From positions 4,182 through 68,181 of the forward strand of contig CAZZFS010000004.1 of the NCBI GenBank assembly GCA_964653805.1: DNA of 64,000 nt. Direction: 5' to 3'. A program made the position numbers and the translations under genes. Under the pieces are notes generated by a model. The model did no database searches. It had not been told where the DNA came from and was given only the letters and a program-made list of their open reading frames with translations. The stretch is from an uncultured Clostridiaceae bacterium. GTDB lineage: Bacteria > Bacillota > Clostridia > TANB77 > CAG-465. The first letter of the stretch is position 1. Each line of letters starts with the position of its first letter. Shown here piece after piece: positions 1 through 64,000 of this stretch.

Positions 1-153
1 GATGTTTTTGACCACTAAGGTAAGGTACTAATGGATGCATACCTGCTGTTGTAAATAAAACAGTAGGATCATTTTCTGGAACAAGTTTTGCACCTGATAT
101 TACTGAATGTCCTTTACTTTTAAAAAATTCTAAATATTTATTTCTTATTTCTA
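1..153 (-). CDS. alaS: alanyl-tRNA synthetase, N-terminal 51 codons (gene continues beyond window start)
   Basis: Reverse-strand translation from the ATG at 153 gives [45 protein letters not shown], the conserved AlaRS N-terminus. A GGAG RBS sits upstream. It is too short to appear in the ORF track. Confidence 0.6.
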
Positions 154-230
154 TTGCTTTCATAAGATTCTCCTTTTCTACTAAAATTACATTGGTGTAA
201 ATTATACCAAAAATTTTAATTATAGTCAAA

Positions 231-977
231 CTATTCACTTAATTGATTATCATTTTTATTTTTCTCAATATCCCAACCTTCTATATTAGAACGTTTTATA
301 GCTCCAAAAATATGTTCTTTAACTTTTGGAATATCTTTTTGTAAATCTTTTATTAAATCCGTCATATAATCTCTTTTTGTAAAACCATCTGCTTCACAAC
401 ATTTCCCCATAACTGGAAAATTATTGTTTCTGGCGACTGCTCTAATTTCTTTTTCACTTGCATAAACAAGTGGTCTTATAACTTTTATATCCGTTCTACT
501 TAAATATGTAACAGGTGAAAAAGTATGTATTTTCCCATTTAAAAATACACTCATTAAAAACGTTTCCATTACATCATCACTATGATGTCCTAATGCTATT
601 TTAGTACAATTATTTTCAATTGCTATACTATTTAACATTCCTCTTCTCATATTTGCACATAATGAACATGGATTTTTTTCTTTACGTATATCAAAAACAA
701 CCTCTGCTATATTTGAATTATATACAATATATTCTATTTCTAACTTTTTGCACATTTCTTCTAATTCATCAGTCTTAAAAGTACTACTTCCTGGATGTAT
801 AGTTATTGCCATTATATCAAACTTTTTAGGATAAAATTTCCTTAAATAATATAATGCGTGTAGTAAAGTTAAACTATCTTTACCACCCGATAAACCTATT
901 GCTATTTTATCTCCATCATCTATCATATTAAAATCAGCTGCAGCTCTTCTTACTTGTCCTATTATTTTTTGTAACAT
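231..977 (-). CDS. ttcA: PP-loop ATPase, tRNA 2-thiocytidine synthase TtcA-like
   Basis: SGGKDS PP-loop motif, CxxC and CC motifs, about 250 aa. Confidence 0.7.
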
Positions 978-1149
978 TTAAACTCTCCTTTTTAAACTTT
1001 TATTATATTTTACCATATTTATAGCGTTTTTTCAATGAAAAAACTTGACTATATATTTTTAATTATAATTTTCTTATTATATATTTTAAATAAATAAAAA
1101 ACAAACCAATTGTTAGTTGATTTGTTTTTTATTAATTACATATATAATT

Positions 1150-1728
1150 TTATCCAAAAAGTACTTTTAATATATTTTCATATCTATCCTTTAATAATTC
1201 TTTTGACATAGGACTTAATTTATTAAAATCTCTTTCTAATTTACCTTTAACCCAATTTGCTCCATCTTGTGTTGATAATCTTTTTTTCTCACCATATGCA
1301 CATTCAAATAAAGAAGGAATTGCATCAAAGTGAGCAATTACATCAGCATCTGCAACGCACATTTCTTCTATGCTATCTTTTTGGTTATTTACACTACCTC
1401 TATGATTTAAAACACATTTTTTAACTTGTTCAATTTTATCTTTTGGATATTTCAACTCTGTTAATAACTGTTCAGCCAATTTTTCACCATATATATGATG
1501 TTCTTCTCTAGTTCCATATTCAGAAATCATTGCCATATCATGTAACAAAGCTCCTAATTGAACAATTTCAATATCTGCATTATATCTTTTAGCTAAATCA
1601 ATTGAATTTTCTACAACATATTTTACATGTTCATCCCAAAAATTAAAATTATATTTTTCTTCATAAATTTCACTTTTTTTAATTACTTCTTCTTTTATTT
1701 TTTCTACTATATTATTCATAATCTCCAC
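1150..1728 (-). CDS. HD-domain phosphohydrolase
   Basis: LLHDMAM HD motif with flanking His/Asp. The start overlaps the upstream gene by 17 nt, suggesting an operon. Confidence 0.6.
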   Translation of the reverse strand: MEIMNNIVEKIKEEVIKKSEIYEEKYNFNFWDEHVKYVVENSIDLAKRYNADIEIVQLGALLHDMAMISEYGTREEHHIYGEKLAEQLLTELKYPKDKIEQVKKCVLNHRGSVNNQKDSIEEMCVADADVIAHFDAIPSLFECAYGEKKRLSTQDGANWVKGKLERDFNKLSPMSKELLKDRYENILKVLFG

Positions 1729-2740
1729 CTTCTAAACCTTTTTCTATTTTTTTAAATATTCTCAAACATAAAAAAGTTAAATACATCGATGGTATCTTTT
1801 TTTGTCCAAAGTCCCACTCTTTAAATTTTTGATAAACTGATTCACAAGTAAACAAACCATTTTCATCTTGTTTATTTTCTATAATTTTTAACATTTCTAA
1901 AAAATATTTATCTTCTTTTATAGTGTCAAATTCACTTAATATATCCAAAACACTAACAATGTCATACCACATTGCTGGCGCTTTTAATTTTCTAAAATCA
2001 TTTCCCATATAGAACATATATGGATGAACTTCTAAACTATCTTTCCATAATTCAAGTATAACTTTTGAAGTTTTATACGCTATATCGCTTTTTTTATATT
2101 CTGGTATTACCGAAAATAATTTAAGCATAATTAACGTAGCGTAGGGACAACAATCATCTTTTTTTCCTGGACCTCTCCATTTACCAAGTTCTTTTGAAAC
2201 AGTGCATAAAAATCCTTGTTCTTTAAATATGGAAACTAAATATTCCACCCCTTGTTTAATATATTTATCATAATCAACTCCTGCTTTTTGCAAAGCAATT
2301 AACAATAAAGGTGCGTCACATAAAGCCCATCCAAAAGTTTTTTCTCCACTACCACCATAATGCTTTGGTATATTTAAAACAGATTGGTATACTCCATTTT
2401 CATCTTTATGCTTTAAAATTTCATTTATTGCATTACTAATTTCTACTACAGATGTATCCAGTCCAATATCTAATAAAAATAATAATTTATGAATAGGTAG
2501 ATCAGGGTTTTTATGACCACTAACTACAATACTATGAAAATCATTCACATCTTTTAGATATTTTTTTATTTTATCATCTTTTAATATTTCTTCTTTTAAA
2601 AATAAGTTCTGTTCTTTTAGATATTCCTTGCCATTATACCCAATAAATTTATTTTTTTCATTATAAAAAGTTTTTGATATGGTATATTTTAACCAATTTT
2701 CACTATTAGCATATAAATAATCAATATTATATTTAATCAT
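1712..2740 (-). CDS. hypothetical protein with prenyltransferase/terpene-cyclase-like (alpha-alpha toroid) repeats
   Basis: Recurrent QW-like motifs (HKDENGVY, KEQGFL, QDENGLF) typical of prenyltransferase/SHC repeats. The functional call is weak. Confidence 0.35.
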   Translation of the reverse strand: MIKYNIDYLYANSENWLKYTISKTFYNEKNKFIGYNGKEYLKEQNLFLKEEILKDDKIKKYLKDVNDFHSIVVSGHKNPDLPIHKLLFLLDIGLDTSVVEISNAINEILKHKDENGVYQSVLNIPKHYGGSGEKTFGWALCDAPLLLIALQKAGVDYDKYIKQGVEYLVSIFKEQGFLCTVSKELGKWRGPGKKDDCCPYATLIMLKLFSVIPEYKKSDIAYKTSKVILELWKDSLEVHPYMFYMGNDFRKLKAPAMWYDIVSVLDILSEFDTIKEDKYFLEMLKIIENKQDENGLFTCESVYQKFKEWDFGQKKIPSMYLTFLCLRIFKKIEKGLEGGDYE

Positions 2741-2783
2741 ATATATCCTCCTTTTTAAATTTATTATACTTATATTATACTAA

Positions 2784-3395
2784 CTAAAATATTTGTGATA
2801 CTAATTTAGCAAGATATAACACAGAAAAACTATATGCAAGAATTGTAAAAGGTTTTAGCAATACAATTATTAAAATATATTTTTTTACTGATATTTTAGT
2901 AACTCCAGCTAAATAACATAAAAAGTCATCTGGTGCTATTGGTAAAAATATAGCAAGAGCAAACATTTTTTCGAATTTTTGTTCCTTATCTAACCAACCA
3001 ATATATTTATGAATTAATTTTTCACCAAACATTGCTTTAATTAAATGCAACCCATATTTTCTTGAAATAAAAAAAACAGCTATTGAACCTAAAACTATAC
3101 CAATATAATTATATATAAAACCTTTTACAGGACCAAATACTAAAACACCAATTGCTGTGCTTACACCACCTGGCACTATTGGTACTATTACTTGTACAAA
3201 CTGTATAAATAAAAATATTATAGGTCCAAAAATTCCAACTCTATTTAAAAAACCAGAAAGTGCTTCTTCAGATGTAAATAAATTATTTTTCATTCCATAA
3301 TATATAAACAACAAAACAAGAATAGTTCCAACAGCTGTAATACAATGTATTATTATTTCAACTTTATGATTTTCTTTATTTTTAATCGCTTCCAA
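2784..3395 (-). CDS. TVP38/TMEM64 (DedA-like) family membrane protein
   Basis: Multi-TM protein with a VPIVPGG...GFIYNYIGIVLGS core, characteristic of the SNARE-associated/TVP38 family. Confidence 0.65.
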   Translation of the reverse strand: MEAIKNKENHKVEIIIHCITAVGTILVLLFIYYGMKNNLFTSEEALSGFLNRVGIFGPIIFLFIQFVQVIVPIVPGGVSTAIGVLVFGPVKGFIYNYIGIVLGSIAVFFISRKYGLHLIKAMFGEKLIHKYIGWLDKEQKFEKMFALAIFLPIAPDDFLCYLAGVTKISVKKYILIIVLLKPFTILAYSFSVLYLAKLVSQIF

Positions 3396-3624
3396 TTTAT
3401 TCCCCTTTCTTTTTTTAGTTTAATATATTTTATTATACATCATTTTATTTAAAATTAAAATACAATATGTTAATATTTTACTTACATTTTTGTAATATTG
3501 TTTTATTATTTGAATATATTACAATTTTATAGAATTATTTTTTTCATATTTATTAATTTTTTTGTGAATATGAAAAATACAAAATAAAACAGTATTAAAT
3601 TTAATACTGTTTTATTTATAATAT

Positions 3625-5370
3625 TTATAATATTTTATTTAAATTAGATTCTTTTAAATTATCTTTTACCCATTTAATTATTGCAAAACTATTATTTGTT
3701 AATTCGTATACTTTATTTATACATTTAATTTCATTAATAGATCTATTCTTTAATAAATTATTTGTAGTTCCAGAAAAATATATACTTGAATTTATAACCC
3801 ACCATTTTGTATATATTTTTGCTCTTTTTAAATCTTCCATAAGCCTATTAGCTTCAAATACTGGGGTTGTTTCAGGAAGAGTAACTATTATTACTTCTGT
3901 TTCTTTTTCATTTCTAAGTCTTGGTAACAATTTAATTACTTCTTCTGGTACTTCACCTTGTGTTTTTGAGATTTCTTTATTATATGTTTGTGTAGTATCA
4001 AGTAATAATAAAGTATGACCAGTTGGAGCCGTATCTATAACAACTACTTTTTCATCAGCTTTATCAACAATTTTTGCAAAAGCTTTAAATAATGCTATCT
4101 CTTGAGTACAAGGTGATCTCAAATCTTCTTCAATATATTCTAAATCTTCACCTAATATATTATTTTCTTTTGCTTTATTTATAACTTCATTTTTGTATTT
4201 TTGAAGCTCTTCTTGTTCATCAATTTTTATAATTTCTAAATTAACATTATTAGATATAACATATTTTAAATGATCTGCAGGATCTGTTGTTGCTAAAACA
4301 ACTTTTTTTCCTCTATTACTAAGTTCCAAAGCTATAGCTGAAGCAACCGTTGTTTTTCCTACGCCACCTTTTCCCATAGTAAATATTACTTTTTTTTGAT
4401 TTATCTCAATATCATCTATTATATTTTTTAAACTTTTAATTTCATCATTTATTAGTTTATCATTACTTTCAATAAATTCATCACTATTTATTAAATTACG
4501 TATATTATCTATACCCACTACATTATATCCTCTTAAAGGTATCATATATTTTTTTATTGATTGTAATTCTATAGGTAATTTTTTTAAATTTTCTTGTTGT
4601 TTTAAATATATTGCATCTGATATTTCATCATCTGCTTTTTCAATTATAGCATTTACAATTAAAACTTGATTTTCAATTCCAATTTGATTTAATTCATATG
4701 AAGATCTAGCAGCTTCTTTAATGGGAGTTTCCTCTGCCCTTGTTATAAGGAAAAGAGTTGTTTGGTTTTCATTTTTTAACATATTCATAGCATTATAATA
4801 TGTTTCTTTTTCTTCTCCAAGACCAGCTAATTGGCCTAAACAAGAAGAACCAAATTTATTAGTATCAATAAAACTTGACCATGCAGATGGCAACGTAAGC
4901 ATTCTTAGAGTATGTCCTGTTGGTGCAGTATCAAATATAATATAATCATATTTTTCATTTAGTTCTTTATCCGTTATAATGTGCGAAAACTCATTAAAAG
5001 ATGCTATTTCAACTGTACAAGAACCAGATAACTGTTCTTTCATATTTTCTAATGCGACATCTGGAAGAATTCCAACATAAGGTTTTATTAAAGAATCTCT
5101 ATATTCTTCAGCAGAAATAATAGGATCTAAATTTGCTACCCATAAATTTGGAATTTCTATTATTTTTTTTGCTTTATTAGTTAAACTTGTATTAAATACA
5201 TCTTGTAAATTTGATGCTGGATCAGTACTTATTAAAAAAACTTTTTTTCCACTATCAGCAAGATTTACAGCAATACTACATGCAGTTGAAGTTTTCCCTG
5301 TACCACCTTTTCCAGTGAAAAACAAATACTTTGTTAATTTTATTTTTTCTAAATTTATTTTTTCTAACAT
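3625..5370 (-). CDS. arsA: arsenical pump-driving ATPase ArsA (two-halves ATPase)
   Basis: Two P-loops (GKGGTGKTS, GKGGVGKTT), two DTAPTGHTLRLL signature motifs, conserved Cys residues, 581 aa. Confidence 0.9.
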   Translation of the reverse strand: MLEKINLEKIKLTKYLFFTGKGGTGKTSTACSIAVNLADSGKKVFLISTDPASNLQDVFNTSLTNKAKKIIEIPNLWVANLDPIISAEEYRDSLIKPYVGILPDVALENMKEQLSGSCTVEIASFNEFSHIITDKELNEKYDYIIFDTAPTGHTLRMLTLPSAWSSFIDTNKFGSSCLGQLAGLGEEKETYYNAMNMLKNENQTTLFLITRAEETPIKEAARSSYELNQIGIENQVLIVNAIIEKADDEISDAIYLKQQENLKKLPIELQSIKKYMIPLRGYNVVGIDNIRNLINSDEFIESNDKLINDEIKSLKNIIDDIEINQKKVIFTMGKGGVGKTTVASAIALELSNRGKKVVLATTDPADHLKYVISNNVNLEIIKIDEQEELQKYKNEVINKAKENNILGEDLEYIEEDLRSPCTQEIALFKAFAKIVDKADEKVVVIDTAPTGHTLLLLDTTQTYNKEISKTQGEVPEEVIKLLPRLRNEKETEVIIVTLPETTPVFEANRLMEDLKRAKIYTKWWVINSSIYFSGTTNNLLKNRSINEIKCINKVYELTNNSFAIIKWVKDNLKESNLNKIL

Positions 5371-5377
5371 TTCAAAC

Positions 5378-5749
5378 CTACTTTCTATTTAAATTTCCAA
5401 GACTAAATTTCTTTTTAGTTTCATTATTATTTAAAACATCCTCTATTTTTATATCTAAATATTTTGCTATTTCTTCATTTGTTGGATAATTTTTAGTTTG
5501 TACAATTTCACCTTCTAAAACTGTTATAGGAAGAATTTCTATCCCATTACTTTTTATTAATTCATTTATTTCCTTATTAGCTACAAACTCTTTAGGATTA
5601 TTATTTAAATTATATCTTTGGATAATAATTCCTTTTTTCTTTAAATTATTTACAACTGTTGTTATCCTTAATAATTGTGGATTTACACTTGGTCCACACA
5701 CTCCAGTTGAACAACACATTGCTGGTTCAAATATTTCCATTTTAATCAT
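5378..5749 (-). CDS. arsD: arsenic metallochaperone/repressor ArsD
   Basis: The N-terminal MCCSTGVCGP places Cys12, Cys13 and Cys18 exactly as in R773 ArsD. It sits immediately upstream of arsA. Confidence 0.85.
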   Translation of the reverse strand: MIKMEIFEPAMCCSTGVCGPSVNPQLLRITTVVNNLKKKGIIIQRYNLNNNPKEFVANKEINELIKSNGIEILPITVLEGEIVQTKNYPTNEEIAKYLDIKIEDVLNNNETKKKFSLGNLNRK

Positions 5750-5794
5750 ATATAATCACTACTCCTCTATTTTAATTTATACATTTTTTTATTT

Positions 5795-6130
5795 TTAATT
5801 ACAATTACTTATATATTCATCATTATCATAAGATATTTGAAGCATAAATATCATCATGTTTTTTATTTGTTTTTTATTTAAACTATAATATGTCCACAAT
5901 CCATCTTTTCTAATTTTAATTACGTTTGCTTCTTCTAATTTTTTCATGTGATGTGATAATGTTGGTTGAGTTATGTTTAATTTTTCAAGTATTGTACAAG
6001 CACACATTTCACCACAAGAAAGTATTTCAATTATCTTTAATCTGTTTGGATCTGAAAAACTTTTAAATAATTTTGAATTTTCAATATAAATCTCTTCCAT
6101 AAAACCTCCTATATATTCATACTTATACAT
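5795..6130 (-). CDS. arsR: ArsR/SmtB family metalloregulator
   Basis: CGEMCACTI metal-binding motif followed by a wHTH (QPTLSHHMKKL). The start is possibly at the internal Met (MEEIY). Confidence 0.8.
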   Translation of the reverse strand: MYKYEYIGGFMEEIYIENSKLFKSFSDPNRLKIIEILSCGEMCACTILEKLNITQPTLSHHMKKLEEANVIKIRKDGLWTYYSLNKKQIKNMMIFMLQISYDNDEYISNCN

Positions 6131-6171
6131 ATATTATCATTTTAAACAAACATTGTCAAGTATTTATGTAC

Positions 6172-6201
6172 GAATTACATTGATAAATATCTATGTAATT
6201 C
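6172..6201. promoter_or_regulatory. perfect 9-bp inverted repeat (gaattacat-N12-atgtaattc), candidate ArsR operator
   Basis: Palindrome seen directly in the sequence, 40-70 bp upstream of arsR in the divergent intergenic region. Confidence 0.4.
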
Positions 6202-6303
6202 ATAGATTTGATTTTAATATGTTTTATTTTATTTAAAACTTGCACAATTTTAATGTATATAGTATAATTCAATGTATATTAAAAATAATTTAAAGGAGTG
6301 TTT

Positions 6304-6930
6304 ATGAGTTCTATAATAACACATTTGTATTTAGCAAATTATATAAAAGAAGAATTTGATTTTAGTGATAAATTTTTAACAGGTGCACTATTACCTGATA
6401 TTTTAAAAGCTCATGGTGAAAAAAGAAATGATACTCATTATATACAAAAAATCGAACAAAGCAACAAAACATTTTATTTACCAAATTTAAAAAATTATGC
6501 TTCAAAAAACCCTGACTTATTAAAGAATGAAATTAAATTAGGTTATTTTTCACATTTAGTGCAAGATAAAATTTGGTTTAAATACTTTATTCCAATGTTT
6601 ACAAATTATGAAAATAGAAATTGTCCGGTACAATACAACGATGGAAGCTTACACGAATATAATGAATATCTTAAAGATATTTATTCTGATTATGCTTTAT
6701 TAGATACTAATTTATTAAAAAATAATGATTTTAAAATTAATAGTAAATTAAAAAATACACTAATAGATAATTTACCTAATAAAAATTTAGAAAAAGTATT
6801 AATAAATAATTTAGAAATACAAAAAATCATTTATAAAGATTTGAAATTAATAAAAAATAGCCAAATGGAATCATATTTAGAAATATCAAAAAAAGAAACA
6901 AAACATATTTTAACAGAGCTACTAAAATAA
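6304..6930 (+). CDS. hypothetical protein
   Basis: ATG at 6304 is preceded by an AAAGGAG RBS. The track's 6298 start is a GTG inside the RBS. No confident family assignment. Confidence 0.5.
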   Translation: MSSIITHLYLANYIKEEFDFSDKFLTGALLPDILKAHGEKRNDTHYIQKIEQSNKTFYLPNLKNYASKNPDLLKNEIKLGYFSHLVQDKIWFKYFIPMFTNYENRNCPVQYNDGSLHEYNEYLKDIYSDYALLDTNLLKNNDFKINSKLKNTLIDNLPNKNLEKVLINNLEIQKIIYKDLKLIKNSQMESYLEISKKETKHILTELLK

Positions 6931-7003
6931 TTTTAGTAGCTTATTTTTTCATTGTGAAATTTTATCAAATGCAATAAAAATTTCAAGACTTAATATTATT
7001 TAA

Positions 7004-7032
7004 CTTGACAGAATTTCATAATTAATATATAA
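7004..7032 (+). promoter_or_regulatory. sigma-A type promoter TTGACA-17-TATAAT for the glmS leader
   Basis: Exact consensus -35 and -10 hexamers with a 17-nt spacer, about 60 nt upstream of the ribozyme. Confidence 0.6.
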
Positions 7033-7087
7033 TACATTCAATTGAAATTTTTATTTCTTAAATTGGAGGTGAAATGTATTTAAGTTT

Positions 7088-7255
7088 AAAAATAGCGCAT
7101 GAATATATATTATATATATAAATATGTATTGACGAGGATGATAGTTGTCGAAAAAATCAGCGGATTCTATCACGGTAATCTAGTATCGTAATATATAGTA
7201 CAAAGAGTGAAATTTATCTATCACTACAAAAAGCTATATAATCTAGTAAAAAAAA
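7088..7255 (+). ncRNA. glmS ribozyme: glmS ribozyme (GlcN6P-responsive self-cleaving riboswitch)
   Basis: AUAGCGC cleavage-site motif. The core UUGACGAGGAUG AUAG UUGUCGAAAAAAUCAGCGGAU UCUAUC ACGG closely matches the Bacillus glmS core, with GAUAG/CUAUC covarying against GGAGG/CCUCC. The downstream AAAGAGUGAAAU...UCACU element is present. It lies in the 5'UTR of glmS. Confidence 0.85.
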
Positions 7256-7409
7256 CAATTAAATTTAATTAGTTTTAAAATTTAAATTATTATAATTAAA
7301 AAGAGAATTAAATTCAAATATTTAATTCTAATTTATTGAACTAAAAAATTGAAATTAAAAATAGAAAGGGATATAATATTAGTAATATTATATTATATAG
7401 GTTTAAAAT

Positions 7410-9212
7410 ATGTGTGGAATAATTGGGTACGTTGGTACCTCGAAAAAAGCTAAAGATATAACAATATCTTGTTTAAAAAATTTAGAATACAGAGGATATG
7501 ATTCTTCTGGTATAGCTACAGTTGAAAATAATAAAATAAATATGTATAAAGCTAAAGGTAAAATACTTAATTTAGAAGATTCATTAAAAAATAATTGTCT
7601 TGATTCAAGTATCGCTATTGCTCATACTAGATGGGCTACTCATGGTGAACCTAATGAAATAAATGCTCACCCTCATAAATCTGGAAGTGTAACATTAGTT
7701 CACAATGGAATTATCGAAAACTTTTCAGATTTAAAAAACTTTTTAGAAAAAGAAGGTGTGATTTTTAAATCTGCAACAGATACTGAAGTTGCTTGTGCAT
7801 ATATTGATTATATTTATAAAACAGAAAAAAATAAATTAAAATGTATACAAACAGCTTGTGAAAAATTTAGAGGTTCTTTTGGATTTGGAATTATCTTTGA
7901 AGATGAGCTAGATACAATTTATTCTGTTAGAAGAGATAGTCCTTTAATAATTGGTATCTCTGAAGATGGTAATTTTATAGCTTCAGATATTTCTGCTATA
8001 CTTGATTATACAAAAAAATATTTAGTTTTAGAACATAATGAATTTGCTAAAATAACAAATAATTTAGTAGAAATATACAACAATGATTTAGAAAAAATAG
8101 AAAAAGATTGTAAAATAGCTGATTGGGATGCTATGGAATACAAAAAAAATGGATTTGATCATTTTATGCTAAAAGAAATACATGAACAACCAAAAGTTGT
8201 TAAAAATATATTTACTAGATATATGAATAATGATTTAAATATTGATATAGATTTTAGTAAATTTAAAAATATAAGAATAGTTGCTTGTGGAAGTGCTATG
8301 CATGCTGGTCTTGTTGGTAAAAGTTTATTTGAAAATAATGCTGAAATACCAGTTTTTGTAGAAGTTGCTTCAGAATATAGATATAATAAACAACTTTTAT
8401 CTAAAGATAGTCTTGTAATTATAATATCACAATCTGGTGAAACAGCTGATACAATTGCTGCTCTTAGAATAGCAAAAGAAAAAGGTGCTTATGTACTTGG
8501 AATAGTGAATGCAGTAGGTTCAACAATTGCAAGAGAATGTCATACCACTTTATATACTTCTGCTGGACCTGAAATTGCAGTTGCAACTACAAAAGGTTAT
8601 ACAACACAAGTTGCTATGCTTACAATACTTGCTTTAGAGGCTATGAAACAAAAAAACATGTTATCAGATGATTTAAAAAATAAAATATATACAGAATTTG
8701 AAAATATAGATGTTTTATTAAATGATATAATTGCTAGAAATGAAGAATTTAAAACAGCTGCTTTTCAAATGTATGAAAAAAATAATTCGTTTTTTATTGG
8801 AAGAGGTATAGATTATGCTACTTGTATGGAAGGTTCTTTAAAGTTAAAAGAAATTTCATATATACATAGCGAAGCTTATCCAGCTGGTGAATTAAAACAC
8901 GGAACAATATCTTTAATAGAAGATGGTACTCCAGTAATAACAATAGCTACAGATGATAAATTATACGAAAAAACAATAAGTAATGCATTAGAAACAAAAG
9001 CTAGAGGTGCGTTTATAATATTTATATCTAATTCTATAAATGCTAATGATTCATTTGCTGATATTAATATTATATTACCAAAAACAACTGAGTTTACTCA
9101 AACTTTACTAGTTATAACAACATTACAACTTATTTCTTACGAAACTGCTAAATTTAGAAATTGTGATATAGATAAACCAAAAAATTTAGCTAAATCAGTT
9201 ACAGTTGAATAA
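7410..9212 (+). CDS. glmS: glutamine--fructose-6-phosphate aminotransferase
   Basis: MCGIIGYVG N-terminal nucleophile, two SIS domains, 600 aa. Confidence 0.95.
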   Translation: MCGIIGYVGTSKKAKDITISCLKNLEYRGYDSSGIATVENNKINMYKAKGKILNLEDSLKNNCLDSSIAIAHTRWATHGEPNEINAHPHKSGSVTLVHNGIIENFSDLKNFLEKEGVIFKSATDTEVACAYIDYIYKTEKNKLKCIQTACEKFRGSFGFGIIFEDELDTIYSVRRDSPLIIGISEDGNFIASDISAILDYTKKYLVLEHNEFAKITNNLVEIYNNDLEKIEKDCKIADWDAMEYKKNGFDHFMLKEIHEQPKVVKNIFTRYMNNDLNIDIDFSKFKNIRIVACGSAMHAGLVGKSLFENNAEIPVFVEVASEYRYNKQLLSKDSLVIIISQSGETADTIAALRIAKEKGAYVLGIVNAVGSTIARECHTTLYTSAGPEIAVATTKGYTTQVAMLTILALEAMKQKNMLSDDLKNKIYTEFENIDVLLNDIIARNEEFKTAAFQMYEKNNSFFIGRGIDYATCMEGSLKLKEISYIHSEAYPAGELKHGTISLIEDGTPVITIATDDKLYEKTISNALETKARGAFIIFISNSINANDSFADINIILPKTTEFTQTLLVITTLQLISYETAKFRNCDIDKPKNLAKSVTVE

Positions 9213-9264
9213 TTTAAATAAAAAACTATTTATAAAATAATAAAAAACTATTTTAATTATATCA

Positions 9265-9295
9265 AAAAGCTTACAATTAATTTTGTAAGCTTTTT
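9265..9295. terminator. rho-independent terminator (bidirectional hairpin)
   Basis: aaaagcttacaa-ttaatt-ttgtaagctttt stem-loop flanked by A and T runs. Confidence 0.6.
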
Positions 9296-9325
9296 GATAC
9301 AATTTTGCTGATTTACTAATAAAAT

Positions 9326-9356
9326 AAAAACAAAAAATGTATAGATAACTCTATAC
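9326..9356. terminator. rho-independent terminator
   Basis: aatgtatag-ataact-ctatacatt followed by a T6 run, between the convergent glmS and surface-protein genes. Confidence 0.6.
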
Positions 9357-9390
9357 ATTTTTTTGAATTAAAACTTAATTTAAATTGTAA

Positions 9391-12300
9391 TTATGAACTT
9401 GCTAAATAATATATTGTAACTGTATATGGATAATATGTATAATAACTTGTACTATATATATATCCAGCATAATTACCAGTATAATTATATGTATTAGTAT
9501 AAGTAACATCTGCTACTTTTTTTGTTACTGTTCCAGAATATAATGCATAATGTATTACAGTTTTACCATCCCCAGCTATTCCAGATTGAGATGACCAATT
9601 TCCAGTAAAATAAATTGTACCTCTATATGTTCCATCATCATATGACCATGGATATCCTGCACCTGGATTATATAAACTACCATGTTGATAATTTACCCAG
9701 TTTGTAAGTGTTTTTGTAGGATAAGTATAAGTTGGTGTTGATACTGTATTTATTGTAACATTTTGATACGATAAATTCCCACTATATGAACCTGAAGTAT
9801 AATATTTAGTTGATGGGAATGAATTAGTAGATTGTGGACCTTGTGTAGTTGTTGCATATTGTGAACTACTTGAGCTTCCTGATGAACCTGATCCACTATA
9901 TACATTTACATATATTGTATTTCCACTTGTTGAATAGCCAACACCACCATTATTAGTTGATACACTACTAACTGATATTAAATTTGGTAATGTTGTTGAT
10001 TGACTTTGACTTTGTGAATAATCTGAGAAATACATTGTTGTAGATCTTGATACTCCATTTATTATATTTACACCATTTGATACATTTGCTGTTTTATTTC
10101 CTGCATTATCTACTGATAATACATGTAAATAATATGTTCCATTTGATAGCGACACTGAAACTGTTTGTGAAGTTGAACTTAATGCATTTGCACTATTCCA
10201 AATTGTTGAATCGGTTGCATATGTTGTAGATTGTGTTGTTGCTATATACCTTGATGCTCCAGCATTTATTCCACTTTGACTATCTGACATTGTTATACTA
10301 CAATTTAATGTACCTGTTGTACTGTATGCACTTAAAGATGCATTTTGTGGTACTGTTTTATCTATATTTGATATTGTTTTTGTACTTGATGTACTCATGT
10401 TTCCTGCTGCATCATACGCTCTTGCATATATTGTTGTACTATTTGTACTCACTGCTATTGGTGCAGTATATTCATTCCATGTTGTTCCATTTGTACTATA
10501 TTGTCTTGTTGTTGAATCACCTGAATATGTTATTGTTACAGATACTGTTCCAGCTGTCCATGTTGTTGGCGATGAAGATATTGTTGGTGCTGTTGGTGGT
10601 GTTACATCGCTACTTACTGTAAATACATTTGATCTATTTGTACTTGAATTCCCTGCTGTATCTGTCGCTTTTATCCATAAATAATATGTTCCATCAACAC
10701 TTTTTGATAAAGCTGTTCCATTTGTAAATGCTACCCACCCACTACTTGGTTCTGTAGTATTATTTGACCATGCATATTGTAATGTGCTTGTATTTAATCC
10801 ACTTCCTCCAACATCATTTACTGTTGATGTTGTACTTATAGATGTTCCATTTCCACCATTTGGACTAAATGCTACTGTTGGTGCTGTTTTATCTATATTT
10901 GTTATTGTTTTGGTACTTATTGTACTTATATTTCCTGATGCATCATATCCTCTAGCATATACTGTTGTATTATTTGTACCAACTACTACTGATGTTGAAT
11001 ATGTAGACCAGTTAGTACCATCTGTACTATATTGTTTTGTTACTGAATCTGCAGAATATGTTATCGTTACTGTAACATTTCCATTTGTCCACGCTGTTGA
11101 ACTTGTCTCCATTGAAGCTGCTGTTGGTGGTGTTATATCTAATGAAAATACATTTGATCTCGCTGTTGTTATATTTCCTGCTTTATCTGCTGTTTTTACC
11201 CATAAATAATATGTTCCATTTTGTGCATATGTTAGCGTTGATCCACTTGTAAATGCTGTCCATCCACTTGATGGTTCTGTTGTACTTGTTGACCAGATAT
11301 ATTGTGCTGTATTTATTCCGCTTCCATTTGTATCTGTTACAGTTGTTACTGTACTTGCTTGAGACATATTACTTCCACCATTTGTTCCAAATGTTACTAC
11401 TGGTGAAACTTTATCTATATTTGTTATATCTAGTATTGCTATATTTGATACATTTTGTGCTTTATCTATTAATTTAGCATATATTTTTGTATTTGCTGTT
11501 ATTGTTAAATTCATAGTATATTTTTGATATGTCACTCCATCTAAACTATAGAATAATTCATCATCTGCATTATCTTTTGTTATTCCAACCGTAATATTAC
11601 TATTCATCCAAGATGGTAATACACTAGGTGTCATTTCAAAACTTGGCATTTGTGGTGCAGTGCTATCTAATTCAAAAATATTATTTGAAATAGTTTCTAC
11701 ACTATCATAACCAATATTTTTTACCGCTCCCGCTAATACTTTTAATTTATATTTACCATCTGCTATTCCTGTTGTATTTATTGTTATTGTTGCCTCTTTA
11801 GAATTTTCTGTACCTGTTATTGTTCCTAATGTAATTGAAGGTTGTGTAGACAATTCTGTCCCCGATTCATTTACTACTTTTATATTTCCATTTAATATTA
11901 CATCTGTTATTTCTACACCTGAAGATATATCCATATAATAATCAACATTTGTTCCAGATTTTACAGGAACGTCAGTTGCTGTTACTAATGTTAAATCTGG
12001 TTTAGCAACTACTAATAAACCTGGTACATCAGTCCCCCATTTATTTTCATCTTTATCGCCACCTTTTAGACAAAGACCACCATCAACAATTTGAAATTTC
12101 CCTTCATATTCATCTTTATTACCTAAACTTTTTATTATTGCAACTACTTCTTCATCAGTATCTGCATTTAAACTTTCAGGCGAAAAAGTTCCTCCTGTTG
12201 TAGCATATTGCTGTGCTTTATATAACTCAAGTTCATCTTTAAAAGAACTTACATCCATTACAAATCTAGCTTTTTTAGCTTCATTTATTGGATTATTACC

Positions 12301-12408
12301 CGAAAACATAAACATTATAGCAGCTACTAAAATTATTAAAACAATAATCGTTATAACTAATACAATTAAATTTATACCTTTTTTCATTTTTTTTCTTTCG
12401 TTATTCAT
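9391..12408 (-). CDS. large membrane-anchored repetitive surface protein (tandem Ig-like repeats, Tyr/Ser-rich C-terminus)
   Basis: Start MNNERKK at 12408 with a GGGGGA RBS. The track's M at 12429 lies in the RBS. There is a basic N-terminus plus one TM helix, then three ~170-aa near-identical repeats (TPPTA...YSTDGT/NGT...YARGYDASGN...NIDKT) and a Y/S/T-rich tail. No LPXTG motif was seen. Confidence 0.75.
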   Translation of the reverse strand: MNNERKKMKKGINLIVLVITIIVLIILVAAIMFMFSGNNPINEAKKARFVMDVSSFKDELELYKAQQYATTGGTFSPESLNADTDEEVVAIIKSLGNKDEYEGKFQIVDGGLCLKGGDKDENKWGTDVPGLLVVAKPDLTLVTATDVPVKSGTNVDYYMDISSGVEITDVILNGNIKVVNESGTELSTQPSITLGTITGTENSKEATITINTTGIADGKYKLKVLAGAVKNIGYDSVETISNNIFELDSTAPQMPSFEMTPSVLPSWMNSNITVGITKDNADDELFYSLDGVTYQKYTMNLTITANTKIYAKLIDKAQNVSNIAILDITNIDKVSPVVTFGTNGGSNMSQASTVTTVTDTNGSGINTAQYIWSTSTTEPSSGWTAFTSGSTLTYAQNGTYYLWVKTADKAGNITTARSNVFSLDITPPTAASMETSSTAWTNGNVTVTITYSADSVTKQYSTDGTNWSTYSTSVVVGTNNTTVYARGYDASGNISTISTKTITNIDKTAPTVAFSPNGGNGTSISTTSTVNDVGGSGLNTSTLQYAWSNNTTEPSSGWVAFTNGTALSKSVDGTYYLWIKATDTAGNSSTNRSNVFTVSSDVTPPTAPTISSSPTTWTAGTVSVTITYSGDSTTRQYSTNGTTWNEYTAPIAVSTNSTTIYARAYDAAGNMSTSSTKTISNIDKTVPQNASLSAYSTTGTLNCSITMSDSQSGINAGASRYIATTQSTTYATDSTIWNSANALSSTSQTVSVSLSNGTYYLHVLSVDNAGNKTANVSNGVNIINGVSRSTTMYFSDYSQSQSQSTTLPNLISVSSVSTNNGGVGYSTSGNTIYVNVYSGSGSSGSSSSSQYATTTQGPQSTNSFPSTKYYTSGSYSGNLSYQNVTINTVSTPTYTYPTKTLTNWVNYQHGSLYNPGAGYPWSYDDGTYRGTIYFTGNWSSQSGIAGDGKTVIHYALYSGTVTKKVADVTYTNTYNYTGNYAGYIYSTSYYTYYPYTVTIYYLASS
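10400..11420. repeat. intragenic ~510-bp tandem DNA repeats (about two full copies, high identity)
   Basis: The opposite-strand ORFs 10397-10684 and 10784-11209 translate to near-identical peptides, reflecting near-identical DNA repeats in the surface-protein gene. Confidence 0.7.
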
Positions 12409-12669
12409 TTTTATCCCCCTAAAAAACATTTCATTATATTTATAATCTATATATTATCATTAAAACAAAAAAAAATCAACCAAAATATTATATTTTTTTA
12501 CAATTTTTTATTATATTTAATAAAAAAATAAAGATGGTTTAAAAAATCAAATCATCTTTATTTTGGTTGAATTTTTTTATATACTATTACTTAATGCATA
12601 TAAGCACTTTTATCGTACTCATTTAGAAAGTCTTTTACATATTCAACATCTGTTATACATGGAACATAT

Positions 12670-14139
12670 TCAGTTCCGTATTTTTTGTCTTGTTTCATTA
12701 CCTTTTCCAGTTATTAAAATAATAGTTTTTTGAATATCTTCTTTTGCTGTTTTAACAGCTTCTTTTATAGCTTCGCCTCTATCTTCTATTATCTCATAAT
12801 TTTTTGTATATTCTTCTACATATTTTGCGATCTCTTTTGAAATATCTAAAACAGGTTCCATTCCAGGATCTTCTGCTGTTATATATATTTTATCAGAATT
12901 TTTACCAGCTAGCAAACCTAAATCTTTTCTTCTAAGGAATGCTTTTTTACCTGGACACCCAAACACTGTTATTATTTTTCTATCTGGATATTCACTTTTT
13001 GTAGATTCATATAATTTTTCAAAACTCAATTTGTTATGAGCATAATCAACTATAGCTATTATTTTTTTATCTTTACTATGATAAATTTCCATTCTACCAC
13101 TTGATTTAGCCTTTTTTAAACCTTCATATATATGTATATATGGTATATTCATTTTTATAGCAACACCTATTGCAGCAACAGCATTTTCTACATTAAAAAG
13201 ACCTGGCATTGTTAAAACAAATTCTTTCCCATTATACTCAATATTATTATCATTTAAATTTATTTTAAATACAGTATCAAATCCATTTTTTTGAATATCA
13301 TAAGCATATATATCTGCATTTGAATTATTTTTTGAAAAAGTAAAAACTTCTTTAGAATCAGATTTAGCTTTTTCTAATATTTTATCACTAAAATCAGAAT
13401 CCAAATTTACAAATATTTTTTTTGATTTAGCAAACATTTTCATTTTTGAATTAAAATAATCTTCAAAATCAATATGCTCTATTGGACTAATATGATCTTC
13501 TGAAACATTTAAAAATATCCCATAATCAAATTCCAATGTTCCAACTCTATCATATTTTAATGCTTGAGATGAAACTTCCATAACTAAATTTTTTATACCA
13601 CTATTAACAGCATTTTTAAAATTATTTTGTAAATCTAATGATTCGGGTGTTGTTATATGTGATTCAAAATTTAATACACCATCATATGTATCTATAGATG
13701 AAATTATAGCTGTATCTTTTAAGTTATTTTTACTTGCATATTCATCTAATATATATTTAATATAATAAGAAGTAGTTGATTTACCTTTTGTACCTCCAAC
13801 ACCTATTATATTTAATTCTTTAGCTGGATAATCAAAATATTCATCTGCTATAATACAAAGTGACATTTTTATATCTTTTACTAATATACAAGGTATCTCT
13901 ACATTATATTTTTTTTCACTAACATAAAAAATAGCACCTTTATTTACTGCATCTATTAAATATTCCTCTTTAAAATTTTGACCTTTACAAATAAAAAGCG
14001 TATTTTGTAAAACTTCATTTGAATTATATGTAACATATCCAATATCAAAATTTTGAATAGTCATTTCATTTAATTCTTCTAAATTAATTATTTGATTTTT
14101 TTCTTTTAAAATTTCTATATATTTTTCTATTTTTTTCAA
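12670..14139 (-). CDS. murE: UDP-N-acetylmuramoyl-L-alanyl-D-glutamate--2,6-diaminopimelate ligase (Mur ligase)
   Basis: GVGGTKGKSTT P-loop and the DYAHN motif of the Mur ligase family, 489 aa. Confidence 0.8.
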   Translation of the reverse strand: MKKIEKYIEILKEKNQIINLEELNEMTIQNFDIGYVTYNSNEVLQNTLFICKGQNFKEEYLIDAVNKGAIFYVSEKKYNVEIPCILVKDIKMSLCIIADEYFDYPAKELNIIGVGGTKGKSTTSYYIKYILDEYASKNNLKDTAIISSIDTYDGVLNFESHITTPESLDLQNNFKNAVNSGIKNLVMEVSSQALKYDRVGTLEFDYGIFLNVSEDHISPIEHIDFEDYFNSKMKMFAKSKKIFVNLDSDFSDKILEKAKSDSKEVFTFSKNNSNADIYAYDIQKNGFDTVFKINLNDNNIEYNGKEFVLTMPGLFNVENAVAAIGVAIKMNIPYIHIYEGLKKAKSSGRMEIYHSKDKKIIAIVDYAHNKLSFEKLYESTKSEYPDRKIITVFGCPGKKAFLRRKDLGLLAGKNSDKIYITAEDPGMEPVLDISKEIAKYVEEYTKNYEIIEDRGEAIKEAVKTAKEDIQKTIILITGKGNETRQKIRN

Positions 14140-14274
14140 TTAAATTTACCTCCAATTAATATGTATTTATTATATATTAATTTTATTATAAAATCAATGG
14201 CTATAAAAAACAAATAAAAAAAGAAATAGATTTTTTAACAAATCTATCTCTTTTTTATTATATTTATGTTTATG

Positions 14275-14838
14275 TTATAAGTTAGTAACATTACCTATGA
14301 TTTCTAAATTATTCACATTATTTTCAACTACAAACTCTAAACCAGCTTCATATGATTCTTGAATAATTAAATCTATTTTTTGATCAATTACATCATGACT
14401 CATTTCTTGAGATAATACTAATTCACTTAAAAGTATATCTTTTGCTGTATTTAACATTTTTTTCTCACCTATAGAAAGACCTCTTTCAGTATGTCTATGA
14501 GCTAATTCTCTAACTACTTCAGCAACATCTAATATTTTACCTGTTTTAATTTTTTCGACGTTACAATTGTACCTTCTGCTCCAATTAGAATCATGAACAT
14601 AAGGATCTTTTGGTTTTGATAAAACTTCAAATACTTTTTCTGAAACTTTTTTTTCCGAAACTTCTCTTACACCTATATTTTCAACCTTACTTTTTGGAAC
14701 CATTAATTTCATTCCTCCAACAGGCATTTTAATAATATAATATTCTTCAAAATTCCCAAACATTTCTTTTTCTTGTATATCTTCTATTGTACCTGCACCA
14801 TGCATTGGGTATACTACTTTATCTCCTATATTAAACAT
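14275..14838 (-). CDS. carD: CarD/CdnL family RNA polymerase-binding transcription factor
   Basis: MFNIGDKVVYPMHGAGTIE N-terminal RNAP-interacting domain, about 160-190 aa. Confidence 0.8.
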   Translation of the reverse strand: MFNIGDKVVYPMHGAGTIEDIQEKEMFGNFEEYYIIKMPVGGMKLMVPKSKVENIGVREVSEKKVSEKVFEVLSKPKDPYVHDSNWSRRYNCNVEKIKTGKILDVAEVVRELAHRHTERGLSIGEKKMLNTAKDILLSELVLSQEMSHDVIDQKIDLIIQESYEAGLEFVVENNVNNLEIIGNVTNL

Positions 14839-15067
14839 GGTAATCCCCCCTCGCCAAAATAATTTAATACACTATAATTATATCACATTTTTCAACAAAA
14901 GTAAAGTTTTTGACAATATTTAGTCTGATAAACAGACTTTATTTTGTTTTATGTTACTTATTTTCCGAAATATGTACTTTATTGTATTTTCTAAATGTTA
15001 ACTGTATTCAAATAAACATAATTTTAATCATTATTTTTTGTTTTTTCAGTTTTTCTTTAGTTTTTAA

Positions 15068-16153
15068 CTATATATTATATCCTTTTAATATATATTGTTC
15101 TTGAAGTCTTCTTAACGATTGATTTATTATTTTTGCTCTAACTTCTCCGATACCTTCAACATCATCTAATTCATCAATTGTAGCAGAACAAACTCCTTGT
15201 AAAGAGCCAAATGCTTCTACAGTTTTTTCTATTACATATACAGGCATTTTAGGAACTTTGCTAAGTATTCTATATCCTTTTGGTGATACATTTAAATCTA
15301 AAACATTAGTATCAATTTCGTATCCAAGTATTTTAATTATTTTTTCTGCATTTACTAAATCTTTTCTATCTAATTTTCTTATTTCTTTTAATACTGATTC
15401 TGGAGTTTTAGTACTTTTTTTCTTCATAATCATATAATCTTTTATAATTTTCTTCTCTTCAGATTCAACATTAGCAATTAATTCTTCTAATTGCATATTA
15501 ACAAGTCTACCTTCATCACCAAGTTCAATTATATTTCTTTTAACTTCAGTTTCCATTCTCATTATTATTTCACTTCTATATATTGTATTTGCAACAGTTT
15601 CTAATGATACAATATCATCAAATTCATGCTCACTCAATATATTTAACATATTATCAAAAACTACTTTGTATTTTTCTAAAGCTTGTAATGTTTGATTTGC
15701 TCTCATTATTACAGAAGATGTTTCATTTATTACATATCTAAAATCACCTTTAAATATTGTAATAATACCTCTTCTTTGAGATATACATATAACTAGTTCA
15801 TTTGTTTCTTTAGCTACACGTTCAGCAGTTCTATGTCTTGTACCTGTTTCAAATGTTTTGATTTTATGATCTGGTACTAATTGAACGTTTGCCATTACTA
15901 ATTTTTCTAAATCTTTACTTACTACAATTGCTCCATCCATTTTTGCAAGTTCGTATACATTAGCTGGTGTGAAATTTTGATTTATTTTAAATCCACCATC
16001 TACTATTTTCATAACTTGATCACTCTCAGATAATATAATTAAAGCTCCTGTTTTAGCTTTTAATATATTATCCAAACCTTCTCTTAATTTTGTACCAGGA
16101 GCTAACATTTGTAATATTTCTAACATTTCTTCTTGTTGCATTTTTCTTTTCAC
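15068..16153 (-). CDS. disA: DNA integrity scanning protein DisA (diadenylate cyclase)
   Basis: DAC-domain motifs (DGAIVVS, GTRHRTAERV), C-terminal HhH region, and the conserved position downstream of radA. Confidence 0.85.
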   Translation of the reverse strand: MKRKMQQEEMLEILQMLAPGTKLREGLDNILKAKTGALIILSESDQVMKIVDGGFKINQNFTPANVYELAKMDGAIVVSKDLEKLVMANVQLVPDHKIKTFETGTRHRTAERVAKETNELVICISQRRGIITIFKGDFRYVINETSSVIMRANQTLQALEKYKVVFDNMLNILSEHEFDDIVSLETVANTIYRSEIIMRMETEVKRNIIELGDEGRLVNMQLEELIANVESEEKKIIKDYMIMKKKSTKTPESVLKEIRKLDRKDLVNAEKIIKILGYEIDTNVLDLNVSPKGYRILSKVPKMPVYVIEKTVEAFGSLQGVCSATIDELDDVEGIGEVRAKIINQSLRRLQEQYILKGYNI

Positions 16154-16157
16154 CTAC

Positions 16158-17543
16158 CTATTCAAAAATTTGTGAAATAGCTTGTTCTATGGTATTTATA
16201 CCTATTAATTTAATATCTAAATCTGATATATTTTTAGAATTTAAATCAATTTGATGTTTATTAGCAAATATCTTACTATATCCCATTTTAGCCATTTCTC
16301 TTATTCTTTTTTCAAAATTATTTATACTTCTTATTTCACCTGTAAGTCCAATTTCACCGATAAATACAGTTTTGCTATTTATTGTTTTATTTTTAAAACT
16401 TGATATTATTGCCATTGCTACACTTAAATCAACCGCTGGTTCATCAATTTTCATTCCACCAATTACATTTAAATATATATCTTGTGTTCCTAAACTTATT
16501 TTACATCTTTTTTCAAGAACTGCTATTATCATATTTAATCTATTTAAATCTATTCCATTAGCAACTCTTCTTGGCATATTATAATACGAATGTGATGTTA
16601 ATGCTTGGACTTCAAGTAATATTGTAGATGTTCCTTCTACTGTAGCTACTATCGCTGTACCTGGTAAGTTATTACTAGCATCTGATAAAAAAATCTCTGC
16701 TATATTTTTAACTTCTACCATTCCAACATCTTGCATATCAAATATACCAATTTCATTTGTAGAACCAAATCTATTTTTCACACCTCTAATTATTCTATGA
16801 GTAAAAAATCTTTCACCTTCAATGTATAAAACAGTATCTACCATATGTTCTAGTATTCTAGGTCCTGCTATAACACCATCTTTTGTAACATGGCCAATTA
16901 ATATTACTGTTAAACCACATCTTTTAGCTAAATACATAAGTCTTGCTGTAACTTCTTTTACTTGAGAAACACTTCCCGGAACAGAAGATATATCCTCATC
17001 AAACATTGTCTGTATAGAATCTATTATGCAAAATTTAGGTTTTATATTATCTATTTTATTTTCAATTTCTGAAATATTAGTTTCACTTAAAAACAATAGA
17101 TTATCTGATTTTATATTTAATCTATCAGCCCTTATTTTTATTTGAACATCAGATTCTTCACCAGAAACATATAAAACTTCACCAACTTTACTTAAATTAT
17201 TGCAAACTTGAATTATTAATGTAGATTTTCCAATACCTGGTTCACCACCTATTAAAGTCATTGAACCTTCAATTAATCCACTACCTAAAACTCTATTTAA
17301 TTCTTCATATCCAGTATTTATTCTAGATGTATTAGAAATTTGTATATCGTTTAGTTTTTTTACTTGTGATTTATTATTAAAAGTATCAGAAAAACTTCTT
17401 GAACTATTTGTTTTAGAAGTTTTTTTATTTATTTTTTCTTCTACAAAACTATTCCAACTATTACATCCTGGACACTTACCTAACCATTTTGCACTCTCAT
17501 ATCCACATTCTTTGCAAAAAAATACAACACTACTTTGAGCCAT
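16158..17543 (-). CDS. radA: DNA repair protein RadA/Sms
   Basis: N-terminal C4 zinc finger (CKECGYESAKWLGKCPGCNSWNSF), RecA-like P-loop GEPGIGKST, Lon-like C-terminus. Confidence 0.9.
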   Translation of the reverse strand: MAQSSVVFFCKECGYESAKWLGKCPGCNSWNSFVEEKINKKTSKTNSSRSFSDTFNNKSQVKKLNDIQISNTSRINTGYEELNRVLGSGLIEGSMTLIGGEPGIGKSTLIIQVCNNLSKVGEVLYVSGEESDVQIKIRADRLNIKSDNLLFLSETNISEIENKIDNIKPKFCIIDSIQTMFDEDISSVPGSVSQVKEVTARLMYLAKRCGLTVILIGHVTKDGVIAGPRILEHMVDTVLYIEGERFFTHRIIRGVKNRFGSTNEIGIFDMQDVGMVEVKNIAEIFLSDASNNLPGTAIVATVEGTSTILLEVQALTSHSYYNMPRRVANGIDLNRLNMIIAVLEKRCKISLGTQDIYLNVIGGMKIDEPAVDLSVAMAIISSFKNKTINSKTVFIGEIGLTGEIRSINNFEKRIREMAKMGYSKIFANKHQIDLNSKNISDLDIKLIGINTIEQAISQIFE

Positions 17544-17559
17544 TTTACACTCCCTTTAT

Positions 17560-18531
17560 TTAACCATATCTTATATCTTCTGTTGAATTTGTTTTAACTT
17601 CTAATTCTTCTTTTTTTTCCGTTGTTCCTTCACTATTTAAAATAAATTTATTATTTATTTTATCTATCCATTCATATGTTATATCTTCTGGTATATCCAT
17701 ATTACCTTTTCCAATTCCAAGACTAATACTTTTCTTGTTTGCACCATGGTAATCTGTTCCTCCAGATATATATATATTATGCTTATTACAATATTCTAGT
17801 AAATAATTAGTTTGTTCGTCTTTAAATAAGCTATAATAACACTCTACTCCATCTATTTTATAATCATTAACAAGTGTGTTAAATATATTTTTAGCATGAT
17901 CCCTATATATGTATATATGAGGAATAAAAACTAACCCACCAGCTTTTTTTATAAGTTCAATTATTTTATCACAAGAAGGCATTAAATCAACTAAATGAAC
18001 ATAAAATAAACTATCTGGATTAGACATATGCTTTCTAAAAAATATAGTATCGTCTTTCCAAGAAGCCTCATCTAAAATATATTTTTTATTTTCTTCATTT
18101 TTAGTTATATTTTCATGTAAAAATGTTGTAGAATATGTATAATTATTTTCATATTTTTCTAAAATATTTTCTTCTAATTTAACACCAACTTTTTTACAAT
18201 TTTTATATAATCTTTCCATTTTGATTAAATCTTTTTGTTTTTTATTAGTATAAATTTTTTTAACTTCTTCATTTATAATAACTGGATCTACTCCATAACC
18301 TAAAAGTTCAATAGGAATACCATTTACTATTGTTTTTAACTCTACTCCGGTTATAATCTTTCCTGTATAATAATCAGATATATTAATTTTATTAAAATCC
18401 TCATATATGTAACAATTATCATGATCAGTTATTGATATATAACTTAATTTTTTTTCTTCTGCTTTTTCTAAAATTGAAATGTAATTATCTGTTCCATCAG
18501 ATCTTTTAGTATGTATATGTAAGTCAATCAT
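17560..18531 (-). CDS. PHP-domain phosphoesterase
   Basis: N-terminal IDLHIHTKRSDG PHP motif. Confidence 0.6.
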   Translation of the reverse strand: MIDLHIHTKRSDGTDNYISILEKAEEKKLSYISITDHDNCYIYEDFNKINISDYYTGKIITGVELKTIVNGIPIELLGYGVDPVIINEEVKKIYTNKKQKDLIKMERLYKNCKKVGVKLEENILEKYENNYTYSTTFLHENITKNEENKKYILDEASWKDDTIFFRKHMSNPDSLFYVHLVDLMPSCDKIIELIKKAGGLVFIPHIYIYRDHAKNIFNTLVNDYKIDGVECYYSLFKDEQTNYLLEYCNKHNIYISGGTDYHGANKKSISLGIGKGNMDIPEDITYEWIDKINNKFILNSEGTTEKKEELEVKTNSTEDIRYG

Positions 18532-18565
18532 AAAGCTCCCTTCAATTTTATTTTTTAAATATATA

Positions 18566-18919
18566 TGGTGGAGATGGTGAGAATTGAACTCACGTCCAGA
18601 AACCTATTCATACAAAATTCTCCGAGTGCAGTAAATGTTTAAATTTCATCCGTATACTCTAACATTCACAAAACTGTATATAGACTAAATTGAAAAATAC
18701 CCCCTAACGTACAATCATTGTTAGTTTCGTTGGCTAGATTTATTTGATGCCTTTTATTCCTCTCTAGCTAAAAAATAAAACACACACTACCTACTTAGGC
18801 AGCAAAAGCTAACTTATTGTTATCAGCGTTTAAATATTTTTCTCGTTTTTATAGTGGCCCACGAGAATCCACTACTCGCTATTTGTACTTCAAGATAACT
18901 GTCGATACCTTACATCCCC
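18566..18919 (-). ncRNA. ssrA: tmRNA (SsrA)
   Basis: Minus-strand 5' GGGGAUG pairs with a 3' CAUCUCC-ACCA acceptor, including a G3-U wobble. T-arm GUGAG-UUCAAUU-CUCAC. Length 354 nt. Internal tag ORF GCU GAU AAC AAU AAG UUA GCU UUU GCU GCC UAA gives ADNNKLAFAA. Confidence 0.85.
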
Positions 18920-18997
18920 ATATATTAACATTATACCATAAAAAAATATTTTTTAAAAGTATTTTTGTAAATATTTATATAAAATCTATATTTTTAA

Positions 18998-19026
18998 TTG
19001 ACATAACAATTATTTTATTATATAAT
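18998..19026 (+). promoter_or_regulatory. consensus TTGACA-17-TATAAT promoter for the dCMP deaminase gene
   Basis: Exact hexamers with a 17-nt spacer, about 50 nt upstream of the ATG at 19077. Confidence 0.55.
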
Positions 19027-19076
19027 CTAAAAATAAATTCAAATTTTATTTTTTTTATATTAAAAAGGAGATTATA

Positions 19077-19565
19077 ATGGAACAAAGAGAAAATTATTTA
19101 GACTGGGATAGTTATTTTATGGGAATTGCTAAATTTTCAGCAATGAGAAGCAAAGATCCTTCTACTCAAGTTGGAGCTTGTATTGTAAGCCAAGATAACA
19201 GAATATTATCTATTGGCTACAACGGTGCACCAAATGGATTTGAAGATAAAAGTTTTCCTTGGGGAAAAGAAGGTGAAGCTTTAGAAACTAAATACCTTTA
19301 CGTATGTCATGCCGAAACAAATGCAATACATAATTTTTGTGGAAGCAAAAATGAATTAAAAGGTTCTAGAATTTATGTGGATTTATTTCCTTGTAATGAA
19401 TGTTCTAAATCAATAATTCAAGCAGGAATAAAAGAAGTAGTATATTTATCAGATAAATATGCTGATACAGATAGCGTAATTGCTTCAAAAAGATTATTTG
19501 ATACTTGTGGTATAACATACCGTAAATTCTCAAATGATATTAAAATAACAATTGATTTAAGTTAA
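19077..19565 (+). CDS. comEB: dCMP deaminase (ComEB-type cytidine/deoxycytidylate deaminase)
   Basis: CHAE zinc-binding motif and PCxxC motif, 162 aa. Confidence 0.8.
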   Translation: MEQRENYLDWDSYFMGIAKFSAMRSKDPSTQVGACIVSQDNRILSIGYNGAPNGFEDKSFPWGKEGEALETKYLYVCHAETNAIHNFCGSKNELKGSRIYVDLFPCNECSKSIIQAGIKEVVYLSDKYADTDSVIASKRLFDTCGITYRKFSNDIKITIDLS

Positions 19566-19842
19566 ATTTTGTTATTAGTTTCAAAATCTGGAAAAGTATT
19601 GAAAATCTAAACTCTATGTTTAGATTTTTTTTGCTATTTTAAATAGCTTTTTGTGTTTTTTTCTTGACATAACTAAATTTTAAATATATAATTTAAGAAA
19701 TATTTGATTTAAGAATTTTTTTAATAAAAAAGATGTTTCATTCTACTTTAAATAAATATATATCACATTATTTTATTATCGCTTTAAATAATGAATATTA
19801 AATATTCATTTTTAAAAAATAAAGAAGGAGAAAAACAAAATT

Positions 19843-20289
19843 ATGAAATCAGAAGCTGAATGTATTGAACGGATTGCAGGATTCAATGAACAGGAGTACT
19901 TAGTACTTAATGTTGCCTCCAAAGGTTGGAAAATCAAGAAAAAAGATGAAAAAATGATTTTGATTCCAACTAAAAAAAAGACATGTTTAATGTATATTGA
20001 TTCATATGTTAAACATTTTAAAGTATCAAAGGAAGCAGCACTTGCTTCACTTGAAAGTCTTTGGGAAGAGTTCAAAATTCCAGACCCAGAAAAACTTTTA
20101 GCTGGACTTTTTGCTAAGGAATGTAAAAAAGCAAAAGAAATCGAAGTATTGGAAGATGAAATCAATTTCACACTTGAAGAAGCAATTGAAATTGACGAAA
20201 ATCCACTTCCAAATTACTTAATAACACATAATCATGGGGATGATCCTTTCTCAAATGTCGACTCTTTTTACTTTGAAAAAAGACGTTGA
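19843..20289 (+). CDS. hypothetical protein
   Basis: Strong AAGGAG RBS 8 nt upstream and a terminator downstream. The overlapping minus-strand ORF (19812-20171) is judged spurious. Confidence 0.5.
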   Translation: MKSEAECIERIAGFNEQEYLVLNVASKGWKIKKKDEKMILIPTKKKTCLMYIDSYVKHFKVSKEAALASLESLWEEFKIPDPEKLLAGLFAKECKKAKEIEVLEDEINFTLEEAIEIDENPLPNYLITHNHGDDPFSNVDSFYFEKRR

Positions 20290-20315
20290 CTTAACAAAAA
20301 ACAATAAAAAGTTAC

Positions 20316-20345
20316 GAGATTTCGTAACTTTTTATCGTTTTATTT
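20316..20345. terminator. rho-independent terminator shared by convergent genes
   Basis: aaagttacga-gatt-tcgtaacttt hairpin followed by a T run. Confidence 0.6.
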
Positions 20346-20453
20346 TTTTATATTTTTCATTTTATTAACTTATTATTTTATTAAATTATTAAACAAAAAA
20401 CGCTTAAATTTAATTAAGCGTTTTTTTACATATCATATTTTTATTTTTTATGT

Positions 20454-21953
20454 TTATTCTTCGTCTTCTTCATCTTCACTGTGTTCTTTTGGTTTTAAAA
20501 GTGGATATAAAACTACATCTCTTATACTATAACTACTAGTTAAGAATTGTAAAAATCTATCAATTCCTAGTCCCCATCCTGAAATAGGAGGCATTCCAAA
20601 TTCCATAGCTTTAATATATTCATTATCAATACTCATAGCTTCTTCATCACCAGCAGCTTTTAATTCACTTTGTTCTATGAATCTTTTTTCTTGTTCTTTT
20701 GGATCAACAAGTTCTGAATATCCATTTATTATTTCTTGTCCGTTTACAATAAGTTGGAATCTATCAACTATTGAACTATCATCATCATTTCCTCTTGCAA
20801 GTGGTGATAAATCAAGTGGATGTTTTGTTAAAAATGTTGGTTCAATTATAAATGGTCTACTAACTTTTTTATACAAAGTATCTATTAAATTCCCTCTACC
20901 TAATTTTTCAATATCAGGATCTTCTAATACTATATTGTTTGCTTTTATTTCAGTTAATAATTCTTTTGCTGTAGGATATTTATCTATATCTATGCCACAA
21001 TCTTTTATTAACAATTCTCTAAAGCTAACAATTTTCCATTCTCCACCAAAATCAATATCTTTTTCTCCAATTTTTACTACTAAACTACCTTCAAATAATT
21101 CTGAAATTATATATTTTATCATTTTTTCCATAAACTTCATATTATCTTCATAGTTCCAATATGCACTGTATCCTTCAACCATAGTAAAATCTTGTAAATG
21201 ATTTACACTAACACCTTCATTTCTAAAATTTCTTGCAACTTCATATACATTGTTGAATCCACCAAGTATTAATTTTTTTAATGTAAGTTCTGGTGATATT
21301 CTAAGATATACATCTAAGTCATAAGTATTATGATGTGTTGTAAATGGTCTTGCTGTTGCTCCTGAAGCTGTATTTTGAAGTACAGGAGTATCAACTTCCA
21401 TAAATCCATTATTATCTAAGAAATTTCTAAGTAATCTAACAAATTTAGTTCTAAGTAAAAATCTTTTTTTAGCATCTTGATTCATTATTAAATCTAAATG
21501 TCTTTCTCTATAAATAACATCTTGATTACTTAAACCATGCCATTTTTCAGGTAATGGTCTTAAAGATTTACCTAAAAAAGTGTATTCTTTAGTTTTAATA
21601 CTTTTTTCACCTGAATTTGTTGTGAATATTTCACCATTTATACCTATGAAATCGCCAATATCAAGCGTTTCATGTACTTTTTTGTATAATTCTTCACCTA
21701 TATCATCTTTTTTGATTATAACTTGTATTTTACCTTCTATATCACTAATGTCTATAAATGTTATTTTACCCATTTTTCTTTTAGACATAACTCTACCTGC
21801 AACGTAAACTTCATTTATTCCATCTTCTAATTTTATTGCTTGTGCTATATAATGAGTTACTGGAAATCTATCAGGATATGTTTTTATTCCGGCTTCTTCC
21901 ATAACTTTCATTTTATCTTCACGTATTTTTTTTAATTCTTTTAAATCTGCCAT
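20454..21953 (-). CDS. lysS: lysyl-tRNA synthetase (class II)
   Basis: 499 aa, with an OB-fold N-domain and class II motifs. Confidence 0.9.
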   Translation of the reverse strand: MADLKELKKIREDKMKVMEEAGIKTYPDRFPVTHYIAQAIKLEDGINEVYVAGRVMSKRKMGKITFIDISDIEGKIQVIIKKDDIGEELYKKVHETLDIGDFIGINGEIFTTNSGEKSIKTKEYTFLGKSLRPLPEKWHGLSNQDVIYRERHLDLIMNQDAKKRFLLRTKFVRLLRNFLDNNGFMEVDTPVLQNTASGATARPFTTHHNTYDLDVYLRISPELTLKKLILGGFNNVYEVARNFRNEGVSVNHLQDFTMVEGYSAYWNYEDNMKFMEKMIKYIISELFEGSLVVKIGEKDIDFGGEWKIVSFRELLIKDCGIDIDKYPTAKELLTEIKANNIVLEDPDIEKLGRGNLIDTLYKKVSRPFIIEPTFLTKHPLDLSPLARGNDDDSSIVDRFQLIVNGQEIINGYSELVDPKEQEKRFIEQSELKAAGDEEAMSIDNEYIKAMEFGMPPISGWGLGIDRFLQFLTSSYSIRDVVLYPLLKPKEHSEDEEDEE

Positions 21954-22091
21954 AATTTTTCCTCCATAACAAGATAATTATAAAAATAATTATCTATTAT
22001 ATATTACCATAATACTTGGGTTTTGTCAAATAAGAAAAGCCTTTAACTACTTAAAGTTAAAGACTTTTTAAAATTTGTTTAATAATTTAAA

Positions 22092-22460
22092 CTATTTCAT
22101 TTCTACAGAAGCACCAGCAGCTTTTAAAGCTTCTACTAATTTTTCTGCTTCTTCTTTTTCGATTCCTTCTTTTACTGCTTTAGGAGCTGAATCTACTAAT
22201 TCTTTAGCTTCTTTTAATCCTAATCCAGTTGCTTCTCTAACAGCTTTTATAACTGCTATTTTTGTTGAACCAGCATCTTTTAATATTACATCAAATTCTG
22301 ATTTTTCAGCAGCAGCAGCGCCACCTTCAGCAGGTCCAGCAGCTACAACAGCAGCAGCAGCACTTACTCCAAATTTTTCTTCTATTGCTTTAACTAAATC
22401 AGCAAGTTCTATTACTGTTAATTTTTCGATTTCTTCAATCATTTTTTCTATTTTTTCCAT
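22092..22460 (-). CDS. rplL: 50S ribosomal protein L7/L12
   Basis: Ala-rich hinge with a conserved C-terminal domain, 122 aa. Confidence 0.95.
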
Positions 22461-22513
22461 TTCTTTTTCCTCCTCGAATTTATTTTAATTTAATTTTTAA
22501 ATTTACATTTAAA

Positions 22514-23014
22514 TTATACGTTTTCAGTTTGTTTTTCTCTTGTTTGATCAAGAACTACTGCTAAATTACGTATATTTCCAAGTAATGCAGATGCAACCAT
22601 AGCATATAATGTATCTCTTGATGGTAAGTTTGCAAGTTTTTTAACTTCAGTTGTATCTATTACTTTATGATCCATAACACCTAATTTTATTTTATAGAAA
22701 TCATGTTTTTTCATGTAATCATTTACTGCTTTTGCAGGTGTTACATAATCTTCATAACCTATAACTACTGCTGTTGGTCCTTCTAGAGTTTCTACTCCTT
22801 CAATTCCAGCTGCTTTCATAGCATGAGTTATTATTGAATTTTTAAGAACAATATATTCATTGTTATCTTCTCTTATTGTTTGACGAAGTTTAACGTCATC
22901 TTCAACGCTTATACCTCTATATTCAGTTAAAACAATCATTTTTGCTTTTTTTAATTTTTCTGTCAACATAACAACTTGTTCTTTTTTTCTGTTTAAGATT
23001 TTTTCACTTGGCAT
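22514..23014 (-). CDS. rplJ: 50S ribosomal protein L10
   Basis: Position in the cluster, 166 aa. Confidence 0.9.
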   Translation of the reverse strand: MPSEKILNRKKEQVVMLTEKLKKAKMIVLTEYRGISVEDDVKLRQTIREDNNEYIVLKNSIITHAMKAAGIEGVETLEGPTAVVIGYEDYVTPAKAVNDYMKKHDFYKIKLGVMDHKVIDTTEVKKLANLPSRDTLYAMVASALLGNIRNLAVVLDQTREKQTENV

Positions 23015-23166
23015 TTATTACACCTCCTTAATATATAAAAAAAATTTTTGTAAGACACTACCTAAACGTTTATAGTGTCAAACAAAAATTAAATCTTTTT
23101 ATTTGAATATAAACCTCGGTAGGAATTATGGTTAATACCACCTACTGTCTTAAGTTTTATCTTTTT

Positions 23167-23850
23167 TTATTTTGATGATGGATTTATTTTTATTCCAGCA
23201 CCCATTGTTGTTGTTATTGCAACTGATCTTAAGTAAGTTCCTTTTGCAGCAGCAGGTTTAGCTTTTACTACAACTTCCATTAAAGCAGCGTAGTTTTGTT
23301 TTAACTTTTCTGCACCAAATGAAACTTTACCTATTGGGCAATGCATTATATTAGTTTTATCTAATCTATATTCAATTTTACCAGCTTTGATATCATTGAT
23401 TGCTTTTACAACATCAACAGTTACAGTTCCAGATTTAGGATTTGGCATAAGACCTTTAGGTCCTAATAATTTTGCAATTTTACCAAGAGATGCCATCATA
23501 TCTGGTGTAGCAATAATAGCGTCAAATTCAAACCAATTTTCTTTTTGAATTTTTTCTATCATGTCAACATCACCAACAAAATCAGCTCCAGCTTCTTGTG
23601 CTTGTTGAGCTTTTTCACCTTTAGCAAGTACTAAAACTTTTTTTGTTTTACCAGTTCCGTTTGGAAGAACTAACACACCTCTAACTTGTTGGTCTGCTTG
23701 TCTTGAATCTACACCTAATTTAATATGTAATTCAACTGTTTCATCAAATTTTGCTTTAGGCATTTTTAAAGCTATATCAATAGCTTCATTAATATCATAA
23801 AGTTTACCTGGTTCAACTAACTTTTCAGCTTCTATCATTCTTTTGCTCAT
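23167..23850 (-). CDS. rplA: 50S ribosomal protein L1
   Basis: Start corrected to [10 protein letters not shown] (ATG at 23850) with a GGGGGG RBS. The track's start at 23898 would abut rplK. Confidence 0.9.
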
Positions 23851-23900
23851 TTTCTTTTTCCCCCCTTTGGTTCCAGCGAATTTTTTAAATTCTCCCAATA

Positions 23901-24332
23901 TTAATCTATAACTACAATCCCCATTGATCTTGCAGTACCTTTTATAGTAGATACAGCACTATCGATTGATGATGCGTTTAGATCTTTCATTTTTAAATTT
24001 GCGATTTCCTCTACTTGAGCAACTGTTATTTTAGCAACTTTTTCTTTATGAGGTTTACTAGAACCTTTTTCGATTTTAGCTGCTTGTTTTAACAATACTG
24101 CTGCAGGTGGAGTTTTTAAAATATAGTCAAATGTTTTATCAGAGTAAACATTTAAAACTACTGGAAATACCATTCCTGTATCTTTAGCTGTTTTTTCATT
24201 GAAATCTTTACAAAATTGCATTATATTTATACCAGTTGGTCCAAGTGCAGGTCCTACTGGTGGTGCTGGATTAGCTTTACCAGCTTGTATTTGTAATTTA
24301 ACTATATGTGTTATTTTCTTTTCTGCCATCAT
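23901..24332 (-). CDS. rplK: 50S ribosomal protein L11
   Basis: [11 protein letters not shown] motif. Start at the ATG after the GGAGGTG RBS. The track's start is the GTG inside the RBS. Confidence 0.9.
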
Positions 24333-24439
24333 TTTCACCTCCTTAATATAGGATTTTATTATATTAAAATTTTACTAAAAATAATATAAATAAATATATA
24401 TAATTTTTAACTAAAACTTCAAAAACAAATTAAATTTTA

Positions 24440-24979
24440 TTAAACTTTTTGTATTTGATCAAATTCTAAATCAACAGTAGTTTCTCTACCAAACATAGAT
24501 ATTTTAACCTTAACTCTTCTTTTATCTTTATAGATTTCTTCAATAAAGGCTGGATAATTATAAAAAGGTTCAGTTGTTATTCTAACACTATCTCCAACTT
24601 CATAATCTAGATTTATTACATTATCTATTCCAAGTGTTTGCATTTCTTTTTCTGTAAGAGGTAAAGGTTTATCACCAACTCCAACAAAATTAAAAACACC
24701 TTTAATATTTTTAACAACATACCATGTTTCGTCTTCCATTATCATTTTAACTAAAACATAACCAGGAAAAACTTTTTTAATAGATGTTTTTTGTTTTCCA
24801 TCTTTTATTTCTATTTCTTCTTCCATAGGTATTATTATTTCTAATATTTTTTCTTCTAACCCTCTATTTTCAACCAATTTTTCTAGAGTTGCTTTTACTT
24901 TATTCTCATAACCAGAATACGTATAAACAACATACCAATGTGCTAAATCATTGTTGTTATTTTCTTCCAATATTACCAA
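24440..24979 (-). CDS. nusG: transcription termination/antitermination factor NusG
   Basis: NGN plus KOW domains, upstream of rplK. Confidence 0.9.
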   Translation of the reverse strand: MVILEENNNNDLAHWYVVYTYSGYENKVKATLEKLVENRGLEEKILEIIIPMEEEIEIKDGKQKTSIKKVFPGYVLVKMIMEDETWYVVKNIKGVFNFVGVGDKPLPLTEKEMQTLGIDNVINLDYEVGDSVRITTEPFYNYPAFIEEIYKDKRRVKVKISMFGRETTVDLEFDQIQKV

Positions 24980-25024
24980 CTCCTTAAACTATTATAAACT
25001 AACTTTATAAAACAACTTATTATA

Positions 25025-25267
25025 TTAAGCTATTATCTTGTTTGTTATAACATCCCATAATTTTGTATTTAAGAAATCTACTATCATATCAAAACCAAGT
25101 ATTATAACAGAAAAAGCAACAACTAATACTAATACTAATGCAGTATTATTTAATAATTGTTTTCTTGTAGGCCAAACAACCTTTTTTAATTCAGCTTTAA
25201 CAGTCTTTAAAAAACTAACGCTTTTATTCTCATTTTTTGCTTTATTTGCTTTATCTTTACTTGCCAT
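25025..25267 (-). CDS. secE: preprotein translocase subunit SecE
   Basis: Single C-terminal TM helix, position between rpmG and nusG. Confidence 0.8.
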   Translation of the reverse strand: MASKDKANKAKNENKSVSFLKTVKAELKKVVWPTRKQLLNNTALVLVLVVAFSVIILGFDMIVDFLNTKLWDVITNKIIA

Positions 25268-25298
25268 ATAAAGTCAACTCCTTTTACTACTACAACTA

Positions 25299-25448
25299 CT
25301 ATTTTGTTTCTTTATGTATAGTATGTTTACCACAGAATTTACAAAATTTACTTTTTTCTAATCTATCAGGATTATTTTTTTTATTTTTTTCTGTTTCATA
25401 ATTTCTTTGTTTGCATTCTGTACATGCCATTGTTAAATTTTCTCTCAT
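25299..25448 (-). CDS. rpmG: 50S ribosomal protein L33
   Basis: Reverse-strand translation gives [49 protein letters not shown]. The gene is too short for the ORF track. Coordinates are +/- 1 nt because of homopolymer counting. Confidence 0.75.
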
Positions 25449-25705
25449 TAAAAAACACCTCCACGTTATTTTATTCATGTATGCTAAAATATTTTAACAT
25501 AAAACTTATAATTTGTCAACCAAATATAAAGTTTTGTTTAAAGGTTTCATGATTTTATATATTTTAACACTTTTTTTCTTTAATTTTTATATTATTTTTA
25601 AATTAAAAACAAACTTCAATTTAATTATATCATACTTATATATTTTTTAAAACAAAAAACTCTTTATTTTAAACTTTATATAATATAATGTATATAATTA
25701 TATTA

Positions 25706-26620
25706 TTAGATTAATTTCTCTCTTATATTATAAAATAAATGTTCTTGAATAATACCAGCAAAATCTGAAAAATTTTTATTAGCATATTCCAAAATCATAT
25801 TTTTATTAATATTTTCATTTATTTTTTCAAAATATAATTTTTTCATTACTCTTTCGACCCAAACATCAATTGGGAAAACTTCTTTTCTTCCAAATGAAAA
25901 AAGTAATATACAATCAGAAACTTTTGGTCCAATACCATTAAACTCAAGTAATTTTTCTTTAATTTTAAAAGTCTCAAGTTTATTTAATTCTTCAAAACTT
26001 ATACTTTCATTTGAAATTTTTTCAATTGCATTTTTTATATACTTATCTCTAAAACCAACTCCACAAGATTTGAATTCTTCTTCAGTAATGTTTTTTAAAA
26101 CTTCAAGCTTTGGAAATAAATAATAACAATTTTCAAGATTCGGGAATAAATAATTAAAATCATCACTAAATTCAACTTTCTCACCATATCTTTTTGATAT
26201 TTCTTCTATTGATTTAGATATCCTTGGTATATTATTGTTTGCAGAAATTATATATGAAATAAGTGTTTCAAAAAAATCTTGATTTAAAAGTCTAAGTCCA
26301 GTTGAATTTCTAACTGCATTTTTTATATTATAATCTATTTTAATAATATTTTTTTCAATAGATTCATAATCAACATTTAAATCAAAATATTTAATAATAA
26401 CCTCTTCTATATTTTTCATATTATTACTTGTTATATATAGTTTATTTTCTTCTTGTCTAATTAATACAACTCTATCTTTTATAATACCTAAATATTGATC
26501 ATAGTTATTAACATTATCAACTTTTTTCCATCTAAAACATTGTCCACATTCTAAAGTTATTTTCAAGTTAAAACATTTAACTTCAATACATATTTCATTA
26601 TTTTTCATATTTCCACACAA
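25706..26620 (-). CDS. ogg: 8-oxoguanine DNA glycosylase, Ogg1 family (HhH-GPD)
   Basis: HhH-GPD motif (LLEFNGIGPKVSDCILLFSFGR...PIDVWV) and an Ogg N-terminal domain, similar in architecture to clostridial Ogg. Confidence 0.7.
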   Translation of the reverse strand: MCGNMKNNEICIEVKCFNLKITLECGQCFRWKKVDNVNNYDQYLGIIKDRVVLIRQEENKLYITSNNMKNIEEVIIKYFDLNVDYESIEKNIIKIDYNIKNAVRNSTGLRLLNQDFFETLISYIISANNNIPRISKSIEEISKRYGEKVEFSDDFNYLFPNLENCYYLFPKLEVLKNITEEEFKSCGVGFRDKYIKNAIEKISNESISFEELNKLETFKIKEKLLEFNGIGPKVSDCILLFSFGRKEVFPIDVWVERVMKKLYFEKINENINKNMILEYANKNFSDFAGIIQEHLFYNIREKLI

Positions 26621-26683
26621 CCTTTTATAAATTATTTTAAATATAAAAAAAAATACCTAAACTTTAATAGTTTAAGTATATTA

Positions 26684-26757
<74 letters not shown>

Positions 26758-26912
26758 ATTAATTTATTTTAATGTTGCTGTTCCTTAATGCATTATTATT
26801 ATACTAATAATTATATTATTTGTCAATAGTTTTTTTAAAATTTTCTATTTTTTATTTTTTTATGGAGCAATCTTACAATAAGTGACAAACCTTTTTATTT
26901 ATTTGTATTTTA

Positions 26913-27620
26913 TTATTTATTTTTTAATTTAAAAACTTTTCTATTTTTTATTCTATAAGTCCTTCCAGTATATTTTTCTGTATGCAGTAAATATTTTATT
27001 TTATCACCCATATATTCTTCGCCCTTATCAATTGCTATCTCGTTCCAGCTTGGAGTCACGATATTATTATCATTTAATAAATTTAAATCAAAAGTTAATA
27101 CCATTGTTTTTACTTCTTCTATTTTCTTTATAATTTTTTTTGGTGCTTTTAATATTATTGTAAAATTGTACTTATTTCCTTCTGTTTTTTCAATTTGTAT
27201 ATATTTTTGTCTTTCAATAGGTTCAAATTCTAACAAATTAACTTCAGTCTCAATTTTAATTTTTAAATCATCAATTGAAAACATTTGTATCCTTTTATTT
27301 GAATTATTTATTATATTTATAATGAATCTAATATCATTATGATCTCCTTCACATATTTTTTTATCTTGATTCAATTTGGATATGTAATCTTTTTCATTAA
27401 ACTCATTAACAAATGTTTCTTTTAATTTCTGTTCTTTAATAATTAATTCAAATCCGGTATTGTCATATTTAGTATATAAATATTGTTCTTCAGCAAAATC
27501 CGTAATTATACTTTCTAGATTGTTATCTATTGTTTTAAGTTGTTTTGATTGTTTATATAATTGTATAATTGAAATAACTACTCCAATAAATGTCAATCCA
27601 AGTCCAATTTTTCCGACCAT
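26913..27620 (-). CDS. hypothetical protein with N-terminal TM helix
   Basis: ORF only, no recognisable family. Confidence 0.4.
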   Translation of the reverse strand: MVGKIGLGLTFIGVVISIIQLYKQSKQLKTIDNNLESIITDFAEEQYLYTKYDNTGFELIIKEQKLKETFVNEFNEKDYISKLNQDKKICEGDHNDIRFIINIINNSNKRIQMFSIDDLKIKIETEVNLLEFEPIERQKYIQIEKTEGNKYNFTIILKAPKKIIKKIEEVKTMVLTFDLNLLNDNNIVTPSWNEIAIDKGEEYMGDKIKYLLHTEKYTGRTYRIKNRKVFKLKNK

Positions 27621-27724
27621 ATTAATACCTCACTTAATATATTATATATTTTTATTAATCTAAATTCTTTTATTTGAAGAAATCTTCCAACAGGCATAAA
27701 ACCTTTTTAATTATTTTTTTATCA

Positions 27725-28108
27725 TTATTTATTATTTTCTTTCACTCCAAATTGTTTAGCAAAATTAGCTAATGATTCTAGTGTTTCTGCACCTTTTTGT
27801 GGATCTTGAAAATATCCTCCTAAAAATTTGCTAGCCATTTCATTCTTCATTTTTTCTTCATTCTCTTTTAAGGCCAAATCTCTTTCTGCTAATTTTAATT
27901 TTATCTGTTCTTCTGTATTTACTTTCATTCTTTCAATTTCTTTATCTGATGCTTCTATTATCTTTTGTATTTCATTATCAGCCTTAATTTGTACTGCTTT
28001 TATATCGTCTTTTGACTTTCTAATTGCAGCTAAATAAGTTAATAAAGAACTAATAACAGGTACTACAATAGATATACCTAATTGCATTTTCCAATCCATA
28101 ATATTCAC
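27725..28108 (-). CDS. hypothetical membrane-anchored coiled-coil protein
   Basis: ORF with an N-terminal TM segment and charged heptad-like repeats. Confidence 0.4.
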   Translation of the reverse strand: MNIMDWKMQLGISIVVPVISSLLTYLAAIRKSKDDIKAVQIKADNEIQKIIEASDKEIERMKVNTEEQIKLKLAERDLALKENEEKMKNEMASKFLGGYFQDPQKGAETLESLANFAKQFGVKENNK

Positions 28109-28114
28109 ACTCCT

Positions 28115-28618
28115 CTATTTTACTTCTTTTTCATATCCTATAAGCCTTTTATCATCTATAATCCAACTACTATCTTCTATTTTTTCAAATCCATATTTTT
28201 CATATAATGACATTGCTATTTTATTATCTATATGAAGCATTAATCTCACGACTTCATAGTTATTTTCTATTGCGTAATTTTCTATATAATCCATAGCATT
28301 TTTAGAATATCCCTTACCTTGACAATCAACATCAATAACTAGTCTATTGATATAAAAGAACTTTTTATTTTTATATTTCCAATTTATAACGTGATATTCT
28401 GGATAATCAAAGTCAGTTAAAGCAAAACTACCAATTATTTTTTTACCGTCCTCTAAAACATACATGTCTTTATCTTTTATATTTTTCTCAAATTCACAAA
28501 AAGGATAAATATCATTCCACATATTTATTTTTTTATTATTATGTATATCTTCAATAATACGTTTATATAATTCATTAATTCTATCTAAATCATCAATTCT
28601 TGCTAACCTTATATTCAT
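28115..28618 (-). CDS. GNAT family N-acetyltransferase
   Basis: Acetyl-CoA binding motif VIDVDCQGKGYSKNAM (Q/RxxGxG/A), 167 aa. Confidence 0.7.
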   Translation of the reverse strand: MNIRLARIDDLDRINELYKRIIEDIHNNKKINMWNDIYPFCEFEKNIKDKDMYVLEDGKKIIGSFALTDFDYPEYHVINWKYKNKKFFYINRLVIDVDCQGKGYSKNAMDYIENYAIENNYEVVRLMLHIDNKIAMSLYEKYGFEKIEDSSWIIDDKRLIGYEKEVK

Positions 28619-28749
28619 AATAATTATTTCCTTTCGTAAAAAATATATTTTTAATATATTACACTATTAAAATTTAAAACTTTATAATTGATTATTTATT
28701 AAACACTTTATTAATAAGTGGATCAATCTTCCAACAGGCATTAAAACTT

Positions 28750-29172
28750 TTATATCTCTTTTTTTATTATTTCACTTAGTAACTCGATTAACCAGTCAGC
28801 ACCAAAAATTAATTTTAAATTCACCATATCTATTAAGTATTTTCTTCTAAAATTATCGTAATCTATTATAATTTCATAGTCTAAATTTTCCAATTTGTTT
28901 CCTTCGTGAACTAAATTGCAACGGAAATATTCATAAATAATTTCTTCAAGAGGAATAATTTTATTCTTCTCTTCTACTCTAATACTTTCCTCAAATTCAA
29001 AAGTCATTATAAATTTTTCGTGCAAATAATTTGTATATCTCTTTTTATTAGATTTTTCATTTGAAAAACGTTTTTTTGCCAAGCTATCTATGCAACATAG
29101 TAACAATAATAAGCAACTAGCTTTTCTATTATTTTTATATAAATACATCGAATCATTGTACATCCATTCCAT
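28750..29172 (-). CDS. hypothetical protein
   Basis: ORF only. Confidence 0.35.
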   Translation of the reverse strand: MEWMYNDSMYLYKNNRKASCLLLLLCCIDSLAKKRFSNEKSNKKRYTNYLHEKFIMTFEFEESIRVEEKNKIIPLEEIIYEYFRCNLVHEGNKLENLDYEIIIDYDNFRRKYLIDMVNLKLIFGADWLIELLSEIIKKEI

Positions 29173-29254
29173 ATTTTATCACCTATACTAATTATACATT
29201 ACTTTTTACAAAAAGAAAACGAACTTCTTATTAGAAGTTCAATTAATCTCTAAA

Positions 29255-29328
29255 TGGAGCGGGTTGTGGGAATCGGACCCACGCCAAAAGATCGGAAGCC
29301 TTTTATACTGCCACTATACTAAACCCGC
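29255..29328 (-). tRNA. tRNA-Gly (anticodon UCC), second distinct gene, with G37 and a G-U closing pair in the anticodon stem
   Basis: The reverse complement is GCGGGTTTAGTATAGTGGCAGTATAAAAGGCUUCCGAUCUUUUGGCGUGGGUCCGAUUCCCACAACCCGCUCCA. Its T-arm and acceptor 3' half are identical to the tRNA at 26684-26757. Confidence 0.6.
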
Positions 29329-29488
29329 AAACTATATAATTTAATTATAACTGTTTTTATTTAATAAATCAAGATATTTTTGAAATTTAAAAAATAAAAG
29401 CGGTAAAATTTAATTTACCACTTTTTATTTAATATATTCGATTAATTACTAAAATTATATTTTCACTTTAATATTAGTGAATTTATAT

Positions 29489-30622
29489 TTAATTTTTTAA
29501 TAATCCATTATTTTTAATAACCGATAATATATTGATTTTTTTAACATCTTGCTGAACCTCACCAAAAAATGCCTCACATATCAAATGTGAATTATATTTT
29601 TTATTATGATTTTTTAGTTCTATTTTTTGAATACAATGATCATATATTCTAAACAATATATAACCTGGCTTATATGGAATTAAACCATTATCATTTTCTA
29701 TCAGATGCCCCTTTTCATCAAAAAGAAAATATCTGTGCAATCCTTTTTTAGGATAAAAATATTTTGCACCTTTCATTTCAAAAAAATTTATCGTTATCTT
29801 TTCATTTGAATCACGAACTTTTTCAACTTTAACAATATCTTGGCCTAATATTAATTCTTTAGATTCAACCGATTTATTACTATTTGATTCAAAAGACCAA
29901 TACTGAAAACGTAATCCTTGACATTTTGCTTTTAAAGCTAATACTTTGTCCGAAGTAATAACTACAGGATTGTATTTTTCTTTTAAGTCAAATGCTGTTT
30001 GCACTATAAATGAATCTGAATTTTCTTCTCTCCAACCAGCCAAACTTGTTTTTTTAGGTATTGGTATAACTAAACTTTCATCTTCAAGAGCTAGTCTAAG
30101 CAAATTCTTTGCATTATATCCACATGAATTCGGATTTTTTTGCTGCTTATCCAATTCCTCTATAACAATTGATGTAAATATGCAAATAACACCCTTGTTT
30201 TTTAATATTTCAACCACCTCATCAATACCTATTATTGATGTATCCAAAACAACATACTCACCTTTTTTTAAACCTTCACCAATTTTTTGATGATCATTTT
30301 TTACTTCTTCAGTAACAGCTATTGTTGTTTGTTCATCAATTGTTCTTTCTTCAACAATTTTTTCTATTACCACTTCTGCGTCATCAAGTTTAACATCTGG
30401 TTTAACTACACTTTTTTTAATGCTAGTTGAACTTTTTTGAACCTCATTTTGTTTAAACTTCCATCTTAAATCATTTACTTTTTCTTTATCAAAAGCTGAT
30501 TTTAAAGAATAATTAAACTGAGTAATATTCAAATTCAATTTTAACAAAACGTCTTTTTTCACCATACCTTTTTCAGCTAGTTCTAAAATTAACCGAGCAT
30601 CTTTTTTTGAATCTCTTCGCAT
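29489..30622 (-). CDS. PIN-domain containing protein (377 aa, PIN core flanked by N- and C-terminal extensions)
   Basis: VVLDTSIIG...FTSIVIEELDK acidic PIN signature in the central region. Confidence 0.5.
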   Translation of the reverse strand: MRRDSKKDARLILELAEKGMVKKDVLLKLNLNITQFNYSLKSAFDKEKVNDLRWKFKQNEVQKSSTSIKKSVVKPDVKLDDAEVVIEKIVEERTIDEQTTIAVTEEVKNDHQKIGEGLKKGEYVVLDTSIIGIDEVVEILKNKGVICIFTSIVIEELDKQQKNPNSCGYNAKNLLRLALEDESLVIPIPKKTSLAGWREENSDSFIVQTAFDLKEKYNPVVITSDKVLALKAKCQGLRFQYWSFESNSNKSVESKELILGQDIVKVEKVRDSNEKITINFFEMKGAKYFYPKKGLHRYFLFDEKGHLIENDNGLIPYKPGYILFRIYDHCIQKIELKNHNKKYNSHLICEAFFGEVQQDVKKINILSVIKNNGLLKN

Positions 30623-30841
30623 GTTTTTCTCCTGTTGTTTATTTATTTTTTTACAATTAACCTTCCACTTAAAATTTCATATGGATTTAAAATAATCATA
30701 TAAGATATTTTAACACAATTATGTTTTTATGTCAAGTTGGGTTTTTAAAAAAGCTATTTAGTATTTATAAAAAGAAAAAAGTAATAACATACCATTTGGT
30801 ATAATTATTACTTTTAAACCTTTTCATTTTTTAATTAGATA

Positions 30842-31417
30842 TTAGTTCCACCAACCTTCATCTTCTTCATCATCCTCGTCATCATCATCATCCAAAATAT
30901 TATCATACATAATTAACATCCAAATTCCATTTTGAAATGAATTATTTGAACTATATGCAGATATTGGCATTTGCGAACCATAAAATCCATTATAACCGCT
31001 ATAACCGCTATAATAACCACCTTTATTATTGAATGAATTATTATATTTTGATGTTTTAACAGGCTTCGACATTATTGTTGAAGTACTAGTAGTAACTGGT
31101 TTTGATATATTCTCTGTTCCTGAAGTAGTACTTGGTTTTGATGTTGTTGTAGTTGCTGGCTTTGAAACAGAATCAGATCCAGTTGTTGTAGTTGCTGGTT
31201 TGGATGTCGTTGTTGTAGTTGGCTTTGATGTTGTCGTCGTTGTTGACGGCTTTGATGTTGTCGTTGTTGTTGACGGCTTTGATGTTGTAACCGGTTTCGA
31301 TACTGTAACTGGCCTTGATACTGATACCTTAGCTGATACTGCATAAACATTACCACTACCCAAAAACATTAAACACATTAACACCACAAAAATTAAACTA
31401 AACCGTTTATTTTTCAT
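30842..31417 (-). CDS. secreted Thr/Ser-rich repeat protein with poly-acidic C-terminus
   Basis: Signal peptide (MKNKRFSLIFVVLMCLMFLGSGNVYA), SKP(S/A)TTTTT repeats, a DDDDEDDEEDEGWWN tail, and underlying ~27-bp DNA repeats. Confidence 0.6.
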   Translation of the reverse strand: MKNKRFSLIFVVLMCLMFLGSGNVYAVSAKVSVSRPVTVSKPVTTSKPSTTTTTSKPSTTTTTSKPTTTTTSKPATTTTGSDSVSKPATTTTSKPSTTSGTENISKPVTTSTSTIMSKPVKTSKYNNSFNNKGGYYSGYSGYNGFYGSQMPISAYSSNNSFQNGIWMLIMYDNILDDDDDEDDEEDEGWWN

Positions 31418-31621
31418 TTTTCCTCCTAAAATTTTATTTAGATTTTATATTTTTTGATTAGAATATTTTAACATGTTTTTATTTTTATGTCAAGTTTTTT
31501 AAATATATTAATCAAATTATTGACTACAAAGCATTATCATTGTATAATATCGATATAATTTGATGTATTTATTACTTGATTAATATTTAGTATGTAAAAA
31601 TTTAAAAGGAGGATTTTTAAA

Positions 31622-32917
31622 ATGTCTGATGTTAAAAATACAAATACTGAAGAAAGAAAACTTGACAAATGGGAAGAATCATATCTTTTCATAAAAGGTT
31701 ATGCCCTGGCTAAAAAAATGGAAAATACACTTATTGCTTTAAGTGTTGCAATTCAAAAACATGAAGGTCAATTTCGGAAAGGTGGAGAACCATATATAAT
31801 TCATCCACTCACAGTAGCAGCTTATTTGATCAATTTGGATATTGATGACGATATAATTTGCGCAGCTGCATTATTGCATGATGTTGTTGAGGATTGTAAT
31901 TTACCTAATAATGGTGAAGAATTCGTACAACTATATCACCTTGATCCAGAGGTTTTAGAAATTGTACTTTTGCTCACAAAAGAAAGTGGTTATGATGAAA
32001 GAGAGTATTATGAAAAAATTAAAGAAAATGAAAAAGCTTTGATAATAAAACTCTCTGACAGGGCGAATAATTTATCTACATTATCCGTTTTCAAATTCGA
32101 AAAAATGGAAAAATACGTAATCGAAACACAAAATTTTATTTTCCCACTTTGTAAACATGGAAAAGATTATTATCCTCATCTTTCAAATGCAATAACCATA
32201 ATCAAATATCAACTGGTTTCTGTGTGCGAAACAATTAAATCTCTGCTTAATATGAAAGATGTAGATGAAATTGATTTTTCTATTTACAGAAAAACTTTCT
32301 TATTCATACGTGGTTACGCAAAAGGTAAAAAAATGATTAACACCTTAATTGCTCTTGCTCTTGCAGAAATATATCACAAAGATCAACTTAGACAAACTGG
32401 CGATCCTTTTATAATTCATCCTTTAAGGGTATGTTCATATTTAATAAGTTTAGGTATTGATGATGATGCAACTTGTGCAGCAGCATTATTACATGAAATC
32501 TTAAAAAAATGTCATTTACCTAATAAAGGAATTGAAATCGTTGAGAAATATGGTATTTCTCAAGAAGTTTTGGAATTAATTCATTTAGTTTCAAAAGATC
32601 CTAAACTTTCAAAAGAAGTCTATTATGATAATTTAAAAACAAACTACAAAGCGCTACTTATTAAATTATCTAATAGAGCTCATACTTGTACAACTTTAGT
32701 TTCTTGTACTAAAGAAGAAAAAGAAGATTATTTAGATGAAAATCTAAACTTCATTTTTCAATTAGGAAGATATGCTAAATCATATTATCCTAAATATTCT
32801 GATGAAGTAATTAATATGGAATTTCATATTCAATCTGTAACAGAAATAATTAAATACTTCATAAAAATTCAAGAAACTGAAAAAGAAGATTTAAACAATA
32901 TTAACTTATCAGAATAA
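31622..32917 (+). CDS. tandem-duplicated HD-domain protein related to (p)ppGpp hydrolase (SpoT/SAH-like)
   Basis: Two homologous halves. Half 1 has IIHPLTVAAYL...LLHDVVED. Half 2 has IIHPLRVCSYL...LLHEILKK, with HD changed to HE and ED changed to KK. Confidence 0.65.
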   Translation: MSDVKNTNTEERKLDKWEESYLFIKGYALAKKMENTLIALSVAIQKHEGQFRKGGEPYIIHPLTVAAYLINLDIDDDIICAAALLHDVVEDCNLPNNGEEFVQLYHLDPEVLEIVLLLTKESGYDEREYYEKIKENEKALIIKLSDRANNLSTLSVFKFEKMEKYVIETQNFIFPLCKHGKDYYPHLSNAITIIKYQLVSVCETIKSLLNMKDVDEIDFSIYRKTFLFIRGYAKGKKMINTLIALALAEIYHKDQLRQTGDPFIIHPLRVCSYLISLGIDDDATCAAALLHEILKKCHLPNKGIEIVEKYGISQEVLELIHLVSKDPKLSKEVYYDNLKTNYKALLIKLSNRAHTCTTLVSCTKEEKEDYLDENLNFIFQLGRYAKSYYPKYSDEVINMEFHIQSVTEIIKYFIKIQETEKEDLNNINLSE

Positions 32918-33010
32918 AAAACTTAACCTAAAATAAAAAAACAACTCATGCGAGTTGTTTTTTTATTTATATATTTTTTTGAATTTTATCTATATTTAAT
33001 TCTTTAATAT

Positions 33011-33400
33011 TTATTTAACTTCTGCTTTCCATAAACCATGTTTGTTACAATACGCATATATTGTTGAATTTGGAATATATTTAAATCTTGTCGCTGTTTC
33101 TTGTTCTGGATATAACGTAACTCTTGAACTTTTGTTATCAGAAACTAAAGCTATCCACATTATATAATGATCTTTTTGCATTGGATGCTCTACTTCTCCA
33201 ACATGTACAACTATTTCATCTTCTACTTTTTCATAAACTGGAACATGTTTTTCAACTGCACCATCTGAAGTATTTGCTTTCATCAATTCCATATTTTTTC
33301 CACAACAAACAACTGGAACACCACTGTCTTTTATTAATCCAATTTGATTTCCACAAATAGGACAAATATAAAATTTAACGTTTTCTTTCATATTATTCAC
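33011..33400 (-). CDS. dfx: desulfoferrodoxin (superoxide reductase, 2Fe-SOR)
   Basis: N-terminal CPICG...CCG desulforedoxin-like site and an EKHVP neelaredoxin-type centre. Confidence 0.8.
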   Translation of the reverse strand: MNNMKENVKFYICPICGNQIGLIKDSGVPVVCCGKNMELMKANTSDGAVEKHVPVYEKVEDEIVVHVGEVEHPMQKDHYIMWIALVSDNKSSRVTLYPEQETATRFKYIPNSTIYAYCNKHGLWKAEVK

Positions 33401-33488
33401 TCACCTTTCATAATTAAAATTAATAATGTAATTTATATTATCAAGTATGTTATACATTATATCATACTTATAAGTACTTATCAATTTT

Positions 33489-33773
33489 TTATTTATTTTT
33501 AGAATTTTCTATTTTATTTATAAAAAGAAAAAATATTTCTTTAGTATTTAAACCCTTTTCTTTTAATATGTTATATTCTTTTACATTTTCTTTTCTATGA
33601 AAATATGTACAGTTTTCGCAAGCAAGTAATCCATTTTGTTTTAATATATATCCACCAAACAAATCATATTTTTCTTCTTCTTTACAAATTTCATAAAAAG
33701 GGCAATAACATAATGAACAATCAAAATTTTCTTTTTCTAAATCATGACATCTAAAATATTTACATTTATTCAA
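33489..33773 (-). CDS. small cysteine-rich protein (10 Cys in 94 aa)
   Basis: Lies 30 bp downstream of nrdJ on the same strand. Cys pattern CxxxxC...CxCxC...CxxC. Function unknown. Confidence 0.45.
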   Translation of the reverse strand: MNKCKYFRCHDLEKENFDCSLCYCPFYEICKEEEKYDLFGGYILKQNGLLACENCTYFHRKENVKEYNILKEKGLNTKEIFFLFINKIENSKNK

Positions 33774-33803
33774 TATTTCACCCTCTTTATATATTTTTTT
33801 AGT

Positions 33804-36320
33804 TTAGTTACATTTACTCCAACCACAACCTTTGATACAAACTACACATCCACCTTGTGAAACTAATTCTTCTCCACATTCTGGACATATTCTTTTCCCT
33901 AATTCTTTATTATCAATTATATTTAATTCTTTTAGTTCTTTAACTTTTAATGTTTCTGGTTTTATATCTACATTTATTGGTTGTTCATCTGTATTTAATT
34001 TAAATACTCTTTTGCTTTTTCTTAAAACCAATTCATCTCTTGCATATTCTTGTGCTAAAGCTTTACTAACTATATCTGGGCATGAAAGTCCATCTAATTT
34101 TCTTCCTCTTGCTATTTCACCTCTACAAGCTTGACATTGTATACCTTGTATTTGTTCTATTAAAACATCTACTTTAATACCAGCTCTTAAACCAGCAGAT
34201 AATATTCTTCCAATAGCATCTATATTTGATTTACAAATACCTGCTTTTGAAGTATTTATAAATATCTCAATTAAATTACCTTCTTGATCACGATTTACTG
34301 TTATCCATAAAGAACCACATGCTGTTTTATATTTATTAGTTGTTCCTAAAGTAGTACCAAAAGCTTCTCTTGGAACAGGATCTATATAATTAAATCTAAC
34401 TCCAACTGCACTATCACCTTTTATAACTTGTTCTGTTTTAACACTACCTTTTGGTGGTAATATAACAGTTTCTTTATTTTGTGGTATGATTTCTTCTTTA
34501 TTTTCTAATATTTCTTCTACTTTATTAACTTCTTTTTCTTTAACTTCTTCTTTTTTAGTAATTAAAATACCTTCTCTTAATTCATTAGGTCTAAATATAG
34601 TACAACCTTTTATTCCTGCTCTATGACAATAATCATAAATTTCTTTTGTATCTTCAAAACTATAATCTTCTGGAATATTTATTGTTTTACTAGCACTCAT
34701 ATTTACATATTTAGTAACAGCTTCTAATATTTTCAAATGAGCATCAACTGGTAATTCTAAAGCTGTAACAAAAACATCCTCTTCTACTACTTTATCTTTA
34801 GTATTTAACCATAACTCATAACCATAATCTCTCATAGTTACTATTTGTATATTAGAATCATCTTGTCCTCCAACTTTTATTTTTCTATCATATTCAATTG
34901 AAAATATTGGTTCTAAACCTGAAGAACAATTATTACCATATACTAAACTTATTGTTCCATTTGGTGCTATAGACATATGTCTTAAATTTCTTATACCATA
35001 TTCTAATATATCCTCTTTGATTTTTAACCATTCAGAATCATTAGCTATCATCTTATTCATAAACTCTGTATTTACATATTTTTGTTTATCTAAAAATTTC
35101 GCACTACCTTTTTCTTTTGCAATTTTAATAGATGCTCTATATACTGATTTTGTAACAAAATTCATAAAGTTTTCTGTGAATTTAACACAATCTGCTTCAC
35201 CATATTTTAAACCAAGCATTGTATACATTGTAGCAAGTCCCATTACACCAAGACCTATAACTCTCATGTTTTCTTGATATTTTTTAAATTTATCAACTGG
35301 GTAATAATTTATATCTATTATATTATCTAAAAATCTTGTTCCCCAATATGCAGCATCTGCAAGTTTTGCCCAATTTATTCTTGCTTCTTTAGTATATGGA
35401 TTTTCTACAAAATTAAATGCTACTAAACTTCCTAAATTACAAGCTCCCCAGTAATCATTGCTATTTTCTATATTATCACCATATAAAACACCAGATACAT
35501 ATTCACCACAAGGATTTGTACACATTATATTTTCCATATAATTTGTAGGATTTAATTTGTTTAAATTATCATAAAAAAGTATTCCTGGTTCTCCATTATT
35601 ATATGCTAACTTAATTATTTTATTCCATAAATCAAGAGCATTTATTTTTTTCTTTACATCCCATTTAGCTGGATCTTTTATTATTTCACCTTTTTCATTA
35701 TATACTGGGAAATGCAAATATATCTCTTCATTGTTATTTTTTGCCTTCATAAAATCATCATCTACCATAACTGATAAATTAAAATATTTAAGTTCATTAG
35801 CATCTTTTGATTTTGCATATATAAATTCAAGTATATCTGGGTGATATATATTTAACACACCCATATTAGCGCCTCTTCTACTACCTTGATTTACTGTTGC
35901 TGTTTGCATATCAAATACTCTTAAAAAACTTATAGGCCCCGAAGCAATAGCATCATTTTTTGTTGGTGTTCCTGCTGGTCTTAATTTACTTGCATCATAA
36001 CCAGAACCACCGCCACCTTTGTGAACTAATGCACCATATTTTACAGTATCAAATATTCCTTCCATATCATCAGGTATTGAATTTAATGTAAAACAATTAT
36101 TTAAAGTAAGTTTTGTTTTTCCAAGACCAATATTTGAAATTATTCTACCACCCGGAAAAAATAATCCTTGATCAATCACTCTATAAAAATCATTATATTC
36201 TTGTTCTCTATTTAAAGATGCACCTTTGGCTATTCTATGCATTTGTTCATCATATGTTTCATCATTTTTGCAATATCTGTCTTTCCAGATTTGCTCACTT
36301 ATTAAATTTGTAAATTTCAT
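33804..36320 (-). CDS. nrdJ: adenosylcobalamin-dependent ribonucleotide reductase (class II, NrdJ) with C-terminal Cys-rich zinc ribbon
   Basis: NPCGE active-site motif of class I/II RNRs, a monomeric ~840-aa protein, C-terminal CPECGEEL...CVVCIKGCGWSKC. The start MKFTN at 36320 is supported by a GGAGG RBS. Confidence 0.8.
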   Translation of the reverse strand: MKFTNLISEQIWKDRYCKNDETYDEQMHRIAKGASLNREQEYNDFYRVIDQGLFFPGGRIISNIGLGKTKLTLNNCFTLNSIPDDMEGIFDTVKYGALVHKGGGGSGYDASKLRPAGTPTKNDAIASGPISFLRVFDMQTATVNQGSRRGANMGVLNIYHPDILEFIYAKSKDANELKYFNLSVMVDDDFMKAKNNNEEIYLHFPVYNEKGEIIKDPAKWDVKKKINALDLWNKIIKLAYNNGEPGILFYDNLNKLNPTNYMENIMCTNPCGEYVSGVLYGDNIENSNDYWGACNLGSLVAFNFVENPYTKEARINWAKLADAAYWGTRFLDNIIDINYYPVDKFKKYQENMRVIGLGVMGLATMYTMLGLKYGEADCVKFTENFMNFVTKSVYRASIKIAKEKGSAKFLDKQKYVNTEFMNKMIANDSEWLKIKEDILEYGIRNLRHMSIAPNGTISLVYGNNCSSGLEPIFSIEYDRKIKVGGQDDSNIQIVTMRDYGYELWLNTKDKVVEEDVFVTALELPVDAHLKILEAVTKYVNMSASKTINIPEDYSFEDTKEIYDYCHRAGIKGCTIFRPNELREGILITKKEEVKEKEVNKVEEILENKEEIIPQNKETVILPPKGSVKTEQVIKGDSAVGVRFNYIDPVPREAFGTTLGTTNKYKTACGSLWITVNRDQEGNLIEIFINTSKAGICKSNIDAIGRILSAGLRAGIKVDVLIEQIQGIQCQACRGEIARGRKLDGLSCPDIVSKALAQEYARDELVLRKSKRVFKLNTDEQPINVDIKPETLKVKELKELNIIDNKELGKRICPECGEELVSQGGCVVCIKGCGWSKCN

Positions 36321-36458
36321 TTTTATTACCTCCACTAATACATTTTGTTTTTTATTTTTTCTATATTTTTACTATTATTATTTAAATCTTTTGTACTTAA
36401 TTTAAAAACAACTTTAATGTGATTTTTTTATGTTTCTTAATACATTCTAAAAAGCACT

Positions 36459-36508
36459 CAACATACAAATTGTTGTTTTAAAAACTTTCTAAAACACAAT
36501 ATATTGTG
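36459..36508. promoter_or_regulatory. putative NrdR operator: strong palindrome acacaatatattgtgt (36493-36508) plus a weaker partner (36459-36476) about 32 bp upstream
   Basis: The 16-bp palindrome matches the NrdR-box consensus acaCwAtATaTwGtgt. It lies about 175 bp upstream of nrdJ. Confidence 0.55.
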
Positions 36509-36820
36509 TTTTGATATCTATTTTATATCATTTTTATTTTTCAAAGTCAATACTTTTTTTATTACATTTTTATTACCTTTTTATGTATACATTTAACAAT
36601 ATATATTTATTAATTTATACAACAAAAATATACTACATAAAATATATACTATATGTAAAAAATAAAAGTATTTAAAAATTCCAATTCAATTATTTTTTTA
36701 TATTTATCATTATTGTATATTATTAATTTATATGCTAAAATATTAAACATGTTAAATTATATTCCTTTTTACATATATATATTTTACTAAATTAAAAATA
36801 ATTATTTTGAGGAGAAGAAA

Positions 36821-37294
36821 ATGAAAAAAATCAAAATTTACATTAACACTTTGCAACGGATTTATTTTGAAAGAAAAAAACTAAAAGAAAAATTTGGAAC
36901 TACAAAAATAAAAAAACAATTTTATTTAGTTAAATACTACATATACAATAAATTGTTTTTTAAATTTCTTTTTGTTGGGATTTTCACAAAAAAATTTTCT
37001 ATAAACTTAAAATCAGAAACAATAGGTTATGTTGATAGTCCAATTGGAACACGTATAAGTTTATTTTTAATCAAGTTATTTATAAAAACATTTAAAAATA
37101 ACAAATTAATAAATAAATATATACCTATTAATTTTATATTTTCTTTAGGAAATATTTTTCCTCGTATGAGTGTAAAAATTCCTTTTTCGAATGAAATTTT
37201 ATTTACAAATATTGCAGAAGATTTAGGATTTGAAGTTTTTGATGAAGAGTTAAATGGAAGAAAAACAAAATATTATTTAAAAATTGTTTATTAA
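36821..37294 (+). CDS. hypothetical small protein
   Basis: GAGGAG RBS 7 nt upstream and a terminator hairpin at 37303-37343 downstream. Confidence 0.45.
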   Translation: MKKIKIYINTLQRIYFERKKLKEKFGTTKIKKQFYLVKYYIYNKLFFKFLFVGIFTKKFSINLKSETIGYVDSPIGTRISLFLIKLFIKTFKNNKLINKYIPINFIFSLGNIFPRMSVKIPFSNEILFTNIAEDLGFEVFDEELNGRKTKYYLKIVY

Positions 37295-37302
37295 AACAAT
37301 AA

Positions 37303-37343
37303 AAATGACTGATTTTACAAATGTAATTTCAGTCATTTTTATA
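37303..37343. terminator. rho-independent terminator
   Basis: aaatgactga...tcagtcattttt hairpin between convergent genes. Confidence 0.55.
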
Positions 37344-37376
37344 TTATAATTTTTTAATTATTTTTTAATTATTTTT

Positions 37377-38192
37377 TTATTCTTCTATATCTGCTAAACT
37401 CATTCTAAAATTTTCTTCAAAATTACAAAAATCATTTTTCATAACATTTATATCCGAAAACAAATAATTTTGTTGTATTGAAACATGCTTCATTTTGCTA
37501 AGTTCAAGAGCACCTAAAAAAGCTGTTACTATCTCTATATTTTGACAATCATCAGTATTATATATTTCATTAAATACCATATTATCATTATTTTTTAAAT
37601 AAGTTACGATTTGTCTTACTTTATCTTTTATTGTAACTTTTTCATAAATAGCTATTTTTTGTATTTCTTTTGCATTTCTATTTAATTTATTAGCATTTCT
37701 TTCAATTAAATCTGTATATAACAAATTAAGTTCATGAACATCTAAACTTTGTCCTTCATATTTAGTTGATTTTTTAAATTTTATTTTTTCAAAAGATTTT
37801 GAGAAAGAACCAAAATTTTCAGAATATATATCATTTATATGTAATGCTACTTCTTTATATTTTTTATATTCAATTATACGTGCAATTAAATCTTCTTCTG
37901 TTAATTCTTCTTCATCTTCTTTAGGCTCTATAGCAGGTAATAATTTTCTTGCTTTAATATCTAATAACGTAGCAGCCATAACAATAAATTCGCTTGTTAT
38001 TTCTAAATCTTGTTTATTCATTTCATCTAAAAATTTTATATATTCATCTGTTAATTCACTTAAAGAAATATCAAATATACTCATTTTATTTTTACTAATT
38101 AAAAACAATAATAAATCTAAAGGTCCTTCAAAATTTTCAATAACCACATTATGCTTACTATTATTATTAAATATACTTATGTTTTTTTGCAT
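37377..38192 (-). CDS. scpA: segregation and condensation protein A
   Basis: FEGPLDLLLFLI kleisin N-terminal motif. Confidence 0.8.
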   Translation of the reverse strand: MQKNISIFNNNSKHNVVIENFEGPLDLLLFLISKNKMSIFDISLSELTDEYIKFLDEMNKQDLEITSEFIVMAATLLDIKARKLLPAIEPKEDEEELTEEDLIARIIEYKKYKEVALHINDIYSENFGSFSKSFEKIKFKKSTKYEGQSLDVHELNLLYTDLIERNANKLNRNAKEIQKIAIYEKVTIKDKVRQIVTYLKNNDNMVFNEIYNTDDCQNIEIVTAFLGALELSKMKHVSIQQNYLFSDINVMKNDFCNFEENFRMSLADIEE

Positions 38193-38207
38193 AATTTTAC
38201 CCTTCTT

Positions 38208-38924
38208 TTAACATTTTATAGCTATTTCTAAAGCTATTTTCATCATTTCATCAAATGATTTTTCTCTATCTTCTGAAGATAAACTCTCACCCTTTAAAGG
38301 TCTATCAGATATAGTTAAAATAGATAAAGCATTTTTATTAGCTTTTATTGCATTTGCATATAATGCTAATGTTTCCATTTCAACAGCAAGTATTCCTTTA
38401 TTTGCCAACTCTTTTTCTTCTTCCATATCATTATAGAAAATATCTGATGTAAATATTTTACCAATTTTAACAGATTTATTTTCAGCTGCTACAACCTCTT
38501 TTAATTTTGAAAGTAAATCATCACTTGCAACTGGAGATATTTTATCAAACATTTTATTTGTTAAATAATTTGAATCTGTATCAACTTCTTTTGCAACAAC
38601 TATATCTCTTAAATTAACGCCTTCTGCTAAAGCACCAGCAGATCCTATCCTTATAATGTTATCCACATTATAAGCTTCAAATAACTCAGTAGAATATATT
38701 GCCATAGAAGGTATTCCCATTCCACTACCTTGAATTGAAATTTCAACACCTTTATATGTTCCAGTGTATCCAAACATTCCTCTCACTTTATTATAACAAA
38801 CAGGATTTTCTAAATATTTTCCAGCTATATATTTGCATCTTAATGGATCACCTGGCATTAAAACTGTTTTAGCTATATCACCATAATTAGCACTATTATG
38901 AGGTGTTGGTGTATTAATTTTCAT
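38208..38924 (-). CDS. deoD: purine nucleoside phosphorylase DeoD-type
   Basis: VLMPGDPLRCKYIA motif, ~235 aa of the PNP/UDP phosphorylase family. Confidence 0.85.
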   Translation of the reverse strand: MKINTPTPHNSANYGDIAKTVLMPGDPLRCKYIAGKYLENPVCYNKVRGMFGYTGTYKGVEISIQGSGMGIPSMAIYSTELFEAYNVDNIIRIGSAGALAEGVNLRDIVVAKEVDTDSNYLTNKMFDKISPVASDDLLSKLKEVVAAENKSVKIGKIFTSDIFYNDMEEEKELANKGILAVEMETLALYANAIKANKNALSILTISDRPLKGESLSSEDREKSFDEMMKIALEIAIKC

Positions 38925-38939
38925 ATTGTATTCAACTCC

Positions 38940-39365
38940 TTAATTTTCAAAATCACTTTTTACAAAACCTCTTCTATATAAATATTGTTTTAATTTTATT
39001 TCATCCATGATTTTAGATTTAGCAATGGTTATTTTTTCTATTGCTAAATTTTCATAATTTGTTTTTTTGAAATTTTGTAATTTTTCTTCAATTATACATT
39101 TTTTTATACCTTTTTGCAATAGTTTTTGTTTTATTTCATATATAGAATATTTTAATAGACGCATATTTTGTCTCAAATATGCGTCTATATAATCATTGTC
39201 ATCTATATATTTATAGTCTTTTAAAAAAAATATTACTTTATCAATAATTTCTTCTTCACAACCAATTCGTTTTAATTTAGTTCTAACTTCATATTCAGTC
39301 TTTTTAGCAACAAAAACATACTTTATAGCTTTTTCTTTTGCTACTTGAAATTCCATAGATAACAA
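38940..39365 (-). CDS. recX: RecX-like regulatory protein
   Basis: Helical-repeat protein immediately downstream of recA. Modest confidence. Confidence 0.55.
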   Translation of the reverse strand: MLSMEFQVAKEKAIKYVFVAKKTEYEVRTKLKRIGCEEEIIDKVIFFLKDYKYIDDNDYIDAYLRQNMRLLKYSIYEIKQKLLQKGIKKCIIEEKLQNFKKTNYENLAIEKITIAKSKIMDEIKLKQYLYRRGFVKSDFEN

Positions 39366-39383
39366 TCCTCCTAAATTTATATT

Positions 39384-40439
39384 TTATTCAACGTCATCTT
39401 CTTCTTTTTCTTTTTCTAAAGAAGAAAAATCAGTCATACTTTTTTCAAAAGCAACACTATAATTTTCTCTTACTTTTTCTTCTATTTCTTTCATTATATC
39501 TTTATGTTCTTTAAAATAAGTTTTAGCATTCTCTCTACCTTGTCCAATTTTTTGACCATTGTATGCAAACCAAGCTCCACTTTTATCAACGATATCCATT
39601 TCAACAGCAAGATCTAATACACAACCTTCATTAGAAATACCTTCACCATATACAATATCAAAAATCGCTTCTCTAAAAGGTGGTGCAACTTTATTTTTAA
39701 CAACTTTAACTTTAGTTCTTGTACCAGTAACTTCACCATTAGTTTTTATAGCTTCTTGTTTTCTAACATCTAATCTTACTGAAGAATAAAATTTTAAAGC
39801 TCTTCCACCAGGAGTTGTTTCAGGATTACCAAACATTACTCCAACTTTTTCACGCAATTGATTTATAAATATAGCAACTGTTTTTGATTTTGCAAGAACT
39901 CCAGTTAATTTTCTTAAAGCTTGAGACATAAGTCTTGCTTGTAAACCAATATGACTATCACCCATTTCACCATCTATTTCTGCTTTTGGTACAAGTGCTG
40001 CAACTGAATCAATAGCTATTAAATCAACTGCTCCACTTCTAATTAATTGTTCTGTTATTTCTAAAGCTTGCTCACCCGTATCTGGTTGAGAAACAATTAA
40101 ATTATCTATATCAACACCTAAATTTCTAGCATATACAGGATCTAAAGCATGTTCAGCATCAATAAATGCTGCTACTCCACCTTGTTTTTGCGCTTCTGCT
40201 ATTGCATGTAATGCAACAGTTGTTTTACCAGAAGATTCAGGTCCATATATTTCAATAACCCTTCCTCTTGGAAATCCACCTATTCCTAAAGCTATATCCA
40301 AACTCAATGCCCCACTTGGAATTGAATCTATACTTACTTTACCTATTTCACCAAGTTTCATTACTGAACCCTTACCAAAATTTTTTTCAATTTGTGCTAA
40401 TGCTATATCTAAAGCTTTTTTTCTTTCTTCTGATATCAT
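39384..40439 (-). CDS. recA: recombinase RecA
   Basis: GPESSGKTT Walker A and the full RecA core. Start corrected to MISEERKK at 40439 with a GGGGGA RBS. The track's start is a TTG inside the RBS. Confidence 0.95.
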
Positions 40440-40609
40440 ATAATTATCCCCCTTCAAAAACTATTCAAACATTTGTTCAGTTGAATTATACTATTAAAAA
40501 AAAACATTGTCAATACTTTTTTTGTTTTTTTTATAATATTTTTTAATAACTACATTTTAAAATATTTAAGAAGATATAATTTGAAATTATATCTTCTTAA
40601 ATATTAAAT

Positions 40610-42193
40610 TTATATAATTTCTTTTTCAGAATCTGGAACTTCTAATTTATGAAGTATTTCATCAATAAAAGATAAACTTTCTTTTGGTTTTTCTAAGAAA
40701 TAACCTTGAACATAATTAACACCTAATTTTCTTACCATATTCAATGTATTTATATCCTCAATACCAACAACAATAACATGACTATTTCTTGATAAGCTAT
40801 ATGTTATTAACTCAGATAAAAAGTTTTGTTTATTTTCATCTTCAACTATATTTTGAATAAGTGAAATATCTGGCACTATATAATCAACATTTAACATAGC
40901 TATATCATCTATTGTAAGTGTCCCTATACCAAAATTATCTAAAGCTACAAAACCATTATTTTTATGAATATTATCAATTACTTCTTTCATAATTGACATA
41001 TCCTTTTTCTCATAATTATGAAATTCTATAACAATTTTATTTTTTGCCATCATATCATATATTCTTGGTTTATTTATATAATTGTTATAACTTACAAAAT
41101 CAGAATTTACAAATAAAGTTCTAGATGTTTTTGTTTTATTTTTTTCAAAAGCTTCTATACTATTTACAAGTAAAATTTGTTGAACTTTATCGTATTTATC
41201 CATAGTTTTAGCATAATTTAAGAAATCAACTATACTTATTTTTTTTGTTGTTTCAAGTCTTGTAAATACTTCATGTCCAAAAATTTCTTTTTTTTCTAAA
41301 TCAATAATTGGTTGATATACAATATTAATTTTATTTCTACTTACAACAGAACTTATTAAATTATCTAATTCAGATTTTGATAATGTTCCAGAATTATTAT
41401 CACTATCTTCACTTTCACTATTTTCATTATATGCAAAATATGAATTAATAAATTCTAAATATTTATTTTTTGTTACTTTATACTTATTATATACTTCTAA
41501 ACTTTTTGCTCTTGCATCTGAATCTTTAACATCAATAAGTAAATAAAATAATTCTTTACTATTATTTAATTCATTTACTAAAAATCTCATATTATCATAT
41601 GTTATTTCACCTTCATTTAAAAATTTATCATGATATTTAATAAGAGTTAAAATTATTTTCATCTCATCAGCTGAAAATTCAAATCTTTTTAAAATTTCTT
41701 CTGCTAATTCAACTGATTTATCATCATGCCCCGCAAAACTTTCAGAACCATCTGAAGATATAACTTTAACATATGGTTTACCTATATCATGTAATAACAT
41801 AGTCCATTTTAAAATTTTCTTTTCCCAATCTCCAATTGGTATTTGAGGATTACCTACTGCTTCTACAGTAGCTAAAATATGTTTAAAAACACCAAATTTA
41901 TGATACGAAGAACTTTGTTGACAATTAATAACATTTTCATCATAACTATTTTTTACATAAAACTCAGGAAAATGAGCTTCAAAAATAGGATCTTGACTAA
42001 TTCTTGTAATTATAAAAGCAACATTTTCATCTTCTAACATATTAGTATATATTTCTTTTAATTCATCCGGATTATTTCTATACAATTTTAATTTTGTAAT
42101 AATATTTTTTATTCTAGCCGTTTCTTTAATATCCATTAAGTCCATTTCGATATTATCAGCATCAATCTCAAAAACTTCATCTATTTCTTTCAT
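40610..42193 (-). CDS. HD-domain plus EAL-domain protein (putative c-di-GMP-related; EAL motifs partly degenerate)
   Basis: N-terminal HD (H..HD at LLHDIGKP). C-terminal EAL fold with YQPIIDL, EVF in place of EAL, and ALDNFGIG in place of DDFGTG. Confidence 0.6.
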   Translation of the reverse strand: MKEIDEVFEIDADNIEMDLMDIKETARIKNIITKLKLYRNNPDELKEIYTNMLEDENVAFIITRISQDPIFEAHFPEFYVKNSYDENVINCQQSSSYHKFGVFKHILATVEAVGNPQIPIGDWEKKILKWTMLLHDIGKPYVKVISSDGSESFAGHDDKSVELAEEILKRFEFSADEMKIILTLIKYHDKFLNEGEITYDNMRFLVNELNNSKELFYLLIDVKDSDARAKSLEVYNKYKVTKNKYLEFINSYFAYNENSESEDSDNNSGTLSKSELDNLISSVVSRNKINIVYQPIIDLEKKEIFGHEVFTRLETTKKISIVDFLNYAKTMDKYDKVQQILLVNSIEAFEKNKTKTSRTLFVNSDFVSYNNYINKPRIYDMMAKNKIVIEFHNYEKKDMSIMKEVIDNIHKNNGFVALDNFGIGTLTIDDIAMLNVDYIVPDISLIQNIVEDENKQNFLSELITYSLSRNSHVIVVGIEDINTLNMVRKLGVNYVQGYFLEKPKESLSFIDEILHKLEVPDSEKEII

Positions 42194-42509
42194 AATAACA
42201 CCTCTTCATTTTTTTATAATTCAATTAAAAAATATATACATTAATATAATGCACACAATTTAATATATTATACTAATATATTACTATACTTAGCATAATT
42301 TTGCAAGTACTTAACTTTAAGTTTTGCTTTTTAATACCAATATAATATTAAAATAATTTTATATTTTTTTATATTATAACTATAAATTTTTCAAGTAATA
42401 TTCAATTAATATTTATTAATCTGACTATATTTTTAAAAGATTTATCTTGTTTAAATATATAATTATATCAAATATTATATTATTATTTGAACTTTTTTAC
42501 GCTTATTAG

Positions 42510-42538
42510 TTGACTTTTTTAGTTTTTAAATGTATAAT
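42510..42538 (+). promoter_or_regulatory. TTGACT-17-TATAAT promoter upstream of rplM-rpsI
   Basis: Near-consensus hexamers about 85 nt upstream of the rplM ATG. Confidence 0.5.
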
Positions 42539-42621
42539 ATATAGGTATTACATGGTTGGTCGGCTTAATCCCGGAAGAGTTTGACAAACTAATTTTTTAT
42601 ATTTTAGGAGGAAAATTCATT

Positions 42622-43056
42622 ATGAATAATACTACACATAGCGTAAAAGCAAAAGAAATTGAAAGAAAATGGCATATTATAGATGCAGATTCAAAACCTC
42701 TTGGTAGAGTTGCTACAGAAGTAGCTAAATTATTAAAAGGAAAACACAAACCAACTTATTCAACACACTTAGATTGTGGTGACTATGTTATAGTTATAAA
42801 TACTGATAAAATAGTTTTAACTGGAAATAAATTAAATAAAAAAATTTATAGACATCATTCAGGATATATTGGTGGAATGAAAGAAACTGTTGCTAAAGAT
42901 TTCATGGAAAAAAAATCAGATAGAGCTTTAGAATTAGCAGTTAAAGGAATGTTACCTAAAAATACTTTAGGTAGAGAAATGTTTAAGAAATTAAAAGCAT
43001 ATAAAGGTAGCGAGCATAATAACGAAGCTCAAAAACCTGAATTATGGAATTTTTAG
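42622..43056 (+). CDS. rplM: 50S ribosomal protein L13
   Basis: Start MNNTTH with a GGAGG RBS. The track's ORF is extended in-frame upstream. Confidence 0.9.
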
Positions 43057-43070
43057 GAGGTAATTAGAAA

Positions 43071-43466
43071 ATGGCACAAAAAGAATACATATATGCAACA
43101 GGTAAAAGAAAATCATCTATTGCTAGAGTTAATATAATACCTGGAACAGGTAAAATAACTATAAACAAAAAAGATATGAATGAAGTTTACAACTTAGATA
43201 CTTTAAAAGCTATCGTTTTAAAACCTTTTAAAGTTGCACAAATGATGGAAAAATACGATGTAGTTGCTACTACTCGTGGTGGTGGATTTGCTGGTCAAGC
43301 TGGTGCATTATCTCATGGAATAGCAAAAGCTTTAGCTTCTACAGATCCTGAAATTCGTTCTGTATTAAAAAGAAACGGATTATTAACTAGAGATTCTAGA
43401 GTTAAAGAAAGAAGAAAATATGGATTGAAAAAAGCTAGAAAAGCTCCTCAATTCTCGAAAAGATAA
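43071..43466 (+). CDS. rpsI: 30S ribosomal protein S9
   Basis: C-terminal RKAPQFSKR motif, 131 aa. Confidence 0.95.
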   Translation: MAQKEYIYATGKRKSSIARVNIIPGTGKITINKKDMNEVYNLDTLKAIVLKPFKVAQMMEKYDVVATTRGGGFAGQAGALSHGIAKALASTDPEIRSVLKRNGLLTRDSRVKERRKYGLKKARKAPQFSKR

Positions 43467-43532
43467 TCAAGAATATACAAAAACACCAAACTATTATGTT
43501 TGGTGTTTTCTTTGTTTTGATGGTTGGAATTA

Positions 43533-43976
43533 TTAATTATTCCTTTTTTCTCTTGCAGATGATTCATCTAAAAAAATCTCAATGCCTATTTTTCCTATAG
43601 GCACGCTTTTTCCTTTATTTAAACAAATAACTAAATCTGTGAAACCATTAATATATTCATTTCGTACACCAACAACAGTTTTCTTAAAAACTCTATTACC
43701 TATTCGTTGGTATACAATTGAAGTAGGTTTTGGTAATTTATCTGCAACTTCTGCTGCTCTTGATTTACTATCAAAAATCAAACGTCCATAGTCTTTAACG
43801 TTATATCTTTGATATGTATCACCATATAAAACCAAATCAAAACCTTCTGCTTCTTCATCAATATCAATAATCTCAGCATATGTCTCAAAAGCCTGCATCC
43901 CACAAGAACTCCCCCAACAATCAACTACATATAATTCTTGACCTTTTTTGAAAATCCGTTTTTCTTTACTTAACAT
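43533..43976 (-). CDS. hypothetical protein
   Basis: ORF only. Confidence 0.4.
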   Translation of the reverse strand: MLSKEKRIFKKGQELYVVDCWGSSCGMQAFETYAEIIDIDEEAEGFDLVLYGDTYQRYNVKDYGRLIFDSKSRAAEVADKLPKPTSIVYQRIGNRVFKKTVVGVRNEYINGFTDLVICLNKGKSVPIGKIGIEIFLDESSAREKRNN

Positions 43977-44111
43977 AAAAAAACCTCCTATAATAATATT
44001 TATGTATTATTATAGCATTATATTATAATTATGTCAAATAAAAAACTATTTTATAATATCTCTTTATTCATTCAATTGAAAAAATTAATTCTACATTGAA
44101 GAGAATATATA

Positions 44112-44243
44112 AAACTCTCTACGTAATATGCACATAATATGCAAAAATCAATACAACTACTGCAAACACTGTATTTGTAACTAGCGAAAAGATAATCAAA
44201 AAGATGTTCAAAAGCTCCAACCTCAATGATTTGGAGCTTTTTT
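44112..44243. repeat. ~130-bp intergenic repeat copy A, containing the terminator hairpin agctccaacctcaatgatttggagct plus T-run
   Basis: About 96% identical to 44950-45081 (5 mismatches over about 130 bp). Contains two direct aatatgca motifs. Confidence 0.8.
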
Positions 44244-44376
44244 CTATATGATAGTTAGCTTTTTTATTATTCCAATTTTATTTAGGCAACATTCAATTTT
44301 TCATTTTTATAATTTTATATTAAAACCACGTAATCAACAGGTAGTTGACAAATTATATAACAGTATCTACTTCATT

Positions 44377-44892
44377 TTAATCACAAAAAACTTCTTTCCA
44401 ATCATTAAATATTTTATTACATACTATATATAATTCAATCATTTTATCTTCTACTTTAACATAATATGTTGTTCCTCTAAACGTGAAATTAGAATAATCC
44501 ATATTGGCGTAATCAAATCCTAAATTTTTAACTTTACCTTTTTCAAATTGTTTTTTCTTATTAAAGTGTTTGCTCCTATTACATAAAGATTTTATTGTAT
44601 CAAATTCTTTATTTATATTTGGATTAAGTTTTATTTTATCGTTTTCTATTTTAACAAAACCAAATATTGTTTTGCATTTTGCTTTTTTCACATTATCAAA
44701 ATCATTATCTGCAATAACCCACTCCAATAAATGATTTGCTGTAAATATAAAATTCATATAATTATATGCATTGGGATTTTCATCAGTCAACAACATAAAA
44801 TCATGTTCCAGTTTTTTGTACAAGTCATTTGCATCTACCATATCAAAAAAAGGCATATTATCTTGATTAATATCTTTCATAAACACCACCAT
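44377..44892 (-). CDS. hypothetical protein
   Basis: ORF flanked on both sides by the 130-bp repeats. Confidence 0.45.
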   Translation of the reverse strand: MVVFMKDINQDNMPFFDMVDANDLYKKLEHDFMLLTDENPNAYNYMNFIFTANHLLEWVIADNDFDNVKKAKCKTIFGFVKIENDKIKLNPNINKEFDTIKSLCNRSKHFNKKKQFEKGKVKNLGFDYANMDYSNFTFRGTTYYVKVEDKMIELYIVCNKIFNDWKEVFCD

Positions 44893-44949
44893 AAATATTA
44901 TATCATATTAACAAATTTTAATAAAGTAAAGTTATATAAAATACTCCCA

Positions 44950-45081
44950 AACTCTCTACGTAATATGCATATAATATGCAAAAATCTATACAACTACTGC
45001 AAATACTGCATTTGTAACTAGCGAAAAGATAATCAAAAAGATGTTCAAAAGCTCCAACCTCAATGGTTTGGAGCTTTTTTA
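44950..45081. repeat. ~130-bp intergenic repeat copy B with terminator hairpin
   Basis: See copy A. The hairpin sits about 20 bp past the stop of the AAA ATPase gene. Confidence 0.8.
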
Positions 45082-45095
45082 TTTTAATAACTGGA

Positions 45096-46313
45096 CTATA
45101 TATTTTCCTTTTCAAGTAAAAAATCTAACGCATTTACTTGTTTTATTCCATTATGATATATTATAGGATTAAAATCCATAGTTATAAGAATTTTAGGAAA
45201 ATGATCTTTTATACTTTCAAATGGTCTTAATTCTCTTTTTAAAGTGTTTTCATCTTGAACTGTTAAAGCTACTTGTATATATTTAAGTCCATCTTTATTT
45301 GAAACCACAAAATCAATTTCTTCTGTATTACTTTTACCTATGTATATTTCATATCCTCTTCTTTTTAATTCTAAAAATATTATATTTTCTAATATATGTC
45401 CCATATCAGTATTAGTTTTACTTCCAAGTAAATAGTTTCTAAGACCTATATCAGATAAATAGTATTTTTCTAGAGTTTTTAAATATTGTTTTCCTTTTAT
45501 ATCATACCTATTTACTCTATATAAAATATAGCTTTCTGTAAGTGTAGAAATATAACTTTCAATTGTATTTATTGAATTTTTTCTTCCCATAGAAATTAAA
45601 CTATCACTTATTTTTTTAGTCGAAACTATACATCCAACATTGTCAAATAAAAATCTTACTACACTATCCAATATCATTACATCATTTATACGTTTTCTGT
45701 TAATTATATCTTTCATTAAAACAGTCATATAAATACTATCTAGATAATTATATATTAATTCTTTATCATCATTTAAATTAATTATATATGGAAATCCTCC
45801 ATTTTCTAAATACTTACTATATTTTATCAACAAATCACTATCACCATAATATGATATGTATTCTTTAAAAGATAATGGTAGAATATGAATTTCCATATAT
45901 CTTCCTGTTAAATAAGTAGCAAGTTCACCAGATAGCATATATGAATTAGAACCAGTTATATATATATCTACATTCTCTCTTAAAAATAAACTATTTACAC
46001 ATTTTTCAAATTCATCTACCATTTGTATTTCATCTAAAAATATATAATTCATTTTTTGTTTATCTAATTTACTAACAATAAATTCATGAAGTATATCAGA
46101 ATTTAATAAATGTTTATTACTATTATCCTCAAAGTTGATTGATATAATTTGATCTTCGTTTACATTTGTATTAATTAAATATGATTTATATATTTTCAAT
46201 ATAGTAGATTTTCCACAACGTCTTATTCCTGTTATTACTTTTATTATTTGTTTATCTTTTAATTTTTTTAATTTTTCTAAATATATACTTCTTTCTATCA
46301 TAAAATCACCCAT
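45096..46313 (-). CDS. AAA+ ATPase of the DUF4143/COG1373 family
   Basis: Walker A GIRRCGKST and a DUF4143-like C-terminal region, 405 aa. The start may be the internal MIERS. Confidence 0.65.
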   Translation of the reverse strand: MGDFMIERSIYLEKLKKLKDKQIIKVITGIRRCGKSTILKIYKSYLINTNVNEDQIISINFEDNSNKHLLNSDILHEFIVSKLDKQKMNYIFLDEIQMVDEFEKCVNSLFLRENVDIYITGSNSYMLSGELATYLTGRYMEIHILPLSFKEYISYYGDSDLLIKYSKYLENGGFPYIINLNDDKELIYNYLDSIYMTVLMKDIINRKRINDVMILDSVVRFLFDNVGCIVSTKKISDSLISMGRKNSINTIESYISTLTESYILYRVNRYDIKGKQYLKTLEKYYLSDIGLRNYLLGSKTNTDMGHILENIIFLELKRRGYEIYIGKSNTEEIDFVVSNKDGLKYIQVALTVQDENTLKRELRPFESIKDHFPKILITMDFNPIIYHNGIKQVNALDFLLEKENI

Positions 46314-46683
46314 ATATATTATACACCATTAAGTTTAAAAAGTAAAGTTTTTTCGCTCTAATGAAAAAACTTTACTTAAAACGATGTTTTTTTCATATGA
46401 TATTATATTTTATATTTTAGTTAAATTACCTTAGATTTTATAAAGCTCACCATGCATTTTTTCAACTTTTTTCACTAATTTTTTTTGACTGTTATATAAA
46501 AAGATAATTATTAATAAACATTAGAACATCAGATTTTTATGTTAAGATATTGCTTTTGAAACTTTATTATGCTATAATATTTAAATTATTTGATTAAAAA
46601 GTCTAAAGTAATTATAGAGGACAACTACCCTATATTATTTTAGATTTTTTTGTCTAAAATTTATTCTAGGAGGATATAAAAAA

Positions 46684-47049
46684 ATGGATAGTATTTATGT
46701 ACTTGGCATTAGTGTACTTTATGTTATTAAGGATATTGTGTTGGTTTTCGCGTGTATTATGCTTACTCTTTGTTTTTGTAGACTTCTATATATGTGTGTA
46801 ATAGAGATACCTTTACCAGAACGAATAATCGAAAAACGTATTACAAAAATAATATTTGTAATATGTTTGGTGCTAGTGTTTGTTATAGGCGTTTTTATAA
46901 ACATTTATATATTAGACATACAATTTACATTTTATGAAATCCCAAGATACTTTTATACATTTTTCGCTGCAATTTCGATAATAGATATAATAATTTTATG
47001 TTTATATCTAATGTTTTTATCTGTAAAAATGTTTTTAAATCTATTCTAG
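46684..47049 (+). CDS. small integral membrane protein
   Basis: AGGAGGA RBS, 3-4 predicted TM helices, and a terminator hairpin at 47070-47098. Confidence 0.5.
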   Translation: MDSIYVLGISVLYVIKDIVLVFACIMLTLCFCRLLYMCVIEIPLPERIIEKRITKIIFVICLVLVFVIGVFINIYILDIQFTFYEIPRYFYTFFAAISIIDIIILCLYLMFLSVKMFLNLF

Positions 47050-47117
47050 AAAAAATCAGAAAATAATTAAAACAGGTATGACTTTATACCTGTTTTAATT
47101 ATTTATTAAATTGTACT

Positions 47118-47789
47118 TTATCTAATTGACTTTCTATTATAATCAGTTACATCATTACCAATCTCTTCATATAATTCTTTTACTGTTATTTCTTTTCTTT
47201 TTAAAGCTAACAATTCTTCATTTGTAACACCAACAAACTCTATAAAATTAACCAATCCATTTGGTGTATTAATTGATTTTAGATTCGTATCAGGAATTAT
47301 AATAAAACCTGTTATATTTGATTGTCTTTTTGTGTCTATACCATTAGTTTGACCTGTATATAAATATTCATATTCACTAAATAATTCATCTTGTGTAAAA
47401 GTGATTTTTGCAATTTGCTGTAATATTCCACATATACCCTTTATTTCTGCTTCTTCATTCTCATAATTATCTTTTTTTAATTTAAACGTAAATTCCATTC
47501 CATAACCACTAATATTTTTATTGTCTGTTTCGTTTTTATATAATTCAGATAATCCGTAAGTAACAAAATGCCAATACTCTCCTCCATCATATACACTTAT
47601 ACCATCAAGTGGATCATTACCACCTAAATCCCATTTTATTAATGTTCCATAATGTTTAGGATTAGTTTGTTTTGCATAAACTCTTTCACACTCTTGTGTA
47701 ATTGCGTCCCAACCTAATAATTTTATTTCTTCAGTTTCATTTATTTCCTCATTAGTATCTTTGTTTTTATCAAATATTTCCATAATCAC
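47118..47789 (-). CDS. SUFU-like (suppressor-of-fused family) protein, immunity-protein type
   Basis: GWDAI...HYGT...WDLGG...DGISVY...YWHFVTYGLSEL pattern typical of bacterial SUFU domains. Confidence 0.6.
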   Translation of the reverse strand: MIMEIFDKNKDTNEEINETEEIKLLGWDAITQECERVYAKQTNPKHYGTLIKWDLGGNDPLDGISVYDGGEYWHFVTYGLSELYKNETDNKNISGYGMEFTFKLKKDNYENEEAEIKGICGILQQIAKITFTQDELFSEYEYLYTGQTNGIDTKRQSNITGFIIIPDTNLKSINTPNGLVNFIEFVGVTNEELLALKRKEITVKELYEEIGNDVTDYNRKSIR

Positions 47790-47834
47790 ATCTCACTTTC
47801 AAATTATTATTTACTATTGTAGTATATCTTAATT

Positions 47835-48599
47835 TTAGGAACAATCCCAATCCACTATTGCATTTTCAAAATTACAATTTTCAATATCTTCTTGCGAAAT
47901 CAAAGTAAATAATATACCAGAATCCCCAATTTGAAATTTATCATAGTTATCCCAAGAATCTAATTTAAATAAACATTCATCTCTATTTTCTTTCATATCA
48001 TATCTAGGATCTTCTTGCGTAAAATCAGGATAGCCACCTAATACAATAGAATCATTTTCATTAATATTATAAAGTTTCTCCGTCCAATCAAAATCACCAA
48101 AATACTTATATAAATCAATATGATTTTCTAATTGTATACCATATATTTCATTAACTATTGAAGAAAATATTTCAAAAAATCTATAATCATTTATACTCAT
48201 ATAACATCTTGTTTTTGTAAGATTTATTCCATATGGTTCCTTAATAATATAATTACTAGTATCAACTTCTGGTAAATCAACTTGATATTCAAGCCCTTCT
48301 TCAAAATATTTAATTGCATATTGGCAAGGATAATCAACTTTATAATCTGTAAATATTTCAATTATTCCCTTTTTAGGATAACCTTTTAAATCAATATTTT
48401 TCAAATTAACTTGTAATGTTAAGGCTAAATTATTTCCATCTTTATCTTTTGGATATTCTTCACCTATTGGCAAATAAGGTTTCCCACCAATTTTATCATC
48501 CAGTATAGCTGGATTTTTTTCTGCTAAATCAATCTTGTAACAATCCTTCCCAGTTCTTTCTTTAAATAGTTCAATTACTTTTTCAAATTTTTCTTCCAT
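47835..48599 (-). CDS. DUF1963/YwqG-family protein (immunity-protein type)
   Basis: IGGKPYLP, ILFTL and GDSG motifs of the YwqG family. Confidence 0.55.
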   Translation of the reverse strand: MEEKFEKVIELFKERTGKDCYKIDLAEKNPAILDDKIGGKPYLPIGEEYPKDKDGNNLALTLQVNLKNIDLKGYPKKGIIEIFTDYKVDYPCQYAIKYFEEGLEYQVDLPEVDTSNYIIKEPYGINLTKTRCYMSINDYRFFEIFSSIVNEIYGIQLENHIDLYKYFGDFDWTEKLYNINENDSIVLGGYPDFTQEDPRYDMKENRDECLFKLDSWDNYDKFQIGDSGILFTLISQEDIENCNFENAIVDWDCS

Positions 48600-48908
48600 T
48601 TTAGTTCATCTCCCCTTTAATCTAATATTAAAAACTTCCCCTATATATTCACCTATTATTTTGGCATTTTTTTTATTTTATTTAATTTCTATTAAACTAA
48701 ACACAAATAATGATTTTTATTTATTTCTATAACTTCTATTTTATTTCGTTTTAACACTAAATATTATTTTAATATTATACTAAAAAACCAAATTTTACAA
48801 GTATTTTTATTAAAAGTTAGTGATTAAATTCAAAAAAAGAAGCAAATTTAAAATTTACTTCTTTTAACTTCATTTTTTAATATATATCTTACCCTCTATA
48901 AATCGCCT

Positions 48909-49202
48909 CTATAATCTAGTATACTTAGGTATAGAAAAATCATAATCTGTTATAAGTTCTCCAGTAGGCAATGTTAATTGCAAATTATTTGTTATCAAAT
49001 CAGCATAACTGTATGACAGCTTGCTTTCTGTTTCACATTCTTTAAAAACAAACAAATTTGAATAAGCACTATCTATTGTACCTTTTTTTCTAACACTTTT
49101 ATTTCTACCTACATTAGCTATAACGCATATCTCTTGACCTACATAATTCTCAACTTCTTGCTTAATCTTAAGTAGTGTATTTTTTGAAACCATTTTTACC
49201 AC
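48909..49202 (-). CDS. veg: Veg family protein
   Basis: The SYSYADLIT motif matches B. subtilis Veg (SYSYADILT). About 86-97 aa. Confidence 0.75.
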   Translation of the reverse strand: MVKMVSKNTLLKIKQEVENYVGQEICVIANVGRNKSVRKKGTIDSAYSNLFVFKECETESKLSYSYADLITNNLQLTLPTGELITDYDFSIPKYTRL

Positions 49203-49388
49203 CTATAAGCCTCTCTATGCACTTTATTATAGCATTTTTATAAACTAAAGTCAAAACATTTTTTGACAAAAAAGCACCATTTTAAATTAATTATGTTAAT
49301 TTAAAATGGTGCTTCATTATCTAATACAGTCTTTATTTTCCAACCTTTTCAAATATGTTGTTTTTGTTACATTATTATTAAAGTTTTA

Positions 49389-50630
49389 TTACAAAGGTTT
49401 TTTTATATATTCAAGTGCTTTTTGTAATTGTGTATCTTTGTCTTTAGGTATAACTGTTTCATTTTTTACATCTTCAGGTAAATCCACTTTTATATTTGGT
49501 TCAATTCCATTTTTATGAATTTCTATTCCACTTGCAGTATAATATTTTGATGTTGTAATTGAAATAGCATCTCCAAATGATAATCTTTCTATTGTTTGAA
49601 CTATTCCTTTTCCGTAAGTTTTATTTCCTATTAAAATTCCTTTTTGTGAATCTTTAACTGCACTTGCAAGAATTTCAGATGCACTTGCACTACTTGAGTT
49701 AACAAGCACTACTAATGGTATATTTATTACAGATGTTCCTTCAGAATTATATACTTTAGTAGAACCATCTTTTTTTACTAATTTTAAAACTTCACCTTTT
49801 GGTAATAATAAACTTAATATATCTATTGTTTCATTAACTAATCCACCAGGATTATTTCTTAAATCTATAACAAGTCCTGATACATTTTTTGCTTTTAAAG
49901 CTTCATACTCTGCTTTAAATTGATCACAAATTCCATTTTCAAAAGACCATATTTTTATATAACCTATATTGTTTTCTAAAACTTCTGATTCTGTGTTATT
50001 AGTAACTATTTTTTTTCTCATTGCTTCTTTTGTAATTAATTCTTCGCCTCTTTTTACTTTTAAAGTAACTTTTGTTCCTGCGACACCTTTTAATTTTTCA
50101 ACCGCTTCTTTATAATTATCAATTGTTACAACCATATCGTCAACTTGTAAAATAACATCATTATTTTTCAATCCTGCTTCTAAAGCTGGCGAATTAGGCA
50201 TTAAACCTAAAATTAATATTCCATTTCTTTTAACATCATATGTTATATGAACTCCAATACCGTCATATTCTTCTTTTCCTTCAACAAGCATTTTATCATA
50301 TTCTTCTTTTGATACATATCTTGTATATGGATCTCCAGTTGCTTCAGCCATACCATCAATTGCACCTTCAACAACTTTTTCCATATCTACGTCATCTACA
50401 TATTCTGTTTGGATTTTAACCATAGCTTCTTTTATTCTATCAAGATATTGTTGTGTTTCTTTTGAGTTTTCAACAGCTGCTTTACTGCTTTTTTCCGTTA
50501 TTTTAGGCGAAATTATAATATACAATGATATTGCAACTATCCCTACCAATAATATTGTAATAGAAGCTGTAAGCGCATTACTAACTACTTTCCACTTATC
50601 TATTTTTTTATTTTCATCATTTTCATTCAT
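49389..50630 (-). CDS. ctpA: S41 family C-terminal processing protease with PDZ domain
   Basis: N-terminal TM helix, PDZ domain, and S41 catalytic region (GLVIDLRNNPGG...SASASE). Confidence 0.85.
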   Translation of the reverse strand: MNENDENKKIDKWKVVSNALTASITILLVGIVAISLYIIISPKITEKSSKAAVENSKETQQYLDRIKEAMVKIQTEYVDDVDMEKVVEGAIDGMAEATGDPYTRYVSKEEYDKMLVEGKEEYDGIGVHITYDVKRNGILILGLMPNSPALEAGLKNNDVILQVDDMVVTIDNYKEAVEKLKGVAGTKVTLKVKRGEELITKEAMRKKIVTNNTESEVLENNIGYIKIWSFENGICDQFKAEYEALKAKNVSGLVIDLRNNPGGLVNETIDILSLLLPKGEVLKLVKKDGSTKVYNSEGTSVINIPLVVLVNSSSASASEILASAVKDSQKGILIGNKTYGKGIVQTIERLSFGDAISITTSKYYTASGIEIHKNGIEPNIKVDLPEDVKNETVIPKDKDTQLQKALEYIKKPL

Positions 50631-50906
50631 TTTATCAAACCCCTTTTTATTATTATTTCTAATCTTTTAGTTTATTATATATCAAACTAAAAAATTAGTC
50701 AACATTATTTTTTAGTTTTAAATTTTTTATTGTTTTTTATTAATTTGTTTTATTTTATTATTAAGTTAATTTATATTTTATTAATAATTATAATACTAAT
50801 ATCTTAATTTAATAACAACATTTACAATTTCAGTTGACAATTTTCTTCACTTAAATTAAAATTATAATATAAGTTACGGTAATGTTAAAGAAGGTGGTTA
50901 ATTATA

Positions 50907-51521
50907 ATGAAAAATTATTACAAAATATTAGAAGTTAATGAAAATGCTTCCAAAGAAATTATAAACAAAATTTTTAAAATTCATATAAAAAAAAATCACC
51001 CTGACCTATTTAATGGTGAAGAAAAAATACTTATGGAAGAAAAAGTTAAAGAAATTAATGAAGCATACGAAATTTTATCAGATGAACAAAAAAGAAAAAA
51101 TTATGATGATGAATTAAAGCAAGAACAAAACAATATTATTAATGATAAAGCTTTAATCTTAATCGAAGAAAATAAATATTTAAAAGAATTGTTGCAAAAA
51201 AAAGAACAATTAATAAATGATTTTTTATCTAGCACTAATACCGAAATTAATGATTATGAAAACGATATTGAAAATTTCTTTAATAATGAAAATAATATTA
51301 ATGATAATTATGATGAAAACAATACTTTTTCAACTGAATATGAATATGAAAATAAAAATTATACATTTAAAGAAACTATTTTAAATTTTTTTAATGATAA
51401 TTCTATATTTCTAAAAAAAATTTTATTTAGTATTTTACTCATTATAGTTGGTTTTATATTTATTGAAAAATTAACTGGAATAAATTTATTAGGAGAATTA
51501 ATAAATGTTTTTTTAAATTAA
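50907..51521 (+). CDS. J-domain protein with C-terminal TM anchor
   Basis: YYKILEV...HPD J-domain motif, low-complexity N/D/E linker, C-terminal hydrophobic helix. Confidence 0.6.
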   Translation: MKNYYKILEVNENASKEIINKIFKIHIKKNHPDLFNGEEKILMEEKVKEINEAYEILSDEQKRKNYDDELKQEQNNIINDKALILIEENKYLKELLQKKEQLINDFLSSTNTEINDYENDIENFFNNENNINDNYDENNTFSTEYEYENKNYTFKETILNFFNDNSIFLKKILFSILLIIVGFIFIEKLTGINLLGELINVFLN

Positions 51522-51673
51522 ATAACAAGAAATTCAAAAATGTTATTTCCTTTATTTTTAAGATATTTAGCCATTATTGTTGACATTTATATCAAAAGAT
51601 TGTATACTTAATAGGCAATAATTATAAATTTATTTATTTACCCATTTATTGTATGAAAAAGGAGTGAAATATT

Positions 51674-53143
51674 ATGAAAAGAACAAAAATAGTTGCTACA
51701 ATAGGACCTGCAAGTCAAAATATAGAAGTATTAGAACAACTTATTAAAGCAGGTATGGACGTTATGAGACTTAACTTTTCTCATGGCGACCACGAAGAAC
51801 AACTAGAAAAAATAGAGACTTTAAGAAAATTAAATGAAAAATTAGGAACAAGCGTAGCTTTTTTACTTGATACAAAAGGTCCTGAAATAAGATCAGGGGT
51901 ATTTGCAGATGGACAAAAACATCAATTAACTAAAGGTGATAAAATCATATTAACAACTAGAAATGTAGAATGTGATGATAATACTATATCTGTATCATAT
52001 GAAGGTTTAGTTGATGATATTGATGTTGGTTTCCATATCCTTATTGATGATGGTTTAATTGACTTAGTTATCGATAAAAAATTAAATGAAACTGATTTAG
52101 AATGTACTATCCAAAATAGTGGATTAATTGGTAACAAAAAAGGTGTTAATGTACCTAAAGCAAAATTAAAATTAAAAGCAATGACTGAAAAAGATATTAG
52201 TGATATAAAATTTGCAGTTGAACAAGATTTAGATTTTATAGCAGCTTCATTTGTTAGAAAAGCTTCAGATGTTTTAGAAATAAGAGAATTACTTACATCT
52301 TTAGGAAACGATAGAATTAAAATAATATCTAAAATAGAAAATGAAGAAGGTATTGAAAATTTTGAAGAAATTTTAAAAGTATCTGATGGAATAATGGTAG
52401 CTCGTGGTGATTTAGGAGTTGAAATTCCAATTGAACAATTACCATCTGTACAAAAAATGATGATAAGAAAAACTGTAGAAGCAGGAAAACCAATTATAAC
52501 AGCAACACAAATGTTAGATTCTATGCAAAAAAATCCAAGACCTACTCGTGCTGAAGTATCAGACGTTGCAAATGCAGTATATGATGGTTCATCAGCAGTA
52601 ATGCTATCTGGAGAATCAGCTCAAGGTGATTACCCAGTTGAATCAGTAAAAGTAATGGCTAAAATAATAAAAGAAAGTGAAAAAAATATTGATTACTGGA
52701 AAAGATTTAAAAGAAAAAATATTGAAAAATTTTCTAACTTTATTAAACCAGAAAATTTAGATGAAATGTATGAATTTAAAAAACAAACTAACTTTGCAGT
52801 ATGTTGTTCAGCTATGTTTGCTAATGCAGATGCAATTATAGCAATATCTGAACATGCAATAACACCATCTATGTTATCTAGTTTCAAACCAGGTTGCCCT
52901 GTTTATGTAATAACAGCTAATTTACATACATACAGACAAATGAGTCTTGAACATGGAACAACTGGTATATATCTTCCTGGAGTTTATGATTTTGATAAAA
53001 TTTTAAACCAAGGAATAGAAGTTTTAAAAGAAAAAAAATTAATTAAAGAAAATGATACTGTAGTACTAAGTGGTGGATATCCAAATGATGCTCACACTGA
53101 TTTCTTAAGTTCTCAAGCAACTGGTACTATAATAAGAATATAA
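51674..53143 (+). CDS. pyk: pyruvate kinase
   Basis: MKRTKIVATIGPAS N-terminus and full PK barrel plus C-domain, 489 aa. Confidence 0.95.
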   Translation: MKRTKIVATIGPASQNIEVLEQLIKAGMDVMRLNFSHGDHEEQLEKIETLRKLNEKLGTSVAFLLDTKGPEIRSGVFADGQKHQLTKGDKIILTTRNVECDDNTISVSYEGLVDDIDVGFHILIDDGLIDLVIDKKLNETDLECTIQNSGLIGNKKGVNVPKAKLKLKAMTEKDISDIKFAVEQDLDFIAASFVRKASDVLEIRELLTSLGNDRIKIISKIENEEGIENFEEILKVSDGIMVARGDLGVEIPIEQLPSVQKMMIRKTVEAGKPIITATQMLDSMQKNPRPTRAEVSDVANAVYDGSSAVMLSGESAQGDYPVESVKVMAKIIKESEKNIDYWKRFKRKNIEKFSNFIKPENLDEMYEFKKQTNFAVCCSAMFANADAIIAISEHAITPSMLSSFKPGCPVYVITANLHTYRQMSLEHGTTGIYLPGVYDFDKILNQGIEVLKEKKLIKENDTVVLSGGYPNDAHTDFLSSQATGTIIRI

Positions 53144-53269
53144 TATTACTAAATTTTAAAGATAATTTACACAAAAAAATATAAACTTTAACCATATATA
53201 TTGATTATTTTATCTTTTTATGTTAAAATGTATTAGTAATGTTAAAAAAATTTAAAAGGAGGATTTAAA

Positions 53270-53455
53270 ATGGCAAAATGTGAAGTATGCGCTAAAGAAT
53301 TAAATTTCTCACTACAAGTGAGTCACTCTCATAGAAGAACAGCTAGAACTTGGAAACCAAATATTCAAACTGTTAAAGTAAATAATAATGGAAATACAAA
53401 AAAAATGAAAGTATGTACAAAATGTTTAAAGAGTGGAAAAGTTCAAAGAGCTTAA
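53270..53455 (+). CDS. rpmB: 50S ribosomal protein L28
   Basis: 61 aa with a VSHSHRRT...W.PN motif. Confidence 0.85.
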   Translation: MAKCEVCAKELNFSLQVSHSHRRTARTWKPNIQTVKVNNNGNTKKMKVCTKCLKSGKVQRA

Positions 53456-53586
53456 ATTTAATTATAGAAAAAATTTAATATTTTATATATTATTAGAGAT
53501 ATGAATACTAATTCATATCTCTTTTTTTGACAAAACTATAAAATTAGTGTAAAATGTATATAAATATATTAATAAAGGTGAATAAT

Positions 53587-54258
53587 ATGGAAAACAAAAA
53601 TACAAAAAAAAATAATAAAATGTATATTGAAACATCAAAAAAAGATTATATAAAAATGATAAAAATTTTAGAAGCTAGTTATCCAAATCCCAAATGCGGA
53701 TTGAATTTTAATACCCCTATTGAATTAGTTGTTGCTTTAATTTTAGCCGCCCAATGTACAGATGAAAGAGTTAATAAGATAGTTCCTATTCTATTTTCAA
53801 AATATCAAGATGTTTATCAATTAGCAAATGCTAAACAAAAAGATATATCAAAAATAATACACTCTTGTGGATTTTATAACAATAAATCAAAAAATATAAT
53901 TGAAACATCAAAAATAATAGTAAATATTTTTAATGGAATAATTCCTAAAACAATGGATGAACTTTGTACTTTAAAAGGTATCGGTAGAAAATCTAGCAAT
54001 ATTATTCTACAAGAATGTTTTAATATAACAGTAGGAATTGCTGTAGACACACATGTAACTAGATTAAGTAGAAAAATGGGGCTATCAAATAAAGCAACAG
54101 CAGATAAAATAGAACTAGAACTTACTACTAAAATAAACAAAAAATATTGGCCAATTTTAAATCATATACTTGTTTTACATGGCAGAGCAATATGTATTGC
54201 AAGAAGACCAAAATGTGATATTTGCCCTATAACTAATATTTGTCCAAAAAATAATTAA
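53587..54258 (+). CDS. nth: endonuclease III (HhH-GPD with 4Fe-4S cluster)
   Basis: HhH motif LKGIGRKS and a C-terminal Cx6CxxCx5C cluster ligand set. The start MENKN is preceded by an AAAGGTGA RBS. Confidence 0.85.
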   Translation: MENKNTKKNNKMYIETSKKDYIKMIKILEASYPNPKCGLNFNTPIELVVALILAAQCTDERVNKIVPILFSKYQDVYQLANAKQKDISKIIHSCGFYNNKSKNIIETSKIIVNIFNGIIPKTMDELCTLKGIGRKSSNIILQECFNITVGIAVDTHVTRLSRKMGLSNKATADKIELELTTKINKKYWPILNHILVLHGRAICIARRPKCDICPITNICPKNN

Positions 54259-54259
54259 A

Positions 54260-54295
54260 CCACTTAAATATGGATAACATATTTAAGTGGTTATT
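54260..54295. terminator. bidirectional rho-independent terminator
   Basis: ccacttaaatat-ggataac-atatttaagtgg hairpin between the convergent nth and sensor-kinase genes. Confidence 0.6.
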
Positions 54296-54322
54296 AATCT
54301 ATTTTATTATTTTTATTGTTTT

Positions 54323-56209
54323 TTAATTTTCAGGTTCATTATTTTCATTGTTTATTTTTTGCTCTTTGTTTTCATCTTTATTAATAACTTCACCTACATC
54401 ATCAACTTCAACTCCTGTTTTAGATTCTACAGTGATTTGATTTTCTTCTTTTTCTGAAGATTTAGGTATTTTAATAAAGAACGTTGTTCCATTTCCAAGT
54501 GAACTATCAAAACTAATATCACCTTTAAAAGAACCTACTATAACAGAATATACTAAATAAAGACCTAAACCAGTACCTTTAATACCTTTTGTTGTAAGTA
54601 TATTTTTAAATACAAAAGGTGATATTTTAACATCTATTCCGCCAGCAAAATCAATTACTTTAACTAATGCATTTTTACCATCTGAATCTTCTTCAACACT
54701 AATTATAATTTTACCACCATTATCTTCACCATAAGCTTGAGCTGCATTTACTACTAAATTTGTAAATACTTGTCCAAGTTTAGTAGGATCACCTTTTATA
54801 CTAACATCATCTTTAATATCGATGACAACATCAGATCTGTTTTTTGATATTTCATTATATGTTATTATTTTTATATCTTTTAAAACACTACTGATTTTAA
54901 AATCTACATCAGTATCTCCACCAAGATTTCTTATTTGGTTTCTCATACTATTTACAATAGTAATTATTTTATTAGCACAATTATCCATTCTAAATATAAT
55001 TTCTTTTTCTTGATCAGTTCTCTCACTTGTCATTGAACTTAACATTACAATACCAGTTTTTATAGCTGCTATTGGTGTATTTATATCATGTGCTACACCA
55101 CCAGCAAGTTCTCCTATAGAAACTAATTGACCTTGTTTTACAATTATATTTTGTTTTTCTTCAAGTTCAACCATATCTAATTTATGCTGTGTAATATCTT
55201 TAAAAAGTAATAATGTACCTATGTACTCATTACCTGTATTAGATTTTATTGGTTGAATATCCACTTCAAAATATTTATCCTTATCCTTTACTTTTAAAGT
55301 ATATTCTAATATAATTTTTTCATTTTTTTCTATTGACAAAGAAATTGCATTTTTTAATTTATCAAAAGTATCTTTATTATGTTCTTTTAAAAACAAAAAT
55401 AAATTTTCCACCTTATTATTTTCTAATAATTCATTAAAATTTTCTTTAAAAGATCTATTCATATCAACAATTGAACCATCAGTAGATACAACAACAAAAG
55501 AATCCGACATTGTATTTGTAATTGTTTTCAAAGCAACTGGTGTTATATTTAAAATTTTATATTTTATTATTGCTATTGCATAAAAAATTAAAGTAATAAC
55601 AAATAACATAGGTGTCACGTATATTGATATATTAATAATTCTCAAAGTTCCCATTATATTAACAATTAAAGGTATCAAACTACCAATTACAATTAAAGCT
55701 GTTTGAATAGAAAAAAAACCTGATTTTTTTATAGACGCTTTTATCATTATTATTATAAATAGTACCATTAAAATATAAGAATAACCACTATTAACATAAA
55801 ACATAGGACCATATATTGCTTCACTAAAATTTACAGAATAGTGTTTATAAAATAAATTATGATAATCATTTGTCCATAATATAATCAATGATAATATAGG
55901 TATTATACTTAAACAAAATATTTTTAAATTATTTATTTTTGCACCCCAATATTTAATAGACATTATTAAAGCTATTGGTGGTGTAAAACAAATACCTATA
56001 TAAGTAATATAGTCAAAATATATAGGATTTCCTGTTGAATTTAATTTAATAAATATAGATTGTCCTAATAAACCTAAACACCAAACTGTCAACATAAAAA
56101 ACATAACCGACATTATATTTGACACATTTAATTTTTCGAATTTTAATTTTATCATTCCTATTAATGATAAACATATTATAATACAAAAAATTAATAATAT
56201 TTCAATCAT
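54323..56209 (-). CDS. membrane sensor histidine kinase (N-terminal ~7TM domain, PAS-like linker, HisKA, HATPase_c)
   Basis: H-box LAGGVAHDINTP. N, G1 and G2 boxes (NLVVNAAQA, DFAGGI, GTGLGLYLV). Multiple N-terminal TM helices. GGAGG RBS lies 28 bp after the NRPS stop. Confidence 0.8.
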   Translation of the reverse strand: MIEILLIFCIIICLSLIGMIKLKFEKLNVSNIMSVMFFMLTVWCLGLLGQSIFIKLNSTGNPIYFDYITYIGICFTPPIALIMSIKYWGAKINNLKIFCLSIIPILSLIILWTNDYHNLFYKHYSVNFSEAIYGPMFYVNSGYSYILMVLFIIIMIKASIKKSGFFSIQTALIVIGSLIPLIVNIMGTLRIINISIYVTPMLFVITLIFYAIAIIKYKILNITPVALKTITNTMSDSFVVVSTDGSIVDMNRSFKENFNELLENNKVENLFLFLKEHNKDTFDKLKNAISLSIEKNEKIILEYTLKVKDKDKYFEVDIQPIKSNTGNEYIGTLLLFKDITQHKLDMVELEEKQNIIVKQGQLVSIGELAGGVAHDINTPIAAIKTGIVMLSSMTSERTDQEKEIIFRMDNCANKIITIVNSMRNQIRNLGGDTDVDFKISSVLKDIKIITYNEISKNRSDVVIDIKDDVSIKGDPTKLGQVFTNLVVNAAQAYGEDNGGKIIISVEEDSDGKNALVKVIDFAGGIDVKISPFVFKNILTTKGIKGTGLGLYLVYSVIVGSFKGDISFDSSLGNGTTFFIKIPKSSEKEENQITVESKTGVEVDDVGEVINKDENKEQKINNENNEPEN

Positions 56210-56237
56210 TTAACCCCTCCTTAAGTACTAAAACAAG

Positions 56238-59200
56238 TTAATTATTATTTAAAAACTTAACAGCTTTCAAATATTCAATATATTTTTTTATATAATTTTC
56301 ATCTATTTTCTTCCACTCAAAACCAATTTCGTTTAAATATTTTATTGTATTATATGAAGTTATTTCTATATTTGTTGAATAATCTAATAAATTATTTTCA
56401 TTTATATCATTTATTATACCAATTATTTTTTTTGTTGAATTTTCATCTTCAAGAATTTTTTTTATATAATTTGAAAACTCTATATCTTCTATAACACTTA
56501 TTTTTATTCCTATTTTTTTCAAAATTTTTAAAAATTCACTTACATTTACATGATTATGATTATATACATGAAAAGTATTATGATTCATATTAAAGTATTG
56601 CATAACTTTAACTATAAATTCACTAGCTAAATCAACAGGTGTAAATTCCAAATACATATTATAACAATTTTTTGGAATATAACCTATATCTACTATAGAT
56701 TTTAACCTTCCTGTAAAAGCATTTTCTTCTATATTATCCTGAAATTTCAAATCACTATATCTTCCTGTAAGATTACCACATCTTATTATGTTTGCCTTAA
56801 GTCCTTTATTAATATATTCTAATACACATTCTTCAGCTTTAAATTTTGTATATATATATACATTATCAACATTTTGATTTTTAAAAAAACATGTTTCATC
56901 AAATATATTTTTTTGATTTTCATTAGATTTTTGTTTAACATAGGCTGCTTCAAAAGCGTTTCCGGAAACACTTATAGTAGAAATATGTATCATTTTTTTA
57001 TTTTTATTATAGCAATATTCGGCTACATTTTCAGTACCTTTAACATTTATATCAAAGAAAAATTCTTTACTACCATAATGTTTAACACAAGCAGCAGAAT
57101 GAACTACAAATTCTATTTTTTTTGATATTTCTGGATATCTATCCATTCCTAAATTTTTTTCAATTATATCTCCATCTAAAGCAAAAATTCTTTTATCTAA
57201 TAATTCATCATATTTATCACCAAAATAATAATTTAATTTAAGTTTTAGTCTTTCTTTAGAAGTTAAATTGTTTTTGCTTCTTACCAAACAATAAACATTT
57301 ACTTTTTCTTTTTCTAAAATTTCACTAACAACATGAGAACCTAAAAATCCAGTTACTCCTGTAACTAAAATATCACTTAACGGTTTATATTCAGGTTTGA
57401 TATTAAAATTTTTGTTAGAATTTAATATATTAGAAAAATCTTTATTGTAATTTGATATATCAAATTCTTTTATTTTAATACTCTCTTCTATTTTTTTTGA
57501 TATTTCCCTTATGGTATAAAATTTAAATATATCCGAATATTCTATATTTATTTCTTTTTTCAAAAGTTCTATTCTTAATTTTATCGCATCAAGAGAATCT
57601 CCTAATTCAAAAAAATTTGTATCAATACCAAATTTTTTATCTTTAAATATAAATTTCCAAGAATCAAAAATTTCTTTTTGTATATTTGTTGTAGGCATAC
57701 TTAATTCTTGATTTATTAAATTTAATTTATATTCTAATATTTTTTTTCTGTCTATTTTTCCATTTGCTGTTAAAGGAAATTTATCTAATTTTATAAAAAC
57801 ACTTGGTATCATATATAAAGGTAATTTTTTTTGTATAACCCCTCTAAAATATTCATTTTCATATTCTTTGTTTTTATCAATATAATAACATATAATTTTT
57901 TGATCTTTAAATACAACTACTGCATCTTCTACTCTAATAAATTTAACAATATTTTTTTCTATTTCTTCTAATTCTATCCTTTGACCATTTAACTTTATTT
58001 GAAAATCAGTTCTACCCAATATTTTTAATTCTTGTTCAAAATCAATTAAAGCTAAATCACCTGTTAAATATATTTTATCTTTTATAAATTTATTATTTAT
58101 AAATTTTTCTTCTGTTAATTTAACATTATTATAATATCCCTTTGATACTGATTCACCAGATATAGCTAATTGTCCTTCTATTTGATAAGGTAATAAACGA
58201 TTTTTATTATCTAATATATATAATTTTGTGTTTTGTATTGGTTTGCCAGCTGTTATTTCATTTGTTTTTGTTATATCTTTAATTGTTGACCAAATAGTGG
58301 TTTCAGTTGGACCATATACATTTATTATACTAGAATTAGTTATTTTTTTTAATTTCTTTATATAATCTTCTGGTAAAGTTTCTCCACCTAATAAAACTTT
58401 TTTCATATTTTTTATATATTCCAAATTATTATTATCAGATGTTAATAATCTTAATTTTGTAGGAGTTGTTTGAATTATATCAACGTTATTTTTTATACAT
58501 AAACTATTCAATAAAGATGAATCAAGTTGTTCTTTTTCATTTGATAAAACTAATTTTGCCCCATTTAAAAATGTAAGCCAAATTTCCAATCCAAATATAT
58601 CAAATGAAATCGTAGTTATCGAAACTACATTTTCTTCTTTTGATATTTTTATATTTTCATTTATACCAAATAAAAAATTAATTAAATTATAATTATTTAT
58701 CATAACTCCTTTTGGGTTTCCTGTTGAACCAGAAGTATAAATTAAATATACTAAATTATCAGATAAAATTTCTAAATCCAAATTAAAATTAGATGTATTA
58801 TCATTTAAATTATTTACATTAATAGCATTATCTGAAATAAAATCACAAGATTTACTAGTAACAACATATTTAGCATTACTATTTTCTAATATATATTTAA
58901 CTCTCTCTTCAGGATATTCTGGATCAATAGGTATATATGTTCCACCACATTTTAAAATAGCCAATAAAGCTGAAATTAAAACTTCATTTCTATTCATATA
59001 TACTGCTATTATATCACCAATTTCCACACCTTTTTCTTCTCTTAAATAATGTGCTAATTGATTTGCTTTTTCATTTAATTCTCTATATGTCATTTTTTTA
59101 TCTTCAAACACTAAAGCAATATTATCTGGTGTTTTTTCAACTTGTTCTTCAAATAATTGTATAACAGTTTTATCTTTTGGATAATCTCTATCTGTATCAT

Positions 59201-60533
59201 TAAATTCATATAATATTTTATGTTCTTCTTCAACACTCATTATGCGAATATCTTCTACAGTAACCTCTTCATTGCTAAGAGCATCTTCTATTATTGCAAT
59301 AAGTCTAGTATGTAAATATTTTATTTCAATTTTATCAAATACATCAATTAAATAATCATAATATATTTCTAATTTACCTTCATTATTTATATCAACTATA
59401 TGTATATCTAAATCATCTTGAATACAATTCGGTTCTTTCCATATAGCATTATATTTTTTATTATCAGAATAATTTGCTCTTGCATTTTGATACGACAAAA
59501 CAATATTATACAAATTAGCTTTTATATCTGTCTTAGAATGAACTTCTTTTATAATTTCACTATATGGATATTTTTGATGCCTAAAAATAGACATTGTATC
59601 GCAAGAAACAGCTTTTAATAAATCTCTAAATTTAATATTTTCTTCAATTTTAAATCTCATTGGTATCGTAGAAATAAACATACCAAGCATTTGTTTTTCT
59701 TTAAAATTTGATCTATTTAAAACTGGTGTTCCTATAATAAAATCATTTATATCTTTTATTCTATATATATAAGTTGAAAGTGCTGTTAAAAACAATACAT
59801 ATGGTGAAACTTTATTGTTTTTACAATACATGTTAATTTTTTCATTTAGTTCTTTATCTAATTTAACAATATATCTTTTAGATTCTTTATTTATTTTTTT
59901 TGAAACGTTTTTTAAAGCTACTGGTTCATTTATATCTTTCAAATATTCATTCCAAAATTCTTCATCTTTTTTATATTTATCTGATTCCATATATTGTTTT
60001 TCAGAGTTTATATATTCTATATAACTTGGCACTTCTAAATCATTTTCAATATTATTGTATAGTTTTTCATATATTTTAGAATATTGTGTAGCAACTTGAA
60101 TAAGTCCCCAAGCATCTGATATTATATGATGAAACTTATAATAAATACATGTTTTCATATTAGGTAATTTAATTATTTTAAATTCATATAATTTTTCTCC
60201 TAATATATTTATTGGTTTTAACATTTCATTTTTTATATATGTATTAAAATCTTTTTCACTTAATAAAGACATATCCAAAACTTCTATATTTTGTTTTTTA
60301 AATTCTCTAATATATTGTAAAGGTTCTTCACCTTTTTTTATTATATTTAATCTAAGAGCTTCATTATTTTTAATTAATTCATTTAATACTTCATTATGAA
60401 TATCATATTTAAATTCATCATTTTTAATATAAAATACTCCTGCTATATTGTTTATATTGCTACCATCATTTACCAATTCAACCATCCAAATATTTTTTTG
60501 CGGATTTGTTAATTCATAATATTCTTTCTTCAT
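56238..60533 (-). CDS. single-module nonribosomal peptide synthetase, C-A-T-R (terminal thioester reductase)
   Basis: C domain with HHIISDAWG (HHxxxDG). A-domain cores LIYTSGSTGNPKGV (A3), NVYGPTE (A5), YLTGDLA (A7), GRTDFQIKLNGQRIELEEIE (A8), LPLTANGKIDRK (A10). Carrier motif FFELGDSLDAI. R domain with TGVTGFLGSHV NAD(P)-binding motif and YTKFK (YxxxK). Confidence 0.85.
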   Translation of the reverse strand: MKKEYYELTNPQKNIWMVELVNDGSNINNIAGVFYIKNDEFKYDIHNEVLNELIKNNEALRLNIIKKGEEPLQYIREFKKQNIEVLDMSLLSEKDFNTYIKNEMLKPINILGEKLYEFKIIKLPNMKTCIYYKFHHIISDAWGLIQVATQYSKIYEKLYNNIENDLEVPSYIEYINSEKQYMESDKYKKDEEFWNEYLKDINEPVALKNVSKKINKESKRYIVKLDKELNEKINMYCKNNKVSPYVLFLTALSTYIYRIKDINDFIIGTPVLNRSNFKEKQMLGMFISTIPMRFKIEENIKFRDLLKAVSCDTMSIFRHQKYPYSEIIKEVHSKTDIKANLYNIVLSYQNARANYSDNKKYNAIWKEPNCIQDDLDIHIVDINNEGKLEIYYDYLIDVFDKIEIKYLHTRLIAIIEDALSNEEVTVEDIRIMSVEEEHKILYEFNDTDRDYPKDKTVIQLFEEQVEKTPDNIALVFEDKKMTYRELNEKANQLAHYLREEKGVEIGDIIAVYMNRNEVLISALLAILKCGGTYIPIDPEYPEERVKYILENSNAKYVVTSKSCDFISDNAINVNNLNDNTSNFNLDLEILSDNLVYLIYTSGSTGNPKGVMINNYNLINFLFGINENIKISKEENVVSITTISFDIFGLEIWLTFLNGAKLVLSNEKEQLDSSLLNSLCIKNNVDIIQTTPTKLRLLTSDNNNLEYIKNMKKVLLGGETLPEDYIKKLKKITNSSIINVYGPTETTIWSTIKDITKTNEITAGKPIQNTKLYILDNKNRLLPYQIEGQLAISGESVSKGYYNNVKLTEEKFINNKFIKDKIYLTGDLALIDFEQELKILGRTDFQIKLNGQRIELEEIEKNIVKFIRVEDAVVVFKDQKIICYYIDKNKEYENEYFRGVIQKKLPLYMIPSVFIKLDKFPLTANGKIDRKKILEYKLNLINQELSMPTTNIQKEIFDSWKFIFKDKKFGIDTNFFELGDSLDAIKLRIELLKKEINIEYSDIFKFYTIREISKKIEESIKIKEFDISNYNKDFSNILNSNKNFNIKPEYKPLSDILVTGVTGFLGSHVVSEILEKEKVNVYCLVRSKNNLTSKERLKLKLNYYFGDKYDELLDKRIFALDGDIIEKNLGMDRYPEISKKIEFVVHSAACVKHYGSKEFFFDINVKGTENVAEYCYNKNKKMIHISTISVSGNAFEAAYVKQKSNENQKNIFDETCFFKNQNVDNVYIYTKFKAEECVLEYINKGLKANIIRCGNLTGRYSDLKFQDNIEENAFTGRLKSIVDIGYIPKNCYNMYLEFTPVDLASEFIVKVMQYFNMNHNTFHVYNHNHVNVSEFLKILKKIGIKISVIEDIEFSNYIKKILEDENSTKKIIGIINDINENNLLDYSTNIEITSYNTIKYLNEIGFEWKKIDENYIKKYIEYLKAVKFLNNN

Positions 60534-60535
60534 TA

Positions 60536-60829
60536 CTAAATTGCCCCCTTATATTGCAAAGCATTAAATTCATATAACCTTAAATTGAAAAAAAAGTTAT
60601 AGAAACAGTCGCCTAATACCCCTTTAAAATCAATTAAAGAGTTGACGATACTATTTATAACTTTTTTTAATTTAAACCCAAAATTAGAGCTTTCACTATA
60701 AGGTATTTCATATTGCATAAATACCCCTTTTAATATATCTATATTTTTTACATTTCCTATTTTATCTTTTAAATTAATTAATATATATTTTCTCGAAATC
60801 AAAGAAACTAAATTGAATTGATTACCCAT
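60536..60829 (-). CDS. small hypothetical protein (97 aa) translationally coupled to the NRPS
   Basis: Its last codons (AAGGGGGCAATTTAG) contain the RBS for the NRPS ATG, which lies 2 nt after the stop. No recognisable family (not MbtH-like). Confidence 0.5.
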   Translation of the reverse strand: MGNQFNLVSLISRKYILINLKDKIGNVKNIDILKGVFMQYEIPYSESSNFGFKLKKVINSIVNSLIDFKGVLGDCFYNFFFNLRLYEFNALQYKGAI

Positions 60830-60965
60830 GTATTCATTCCTCTTTCTATGTCAAAGACTACATAACATTCAAATAAATCATTAATTAAAATTATAGCACA
60901 TAATTAAAACTAATTCAACTTTTTTTAAAATAATTAATTAAAATCATTTAAAATTATATAATTTA

Positions 60966-60994
60966 TTGACAAAATAAATTATTTGTGTTATTAT
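60966..60994 (+). promoter_or_regulatory. TTGACA-17-TATTAT promoter for tRNA-Leu
   Basis: Consensus -35 and a near-consensus -10, about 12 nt upstream of the tRNA 5' end. Confidence 0.55.
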
Positions 60995-61006
60995 ATTAGA
61001 GTAATC

Positions 61007-61091
61007 GCGGGTATGGCGGAATTGGCAGACGCGCTGGACTTAGAATCCAGTGTCAAACGACGTGAAGGTTCAAGTCCTTTTACCCGCACCA
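61007..61091 (+). tRNA. tRNA-Leu (anticodon UAG), class II with long variable arm
   Basis: GCGGGTA acceptor, anticodon loop CUUAGAA, long extra arm, T-arm GGTTCAAGTCC, encoded CCA. Followed by a terminator hairpin at 61096-61136. Confidence 0.8.
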
Positions 61092-61133
61092 AATAAAAAG
61101 TTATAAATATCTTAATTGATATTTATAACTTTT

Positions 61134-61595
61134 TTATTTTTTATAAACTATGTAATGATCTTCCATGTAAACCTCATAAGCTTTCAAATCTACATTTTTT
61201 TTATTCATCCTTAGCTTTTTTATTTCAGTCATATTAGTAGATAATTCAATCAGCTCCTTGCCTATTTTTTTTTCATATAGTTCTGCTAATTTATAAAAAA
61301 ACACATCAAAACATACAATATTTCCAAGAGACGCAAAACAAAATCTTAATACACATATTTTAAAATCATTTTCAAGATATATTTCTTTATCTTTCATTTC
61401 ATTTAAAAGATGAACTTTTGTATTTCCAGCTTCTTTTAAATCTTCAATCACAATTTTACAAACATCAAAACAAAATTTTTCAAAATCAAAACTAAACTCC
61501 GGTAATTTCATTTTTTTAAAATCCAAATCAAATATGTATCCATATTCTAAATCTCGATTTTTGTTCATAAGCTTATAGTACATTTCCCCCTCCAA
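61134..61595 (-). CDS. hypothetical protein
   Basis: ORF only. Confidence 0.4.
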   Translation of the reverse strand: MEGEMYYKLMNKNRDLEYGYIFDLDFKKMKLPEFSFDFEKFCFDVCKIVIEDLKEAGNTKVHLLNEMKDKEIYLENDFKICVLRFCFASLGNIVCFDVFFYKLAELYEKKIGKELIELSTNMTEIKKLRMNKKNVDLKAYEVYMEDHYIVYKK

Positions 61596-61702
61596 ATAAA
61601 ATTTTATTTGTATAAATAAATAATTGGTACCATCATTATAGCACCAATCATTTATATTTTCAATACATTATTTTTTTAACTTAAATCTTAATGTTTTTCT
61701 AT

Positions 61703-64000
61703 TTAACTTAATAAATCAAACATATCCATTTGTTCTGATCTTGGCATATCTTTTAAGCATCCTGCATTTTTTAAAACTTCTACTGCTACTTTACCAAGTT
61801 TTGCACTCATAGTCATTTGTTCTATTGAAGTAAATCTACCTTTTTCTCTTGCTACAACTAATTTTTCTGAATCAACTTCTCCAAAACCAGTTAATGATGA
61901 AAGTGGTGGTCTAATCCCATTTTCTTCAACTATGAATTTTTTCCAATCTGATAAATAAATATCTACTGGTAAGAAATTTATATTTCGCTCGTTCATTTCA
62001 AGTACAAGTTCTAGTATTGGATACATATTTTTTTCTTTTGTTGTTGCATTATTTCCTAAACTATCAATTTCTTTCATTTTAGCTCTTACTCGTTCTTTTC
62101 CATATAACATTGAATCACTATCGAATTCATCTGCTCTTATAGAGAAAAAAGATGCATAATATGCTGCTGGAATATGTACTTTAAACCATGCTATTCTAAA
62201 AGCCATTGTTACATAAGCTGCAGCATGTGCTTTTGGAAACATATATTTTATTTTTTTACAAGAATCTATATACCATTCTGGAATACTATATTCAACCATT
62301 AAAGCTTCTTGTTCTTCAGTTAAACCTTTACCTTTACGAACACATTCCATTATTTTAAATGATGGATTAGGTGGCAAACCTTGTCCTATTAAATATGTCA
62401 TTATATCATCCCTTGTACATATTGCTTCATTTAGTGTTGTTGTTCCTTCTTGTATTAATGTTTGTGCATTATTTAACCATACATCTGTACCATGAGATAA
62501 GCCTGATATTCTTATTAATTCTTCAAATGTTGTTGGTCTTGTATCGACTAACATACCTCTTACAAATTTAGTTCCAAACTCTGGAACACCAAAAGTTCCA
62601 ACTTCTGAATTAATCTGTTCTGTTGTTAATCCTAAAGATTCAGTAGAACTAAATATTGCCATTGTTTCTTTGTCATCTAAAGGTATTTCTTTTGGATCAA
62701 CACCTGTTATATCTTGTAGCATTCTAATCATAGTTGGATCGTCATGTCCTAGTATATCAAGTTTTAATAGATTTTTATCTATTGAGTGATAATCAAAATG
62801 AGTAGTTATTATACTAGATCTTGGATCATCTGCTGGATGTTGTACTGGACAAAATTCATAAATTTCTCTTCCTTTTGGTACAACTATTATACCTCCTGGA
62901 TGTTGTCCAGATGTCCTTTTTATGCCAGTACATCCTTTTGAAATCCTAACAATTTCAGGATTTAACATTACTTTATTTCTTTCTTCTAAATATTTAAGAA
63001 CAAATCCATATGCTGTTTTATCCGCAACTGTACCTATTGTACCAGCTTTGTATGTTGTACCTTTTCCAAATATAACTTCTGTATATTTATGTGCTTTAGC
63101 TTGATATTCACCAGAGAAGTTAAGATCTATATCTGGTTCTTTATCTCCATTAAATCCTAAAAACGTTTCAAACGGTATATCCATACCATCTTTCACAAGA
63201 TTTGTTTCACATTCTGGACATTTTTTATCTGGTAAATCAAATCCATTTTTAAAACCATAATCTGAAAAATCAGAATATTTACAATTTGGACATCTATAAT
63301 GTGGTCTTAATGAATTAACCTCAGTAATCCCTGTTAAATATGCTGCAAAAGATGATCCAACTGATCCCCTTGAACCAACTAAATAACCATCTTCATTTGA
63401 TTTCCAAACTAATTTTTGAGCAATTATATACATTACTGAGAATCCATTTTTAATTATAGAATCAAGTTCTTTTACAACTCTTTCTTCTACAATATCTGGT
63501 AATGGATCACCGTACAATTCTTTTGCTTTTTCTCTTGCAATATCTTCAATTTCTTTTTCACAGCCCTCAATATGTGGTGGACATTTTTCATCAGATATTG
63601 GTGTTATTGCATCGCATAAATCTGCAACTTTATTTGTATTTGTAACTACTACTTCATATGCCTTTTCTGGGCCTAAATATTCAAATTCAGCAAGCATTTC
63701 TTCTGTTGTTCTATAATATAGTGGTGCTTGTTTATCTGCATCACTATATCCTTGTCCTGCCATAATAATTCTTCTATATATTTCATCTTCTGGATTTAAA
63801 AAATGACTATCACAAGTAGCAACAACTAGTTTATTATTTTTTTCACCAACTTCAACTATTTTTTTATTTATATCAATTAAATCTTGAACTGAATTTAACA
63901 TACCTTTATCTAAATAAAATTGATTATTCCCTAAAGGTTGTATTTCTAAATAATCATAATAATTAGCTATTTTATCAATTTTTTCTTCAGATTCTTTATT
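61703..64000 (-). CDS. polC: DNA polymerase III PolC-type, C-terminal ~765 aa (5' part of gene lies beyond window end)
   Basis: Pol III alpha signature [21 protein letters not shown] and a Zn-finger CPNCK...CPEC. The reading frame stays open upstream of the track's Met through 64000, across the conserved DYLEIQP motif. Confidence 0.85.

Follow-up and report, generated by a model that had tools for sequence, protein, structure and literature searches.

A tandem small alarmone hydrolase-like protein from an uncultured Clostridiaceae bacterium with one canonical and one rewritten but conserved HD site

When one half of a tandemly duplicated enzyme no longer carries the catalytic residues of the other, is it a copy in decay or a site that has been rewritten and kept? 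This question is raised by a gene in the window analysed here, a stretch of 64,000 nucleotides from an uncultured Clostridiaceae bacterium (GCA_964653805.1, CAZZFS010000004.1:4182-68181). The open reading frame at 31622..32917 (+ strand, stop codon included) is exactly the one claimed in an earlier note on this DNA and encodes a tandem protein of 431 aa, referred to below as HD-HD*. The earlier note regarded it as an active hydrolase of the (p)ppGpp type fused to a catalytically degenerate second copy. The same protein sequence is predicted from an independent public contig (Logan), where the neighbouring genes are also the same.

The internal duplication is confirmed. Residues 17-213 and 222-418 align over 197 aa with 46% identity, 69% similarity and 0 gaps (E = 4e-62), which is far above chance; the earlier note had estimated 40-45% by eye. 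Since no repeat between the halves is left at the DNA level, the duplication must be ancient and not an artefact of assembly, and a recent duplication could be ruled out on the same grounds. The two domains are joined by a short linker of lower model confidence (aa 214-221; 32261..32284, + strand).

Both halves belong to the RSH superfamily, as the fold assignment of the earlier note had it. The Pfam family HD_4 (PF13328) is matched twice, once in each half (82 bits, cut-off 27.2), the N-terminal hydrolase part of TIGR00691 (spoT_relA) likewise matches both (E = 2e-45), and the PDB matches, by sequence as well as by fold, are RSH hydrolases exclusively. An unrelated HD subfamily, such as the dGTPase or SAMHD1-type phosphohydrolases, was considered and rejected, no dGTPase model being present among the Pfam, NCBIfam and PDB matches. 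The SAH class is defined by a domain content of the hydrolase type only, with no SYNTH, TGS or ACT domain (Atkinson 2011, PMC3153485). As HD_4 and HD are the only matches in Pfam and NCBIfam, and SYNTH, TGS and ACT are missing there, the protein falls into the SAH class by domain content; neither of the two collections holds a model specific for the tandem family. The best PDB matches, for the full protein and for the second half alone, are hydrolase domains of SpoT and Rel (7qps, 7oiw, 6s2t, 1vj7), with E = 6e-17 to 1e-13 for the full protein and 4e-10 for the second half alone. Characterised SAHs (7p1y, 7smg, 4yf1, Mesh1) score below them: in the PDB sequence search Mesh1, the other reference to which the earlier note had pointed beside SpoT, reaches about 5e-7 and the (p)ppApp hydrolase 7smg 4e-8. 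The closest characterised SAH is ActSpo2 (7p1y; E = 2e-14, ~29% identity), and identities to characterised SAHs amount to ~16-29% in Foldseek alignments. Judged by these matches, each half is more similar to the hydrolase domains of long RSHs than to any characterised SAH.

We read the state of both sites within the HD1-HD6 framework of Bisiak et al. (PMC9293644), which consists of Arg; His; His-Asp; Glu-Asp; Asp-Arg/Lys; and Asn. The base is held by the HD1 Arg and the HD6 Asn, Mn2+ is bound by the HD2 His, the HD3 His-Asp and the HD5 Asp, and the HD4 Glu-Asp is the catalytic pair, needed for nucleophilic attack in characterised RSH hydrolases (PMC9293644). Domain 1, a canonical RelA/SpoT-type hydrolase domain (aa 17-213; 31670..32260, + strand), carries all six motifs of a catalytically competent RSH hydrolase site: R52 (HD1), H61 (HD2), H86-D87 (HD3), E90-D91 (HD4), D146-R147 (HD5) and N150 (HD6). 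In the translation, the Mn2+ ligands and the catalytic Glu-Asp of HD3 and HD4 stand in H86-D87-V-V-E90-D91 (31877..31894, + strand), and HD5 and HD6 in D146-R147-A-N-N150 (32057..32071, + strand). A conserved T153 corresponds to T151 of RelSeq, and the inter-motif spacing fits the RelSeq numbering as well. Conservation was followed in a set of 121 sequences, made up of the query and 120 homologues at 49-94% identity. H47, R52, H61, H86, D87, E90, D146, R147 and N150 are found in every one of these sequences and D91 in 120, so that the first half, which the earlier note had left open to the objection of lacking essential hydrolase residues, retains all six motifs in at least 120 of the 121.

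Domain 2 (HD*), the paralogous domain (aa 222-418; 32285..32875, + strand), presents a remodelled motif set. R257 (HD1), H266 (HD2), H291 (HD3) and R352 (HD5) are retained; E292 replaces Asp in HD3, K295-K296 replaces Glu-Asp in HD4, N351 replaces Asp in HD5 and T355 replaces Asn in HD6. These residues are read from the translation as H291-E292-I-L-K295-K296 (32492..32509, + strand) and N351-R352-A-H-T355 (32672..32686, + strand), and in the base loop F263 stands where domain 1 has Y58. All motifs quoted in the earlier note are indeed there (IIHPL twice, LLHDVVED in the first half, LLHEILKK in the second), as are the changes from HD to HE and from ED to KK that it described. The changes from Asp to Asn in HD5 (SDRANN to SNRAHT), from Asn to Thr in HD6 and from Tyr to Phe in the base loop go beyond it. 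Measured against the six motifs of a competent RSH hydrolase site, domain 2 falls short: it is without the catalytic Glu-Asp, and two of the four Mn2+ ligands are altered (Asp to Glu, Asp to Asn). Since the acidic HD4 pair has given way to Lys and a mostly basic residue and one metal ligand is neutralised, canonical catalysis should be abolished, and domain 2, by its motif states, should be unable to hydrolyse by the canonical mechanism.

The replacements in domain 2 are themselves fixed. E292 and N351 occur in 121 of 121 sequences, K295 and T355 in 120 each; only the second Lys of the HD4 pair is variable, position 296 being occupied by H in 60 sequences, K in 34, R in 12 and others (Q, F, N etc.) in 15. 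Eight residues of the pocket (R257, H266, H291, E292, K295, N351, R352 and T355) are conserved in at least 119 of the 121 sequences, and the base-binding loop (R257, G260, D261, P262, F263) is conserved too. We compared the conservation of the halves with each other on a non-redundant set of 57 sequences. Mean pairwise identity is 0.583 in domain 1 and 0.563 in domain 2, and 52 and 51 columns, respectively, are conserved to at least 90%. Twenty-seven positions are conserved in both halves; 21 of them hold the same residue and 6 are fixed differently (Y58F, D87E, E90K, D146N, N150T and S152T), and these six all lie within active-site motifs. Equal conservation, together with differences confined to the active-site motifs, speaks for co-ordinated, selected remodelling and not for relaxed constraint. 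As far as conservation can tell, domain 2 is a selected, remodelled site rather than a decaying copy. The picture of an active first half and a degenerate second half is therefore to be kept only in part: the motif set of the first half is intact and the second has lost the Glu-Asp pair and two of four ligands, but "degenerate" does not describe a site whose changes are invariant and whose conservation equals that of the first half.

The character of the rewritten pocket gives some indication of what it could do. With its kept Arg and loop and its added positive charge, the pocket would be suited to a polyphosphate nucleotide, and domain 2 probably binds nucleotide without cleaving it. The regulatory or nucleotide-sensing function that the earlier note suggested would be compatible with how the domain is conserved. 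A close parallel to the Lys of domain 2 is provided by the artificial Lys at HD4 in MESH1 D66K: the PDB entry 9chy, "MESH1 (D66K)-PAPS complex", shows human MESH1 with its second HD4 residue mutated to Lys and with a ligand bound. His, His, Glu and Asn are all metal-competent, so that domain 2 might also bind metal and catalyse something.

An AlphaFold2 model of the whole chain, based on an alignment of 66 sequences, consists of two all-helical domains with a mean pLDDT of 89.8 and a pTM of 0.89. Values of pLDDT below 50 are confined to the N-terminal 9 residues, and the linker and the C-terminal tail are below the domains; the 10-residue blocks across aa 201-220 have mean pLDDT of 87 and 67. 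The pTM of 0.89 suggests that the model has a defined arrangement of the domains and fixed intramolecular packing. Tandem architecture of this kind is absent from the solved and viral structures searched (PDB, BFVD).

Next, we examined how the variant site is distributed. When 1.84 billion representatives were scanned exhaustively with HMMER, 18,289 matches reached E <= 1e-3 but only 59 of them E <= 1e-30; HD domains were extracted and motif strings read in the best 150 of the 18,289. Within these 150, the variant signature H-R-H-HE-K-x-NR-T occurs only as a tandem C-terminal domain or in fragments. The tandem proteins that carry it are P0005, P0113, P0124, P0125 and P0127, with more divergent versions in P0160 and P0132. 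Four short matches (P0128, P0154, P0218, P0253), candidates for stand-alone HD* proteins, turned out to be truncated fragments and not separate genes. About 120 single-domain relatives of 200-250 aa among the same best 150 matches are almost all fully canonical, and so are the nearest non-tandem relatives, single-domain proteins of about 200-250 aa that are 35-53% identical to domain 1. In a domain tree built by neighbour-joining without bootstrap, in which long-branch effects are possible, the variant domains form one clade and the N-terminal domains of the tandem proteins cluster with single-domain SAHs, which implies one ancient origin of HD*. In the same tree, the two domains of P0126, of P0260 and of P0136/P0205 are sisters in each case, and this branching points to independent duplications of the domain in these proteins. 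The change from Glu to Lys in HD4 is also present in the non-canonical copy of P0126 and P0135. Such recurrence in apparently independent tandem lineages suggests convergence. In about ten members of the family, of about 550-570 aa, a partial repeat at the N-terminus brings the number of copies to three (E = 4e-12 to the first half); of the motif residues within its reach nearly all are lost (signature YMYQDEE), and the HD5/HD6 region is absent. Going by its motif states, this repeat is an internal contrast, showing what an unconstrained or merely structural remnant looks like.

The gene looks like an expressed, stand-alone, monocistronic chromosomal gene, judging from its promoter, ribosome-binding site and hairpin. 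Position and match quality suggest a putative sigma-70-type promoter, TTGACT-17 nt-TATAAT (31520..31548, + strand; 11/12 consensus matches), upstream of it; the region contains 12 sites of such quality, and shuffled sequence would be expected to contain 14. A Shine-Dalgarno sequence AGGAGG, read directly, lies 9 nt 5' of the ATG (31607..31612, + strand), and a terminator-like 17-bp hairpin followed by a T-rich tail (32931..32968, + strand) lies between the gene and a convergent desulfoferrodoxin gene and is common to both. An Rfam scan upstream of the gene found no riboswitch or leader, and a link to a ppGpp or PRPP riboswitch was consequently dropped.

The window as a whole is low-GC (~25%) Firmicute core chromosome, with tmRNA, glmS ribozyme, L10 leader, tRNAs, recA, scpA, murE, an aminoacyl-tRNA synthetase and a polC-like gene. 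The RecA encoded there is 100% identical to a protein on an NCBI contig and has its closest named relatives in MAGs of Clostridia, which places the source among the uncultured Clostridia. A PADLOC search for defence systems gave zero matches. A phage or defence origin was rejected in view of the core-chromosome window, the empty PADLOC search and the finding that BFVD and PHROGs hold single-domain phage relatives only. The possibilities of a toxSAS antitoxin SAH and of a known anti-phage system were discarded as well, there being no match to a defence model and no bicistronic arrangement with a synthetase. The neighbours in the window encode desulfoferrodoxin, a Cys-rich small protein and a class II ribonucleotide reductase, and the same set is found near a 63%-identical relative; a HAD phosphatase gene and tyrS lie near another relative, and genes for an ABC transporter, a convergent hibernation-factor gene and polC near further ones. 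As the neighbourhood of the family is not conserved across the contexts compared, genomic context offers no functional hint. Sporulation genes surround relatives of the gene. No alarmone synthetase is a neighbour in any of five different contexts, which makes the gene an "orphan". A genome-contig search with the single protein showed only distant Lachnospiraceae, Hydrogenothermaceae and Campylobacter among the matches listed.

We propose, with slightly more confidence for than against, that the protein is a single-chain, asymmetric SAH in which a single active site is combined with a constrained, non-catalytic pocket that probably binds nucleotide and that modulates or stabilises domain 1. Domain 1 would be a working Mn2+-dependent 3'-pyrophosphohydrolase acting on (pp)pGpp, possibly on (p)ppApp, a substrate assigned by homology. 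Domain 2 would be an ancient paralogue whose catalytic centre was rewritten in a co-ordinated manner and then frozen, and its pocket may bind a phosphate-rich nucleotide, most simply the alarmone or its product. SAHs are obligate homodimers formed via N-terminal helices, and disruption of the interface destabilises them (PMC9293644). Domain 2 could pack on domain 1 where this usual homodimer has its second subunit; such packing would stabilise the active domain, and occupancy by the ligand would tune its activity allosterically. There is a precedent for regulation by pseudo-domains among RSHs in the pseudo-HD of RelA and the pseudo-SYNTH of Moraxellaceae SpoT (PMC9974481). A more specific version of the proposal, which we put forward only tentatively and hold to be rather doubtful, is that HD* is a previously unrecognised receptor of alarmones or other nucleotides, with a non-hydrolysing, possibly metal-free pocket in which Lys binds phosphate, serving as an allosteric switch of the fused hydrolase.

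Other readings of domain 2 have to be weighed against this proposal. It may be purely structural, a fused "dead" subunit replacing the second SAH protomer, with neither ligand nor regulation. The dimeric nature of SAHs and their destabilisation on interface disruption (PMC9293644) would agree with such a role, the high pTM (0.89) suggests the tight packing it calls for, and several independent tandem duplications fit a general benefit of a covalently linked dimer. A pure scaffold, however, needs no invariant pocket, yet eight pocket residues are kept in at least 119 of 121 sequences, the halves are fixed differently at active-site positions only, and it is the third partial repeat, with its motifs nearly all lost, that resembles a mere remnant. 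We thus regard a purely structural role as unlikely. The same invariance can be turned in the opposite direction: with a His/His/Glu/Asn metal site and a nearby Lys, domain 2 could be a neo-functionalised enzyme for another reaction or substrate, and the protein bifunctional. The HD superfamily is chemically versatile, all four metal-ligand-equivalent positions are metal-competent and invariant, and conservation is equal to that of the enzyme domain. Against a second enzymatic activity stands the replacement of the HD4 Glu-Asp of every characterised RSH hydrolase by Lys and a mostly basic residue; moreover, the second HD4 position varies (mostly H, K, R), as a catalytic residue seldom does, and no RSH hydrolase with such a motif set was found in the papers or PDB entries searched. 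This makes a neo-functionalised domain 2 improbable in our judgement.

A further reading concerns domain 1 and is partly orthogonal to the others. Alarmones might not be the substrate in vivo, domain 1 acting instead on another 3'-phosphorylated nucleotide or cofactor (NADPH, PAPS) or giving immunity to (p)ppApp-producing toxins. PMC9765508 reports NADPH hydrolysis by Mesh1 and a metabolically promiscuous orphan bacterial SAH, complexes of MESH1 with NADPH (5vxa) and PAPS (9chy) have been solved, the (p)ppApp hydrolase 7smg is among the PDB matches, and the gene considered here is itself an orphan with no synthetase neighbour. Nevertheless, the best matches are bona fide (p)ppGpp hydrolase domains, whose E-values of 6e-17 to 1e-13 are far lower than those of 7smg (4e-8) and Mesh1 (about 5e-7), and the HD1 Arg, HD6 Asn and T153, which contact guanine, are all conserved in domain 1. 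A substrate other than alarmones is therefore improbable, and the asymmetric SAH with a constrained nucleotide-binding pocket remains the reading that we prefer.

How SAHs are regulated is acknowledged to be unclear (PMC9293644). The HD-HD* family amounts to a natural experiment in which a canonical site and a rewritten, frozen one are held together covalently as a "heterodimer". A testable handle on the regulation of SAHs is offered by the frozen site, by its confinement to tandem proteins and by the repeated change from Glu to Lys. If the second site binds the alarmone or its product, (p)ppGpp turnover in Clostridia would follow a novel allosteric principle, and the domain would be a novel type of pseudoenzyme module for nucleotide binding. 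Should the more specific receptor version hold, one consequence in Clostridia might be a clearance of (pp)pGpp that is ultrasensitive and activated by its substrate, and the recurrent Glu to Lys change in HD4 would mark a general route from the SAH homodimer to a sensor-enzyme heterodimer. Domain 2 could also serve as a ready-made substrate-trapping domain for structural work, a similar Lys substitution having been used in MESH1 co-crystals. If domain 2 is only a scaffold, the family extends the range of RSH architectures only modestly, and one more RSH pseudo-domain alone would not astonish specialists. No description of a tandem-HD SAH was found in the RSH classification papers (PMC3153485, PMC7229694 and a preprint), the SAH structure paper (PMC9293644), the T. 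denticola SAH paper (PMC10434055) and full-text searches, sources of incomplete coverage, so that the family may well be mentioned elsewhere without comment.

How, then, does the protein relate to known systems? By sequence it belongs to the RSH superfamily and by domain content to the SAHs, and it departs from this single-domain class by its second, fixed non-canonical domain. The named SAH subfamilies include ActSpo2, MixSpo, PbcSpo, PbcSpo2, PaSpo and Mesh1 (Jimmy 2020). SAHs such as Tde-SAH of T. denticola (ActSpo2, 7p1y), RelH of C. glutamicum and L. levettii (MixSpo, 7qod/7qoe), the P. aeruginosa protein 6yvc and Mesh1 (3nr1) share with HD-HD* the all-helical HD fold and the lack of synthetase, TGS and ACT domains, and their full HD1-HD6 set is matched by its domain 1. 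Whereas characterised SAHs form homodimers of single-domain chains whose two active sites are equivalent (PMC9293644), HD-HD* unites two domains in each chain and one of its sites is fixed in a non-canonical state.

Long RSHs (Rel and SpoT; 7qps, 7qpr, 7oiw, 6s2t, 1vj7) provide, with their hydrolase domains, the best sequence matches of both halves. An extra N-terminal helix is present in long RSHs and absent from SAHs (PMC9293644); the tandem protein appears to include it, the alignment beginning at about residue 13 of SpoT. Long RSHs possess SYNTH and C-terminal regulatory domains, but HD-HD* is devoid of these and has a second hydrolase-like domain in that place.

The combination of a catalytic and a retained, inactivated domain in one chain is likewise found in RelA, with its pseudo-HD, and in Moraxellaceae SpoT, with its pseudo-SYNTH (PMC9974481), which is an analogy and not a sign of membership. 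The comparison with the hydrolase/pseudo-synthetase logic of RelA drawn in the earlier note was inverted, RelA being a pseudo-hydrolase joined to an active synthetase; the arrangement of hydrolase and pseudo-synthetase is that of Moraxellaceae SpoT (PMC9974481). In both of these proteins, the pair is a hydrolase and a synthetase, of different folds, whereas the pair in HD-HD* is one and the same hydrolase fold, brought about by internal duplication. Unlike the pseudo-domains of RelA and Moraxellaceae SpoT, its pseudo-site has been rewritten to a fixed alternative motif set.

Part of the tandem-hydrolase family has more than two HD repeats. About ten members, each roughly 550-570 aa long, carry a third, partial repeat at the N-terminus, among them P0120 (L012:4014-5675), P0105, P0107, P0108, P0112, P0113 and P0115. 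This repeat matches the canonical first domain (half 1) with E = 4e-12, lacks the HD5/HD6 region and, as its signature YMYQDEE illustrates, has lost nearly all catalytic motif residues within the stretch it covers. The domain order in these relatives is a remnant HD, an HD predicted from its motifs to be active, and HD*, the domain with the remodelled site.

Five further tandem HD-HD proteins from the HMMER scan (P0126, P0135, P0136, P0205 and P0260) appear to have arisen by separate duplications, since the two domains of each protein are placed as sisters in a neighbour-joining tree, constructed without bootstrap. In P0126 and P0135 it is the N-terminal copy that is non-canonical, with Lys in place of the HD4 Glu, the first residue of the catalytic Glu-Asp pair; this recurrent Lys is possibly a case of convergence.

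Upstream of the tandem hydrolase gene in the window lies a divergent gene for a 191-aa protein (30842-31417, minus strand) without a Pfam match. Its N-terminus resembles a signal peptide, it contains numerous Thr/Ser/Pro repeats of the TTTTSKP type, and its C-terminal tail, DDDDDEDDEEDEGWWN, is extremely acidic. Beyond it, immediately upstream of a tRNA gene (29258-29328, minus), is the gene (29489-30622, minus) for a 377-aa protein that has a PIN_4 nuclease domain at its centre; the adjoining 140-aa ORF (28750-29172) is also without a Pfam match. Elsewhere, a 527-aa protein encoded beside recA (40610-42193, minus) joins a generic HD (aa 122-193) to an EAL domain (aa 284-503) and may be another nucleotide second-messenger phosphodiesterase, one in which the domains are unusually paired. 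The gene for a 7TM-PAS histidine kinase (54323-56209) adjoins that for a single-module non-ribosomal peptide synthetase of 1431 aa (56238-60533, minus), in which condensation and adenylation domains are combined with a terminal NAD-binding reductase domain. The glmS ribozyme (7083-7249, plus) that precedes a 600-aa ORF, a tmRNA gene (18566-18919, minus) and a ribosomal L10 leader (23074-23172, minus) are ordinary chromosomal RNA elements, confirming that the window lies in a Firmicute chromosome.

The three-gene block downstream of the tandem hydrolase gene (33011-36335, minus), conserved in the L010 relative (L010:1669-4962), encodes desulfoferrodoxin, a small Cys-rich "zf-like" protein (PF04071) and a ribonucleotide reductase of class II type that bears a TSCPD domain. 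The reductase is a single 843-aa ORF in the window and two called ORFs (130 and 702 aa) in the relative.

In one sub-lineage, a short Ribosomal_S30AE (hibernation-promoting factor-type) gene, adjoining polC, is convergent with the tandem hydrolase gene (L012:5750-6106, L014:5661-6017, L015:1913-2269). This pairing may be coincidental; hibernation factors are tied to the stringent response.

Follow-up and report, generated by a model that had tools for sequence, protein, structure and literature searches.

Intergenic repeats behind rpsI that look like boundaries of swappable one-gene modules in uncultured Clostridia

What are two nearly identical stretches of intergenic DNA doing on either side of a single gene? 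The question is raised by the 64-kb stretch of DNA analysed here (the window), in which a reading of the sequence alone had noticed two repeats of about 96% identity bracketing one gene. Our analysis bears this out (132 nt, 5 mismatches), and it extends the picture to a locus behind the ribosomal gene rpsI at which the repeats appear to bound small, swappable one-gene modules and which looks like an integron-like gene-capture site.

The repeats and the modules that they bound

The repeat search of the window returned one direct repeat of 132 nt and 96% identity on the plus strand, with copy A at 44112-44243 as placed before and copy B at 44949-45080, one base further left than in the sequence-only reading. 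Direct comparison of the two copies gives exactly 5 mismatches, at 44133, 44150, 44167, 44172, and 44229. The conserved unit exceeds these 132 nt and runs from a TATAAA box at 44108 (44108-44113, just upstream) through a motif at 44247-44257. A profile of 11 copies detects no further full copies in the 64 kb but only these two and a half-copy at the rpsI end (profile positions 83-147, E 2.5e-7, nhmmer), and the repeat is therefore no generic terminator, an option that had been raised at the outset. Both copies occupy, as already described, the gap that separates the 3' end of a minus-strand gene from the promoter region of the following one.

Each repeat is a composite. Its 5' part of about 75 nt is conserved and comprises the TATAAA box, a pair of AATATGCA motifs with a separation of 11 nt, and the invariant sequence ATTTGTAACTA (44173-44183 in copy A). 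Nearly all copies have this box at their left edge, and a conserved CTCTCTAC follows it after about 7 nt. The paired AATATGCA motifs, which the sequence-only reading had correctly picked out, lie at 44125-44143 and 44962-44980, while no such pair with up to 2 mismatches occurs elsewhere in the window (0.25 expected by chance); the number of AATATGC motifs varies between loci, with 4 copies in L036. This 5' part is followed by an 11-nt core, CGAAAAGATAA (44185-44195 in copy A, 45022-45032 in copy B), that is identical to the last codons plus stop codon of rpsI, and, after a spacer, by a terminator hairpin that shares its lineage with the one ending rpsI itself. Beyond the hairpin the junction motif usually recurs in inverted form as TTTGATAGTTA, about 60 nt from the first occurrence; this inverted copy has at least 9 of 11 matches at a fixed offset in 9 of 14 units, compared to 2% of random windows. 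At copy A this post-hairpin motif is TATGATAGTTA (44247-44257, plus strand), an inverted copy of the junction motif TAACTATCAAA. The earlier reading had overlooked both the origin of the repeat's 3' half, which consists of the 3' end of the neighbouring rpsI with its terminator, and the anchoring of the array there.

The hairpins have perfect 11-bp arms (44210-44220/44231-44241 in copy A, 45047-45057/45068-45078 in copy B; 44210-44241 and 45047-45078 overall), are preceded by an A-run and followed by a T-run, as had been seen before, and fold with about -13 to -17 kcal/mol on either strand. With a GC-containing stem-loop, a T-run, and pairing kept by compensatory changes, which are confined to the hairpin and double-sided in 4 stem pairs across 11 copies, they have the features of intrinsic terminators, and it is plausible from their sequence that they terminate in both directions. 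A terminator scan did not list them because their loop of 10 nt exceeds its loop limit.

Several other identities of the repeat and its 5' part were considered and rejected. The 5' part is conserved in invariant sequence blocks, with neither covariation nor a conserved ORF. Between 54 and 214 nt separate it from the next start codon, a spread unlike that of a core promoter, and a promoter scan gave no match; a decayed rpsI 3' end is excluded by the absence of similarity left of the core. A small plus-strand ORF (MHIICKN...ICN) has no ribosome-binding site and has lost its start or stop in several copies, and a minus-strand frame (...DYLFASYKCS...CIDFCIL...) lacks a start codon in copy A, is interrupted by stops in diverged copies, and shows substitutions that are not coding-like. 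No terminal inverted repeats are found in the repeat, which does not qualify as a MITE or REP-type element; in contrast to the dispersal of such elements, its copies are confined to the island behind rpsI and its 3' half is host rpsI sequence.

The array is anchored at rpsI (ribosomal protein S9; 43071-43466, plus strand; PF00380 in related loci), the last 11 nt of which, CGAAAAGATAA at 43456-43466, are the core common to the repeats. The gene itself carries only a half-site of core and terminator (43456-43526, plus strand), composed of core, spacer, a putatively bidirectional terminator hairpin at 43480-43509 that the terminator scan did pick up, and the post-hairpin motif TTTGATGGTTG at 43516-43526. 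The sequence right of the core in this half-site belongs to the adjoining module, and in L008 and L009 it stands behind a full 5' part and core. Three modules of 0.7 to 1.4 kb follow on the minus strand, each laid out as a leader of about 75 nt (the 5' part), its own promoter, one gene, and a terminator hairpin. Module 1 (43467-44184) comprises a terminator, a gene for a 147-aa protein (43533-43976) with its own promoter (44037-44009), and the 5' part of repeat A. Module 2 (44196-45021), of which TATGATAGTTA is the first conserved element, comprises a terminator, a gene for a 167-aa protein (44377-44880), a -10-like TGATATAAT at 44905-44897, and the 5' part of repeat B. Module 3 (45033-46444) comprises a terminator, an AAA_14/DUF4143 ATPase gene (45096-46313), and an upstream region ending at a TATAAA box (46439-46444); it lacks the expected 5' part in the window, and a full diverged repeat is found at exactly that point in L008. 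Adjoining modules meet at the 11-nt core, and a full repeat is therefore one module's right end plus the core plus the next module's terminator end. The rest of the variable island (46445-48599) is free of repeats and encodes a membrane-like ORF of 121 aa (46684-47049, plus strand), a SUFU-family gene (47118-47789, minus strand), and a DUF1963 gene (47835-48599, minus strand), with conserved veg and ctpB-like genes from 48909 onward.

The cargo genes are diverse. The 147-aa protein has no match in Pfam, NCBIfam, PHROG, or PADLOC and belongs to a family of 67 representative clusters; its gene has a TTGACA-17-TATAAT promoter with TG (12/12 consensus), and its single-sequence structure model is unusable (pLDDT 37). 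The 167-aa gene starts at MKDINQ after a GGTGGTG ribosome-binding site, and its product has 7 homologues, some of them in integrase-bearing elements. Those in other organisms lie in an integrase-bearing element or a restriction-modification/defence-type neighbourhood, and no copies of the repeat are found at these loci. The AlphaFold model of this protein (pLDDT 74) has no significant fold match in the PDB. The AAA_14/DUF4143 gene, which also has a Pfam match, is the PADLOC candidate defence gene PDC-S01 (E 9e-155).

Module content and boundaries in related loci

Related contigs and MAGs carry different genes behind rpsI. All three module genes are missing from L003 and L004, where rpsI is followed by the very hairpin of the repeats; these are not truly empty sites, as another segment of about 250 bp is present there and about 50 nt of the upstream end of the AAA module are shared. 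In L008 to L010 only the 167-aa module is missing, and what is left is a hybrid repeat whose 5' part is of A type and whose 3' part comes from the B side. The site behind rpsI is occupied by AAA only in L011, by AAA and GNAT in L013, and by other genes in L033, while at least 5 diverged repeats directly downstream of rpsI in L017/L049 lie between HAD, DUF2200, a 154-aa gene, and AbiU2. Altogether, the repeat family flanks different genes in at least 5 other lineages, and some rpsI islands (L033/L034) are without internal full repeats. Among relatives, rpsI is followed by yunB, sipL, veg, and ctpB, and outgroups have yunB after rpsI and an rpsI terminator of the same hairpin family. Compared to these outgroups, L003/L004, L008-L010, L011, L013, L024, L033, and L049 are differently occupied sites with a repeat boundary, as expected of accretion. 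The sequence-only reading had offered a recombination or cassette-capture site among its interpretations, and this reading gains support from modules that are bounded at the core and present, absent, or reordered between strains and species.

The boundary of the modules is constant. The 147-aa, 167-aa, and AAA modules each directly adjoin the rpsI stop codon in one genome and a 5' part plus core in another (the 167-aa module is joined directly to the rpsI stop codon in L024), and homology at module junctions always ends at the core. As in accretion at a gene's 3' end, this core is the rpsI stop region, and every repeat contains it, as does the end of rpsI. The core also follows the host: in the window species rpsI and repeats alike read CGAAAAGATAA, in L011, L013, and L012 CAAAGAGATAA, a difference that is synonymous in rpsI. 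The modules are in turn more alike than their hosts, since the AAA module of the window is 87.5% identical to that of L013 compared to 81% for rplM-rpsI and 73% for the EAL/recA region, and the 167-aa module is 88.8% identical to that of L024 despite differing rpsI ends. The repeats of other genomes are diverged (75% to 88% identity), with exact runs of no more than about 15 nt between species.

Proposed recombination sites and other explanations

We consider it somewhat probable that the repeats are recombination (att-like) sites of integrase-less cassettes that have accumulated at the rpsI 3' end. For this reading we count the composite structure of the repeat, the variable content at one anchor, the constant boundary, and the core that follows the host, as well as modules more similar than the host backbone, the block conservation of the 5' part, and a streptococcal precedent at rpsI (see below). 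Against it we count that no recombinase was found, that some rpsI islands (L033/L034) lack internal full repeats, that the window has no third repeat and none around its SUFU and DUF1963 genes, that junction and inverted motif are spaced by about 60 nt compared to 6 to 8 nt in simple tyrosine-recombinase core sites, and that a homologous-recombination deletion over the about 60 nt of core-plus-hairpin homology could put any module beside rpsI.

A recombinase was looked for in several places. The Pfam search found no PF00589 or other recombinase domain in 26 of the larger ORFs of the window (the ten of 150 aa or more within 1-18.5 kb, with a few more, lie outside this set), and the Pfam list has no recombinase genes within 10 kb on either side of the L049 array. 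No recombinase or integrase was found in any examined locus carrying the repeat, and no integrase behind rpsI in five further RpsI lineages (P0022, P0010, P0019, P0016, and L049), in three of which (P0022, P0019, and P0016) the repeat family is wholly absent. The repeat pattern has no match in viral contigs, nor has blastn against phage and plasmid collections, and therefore no helper element is known; the only matches of a metagenome scan for the repeat were both ends of the L012 contig. A scan of viral contigs for three AATATGC units gave 12 matches, about the number expected by chance, which proved to be unrelated 11-nt tandem repeats in viruses of 26% to 62% GC.

Since no recombinase was found, we infer the mechanism from the architecture of the sites. 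The recombinase, which would be site-specific and have its gene at another place in the genome or on a helper element, would recognise three conserved blocks, namely the AATATGCA motifs spaced by one turn of the helix, the junction motif TAACTA|TC(A/G)AA(G/A)AGATAA, and the inverted TTTGATAGTTA beyond the hairpin. A circularised module would recombine either with any repeat already in place or with the end of rpsI, and recombination at these sites would insert, excise, and reorder modules. Every incoming module would bring the 3' end and terminator of rpsI along in a copy of its own, and rpsI would therefore stay intact and terminated and the modules transcriptionally insulated. The cargo would be accessory genes of a defence or immunity type.

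The same modules could also be shuffled by RecA, for instance after natural transformation, if there were no dedicated recombinase and the repeats were portable homology made up of the rpsI terminator region and the conserved leader, like the "minimal mobile elements" of Neisseria. This would fit the failure of our searches to find a recombinase, and the hybrid repeat of L008 to L010 is exactly the expected product of a crossover between A and B. Moreover, rpsI shares 62 to 66 nt at about 85% identity with the repeats, enough for occasional deletions, so that any module could end beside rpsI. However, modules appear to have moved between lineages in which identities of 75% to 87% and exact runs of no more than about 15 nt offer a poor substrate, and neutral homology would not keep invariant blocks, helically phased AATATGCA motifs, and an inverted motif at a fixed offset. 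It would also be left unexplained how unrelated genes first acquired the 5' part, each at the same nucleotide, and we regard shuffling by homology as rather unlikely.

A small RNA or regulatory role, both suggested by the sequence-only reading, seems less likely still. Each repeat would then be a small-RNA gene (plus strand, about 125 nt, from after TATAAA to the hairpin) or a cis-regulatory unit in which the AATATGCA motifs are operators for one regulator of all island genes, with the cassette layout secondary. The TATAAA box at the left edge of nearly all copies, the strong terminator at the right edge, a plus-strand fold with z = -2.4, and a 5' part that is always upstream of a minus-strand gene would all be expected of such elements. 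Yet Rfam gives no match at the gathering threshold or at E up to 10, and the fold signal comes from the terminator, outside of which there is one other consensus helix that never varies and no covariation. There is no conserved sigma-70-type promoter either, given that the -35 element and extended -10 are unconserved and the promoter scan has no match inside the 5' part, and the distance to the start codon is not constant. The small-RNA suggestion is thus unsupported, and neither form of this explanation accounts for the shared rpsI core and the presence/absence polymorphism, though a regulatory or small-RNA role could coexist with that of a recombination site.

That an 837-bp segment was once duplicated in tandem, as a local event without wider meaning, or that the assembly is at fault, as might be suspected from two full copies of 96% identity in the window and from short-read contigs (L001 and L002) that break at the repeat, is highly improbable and already contradicted by the comparative data, because the copies differ at 5 sites, their flanking genes are mutually unrelated, independent assemblies (L001, L002, and L008-L010) span both junctions, and the family stands beside different genes in the other lineages. 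The earlier suggestion of a recent duplication is only partly right; the DNA between A and B is unduplicated and diverged copies (75% to 88%) exist elsewhere, and the 96% identity of A and B reflects shared or homogenised site sequence.

Comparison with known gene-capture arrays

The closest precedent for att-like sites at this position comes from streptococci, where the rpsI 3' end is a known target of tyrosine integrases with tandem accretion and decayed partner elements (PMC5357655, PMC5704250; Pavlovic 2004 as cited there). As in this ICE/CIME accretion, the target here is the last codons of rpsI, the junctions have direct repeats with the 3' end of the target gene, and successive elements form a tandem array containing internal att sites; an integrase may likewise be missing from partner elements, and the incoming element restores the gene end. 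Unlike in streptococci, the units behind the window's rpsI are 0.7 to 1.4 kb long with one gene and without integrase, relaxase, or oriT-like module, and one conserved arm of about 75 nt is common to all units despite their unrelated genes. Furthermore, this architecture recurs over several species-level lineages of uncultured Clostridia, and no integrase of any family is linked to the site or present in the loci examined.

Integrons and CALINs share with the locus its mostly single-gene, co-oriented cassettes separated by a repeat family of about 100 to 160 bp (the window, L013, and L017/L049 with at least 5 repeats), repeats that are alike within one genome and have diverged across genomes, a site that follows the ORF on the coding strand, and inverted ...TAAC.../...GTTA... 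motifs flanking a central hairpin; the lack of a nearby integrase is a further likeness to a CALIN. However, there is no IntI and attI at the array head, and the anchor is instead the 3' end of a housekeeping gene downstream of the cassettes. The R''/L''-L'/R' symmetry of attC is absent, with outer inverted motifs TAACTATCAAA/TTTGATAGTTA and spacers of about 10 and 26 nt by inspection, and the GTTRRRY/RYYYAAC consensus is matched only with 1 to 2 mismatches. Unlike integron cassettes that rely on Pc, the cassettes here have their own promoters and terminators, and nothing in integrons corresponds to the conserved 75-nt leader with its helically phased repeats. Complete integrons have been reported absent from Firmicutes (PMC4889954).

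The rAID-1 clusters of Bacteroidales (bioRxiv 10.1101/471110) are also arrays of orphan accessory/immunity genes with repetitive intergenic sequences reminiscent of integrons, and SUFU and DUF1963 family genes are found in the window's island as well. Unlike the array here, they have a conserved XerD-family recombinase gene at the cluster start; they also belong to another phylum and have another repeat, and the SUFU and DUF1963 genes of the window are not separated by repeats. The pdif (Xer) modules of Acinetobacter plasmids and the integrative mobile elements that exploit Xer are site-bounded gene modules whose recombinase is not encoded by the module, with inverted 28-bp XerC/XerD sites with a 6-nt spacer bounding the pdif modules. 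The modules behind rpsI are similarly discrete, bounded by putative recombination sites, and free of a recombinase gene, but these sites are direct repeats of about 130 to 160 bp in which no dif-like site was recognised.

These likenesses permit a bolder reading of the att-like sites, which we find possible though doubtful: the locus would represent an undescribed gene-capture system of uncultured low-GC Clostridia, an integron turned around. The rpsI stop region would be its permanent docking site, and self-contained one-gene cassettes with their own promoter and terminator would carry a site of about 160 bp (AATATGCA repeats, junction motif, hairpin, and inverted motif) on which a recombinase from elsewhere, possibly a host Xer-type enzyme or a domesticated integrase, would act in trans, making it a functional integron equivalent for defence and immunity genes.

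If the att-like reading is true, gut Clostridia would have a compact, recurring gene-capture locus for single genes of defence or immunity type behind an essential ribosomal gene, with no recombinase within the array itself, and the cassette-array idea known from integrons, CALINs, rAID-1, and CIME accretion would extend to a phylum reported to be without complete integrons. The well-defined site of about 160 bp and the docking sequence in the rpsI stop region would be directly testable. In practice, the repeat breaks short-read assemblies at this locus and marks a hotspot of strain-variable accessory genes in MAGs of the clade.

The gene island behind rpsI and its repeats

The interval between the ribosomal protein S9 gene rpsI (43071-43466, plus strand, preceded by rplM at 42556-43056, plus) and veg (48909-49202, minus, next to a ctpB-like gene at 49389-50630, minus) holds, in this order, a 147-aa gene (43533-43976, minus), repeat A (44112-44243, plus), a 167-aa gene (44377-44880, minus), repeat B (44949-45080, plus), an AAA_14/DUF4143 ATPase gene (45096-46313, minus; Pfam), a 121-aa ORF (46684-47049, plus), and genes of the SUFU (47118-47789, minus; Pfam) and DUF1963 (47835-48599, minus; Pfam) families. 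The latter two are adjacent inside the variable island (47118-48599), have no flanking repeats, and belong to families both listed among polymorphic-toxin immunity proteins. Between rpsI and veg (43466-48909), the window contains the variable island only, without yunB or sipL; at the related loci L026, L051 and L061, these two sporulation genes sit in that interval.

A repeat search of the window (GC content ~24%) returned A and B as a single 132-nt direct repeat of 96% identity, in agreement with the sequence-only reading of two near-identical intergenic copies that differ at 5 positions and each carry two AATATGCA motifs 11 nt apart and a hairpin; the mismatches fall at 44133, 44150, 44167, 44172 and 44229. 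The coordinates of that reading stand for copy A, whereas copy B begins at 44949, one base further left. Within the 64 kb, the AATATGCA pairs are exclusive to repeats A and B with up to 2 mismatches allowed, and each hairpin has 11-bp perfect arms, is preceded by an A-run and followed by a T-run, and folds at -13 to -17 kcal/mol whichever strand is taken. A promoter scan placed a perfect TTGACA-17-TATAAT promoter of the 147-aa gene outside the repeat; the 167-aa gene is preceded by TGATATAAT, and its start is assigned at MKDINQ behind a GGTGGTG ribosome-binding site.

The cargo across the repeat family is of accessory, defence or immunity type (PDC-S01, HEPN AbiU2, GNAT, ASCH, DUF6338, SUFU and DUF1963). 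The ATPase gene of the window is the PADLOC candidate defence gene PDC-S01 (E 9e-155). The 167-aa protein has no match in Pfam, NCBIfam or PADLOC and a weak PHROG match (E 8.6e-4) to a family of unknown function, and its AlphaFold model (pLDDT 74, pTM 0.74) gave no significant PDB match. The protein has seven homologues; some of them sit in an integrase-bearing element or a defence-type neighbourhood of other organisms, and these particular loci lack the repeat. Of the homologues at L020 and L021, the 52%-identical one shares a small element with a PF00589 integrase, a zinc-ribbon protein and an HTH gene; integrase-bearing elements are therefore a further vehicle of this gene family. Five lineages have a copy of the AAA_14/DUF4143 family in their rpsI island, namely the window, L008-L010, L011, L013 and L033.

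Composite structure of the repeat and module boundaries

In an alignment with the rpsI end, the 3' half of the repeat matches the stop region of that gene from CGAAAAGATAA, which encodes its final codons (...S K R, stop), through to its terminator; the 5' ~75 nt are without an rpsI counterpart. We derived a consensus unit from 11-17 copies of several genomes: it starts with a TATAAA box and CTCTCTAC, followed by (T)AATATGCA twice, 11 nt apart, an invariant AAAATC, ~23 variable nt and an invariant ATTTGTAACTA, while the right half consists of the 11-nt core shared with rpsI, a 12-16 nt spacer, and the hairpin with its T-run. Past the hairpin, TTTGATAGTTA stands at a fixed offset in 9 of 14 units (background for at least 9/11 matches, 2%); it is the reverse complement of TAACTATCAAA, which spans the junction of 5' part and core. 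The AATATGC motif is modular in number. In a strain of the P0010 RpsI lineage (L036, 1020-1065), 4 tandem 11-nt AATATGC units (ataatatgcat acaatatgcaa gtaatatgcgt ataatatgcac) lie downstream of the rpsI terminator, and the contig stops just past them.

L003, L004 and L008-L010 are contigs that encode identical RpsI or 147-aa proteins. L003 and L004 share the RpsI protein, lack the three window genes and have the repeat hairpin (gctccaacc...ggtttggagc) behind rpsI; in outgroup lineages, the rpsI terminator belongs to the same hairpin family. L008-L010 carry the AAA gene, one repeat and the 147-aa gene without the 167-aa gene, and their single repeat is a hybrid of an A-type 5' part and the 3' flank of copy B. 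On the rpsI side of the 147-aa gene, L008 and L009 have a full 5' part and core, after which follow exactly the spacer, hairpin and flank found behind the rpsI stop codon of the window. At L024, an 86%-identical homologue of the 167-aa protein abuts the rpsI stop codon together with its hairpin and flank. The 147-aa, 167-aa and AAA modules thus each occur in two contexts, behind rpsI and behind a 5' part plus core, and homology breaks at the core every time. The window lacks the third repeat that one would expect to the right of its AAA gene. In L008, a complete but diverged copy starts directly past a shared ...ttttataaa (window 46436-46444); from there on, the window carries sequence in common with L003.

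The repeat family was traced to a handful of MAGs of low-GC Clostridia/Bacillota by a pattern scan over 185,579 species genomes and a subsequent nhmmer search. The order is rpsI, AAA, repeat, yunB in L011 and rpsI, AAA, repeat, GNAT, repeat, 517-aa gene in L013, while L012 (same organism as L018 and L019) has two copies 2.65 kb apart. L017 has at least 5 diverged repeats between HAD, DUF2200, 154-aa and AbiU2 genes, and its extended version L049 showed that this array likewise begins at rpsI. Behind rpsI in L049 (9478-9739), two core-plus-hairpin half-copies 185 nt apart with no intervening gene look like an "empty" or decayed module. More distant relatives lack the repeat family; their rpsI runs straight into yunB, sipL, veg and ctpB, or has one or a few other genes behind it.

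Sequence comparison shows an island that is anchored at the rpsI stop codon and varies between strains and species. Its modules are self-contained, each with a leader, promoter, gene and terminator, and meet at the rpsI-copied core, each "repeat" being one such junction. The core follows the host rpsI: in the window species, rpsI and repeats alike have CGAAAAGATAA, whereas those of L011 and L013 have CAAAGAGATAA, as do the repeats of L012, and the two versions are synonymous within rpsI. Hairpins travel with the gene that they terminate and 5' parts with the gene that they precede; the acaccaaac hairpin accompanies the 147-aa gene in both contexts, and the AAA-linked 5' parts of L008 and L013 have ...aaatgcta... 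in common. The modules also look horizontally mobile, with window and L013 87.5% identical in the AAA module versus 81% in rplM-rpsI and 73% in the EAL/recA region, and window and L024 88.8% identical in the 167-aa module versus rpsI ends that differ at 5/21 positions.

A candidate recombination site and its alternatives

The comparative modules support the earlier idea of a cassette-capture or recombination site, and for its mechanism we infer, with somewhat more confidence than doubt, that the junctions would be made in trans by a site-specific recombinase. We base this on a boundary that stays the same to the nucleotide among unrelated genes, on the host-specific core, which is expected if strands are exchanged at or beside it, and on the conserved blocks, helically phased direct repeats and inverted motif pair, which look like protein-binding sites. 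The streptococcal rpsI 3' end offers a precedent: it is the target of three tyrosine integrase families, and tandem accretion there is frequent and involves integrase-less partners (CIMEs) (PMC5357655, PMC5704250). Against a recombinase count that no gene for one was found in any locus examined, including 10 kb on each side of the L049 array, that circular forms were not observed, that the inverted motifs, ~60 nt apart, do not fit a simple core site, and that islands without internal repeats exist. The 5-kb island behind rpsI in L033/L034, for instance, includes the half-site and has no full repeat inside.

Homologous recombination across 60-130-nt repeats could explain deletions and some reshuffling; that it alone shuffles the modules seems rather unlikely to us. 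The repeat could also be an sRNA or operator, which we judge improbable and which could coexist with a recombination site. Compensatory changes are confined to the terminator helix (4 pairs), the sole other predicted helix is invariant, no conserved ORF was found across the repeat copies, and the distance from the 5' part to the next start codon varies from 54 to 214 nt, so the 5' part does not behave as a core promoter. Simple duplication or artefact is barely credible to us. In the window, a profile of 11 family members detects just A and B as full copies, plus one half-copy at the rpsI end (43454-43516), and independent assemblies cross the junctions with the inter-copy differences preserved. 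The repeat is therefore not an assembly artefact and not a generic terminator, the two objections raised at the outset. It is a real, non-trivial feature.

In the way it works, the array comes closest to site-specific accretion at the 3' end of a gene and to integron/CALIN cassette arrays. Complete integrons are reported absent from Firmicutes, where CALINs are present (PMC4889954). Unlike integrons, the rpsI array has no IntI, its repeats lack canonical attC symmetry or consensus boxes, its cassettes carry their own promoters and its anchor lies downstream of them; by definition, it therefore falls outside the integron family. Nor is it a typical ICE/IME/CIME tandem, since its units are single genes with one common conserved arm and no known integrase. 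Repeat-separated accessory genes are shared with rAID-1 clusters, which, in contrast, have a XerD-family recombinase at their start (10.1101/471110).

Other features of the window

Two tRNA-Gly(TCC) genes on the minus strand (26684-26757 and 29255-29328, 78% identical) enclose four small minus-strand genes (235-aa without a Pfam match, 127-aa, 167-aa GNAT and 140-aa), with a ~45-70-nt motif (...ATCTTCCAACAGGCATAAAACCTTTTTA...) three times at gene boundaries (26839-26908, 27651-27720 and 28695-28764); 26684-29328 may be a second small cassette-like island with a tRNA-gene anchor. A perfect 22-nt palindrome (AATATTTAAGAAGATATAATTT / AAATTATATCTTCTTAAATATT, arms 1 nt apart) lies at 40561-40605 between a recA-like ORF and an EAL/HD gene. 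The internal repeats of a 1012-aa ORF (9391-12429; ~525-550 nt, 66-82% identity) suggest tandem protein domains. Rfam matches at the gathering threshold comprise a glmS ribozyme (7083-7249), an L10 leader (23074-23172) and a tmRNA (18566-18919) with the tag peptide ADNNKLAFAA.

Follow-up and report, generated by a model that had tools for sequence, protein, structure and literature searches.

A single-module peptide synthetase and a seven-helix sensor kinase as a conserved gene pair in uncultured Clostridia: a possible signal synthase and its receptor

Why is a nonribosomal peptide synthetase (NRPS) gene of a single module directly followed by a gene for a seven-helix (7TM) sensor kinase? This question is raised by an operon of an uncultured Clostridiaceae bacterium located in the window, i.e., the whole stretch of 64,000 nucleotides analysed. 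Its three ORFs, the 97-aa ORF, the NRPS gene and the kinase gene, are all situated on the minus strand in this order (Table 1). The TAG of the 97-aa ORF (60538..60536) is separated by TA from the NRPS start codon ATG at 60533, with the NRPS ribosome-binding site AAGGGGG located within the 97-aa ORF, and the NRPS stop codon TAA (56240..56238) is followed by a spacer of 28 nt containing AAGGAGGGG and by the kinase ATG (56209). The hairpin behind the kinase gene is the sole terminator-like one on the minus strand within 53000..62000. ORFs, junctions, ribosome-binding sites and the single terminator-like hairpin were all confirmed, and the co-directional, closely spaced three-gene layout described in a first-pass annotation stands. 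Promoter-like matches of the type observed upstream of the 97-aa ORF are about equally frequent in shuffled sequence of this AT-rich DNA.

Table 1. Features of the operon, with positions given in the window
Feature	Position	Strand	Basis or remark
97-aa ORF, lineage-restricted	60536..60829	-	ORF and junction; translationally coupled to NRPS (TAG, 2 nt, ATG)
Promoter-like TTGAAT-17-TATAAT with extended TG	60890..60918	-	Consensus scan; upstream of 97-aa ORF
Single-module NRPS C-A-T-R, 1431 aa	56238..60533	-	Pfam; NCBIfam; 100% identical in independent assembly
N-terminal (starter-position) Condensation (C), aa 3-441, HHIISDAWG	59211..60527	-	Pfam 256 bits
A domain, aa 461-926, code DILQLGVIWK	57756..59153	-	Pfam AMP-binding 461-801, 266 bits
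T (carrier) domain, aa 968-1013, serine in ELGDSLD	57495..57632	-	Pfam PP-binding 17.7 bits
Terminal thioester reductase (R), aa 1055-1428	56250..57371	-	NCBIfam; Pfam NAD_binding_4 1057-1306, 148 bits
Sensor histidine kinase, 628 aa	54323..56209	-	Pfam HisKA_7TM, PAS_9, HisKA, HATPase_c
Kinase HisKA_7TM, aa 5-224	56197..55538	-	Pfam 126 bits
Kinase PAS, aa 236-341	55504..55187	-	Pfam PAS_9
Kinase HisKA with H374, aa 366-423	55114..54941	-	Pfam
Kinase HATPase_c, aa 473-583	54793..54461	-	Pfam
Exchangeable cassette: NRPS aa ~495-end (A-T-R) and kinase aa 1-~336 (7TM and PAS)	55200..59090	-	Versus sister genome L007
Terminator-like hairpin, 15-bp stem then T-rich tail	54258..54292	-	31 nt past kinase stop

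Since the sequence is 100% identical over 60719..49801 in an independent Logan assembly (L001), misassembly, earlier considered as a caveat, is unlikely. As had been noted for PPTase and transporter genes, neither is found nearby: PPTase-like and receiver-domain ORFs are absent across the whole 64 kb (phmmer, E<=1), and the genes annotated between ~48.1 and 64 kb (veg, ctpB, a dnaJ-domain protein gene, pyk, L28, nth, tRNA-Leu, polC, and a 153-aa ORFan) include neither a transporter nor a second NRPS module.

The C-A-T-R order ending in a thioester reductase, proposed from the sequence, is borne out by Pfam and NCBIfam matches to C, A, and R; the T domain remains below the Pfam cut-off of 20.8 bits, with the GDSL serine motif present and the domain detected in relatives. 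The R domain scores 175 bits against TIGR01746, below the cut-off of 213. HHxxxD is kept in 80/81 relatives, and among 87 family members the R-domain GxxGxxG glycines are kept in 86-87, the residues of the S-T motif in 87 and 85, respectively, and Y and K of YxxxK in all. The suggested check of the C-domain type gave 7C1K/7C1H as the best solved-structure match (81 bits), which we take to be the lipoinitiation Cs domain of RzmA, at a margin of only 1 bit over ordinary C domains; on this margin and its N-terminal position, the C domain is predicted to be of starter type. The best NCBIfam matches are MxcG (myxochelin; 447 bits from end to end) and module 2 of AusA (aureusimine; 688 bits, covering the C-A-T-R half of AusA). 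Both have the C-A-T-R order in common with the window NRPS, and both remain far below the family cut-offs of 2500 and 2300. Unlike the window NRPS, MxcG uses aryl donors and lysine, and the C domain of AusA is internal.

Extraction of the A-domain specificity code via the GrsA-PheA positions, as had been proposed, gave DILQLGVIWK, a code of glycine type, the numbering of these positions being internally consistent. At least 18 further distinct single-module loci carry this code. DILQLGMIWK activates Gly, and the main Gly-code cluster (12 codes, covering 83 of the 93 Gly domains) shows variation at positions 299, 322, and 330 (PMC12283262). The code of the Gly-activating module 2 of LgrA differs (DIANLCIIYK), so that the match of the window code is limited to the main Gly group; among solved structures, it is LgrA that matches the C-A-T part of the window NRPS best (748 bits). 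In linear gramicidin synthesis, the R domain of LgrD and LgrE convert a C-terminal Gly-S-carrier to glycinal and then to ethanolamine. On either side of the operon, none of the annotated genes encodes an LgrE-like aldoreductase. Because of the single N-acylating module and the glycine-type code, the product is predicted to be N-acyl-glycinal or N-acylethanolamine. A dipeptide or pyrazinone product, suggested previously, is ruled out for a single N-acylating module, the known family members having two.

These known members are the N-acyl dipeptide aldehyde NRPSs of gut Clostridia, reportedly described by Guo and colleagues in 2017. The kinship with them, assumed from the outset, was confirmed: C-A-T-C-A-T-R relatives of ~2450-2500 aa from the same family are 35-68% identical to the window NRPS, and both begin with a C domain, end with an R domain, and have gut Clostridia of low GC as hosts. 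The two-module relatives share the architecture of the known synthetases, which yields N-acyl dipeptide aldehydes and is that of the characterised members, i.e., those for N-octanoyl-Met-Phe-H (BGC0001686) and ruminopeptin (PMC8518294); the host of the ruminopeptin NRPS is Ruminococcus bromii. N-acylation followed by reductive release is common product logic (PMC8518294), whereas one module and a Gly code predict an N-acyl amino aldehyde or alcohol for the window. In published work on the family, the products are ascribed to host-protease inhibition and not to signalling, and the N-acyl dipeptide aldehydes of two-module relatives inhibit cathepsins and proteasomes (PMC8518294). The window NRPS might likewise make a secreted electrophilic inhibitor of host or competitor proteases, while the kinase senses an external cue (host, nutrient, envelope) and tunes expression. 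We consider this unlikely, albeit worth weighing: kinases inside biosynthetic clusters are common, and the PAS domain offers a possible binding site for an intracellular cue, but an N-acyl-glycinal, having no P1 side chain, would probably be a poor specific protease inhibitor.

For the kinase, an AF2 model based on 47 homologues displays seven helices and, at 121-133, a loop that forms a beta-hairpin; its pLDDT averages 72.6 overall and is 76-93 over aa 1-210 when taken in blocks of 10 residues. Foldseek retrieved kinases of PAS-DHp-CA type, e.g., 4GCZ, and the C-terminus is a low-complexity acidic tail. The HisKA_7TM sensor domain has no known ligand (PMC5847659). The designation of the kinase as an orphan holds locally, a response regulator being absent both from the 64 kb of the window and from the loci of its clade, but not throughout the family, since in 36 loci of a distant clade a REC-HD-GYP gene is located downstream, in 14 of them at most 200 nt from the kinase stop. 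The DHp of the window's clade differs from that of the REC-HD-GYP clade. The orphan state in the window and its clade would also suit a developmental kinase, e.g., one feeding Spo0A like other orphan kinases of Clostridia, that detects membrane perturbation caused by the lipopeptide and does not bind it. The product is predicted to be amphiphilic, and a spore-forming host is suggested by yabP-yabQ-divIC directly upstream in L002-L004, with ctpB and veg nearby; KinC of Bacillus subtilis, which responds to surfactin, provides a precedent. Such indirect sensing is nevertheless rather improbable in our view, as a generic perturbation would need no allele-matched sensor domains (see below) and the adjacent partner in the distant clade is REC-HD-GYP and not Spo0A.

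In a kinase-first scan, 339 species genomes were matched, from uncultured Clostridia of the gut and of animals, and adjacency was counted in the best 80 loci of these. An NRPS ending in T-R is located directly upstream of the kinase in 79 of 79 loci having upstream DNA, where the NRPS was counted as R only if cut by the contig. Conversely, a kinase is present in 16/16 NRPS-first loci with downstream DNA; it lies immediately downstream in 7/7 NRPS-first contexts, representing at least three different genomic neighbourhoods, and, in an NRPS-first scan of metagenomes, occurs in 9/9 loci having downstream DNA. The loci checked for adjacency number 96 altogether, and the gap is 45 nt or less in ~80 of 90, with many overlaps. 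The NRPS gene followed by the kinase gene is a conserved two-gene core unit, and the view of the first-pass annotation that a kinase is an unusual partner for a biosynthetic cluster does not apply here. The NRPSs of the family come in one-, two-, and three-module forms, ~30 species representatives having the C-A-T-R form. This pattern of conservation suggests that the kinase may sense the synthetase's own product. Neither a conserved 7TM kinase partner of peptide-aldehyde NRPSs nor a cassette exchange at their loci was found mentioned in the searchable literature.

Such an exchange is observed in the sister genome L007, which has flanks of 95-100% nucleotide identity and a two-module NRPS at the same site; the earlier statement that there is no second module is thus true of the window and not of the site in L007. 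Outside the cassette, sliding nucleotide identity is 93-100%, dipping twice to 86-91% (50.7-51.4 kb); inside, it is 54-77%, and an indel of 3 kb is present. Only the NRPS from aa ~495 to its end and the 7TM and PAS of the kinase are replaced: A-T-R of the window versus A-T-C-A-T-R of L007, and 7TM and PAS, are only 20-66% identical (7TM 43%), whereas DHp and CA of the kinase are 100% and the C domain, the conserved part of the locus, 98-99% identical at the amino acid level. dS is ~1.0 in the kinase-sensor part of the cassette versus 0.07-0.08 in conserved gene segments. L107 carries a third allele, only three being seen in the window's species group, and comparable mosaics occur in other species pairs. 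The downstream breakpoints are variable (aa ~75-100, the 7TM/PAS border, or the PAS/DHp border).

With a two-module allele at the same site in the closest genome and a T domain below the Pfam cut-off, the single-module gene might be regarded as the decaying remnant of a two-module synthetase, making nothing useful after module loss. This is very improbable: the ORF is complete with all catalytic motifs intact, dN/dS versus L005 is 0.27, and the C-A-T-R form and the Gly code recur in the ~30 species representatives and at least 18 distinct loci, respectively, mentioned above. Moreover, the cassette did not arise by deletion but is a distinct old allele (dS ~1), its A-T-R showing 34% identity to the second module of L007.

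Across loci, the 7TM co-varies with the A domain beyond the effect of gene order. The partial Mantel correlation with the last A and R, given KCAT and C1, is r=0.48 for 7TM (p<=0.0005), 0.13 for PAS, and 0.06 for KCAT, and the A code is common to the nearest neighbour by 7TM in 57 of 78 loci (27 of 78 by KCAT). For single-module loci, the correlation of 7TM with A given KCAT is r=0.81, versus 0.53 for C1, which is physically closer; controlled for the intervening R domain, the correlation of 7TM with A is still 0.57 (p=0.0002). Part of the co-variation is due to co-inheritance by linkage, because the 7TM adjoins the R domain. In L091, an Asn/Asp-like A code occurs together with a wholly different sensor domain on the same DHp/CA. 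In case of L058-L074, the last A domain is changed and the 7TM still 89% identical. A linkage-free test (first A swapped, last A-T-R kept) offered two informative pairs, one in favour and one not. The partial effect of adjacency, the varying breakpoints, and the 7TM retained after the A swap in L058-L074 could be reconciled with a protease inhibitor and an externally tuned kinase; that explanation, however, gives no reason why, of the two kinase halves, it is the sensor and not the catalytic one that is exchanged with the product-defining half of the NRPS, and accounts neither for the 7TM-A association surviving the R-domain control nor for the new sensor type with a polar A code in L091.

It is therefore tempting to speculate that the locus is a self-contained operon of a signal synthase and its cognate receptor, a reading to which we give an even chance. 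Glycine would be loaded onto the carrier domain by the A domain and N-acylated by the starter C domain, and the R domain would release the thioester reductively as N-acyl-glycinal, with further reduction possibly yielding N-acylethanolamine. From comparative genomics, the lipid-like product may partition into the membrane and be sensed by the seven-helix domain; the kinase would autophosphorylate at H374 and pass the phosphate to a regulator encoded elsewhere, which in the distant clade would be the adjacent REC-HD-GYP protein, a domain type of cyclic-di-GMP phosphodiesterases. The product-defining NRPS part and the kinase sensor region would be swapped jointly as an allelic cassette between constant catalytic ends, similar to agr.

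In the staphylococcal agr specificity groups, a contiguous hypervariable segment (agrB-agrD-agrC) likewise spans the genes that define the signal together with the sensor half of the kinase in the membrane, while the catalytic parts on either side are conserved and the genomes nearly identical elsewhere; unlike agr, the signal of the window is predicted to be non-ribosomal. As in CqsA/CqsS, RpfF/RpfC/RpfG, and PhcB/PhcS, the synthase for a lipid-like product (a predicted one in the window) adjoins a polytopic kinase lacking a large extracytoplasmic domain, and the third gene of the distant clade has the RpfG architecture (REC-HD-GYP). These systems differ from the window in its NRPS synthase, its HisKA_7TM sensor, and its lack of an adjacent regulator. 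Kinases encoded with, or answering, a self-made peptide or lipopeptide are also represented by NisK/NisR, BacS (bacitracin), and surfactin-KinC, which differ from the window kinase in sensor family and either have a regulator next to them or, in case of KinC, are unlinked.

The 97-aa ORF does not take part in this core and is not a general partner, although it had been listed as a partner of the NRPS. The proposed profile search was answered for Pfam and NCBIfam, with no match in either, and an AF2 single-sequence model (helical hairpin, pLDDT 52) is uninformative. Among 5.8 billion proteins, homologues form five clusters, confined to the window's immediate relatives. They occur only in L007 and an ENA contig (89% aa identity each), in L005/L006 (41%, with an in-frame 27-aa deletion), and as one 63-aa fragment. 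The ORF is frameshifted in L107 and absent from the remaining loci compared. To judge from this distribution, it is a lineage-restricted ORFan and accessory to the locus. Its dN/dS is 0.35-0.48, and one stop is present in its own frame versus 13-15 in the other frames.

The three genes under study, which encode a 97-aa protein, a nonribosomal peptide synthetase (NRPS) and a sensor histidine kinase, are co-directional and tightly spaced, and this layout together with the junctions described in the first-pass annotation was reproduced by ORF calling and by reading of the junctions. The ATG of the NRPS gene lies 2 nt past the TAG stop codon of the small ORF, which also contains the NRPS ribosome-binding site AAGGGGG, and the 28-nt spacer between NRPS and kinase genes holds AAGGAGGGG, followed by the kinase ATG. 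Termination only after the kinase gene, as proposed earlier, agrees with the single terminator-like hairpin found there. Misassembly, named in the annotation as a caveat, is unlikely because the stretch 60719..49801 is reproduced at 100% identity by an independent assembly. The stated lack of a nearby PPTase holds as well, since neither a PPTase-like nor a receiver-like ORF was detected in the 64-kb window by phmmer (Sfp, AcpS, Spo0F, and CheY queries; a weak negative).

Coordinates of the operon, its domains, neighbouring features and selected features of related loci (L-numbers); positions refer to the window unless a protein or locus is named
Feature	Coordinates	Strand	Basis or remark
97-aa ORF	60829..60536	minus	ORF call
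NRPS, 1431 aa	60533..56238	minus	ORF call, Pfam
Condensation (PF00668)	NRPS aa 3-441		256 bits, Pfam
AMP-binding (PF00501)	NRPS aa 461-801		266 bits, Pfam
PP-binding (PF00550)	NRPS aa 968-1013		17.7 bits, under 20.8 cut-off; GDSL serine present
NAD_binding_4 (PF07993)	NRPS aa 1057-1306		148 bits, Pfam
Sensor histidine kinase, 628 aa	56209..54323	minus	ORF call, Pfam
HisKA_7TM (PF16927)	kinase aa 5-224		126 bits, above cut-off
PAS_9	kinase		Pfam
HisKA	kinase		30 bits, above cut-off
HATPase_c	kinase		62 bits, above cut-off
Promoter-like site TTGAAT-17-TATAAT	60918..60890	minus	consensus match
Terminator-like hairpin	54292..54258	minus	just 3' of kinase; sole one on strand in 53000..62000
153-aa ORF	61134-61595	minus
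tRNA-Leu(tag)	61007-61091	plus
Promoter-like site of tRNA-Leu, TTGACA-17-TATTAT	60966-60994
glmS ribozyme	7083-7249	plus	Rfam, ARAGORN
tmRNA (tag ADNNKLAFAA)	18566-18919	minus	Rfam, ARAGORN
L10 leader	23074-23172	minus	Rfam, ARAGORN
tRNA-Gly(tcc), first copy	26684-26757
tRNA-Gly(tcc), second copy	29255-29328
NRPS-kinase locus with different sensor	L091:7637-13737
REC-HD-GYP gene (example)	L084:11714-12766
Second HisKA_7TM kinase paralogue	L024:11811-13577
Second HisKA_7TM kinase paralogue	L030:17859-19568
HtrA-like protease gene (example)	L009:6087-7223
Frameshifted small-ORF region	L107:146-438

The condensation (C), adenylation (A), and thioester reductase (R) domains predicted for the NRPS were recovered by Pfam, while the carrier (T) domain stayed under its cut-off with the serine motif present; a PP-binding domain was detected in homologues of this NRPS. 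TIGR01733 matches the A domain with 369 bits (cut-off 317) and TIGR01746 the R domain with 175 bits, under the cut-off of 213. Across the family, both the starter C and the R domain keep their catalytic motifs: HHxxxD, present as HHIISDAWG in the window, occurs in 80 of 81 relatives, and for the R domain the GxxGxxG glycines are found in 86-87, the triad Thr position in 85, and Tyr and Lys in all of 87 relatives. The C domain is N-terminal without a carrier domain upstream, which is consistent with a starter role, and its best solved-structure matches are 7C1K/7C1H (81 bits), which we take to be a lipoinitiation starter domain, and the C domains of BacC and TycC (80 bits). LgrA is the best solved-structure match to the NRPS overall. 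The nearest NCBIfam equivalogs, AusA and MxcG, were scored with 688 and 447 bits, far under their respective cut-offs of 2500 and 2300.

In case of the kinase, the proposed 7TM sensor is borne out by the HisKA_7TM match and by an AF2 model with seven helices, one short beta-hairpin loop and no sizeable extracytoplasmic domain; its membrane part is modelled with confidence (pLDDT 76-93 for 10-residue blocks of aa 1-210). The modelled shape fits a membrane-embedded ligand site; no ligand is known for HisKA_7TM (PMC5847659). A fold search with the kinase was dominated by PAS-DHp-CA matches and gave none for the 7TM domain. The phospho-acceptor H374, located in AHDINTP, is invariant across 47 homologues.

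The first-pass annotation regarded the pairing of such an NRPS with a kinase as unusual, which is not borne out by related genomes. A HisKA_7TM kinase gene is situated directly downstream of the NRPS gene in all seven contexts found by NRPS-first searches, spread over at least three different genomic neighbourhoods, and in 9 out of 9 further loci of a metagenome NRPS-first scan. A kinase-first scan with one genome per GTDB species matched 339 relatives, and the best 80 of these 339 loci all belong to uncultured "Clostridia bacterium" or "Clostridium sp. CAG:465 / CAG:1219 / CAG:921". Domains in these 80 loci were assigned by phmmer searches with the domains of the window proteins as queries; in 79 of the 79 loci with DNA upstream, the kinase is directly preceded by an NRPS with a T-R end (R only at contig cuts). 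About 80 of 90 NRPS-kinase gaps are at most 45 nt long, and many of the genes overlap. By size, two classes of NRPS homologues can be told apart: one of ~1430 aa with a single module and 55-67% identity, and one of ~2450-2500 aa with two modules, the latter a large set from gut Clostridia MAGs. C-A-T-R occurs in about 30 and C-A-T-C-A-T-R in about 45 species representatives; three-module variants in the same operon type were observed in L040 (3036 aa) and L051 (at least 3326 aa). The suspected kinship to the gut Clostridia NRPSs for N-acyl dipeptide aldehydes was confirmed by C-A-T-C-A-T-R relatives at 35-68% identity, which have two modules, whereas the window NRPS has one. The window locus is a member of a widespread family of NRPS and 7TM-kinase operons, whose NRPS half is related by sequence to known gut peptide-aldehyde synthetases and is represented here by a putative one-module glycine variant. 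No description of a kinase partnered with this NRPS family was found in the literature covered, which left out the family's primary paper (Guo et al. 2017). Second HisKA_7TM kinase paralogues are located at or near the NRPS-kinase pair in L024 and L030. A gene for an HtrA-like serine protease (Trypsin-PDZ) lies just upstream of the NRPS gene, in divergent orientation, in 31 loci of a distant two-module clade; this may be plain synteny, or may be relevant because the NRPS products are protease-reactive aldehydes.

Comparison with L007, the locus of a very close relative with the same synteny and flanks of 95-100% nucleotide identity, revealed a sharply bounded replacement. Sliding identity is 95-100% from 61043 to about 59090, drops to 54-77% with a 3-kb indel up to about 55200, and returns to 93-100% beyond, except for two dips of 86-91% at 50.7-51.4 kb. 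At the protein level the small ORF (89%), the C domain (98-99%) and the DHp and CA domains of the kinase (100%) are kept, whereas A-T-R (versus A-T-C-A-T-R in the two-module L007 NRPS of 2455 aa) and the 7TM and PAS domains of the kinase are replaced (20-66%). The breakpoints lie at the start of the A domain, after LTYRELNEKANQLA, and at the end of the PAS domain, at GTLLLFKDITQHK, both strongly conserved motifs. Since dS reaches about 1.0 for the part of the block with the kinase sensor and 0.07-0.08 for conserved gene segments, the block is an old allele imported by recombination and not the outcome of rapid local change. Derivation of the window NRPS from the L007 two-module enzyme by deletion through A1/A2 recombination was rejected, as its A-T-R is only 34% identical to module 2 of L007. 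In a third relative, L107, the cassette differs from both of these, and mosaics of a similar kind occur in other species pairs. Searching metagenomes with the conserved C domain for further alleles in close relatives gave none above 54% identity. Similar to agr specificity groups, a hypervariable block set within conserved flanks spans the genes that define the signal and the sensory half of the kinase.

Considering 78 non-redundant loci, the 7TM domain co-varies with the terminal A and R domains when the kinase catalytic part and the C domain are controlled for (partial Mantel r=0.48, p<=0.0005), while hardly any co-variation is seen for PAS (0.13) or the catalytic domain (0.06). The last A code is common to the nearest neighbour in 57 of 78 cases by 7TM, in 34 by C domain and in 27 by catalytic domain. 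The eight 7TM domains closest to that of the window kinase all come from single-module loci with Gly-type codes (identical in six, DILQIGAIWK in two); its closest catalytic domain is that of the sister genome. Adjacency is a confounder here, because the 7TM domain follows directly after the R domain. Within 27 single-module loci, 7TM and A correlate more strongly (r=0.81) than C1, the first C domain, and A (0.53), though C1 is nearer to A, and a correlation of 0.57 (p=0.0002) remains with the intervening R domain controlled for; both results speak against pure linkage. A strict sensor-product rule is counted against by downstream breakpoints varying from aa ~75-100 to the PAS/DHp border, by one pair with 89% identical 7TM domains despite an A swap, and by a linkage-free test with only two informative pairs of opposite outcome. 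As a single anecdote agreeing with the co-variation, L091 combines an Asn/Asp-like A code (DLTKIGEVGK) with a kinase whose DHp/CA part matches the window clade and whose N-terminal 415 aa, without a HisKA_7TM match, form a different multi-TM sensor with a loop of ~110 aa.

Extraction of the A domain specificity code at the GrsA-PheA positions, as suggested in the first-pass annotation, gave the Gly-type code DILQLGVIWK, the ten positions being placed by a numbering that proved internally consistent. At least 18 further single-module loci, all distinct, share this code, which differs solely at position 322 from DILQLGMIWK, which activates Gly in a survey of 2051 A domains (PMC12283262). The main Gly cluster of this survey comprises 12 codes for 83 of 93 Gly domains and varies at positions 299, 322, and 330 (PMC12283262). 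LgrA was rejected as backing, and the Gly call rests on the main code group, because the code of LgrA module 2 is DIANLCIIYK. Two-module architectures yield N-acyl dipeptide aldehydes, e.g., N-octanoyl-Met-Phe-H from Clostridium BGC0001686 and ruminopeptin, N-acyl-Leu-Glu-H (PMC8518294). Applying this logic to a single Gly module, with the aldehyde predicted from domain order and PMC8518294, the window product should be an N-acyl-glycinal. The dipeptide and pyrazinone products considered earlier are ruled out, since a single N-acylating module can make neither. Further reduction would lead to an N-acylethanolamine, for which linear gramicidin, with its glycine-to-ethanolamine route, offers a precedent.

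On the output side, a gene for a protein of ~354 aa with REC and HD-GYP domains (Pfam Response_reg and HD_5; motif HHERFDGRGYP) is present on the same strand downstream of the kinase gene in 36 loci from the distant clade of two-module NRPSs; in 14 loci it begins no more than 200 nt past the stop codon of the kinase gene. The gene content of these loci (L010 and among L043-L089) gives an operon of synthase, kinase and RpfG-like regulator, resembling RpfC/RpfG circuits in the adjacent HD-GYP regulator. Unlike these, the window and the loci of its clade lack a REC-HD-GYP homologue, and the DHp region differs between the two clades. The description of the window kinase as an orphan therefore holds locally, as the 64-kb window contains no receiver-like ORF or REC-HD-GYP homologue. 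In about eight loci, ~4 kb of inserted genes separate kinase and REC-HD-GYP genes; the insert in L010 includes a TraG/T4SS-like gene.

Known products exist for few gene-cluster families of the microbiome, the gut Clostridia NRPS-reductase family among them; its products have so far been read as host protease inhibitors. In the present analysis the synthetase is almost always in an operon with a polytopic sensor kinase, and product-defining and sensor-defining halves move together. Another primary role, bacterial self-signalling in strain-specific dialects, thereby becomes directly testable. The best-supported mechanism, on which we are evenly divided, is a self-made lipid-like signal sensed by its cognate membrane kinase, with signal and receptor exchanged as allelic cassettes. 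The main rival, which draws on the protease-inhibitor reading and takes the cluster to carry an unrelated regulatory kinase, seems rather unlikely. Returning to self-signalling, it is tempting to speculate, with some reserve, that the gut "peptide aldehyde" NRPSs are mainly autoinducer synthases of a so far unrecognised cell-cell signalling system of Clostridia, each wired to a cognate 7TM kinase, with REC-HD-GYP output in some clades and exchangeable cassettes acting as pherotypes. If true, the allele in the window would be a one-module glycine type with a product similar to host endocannabinoid-like lipids, and a first candidate ligand class would be available for the widespread HisKA_7TM sensor domain. 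Single-module glycine alleles point to bacterial N-acyl-glycinal or N-acylethanolamine lipids, which would be of interest for host signalling.

The 97-aa protein has no Pfam or NCBIfam match at E<=0.01, and a role as MbtH-like NRPS partner was rejected for want of a match to that family in the same searches. It contains no TM segment, the leader matches no Rfam family, and the AF2 model (pLDDT 52) is uninformative. Only five clusters were found among 5.8 billion sequences, and the ORF is confined to the window, L007, one ENA contig, and the relatives L005/L006, where it has an in-frame deletion of 27 aa. L107 retains the region in frameshifted form: the N-terminal 63 aa and the conserved C-terminal motif are read in different frames, which may reflect either a true pseudogene or a mistake in the assembly. 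With a dN/dS of 0.35-0.48 and an open frame versus 13-15 stops in the other frames, the ORF is probably a real gene, an accessory one that is missing from the remainder of the NRPS-kinase family.

Annotated genes at ~48.1-64 kb comprise veg, ctpB, a DnaJ-domain gene, pyk, rpmB (L28), nth, tRNA-Leu(tag), a 153-aa ORFan, and polC. The 153-aa ORF, with ribosome-binding site GGAGGGGG and no match in Pfam or NCBIfam, is located between polC and tRNA-Leu(tag), which has its own promoter-like site and is transcribed divergently from the operon; in the relatives L002-L004, yabP-yabQ-divIC occur upstream in place of tRNA-Leu. Further structured RNAs of the window are a glmS ribozyme, a tmRNA, an L10 leader, and two copies of tRNA-Gly(tcc). 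At 20-32% GC, for the most part near 24%, the window is very poor in GC, and the GC skew is negative over nearly its whole length, which fits the location of the majority of genes on the minus strand.
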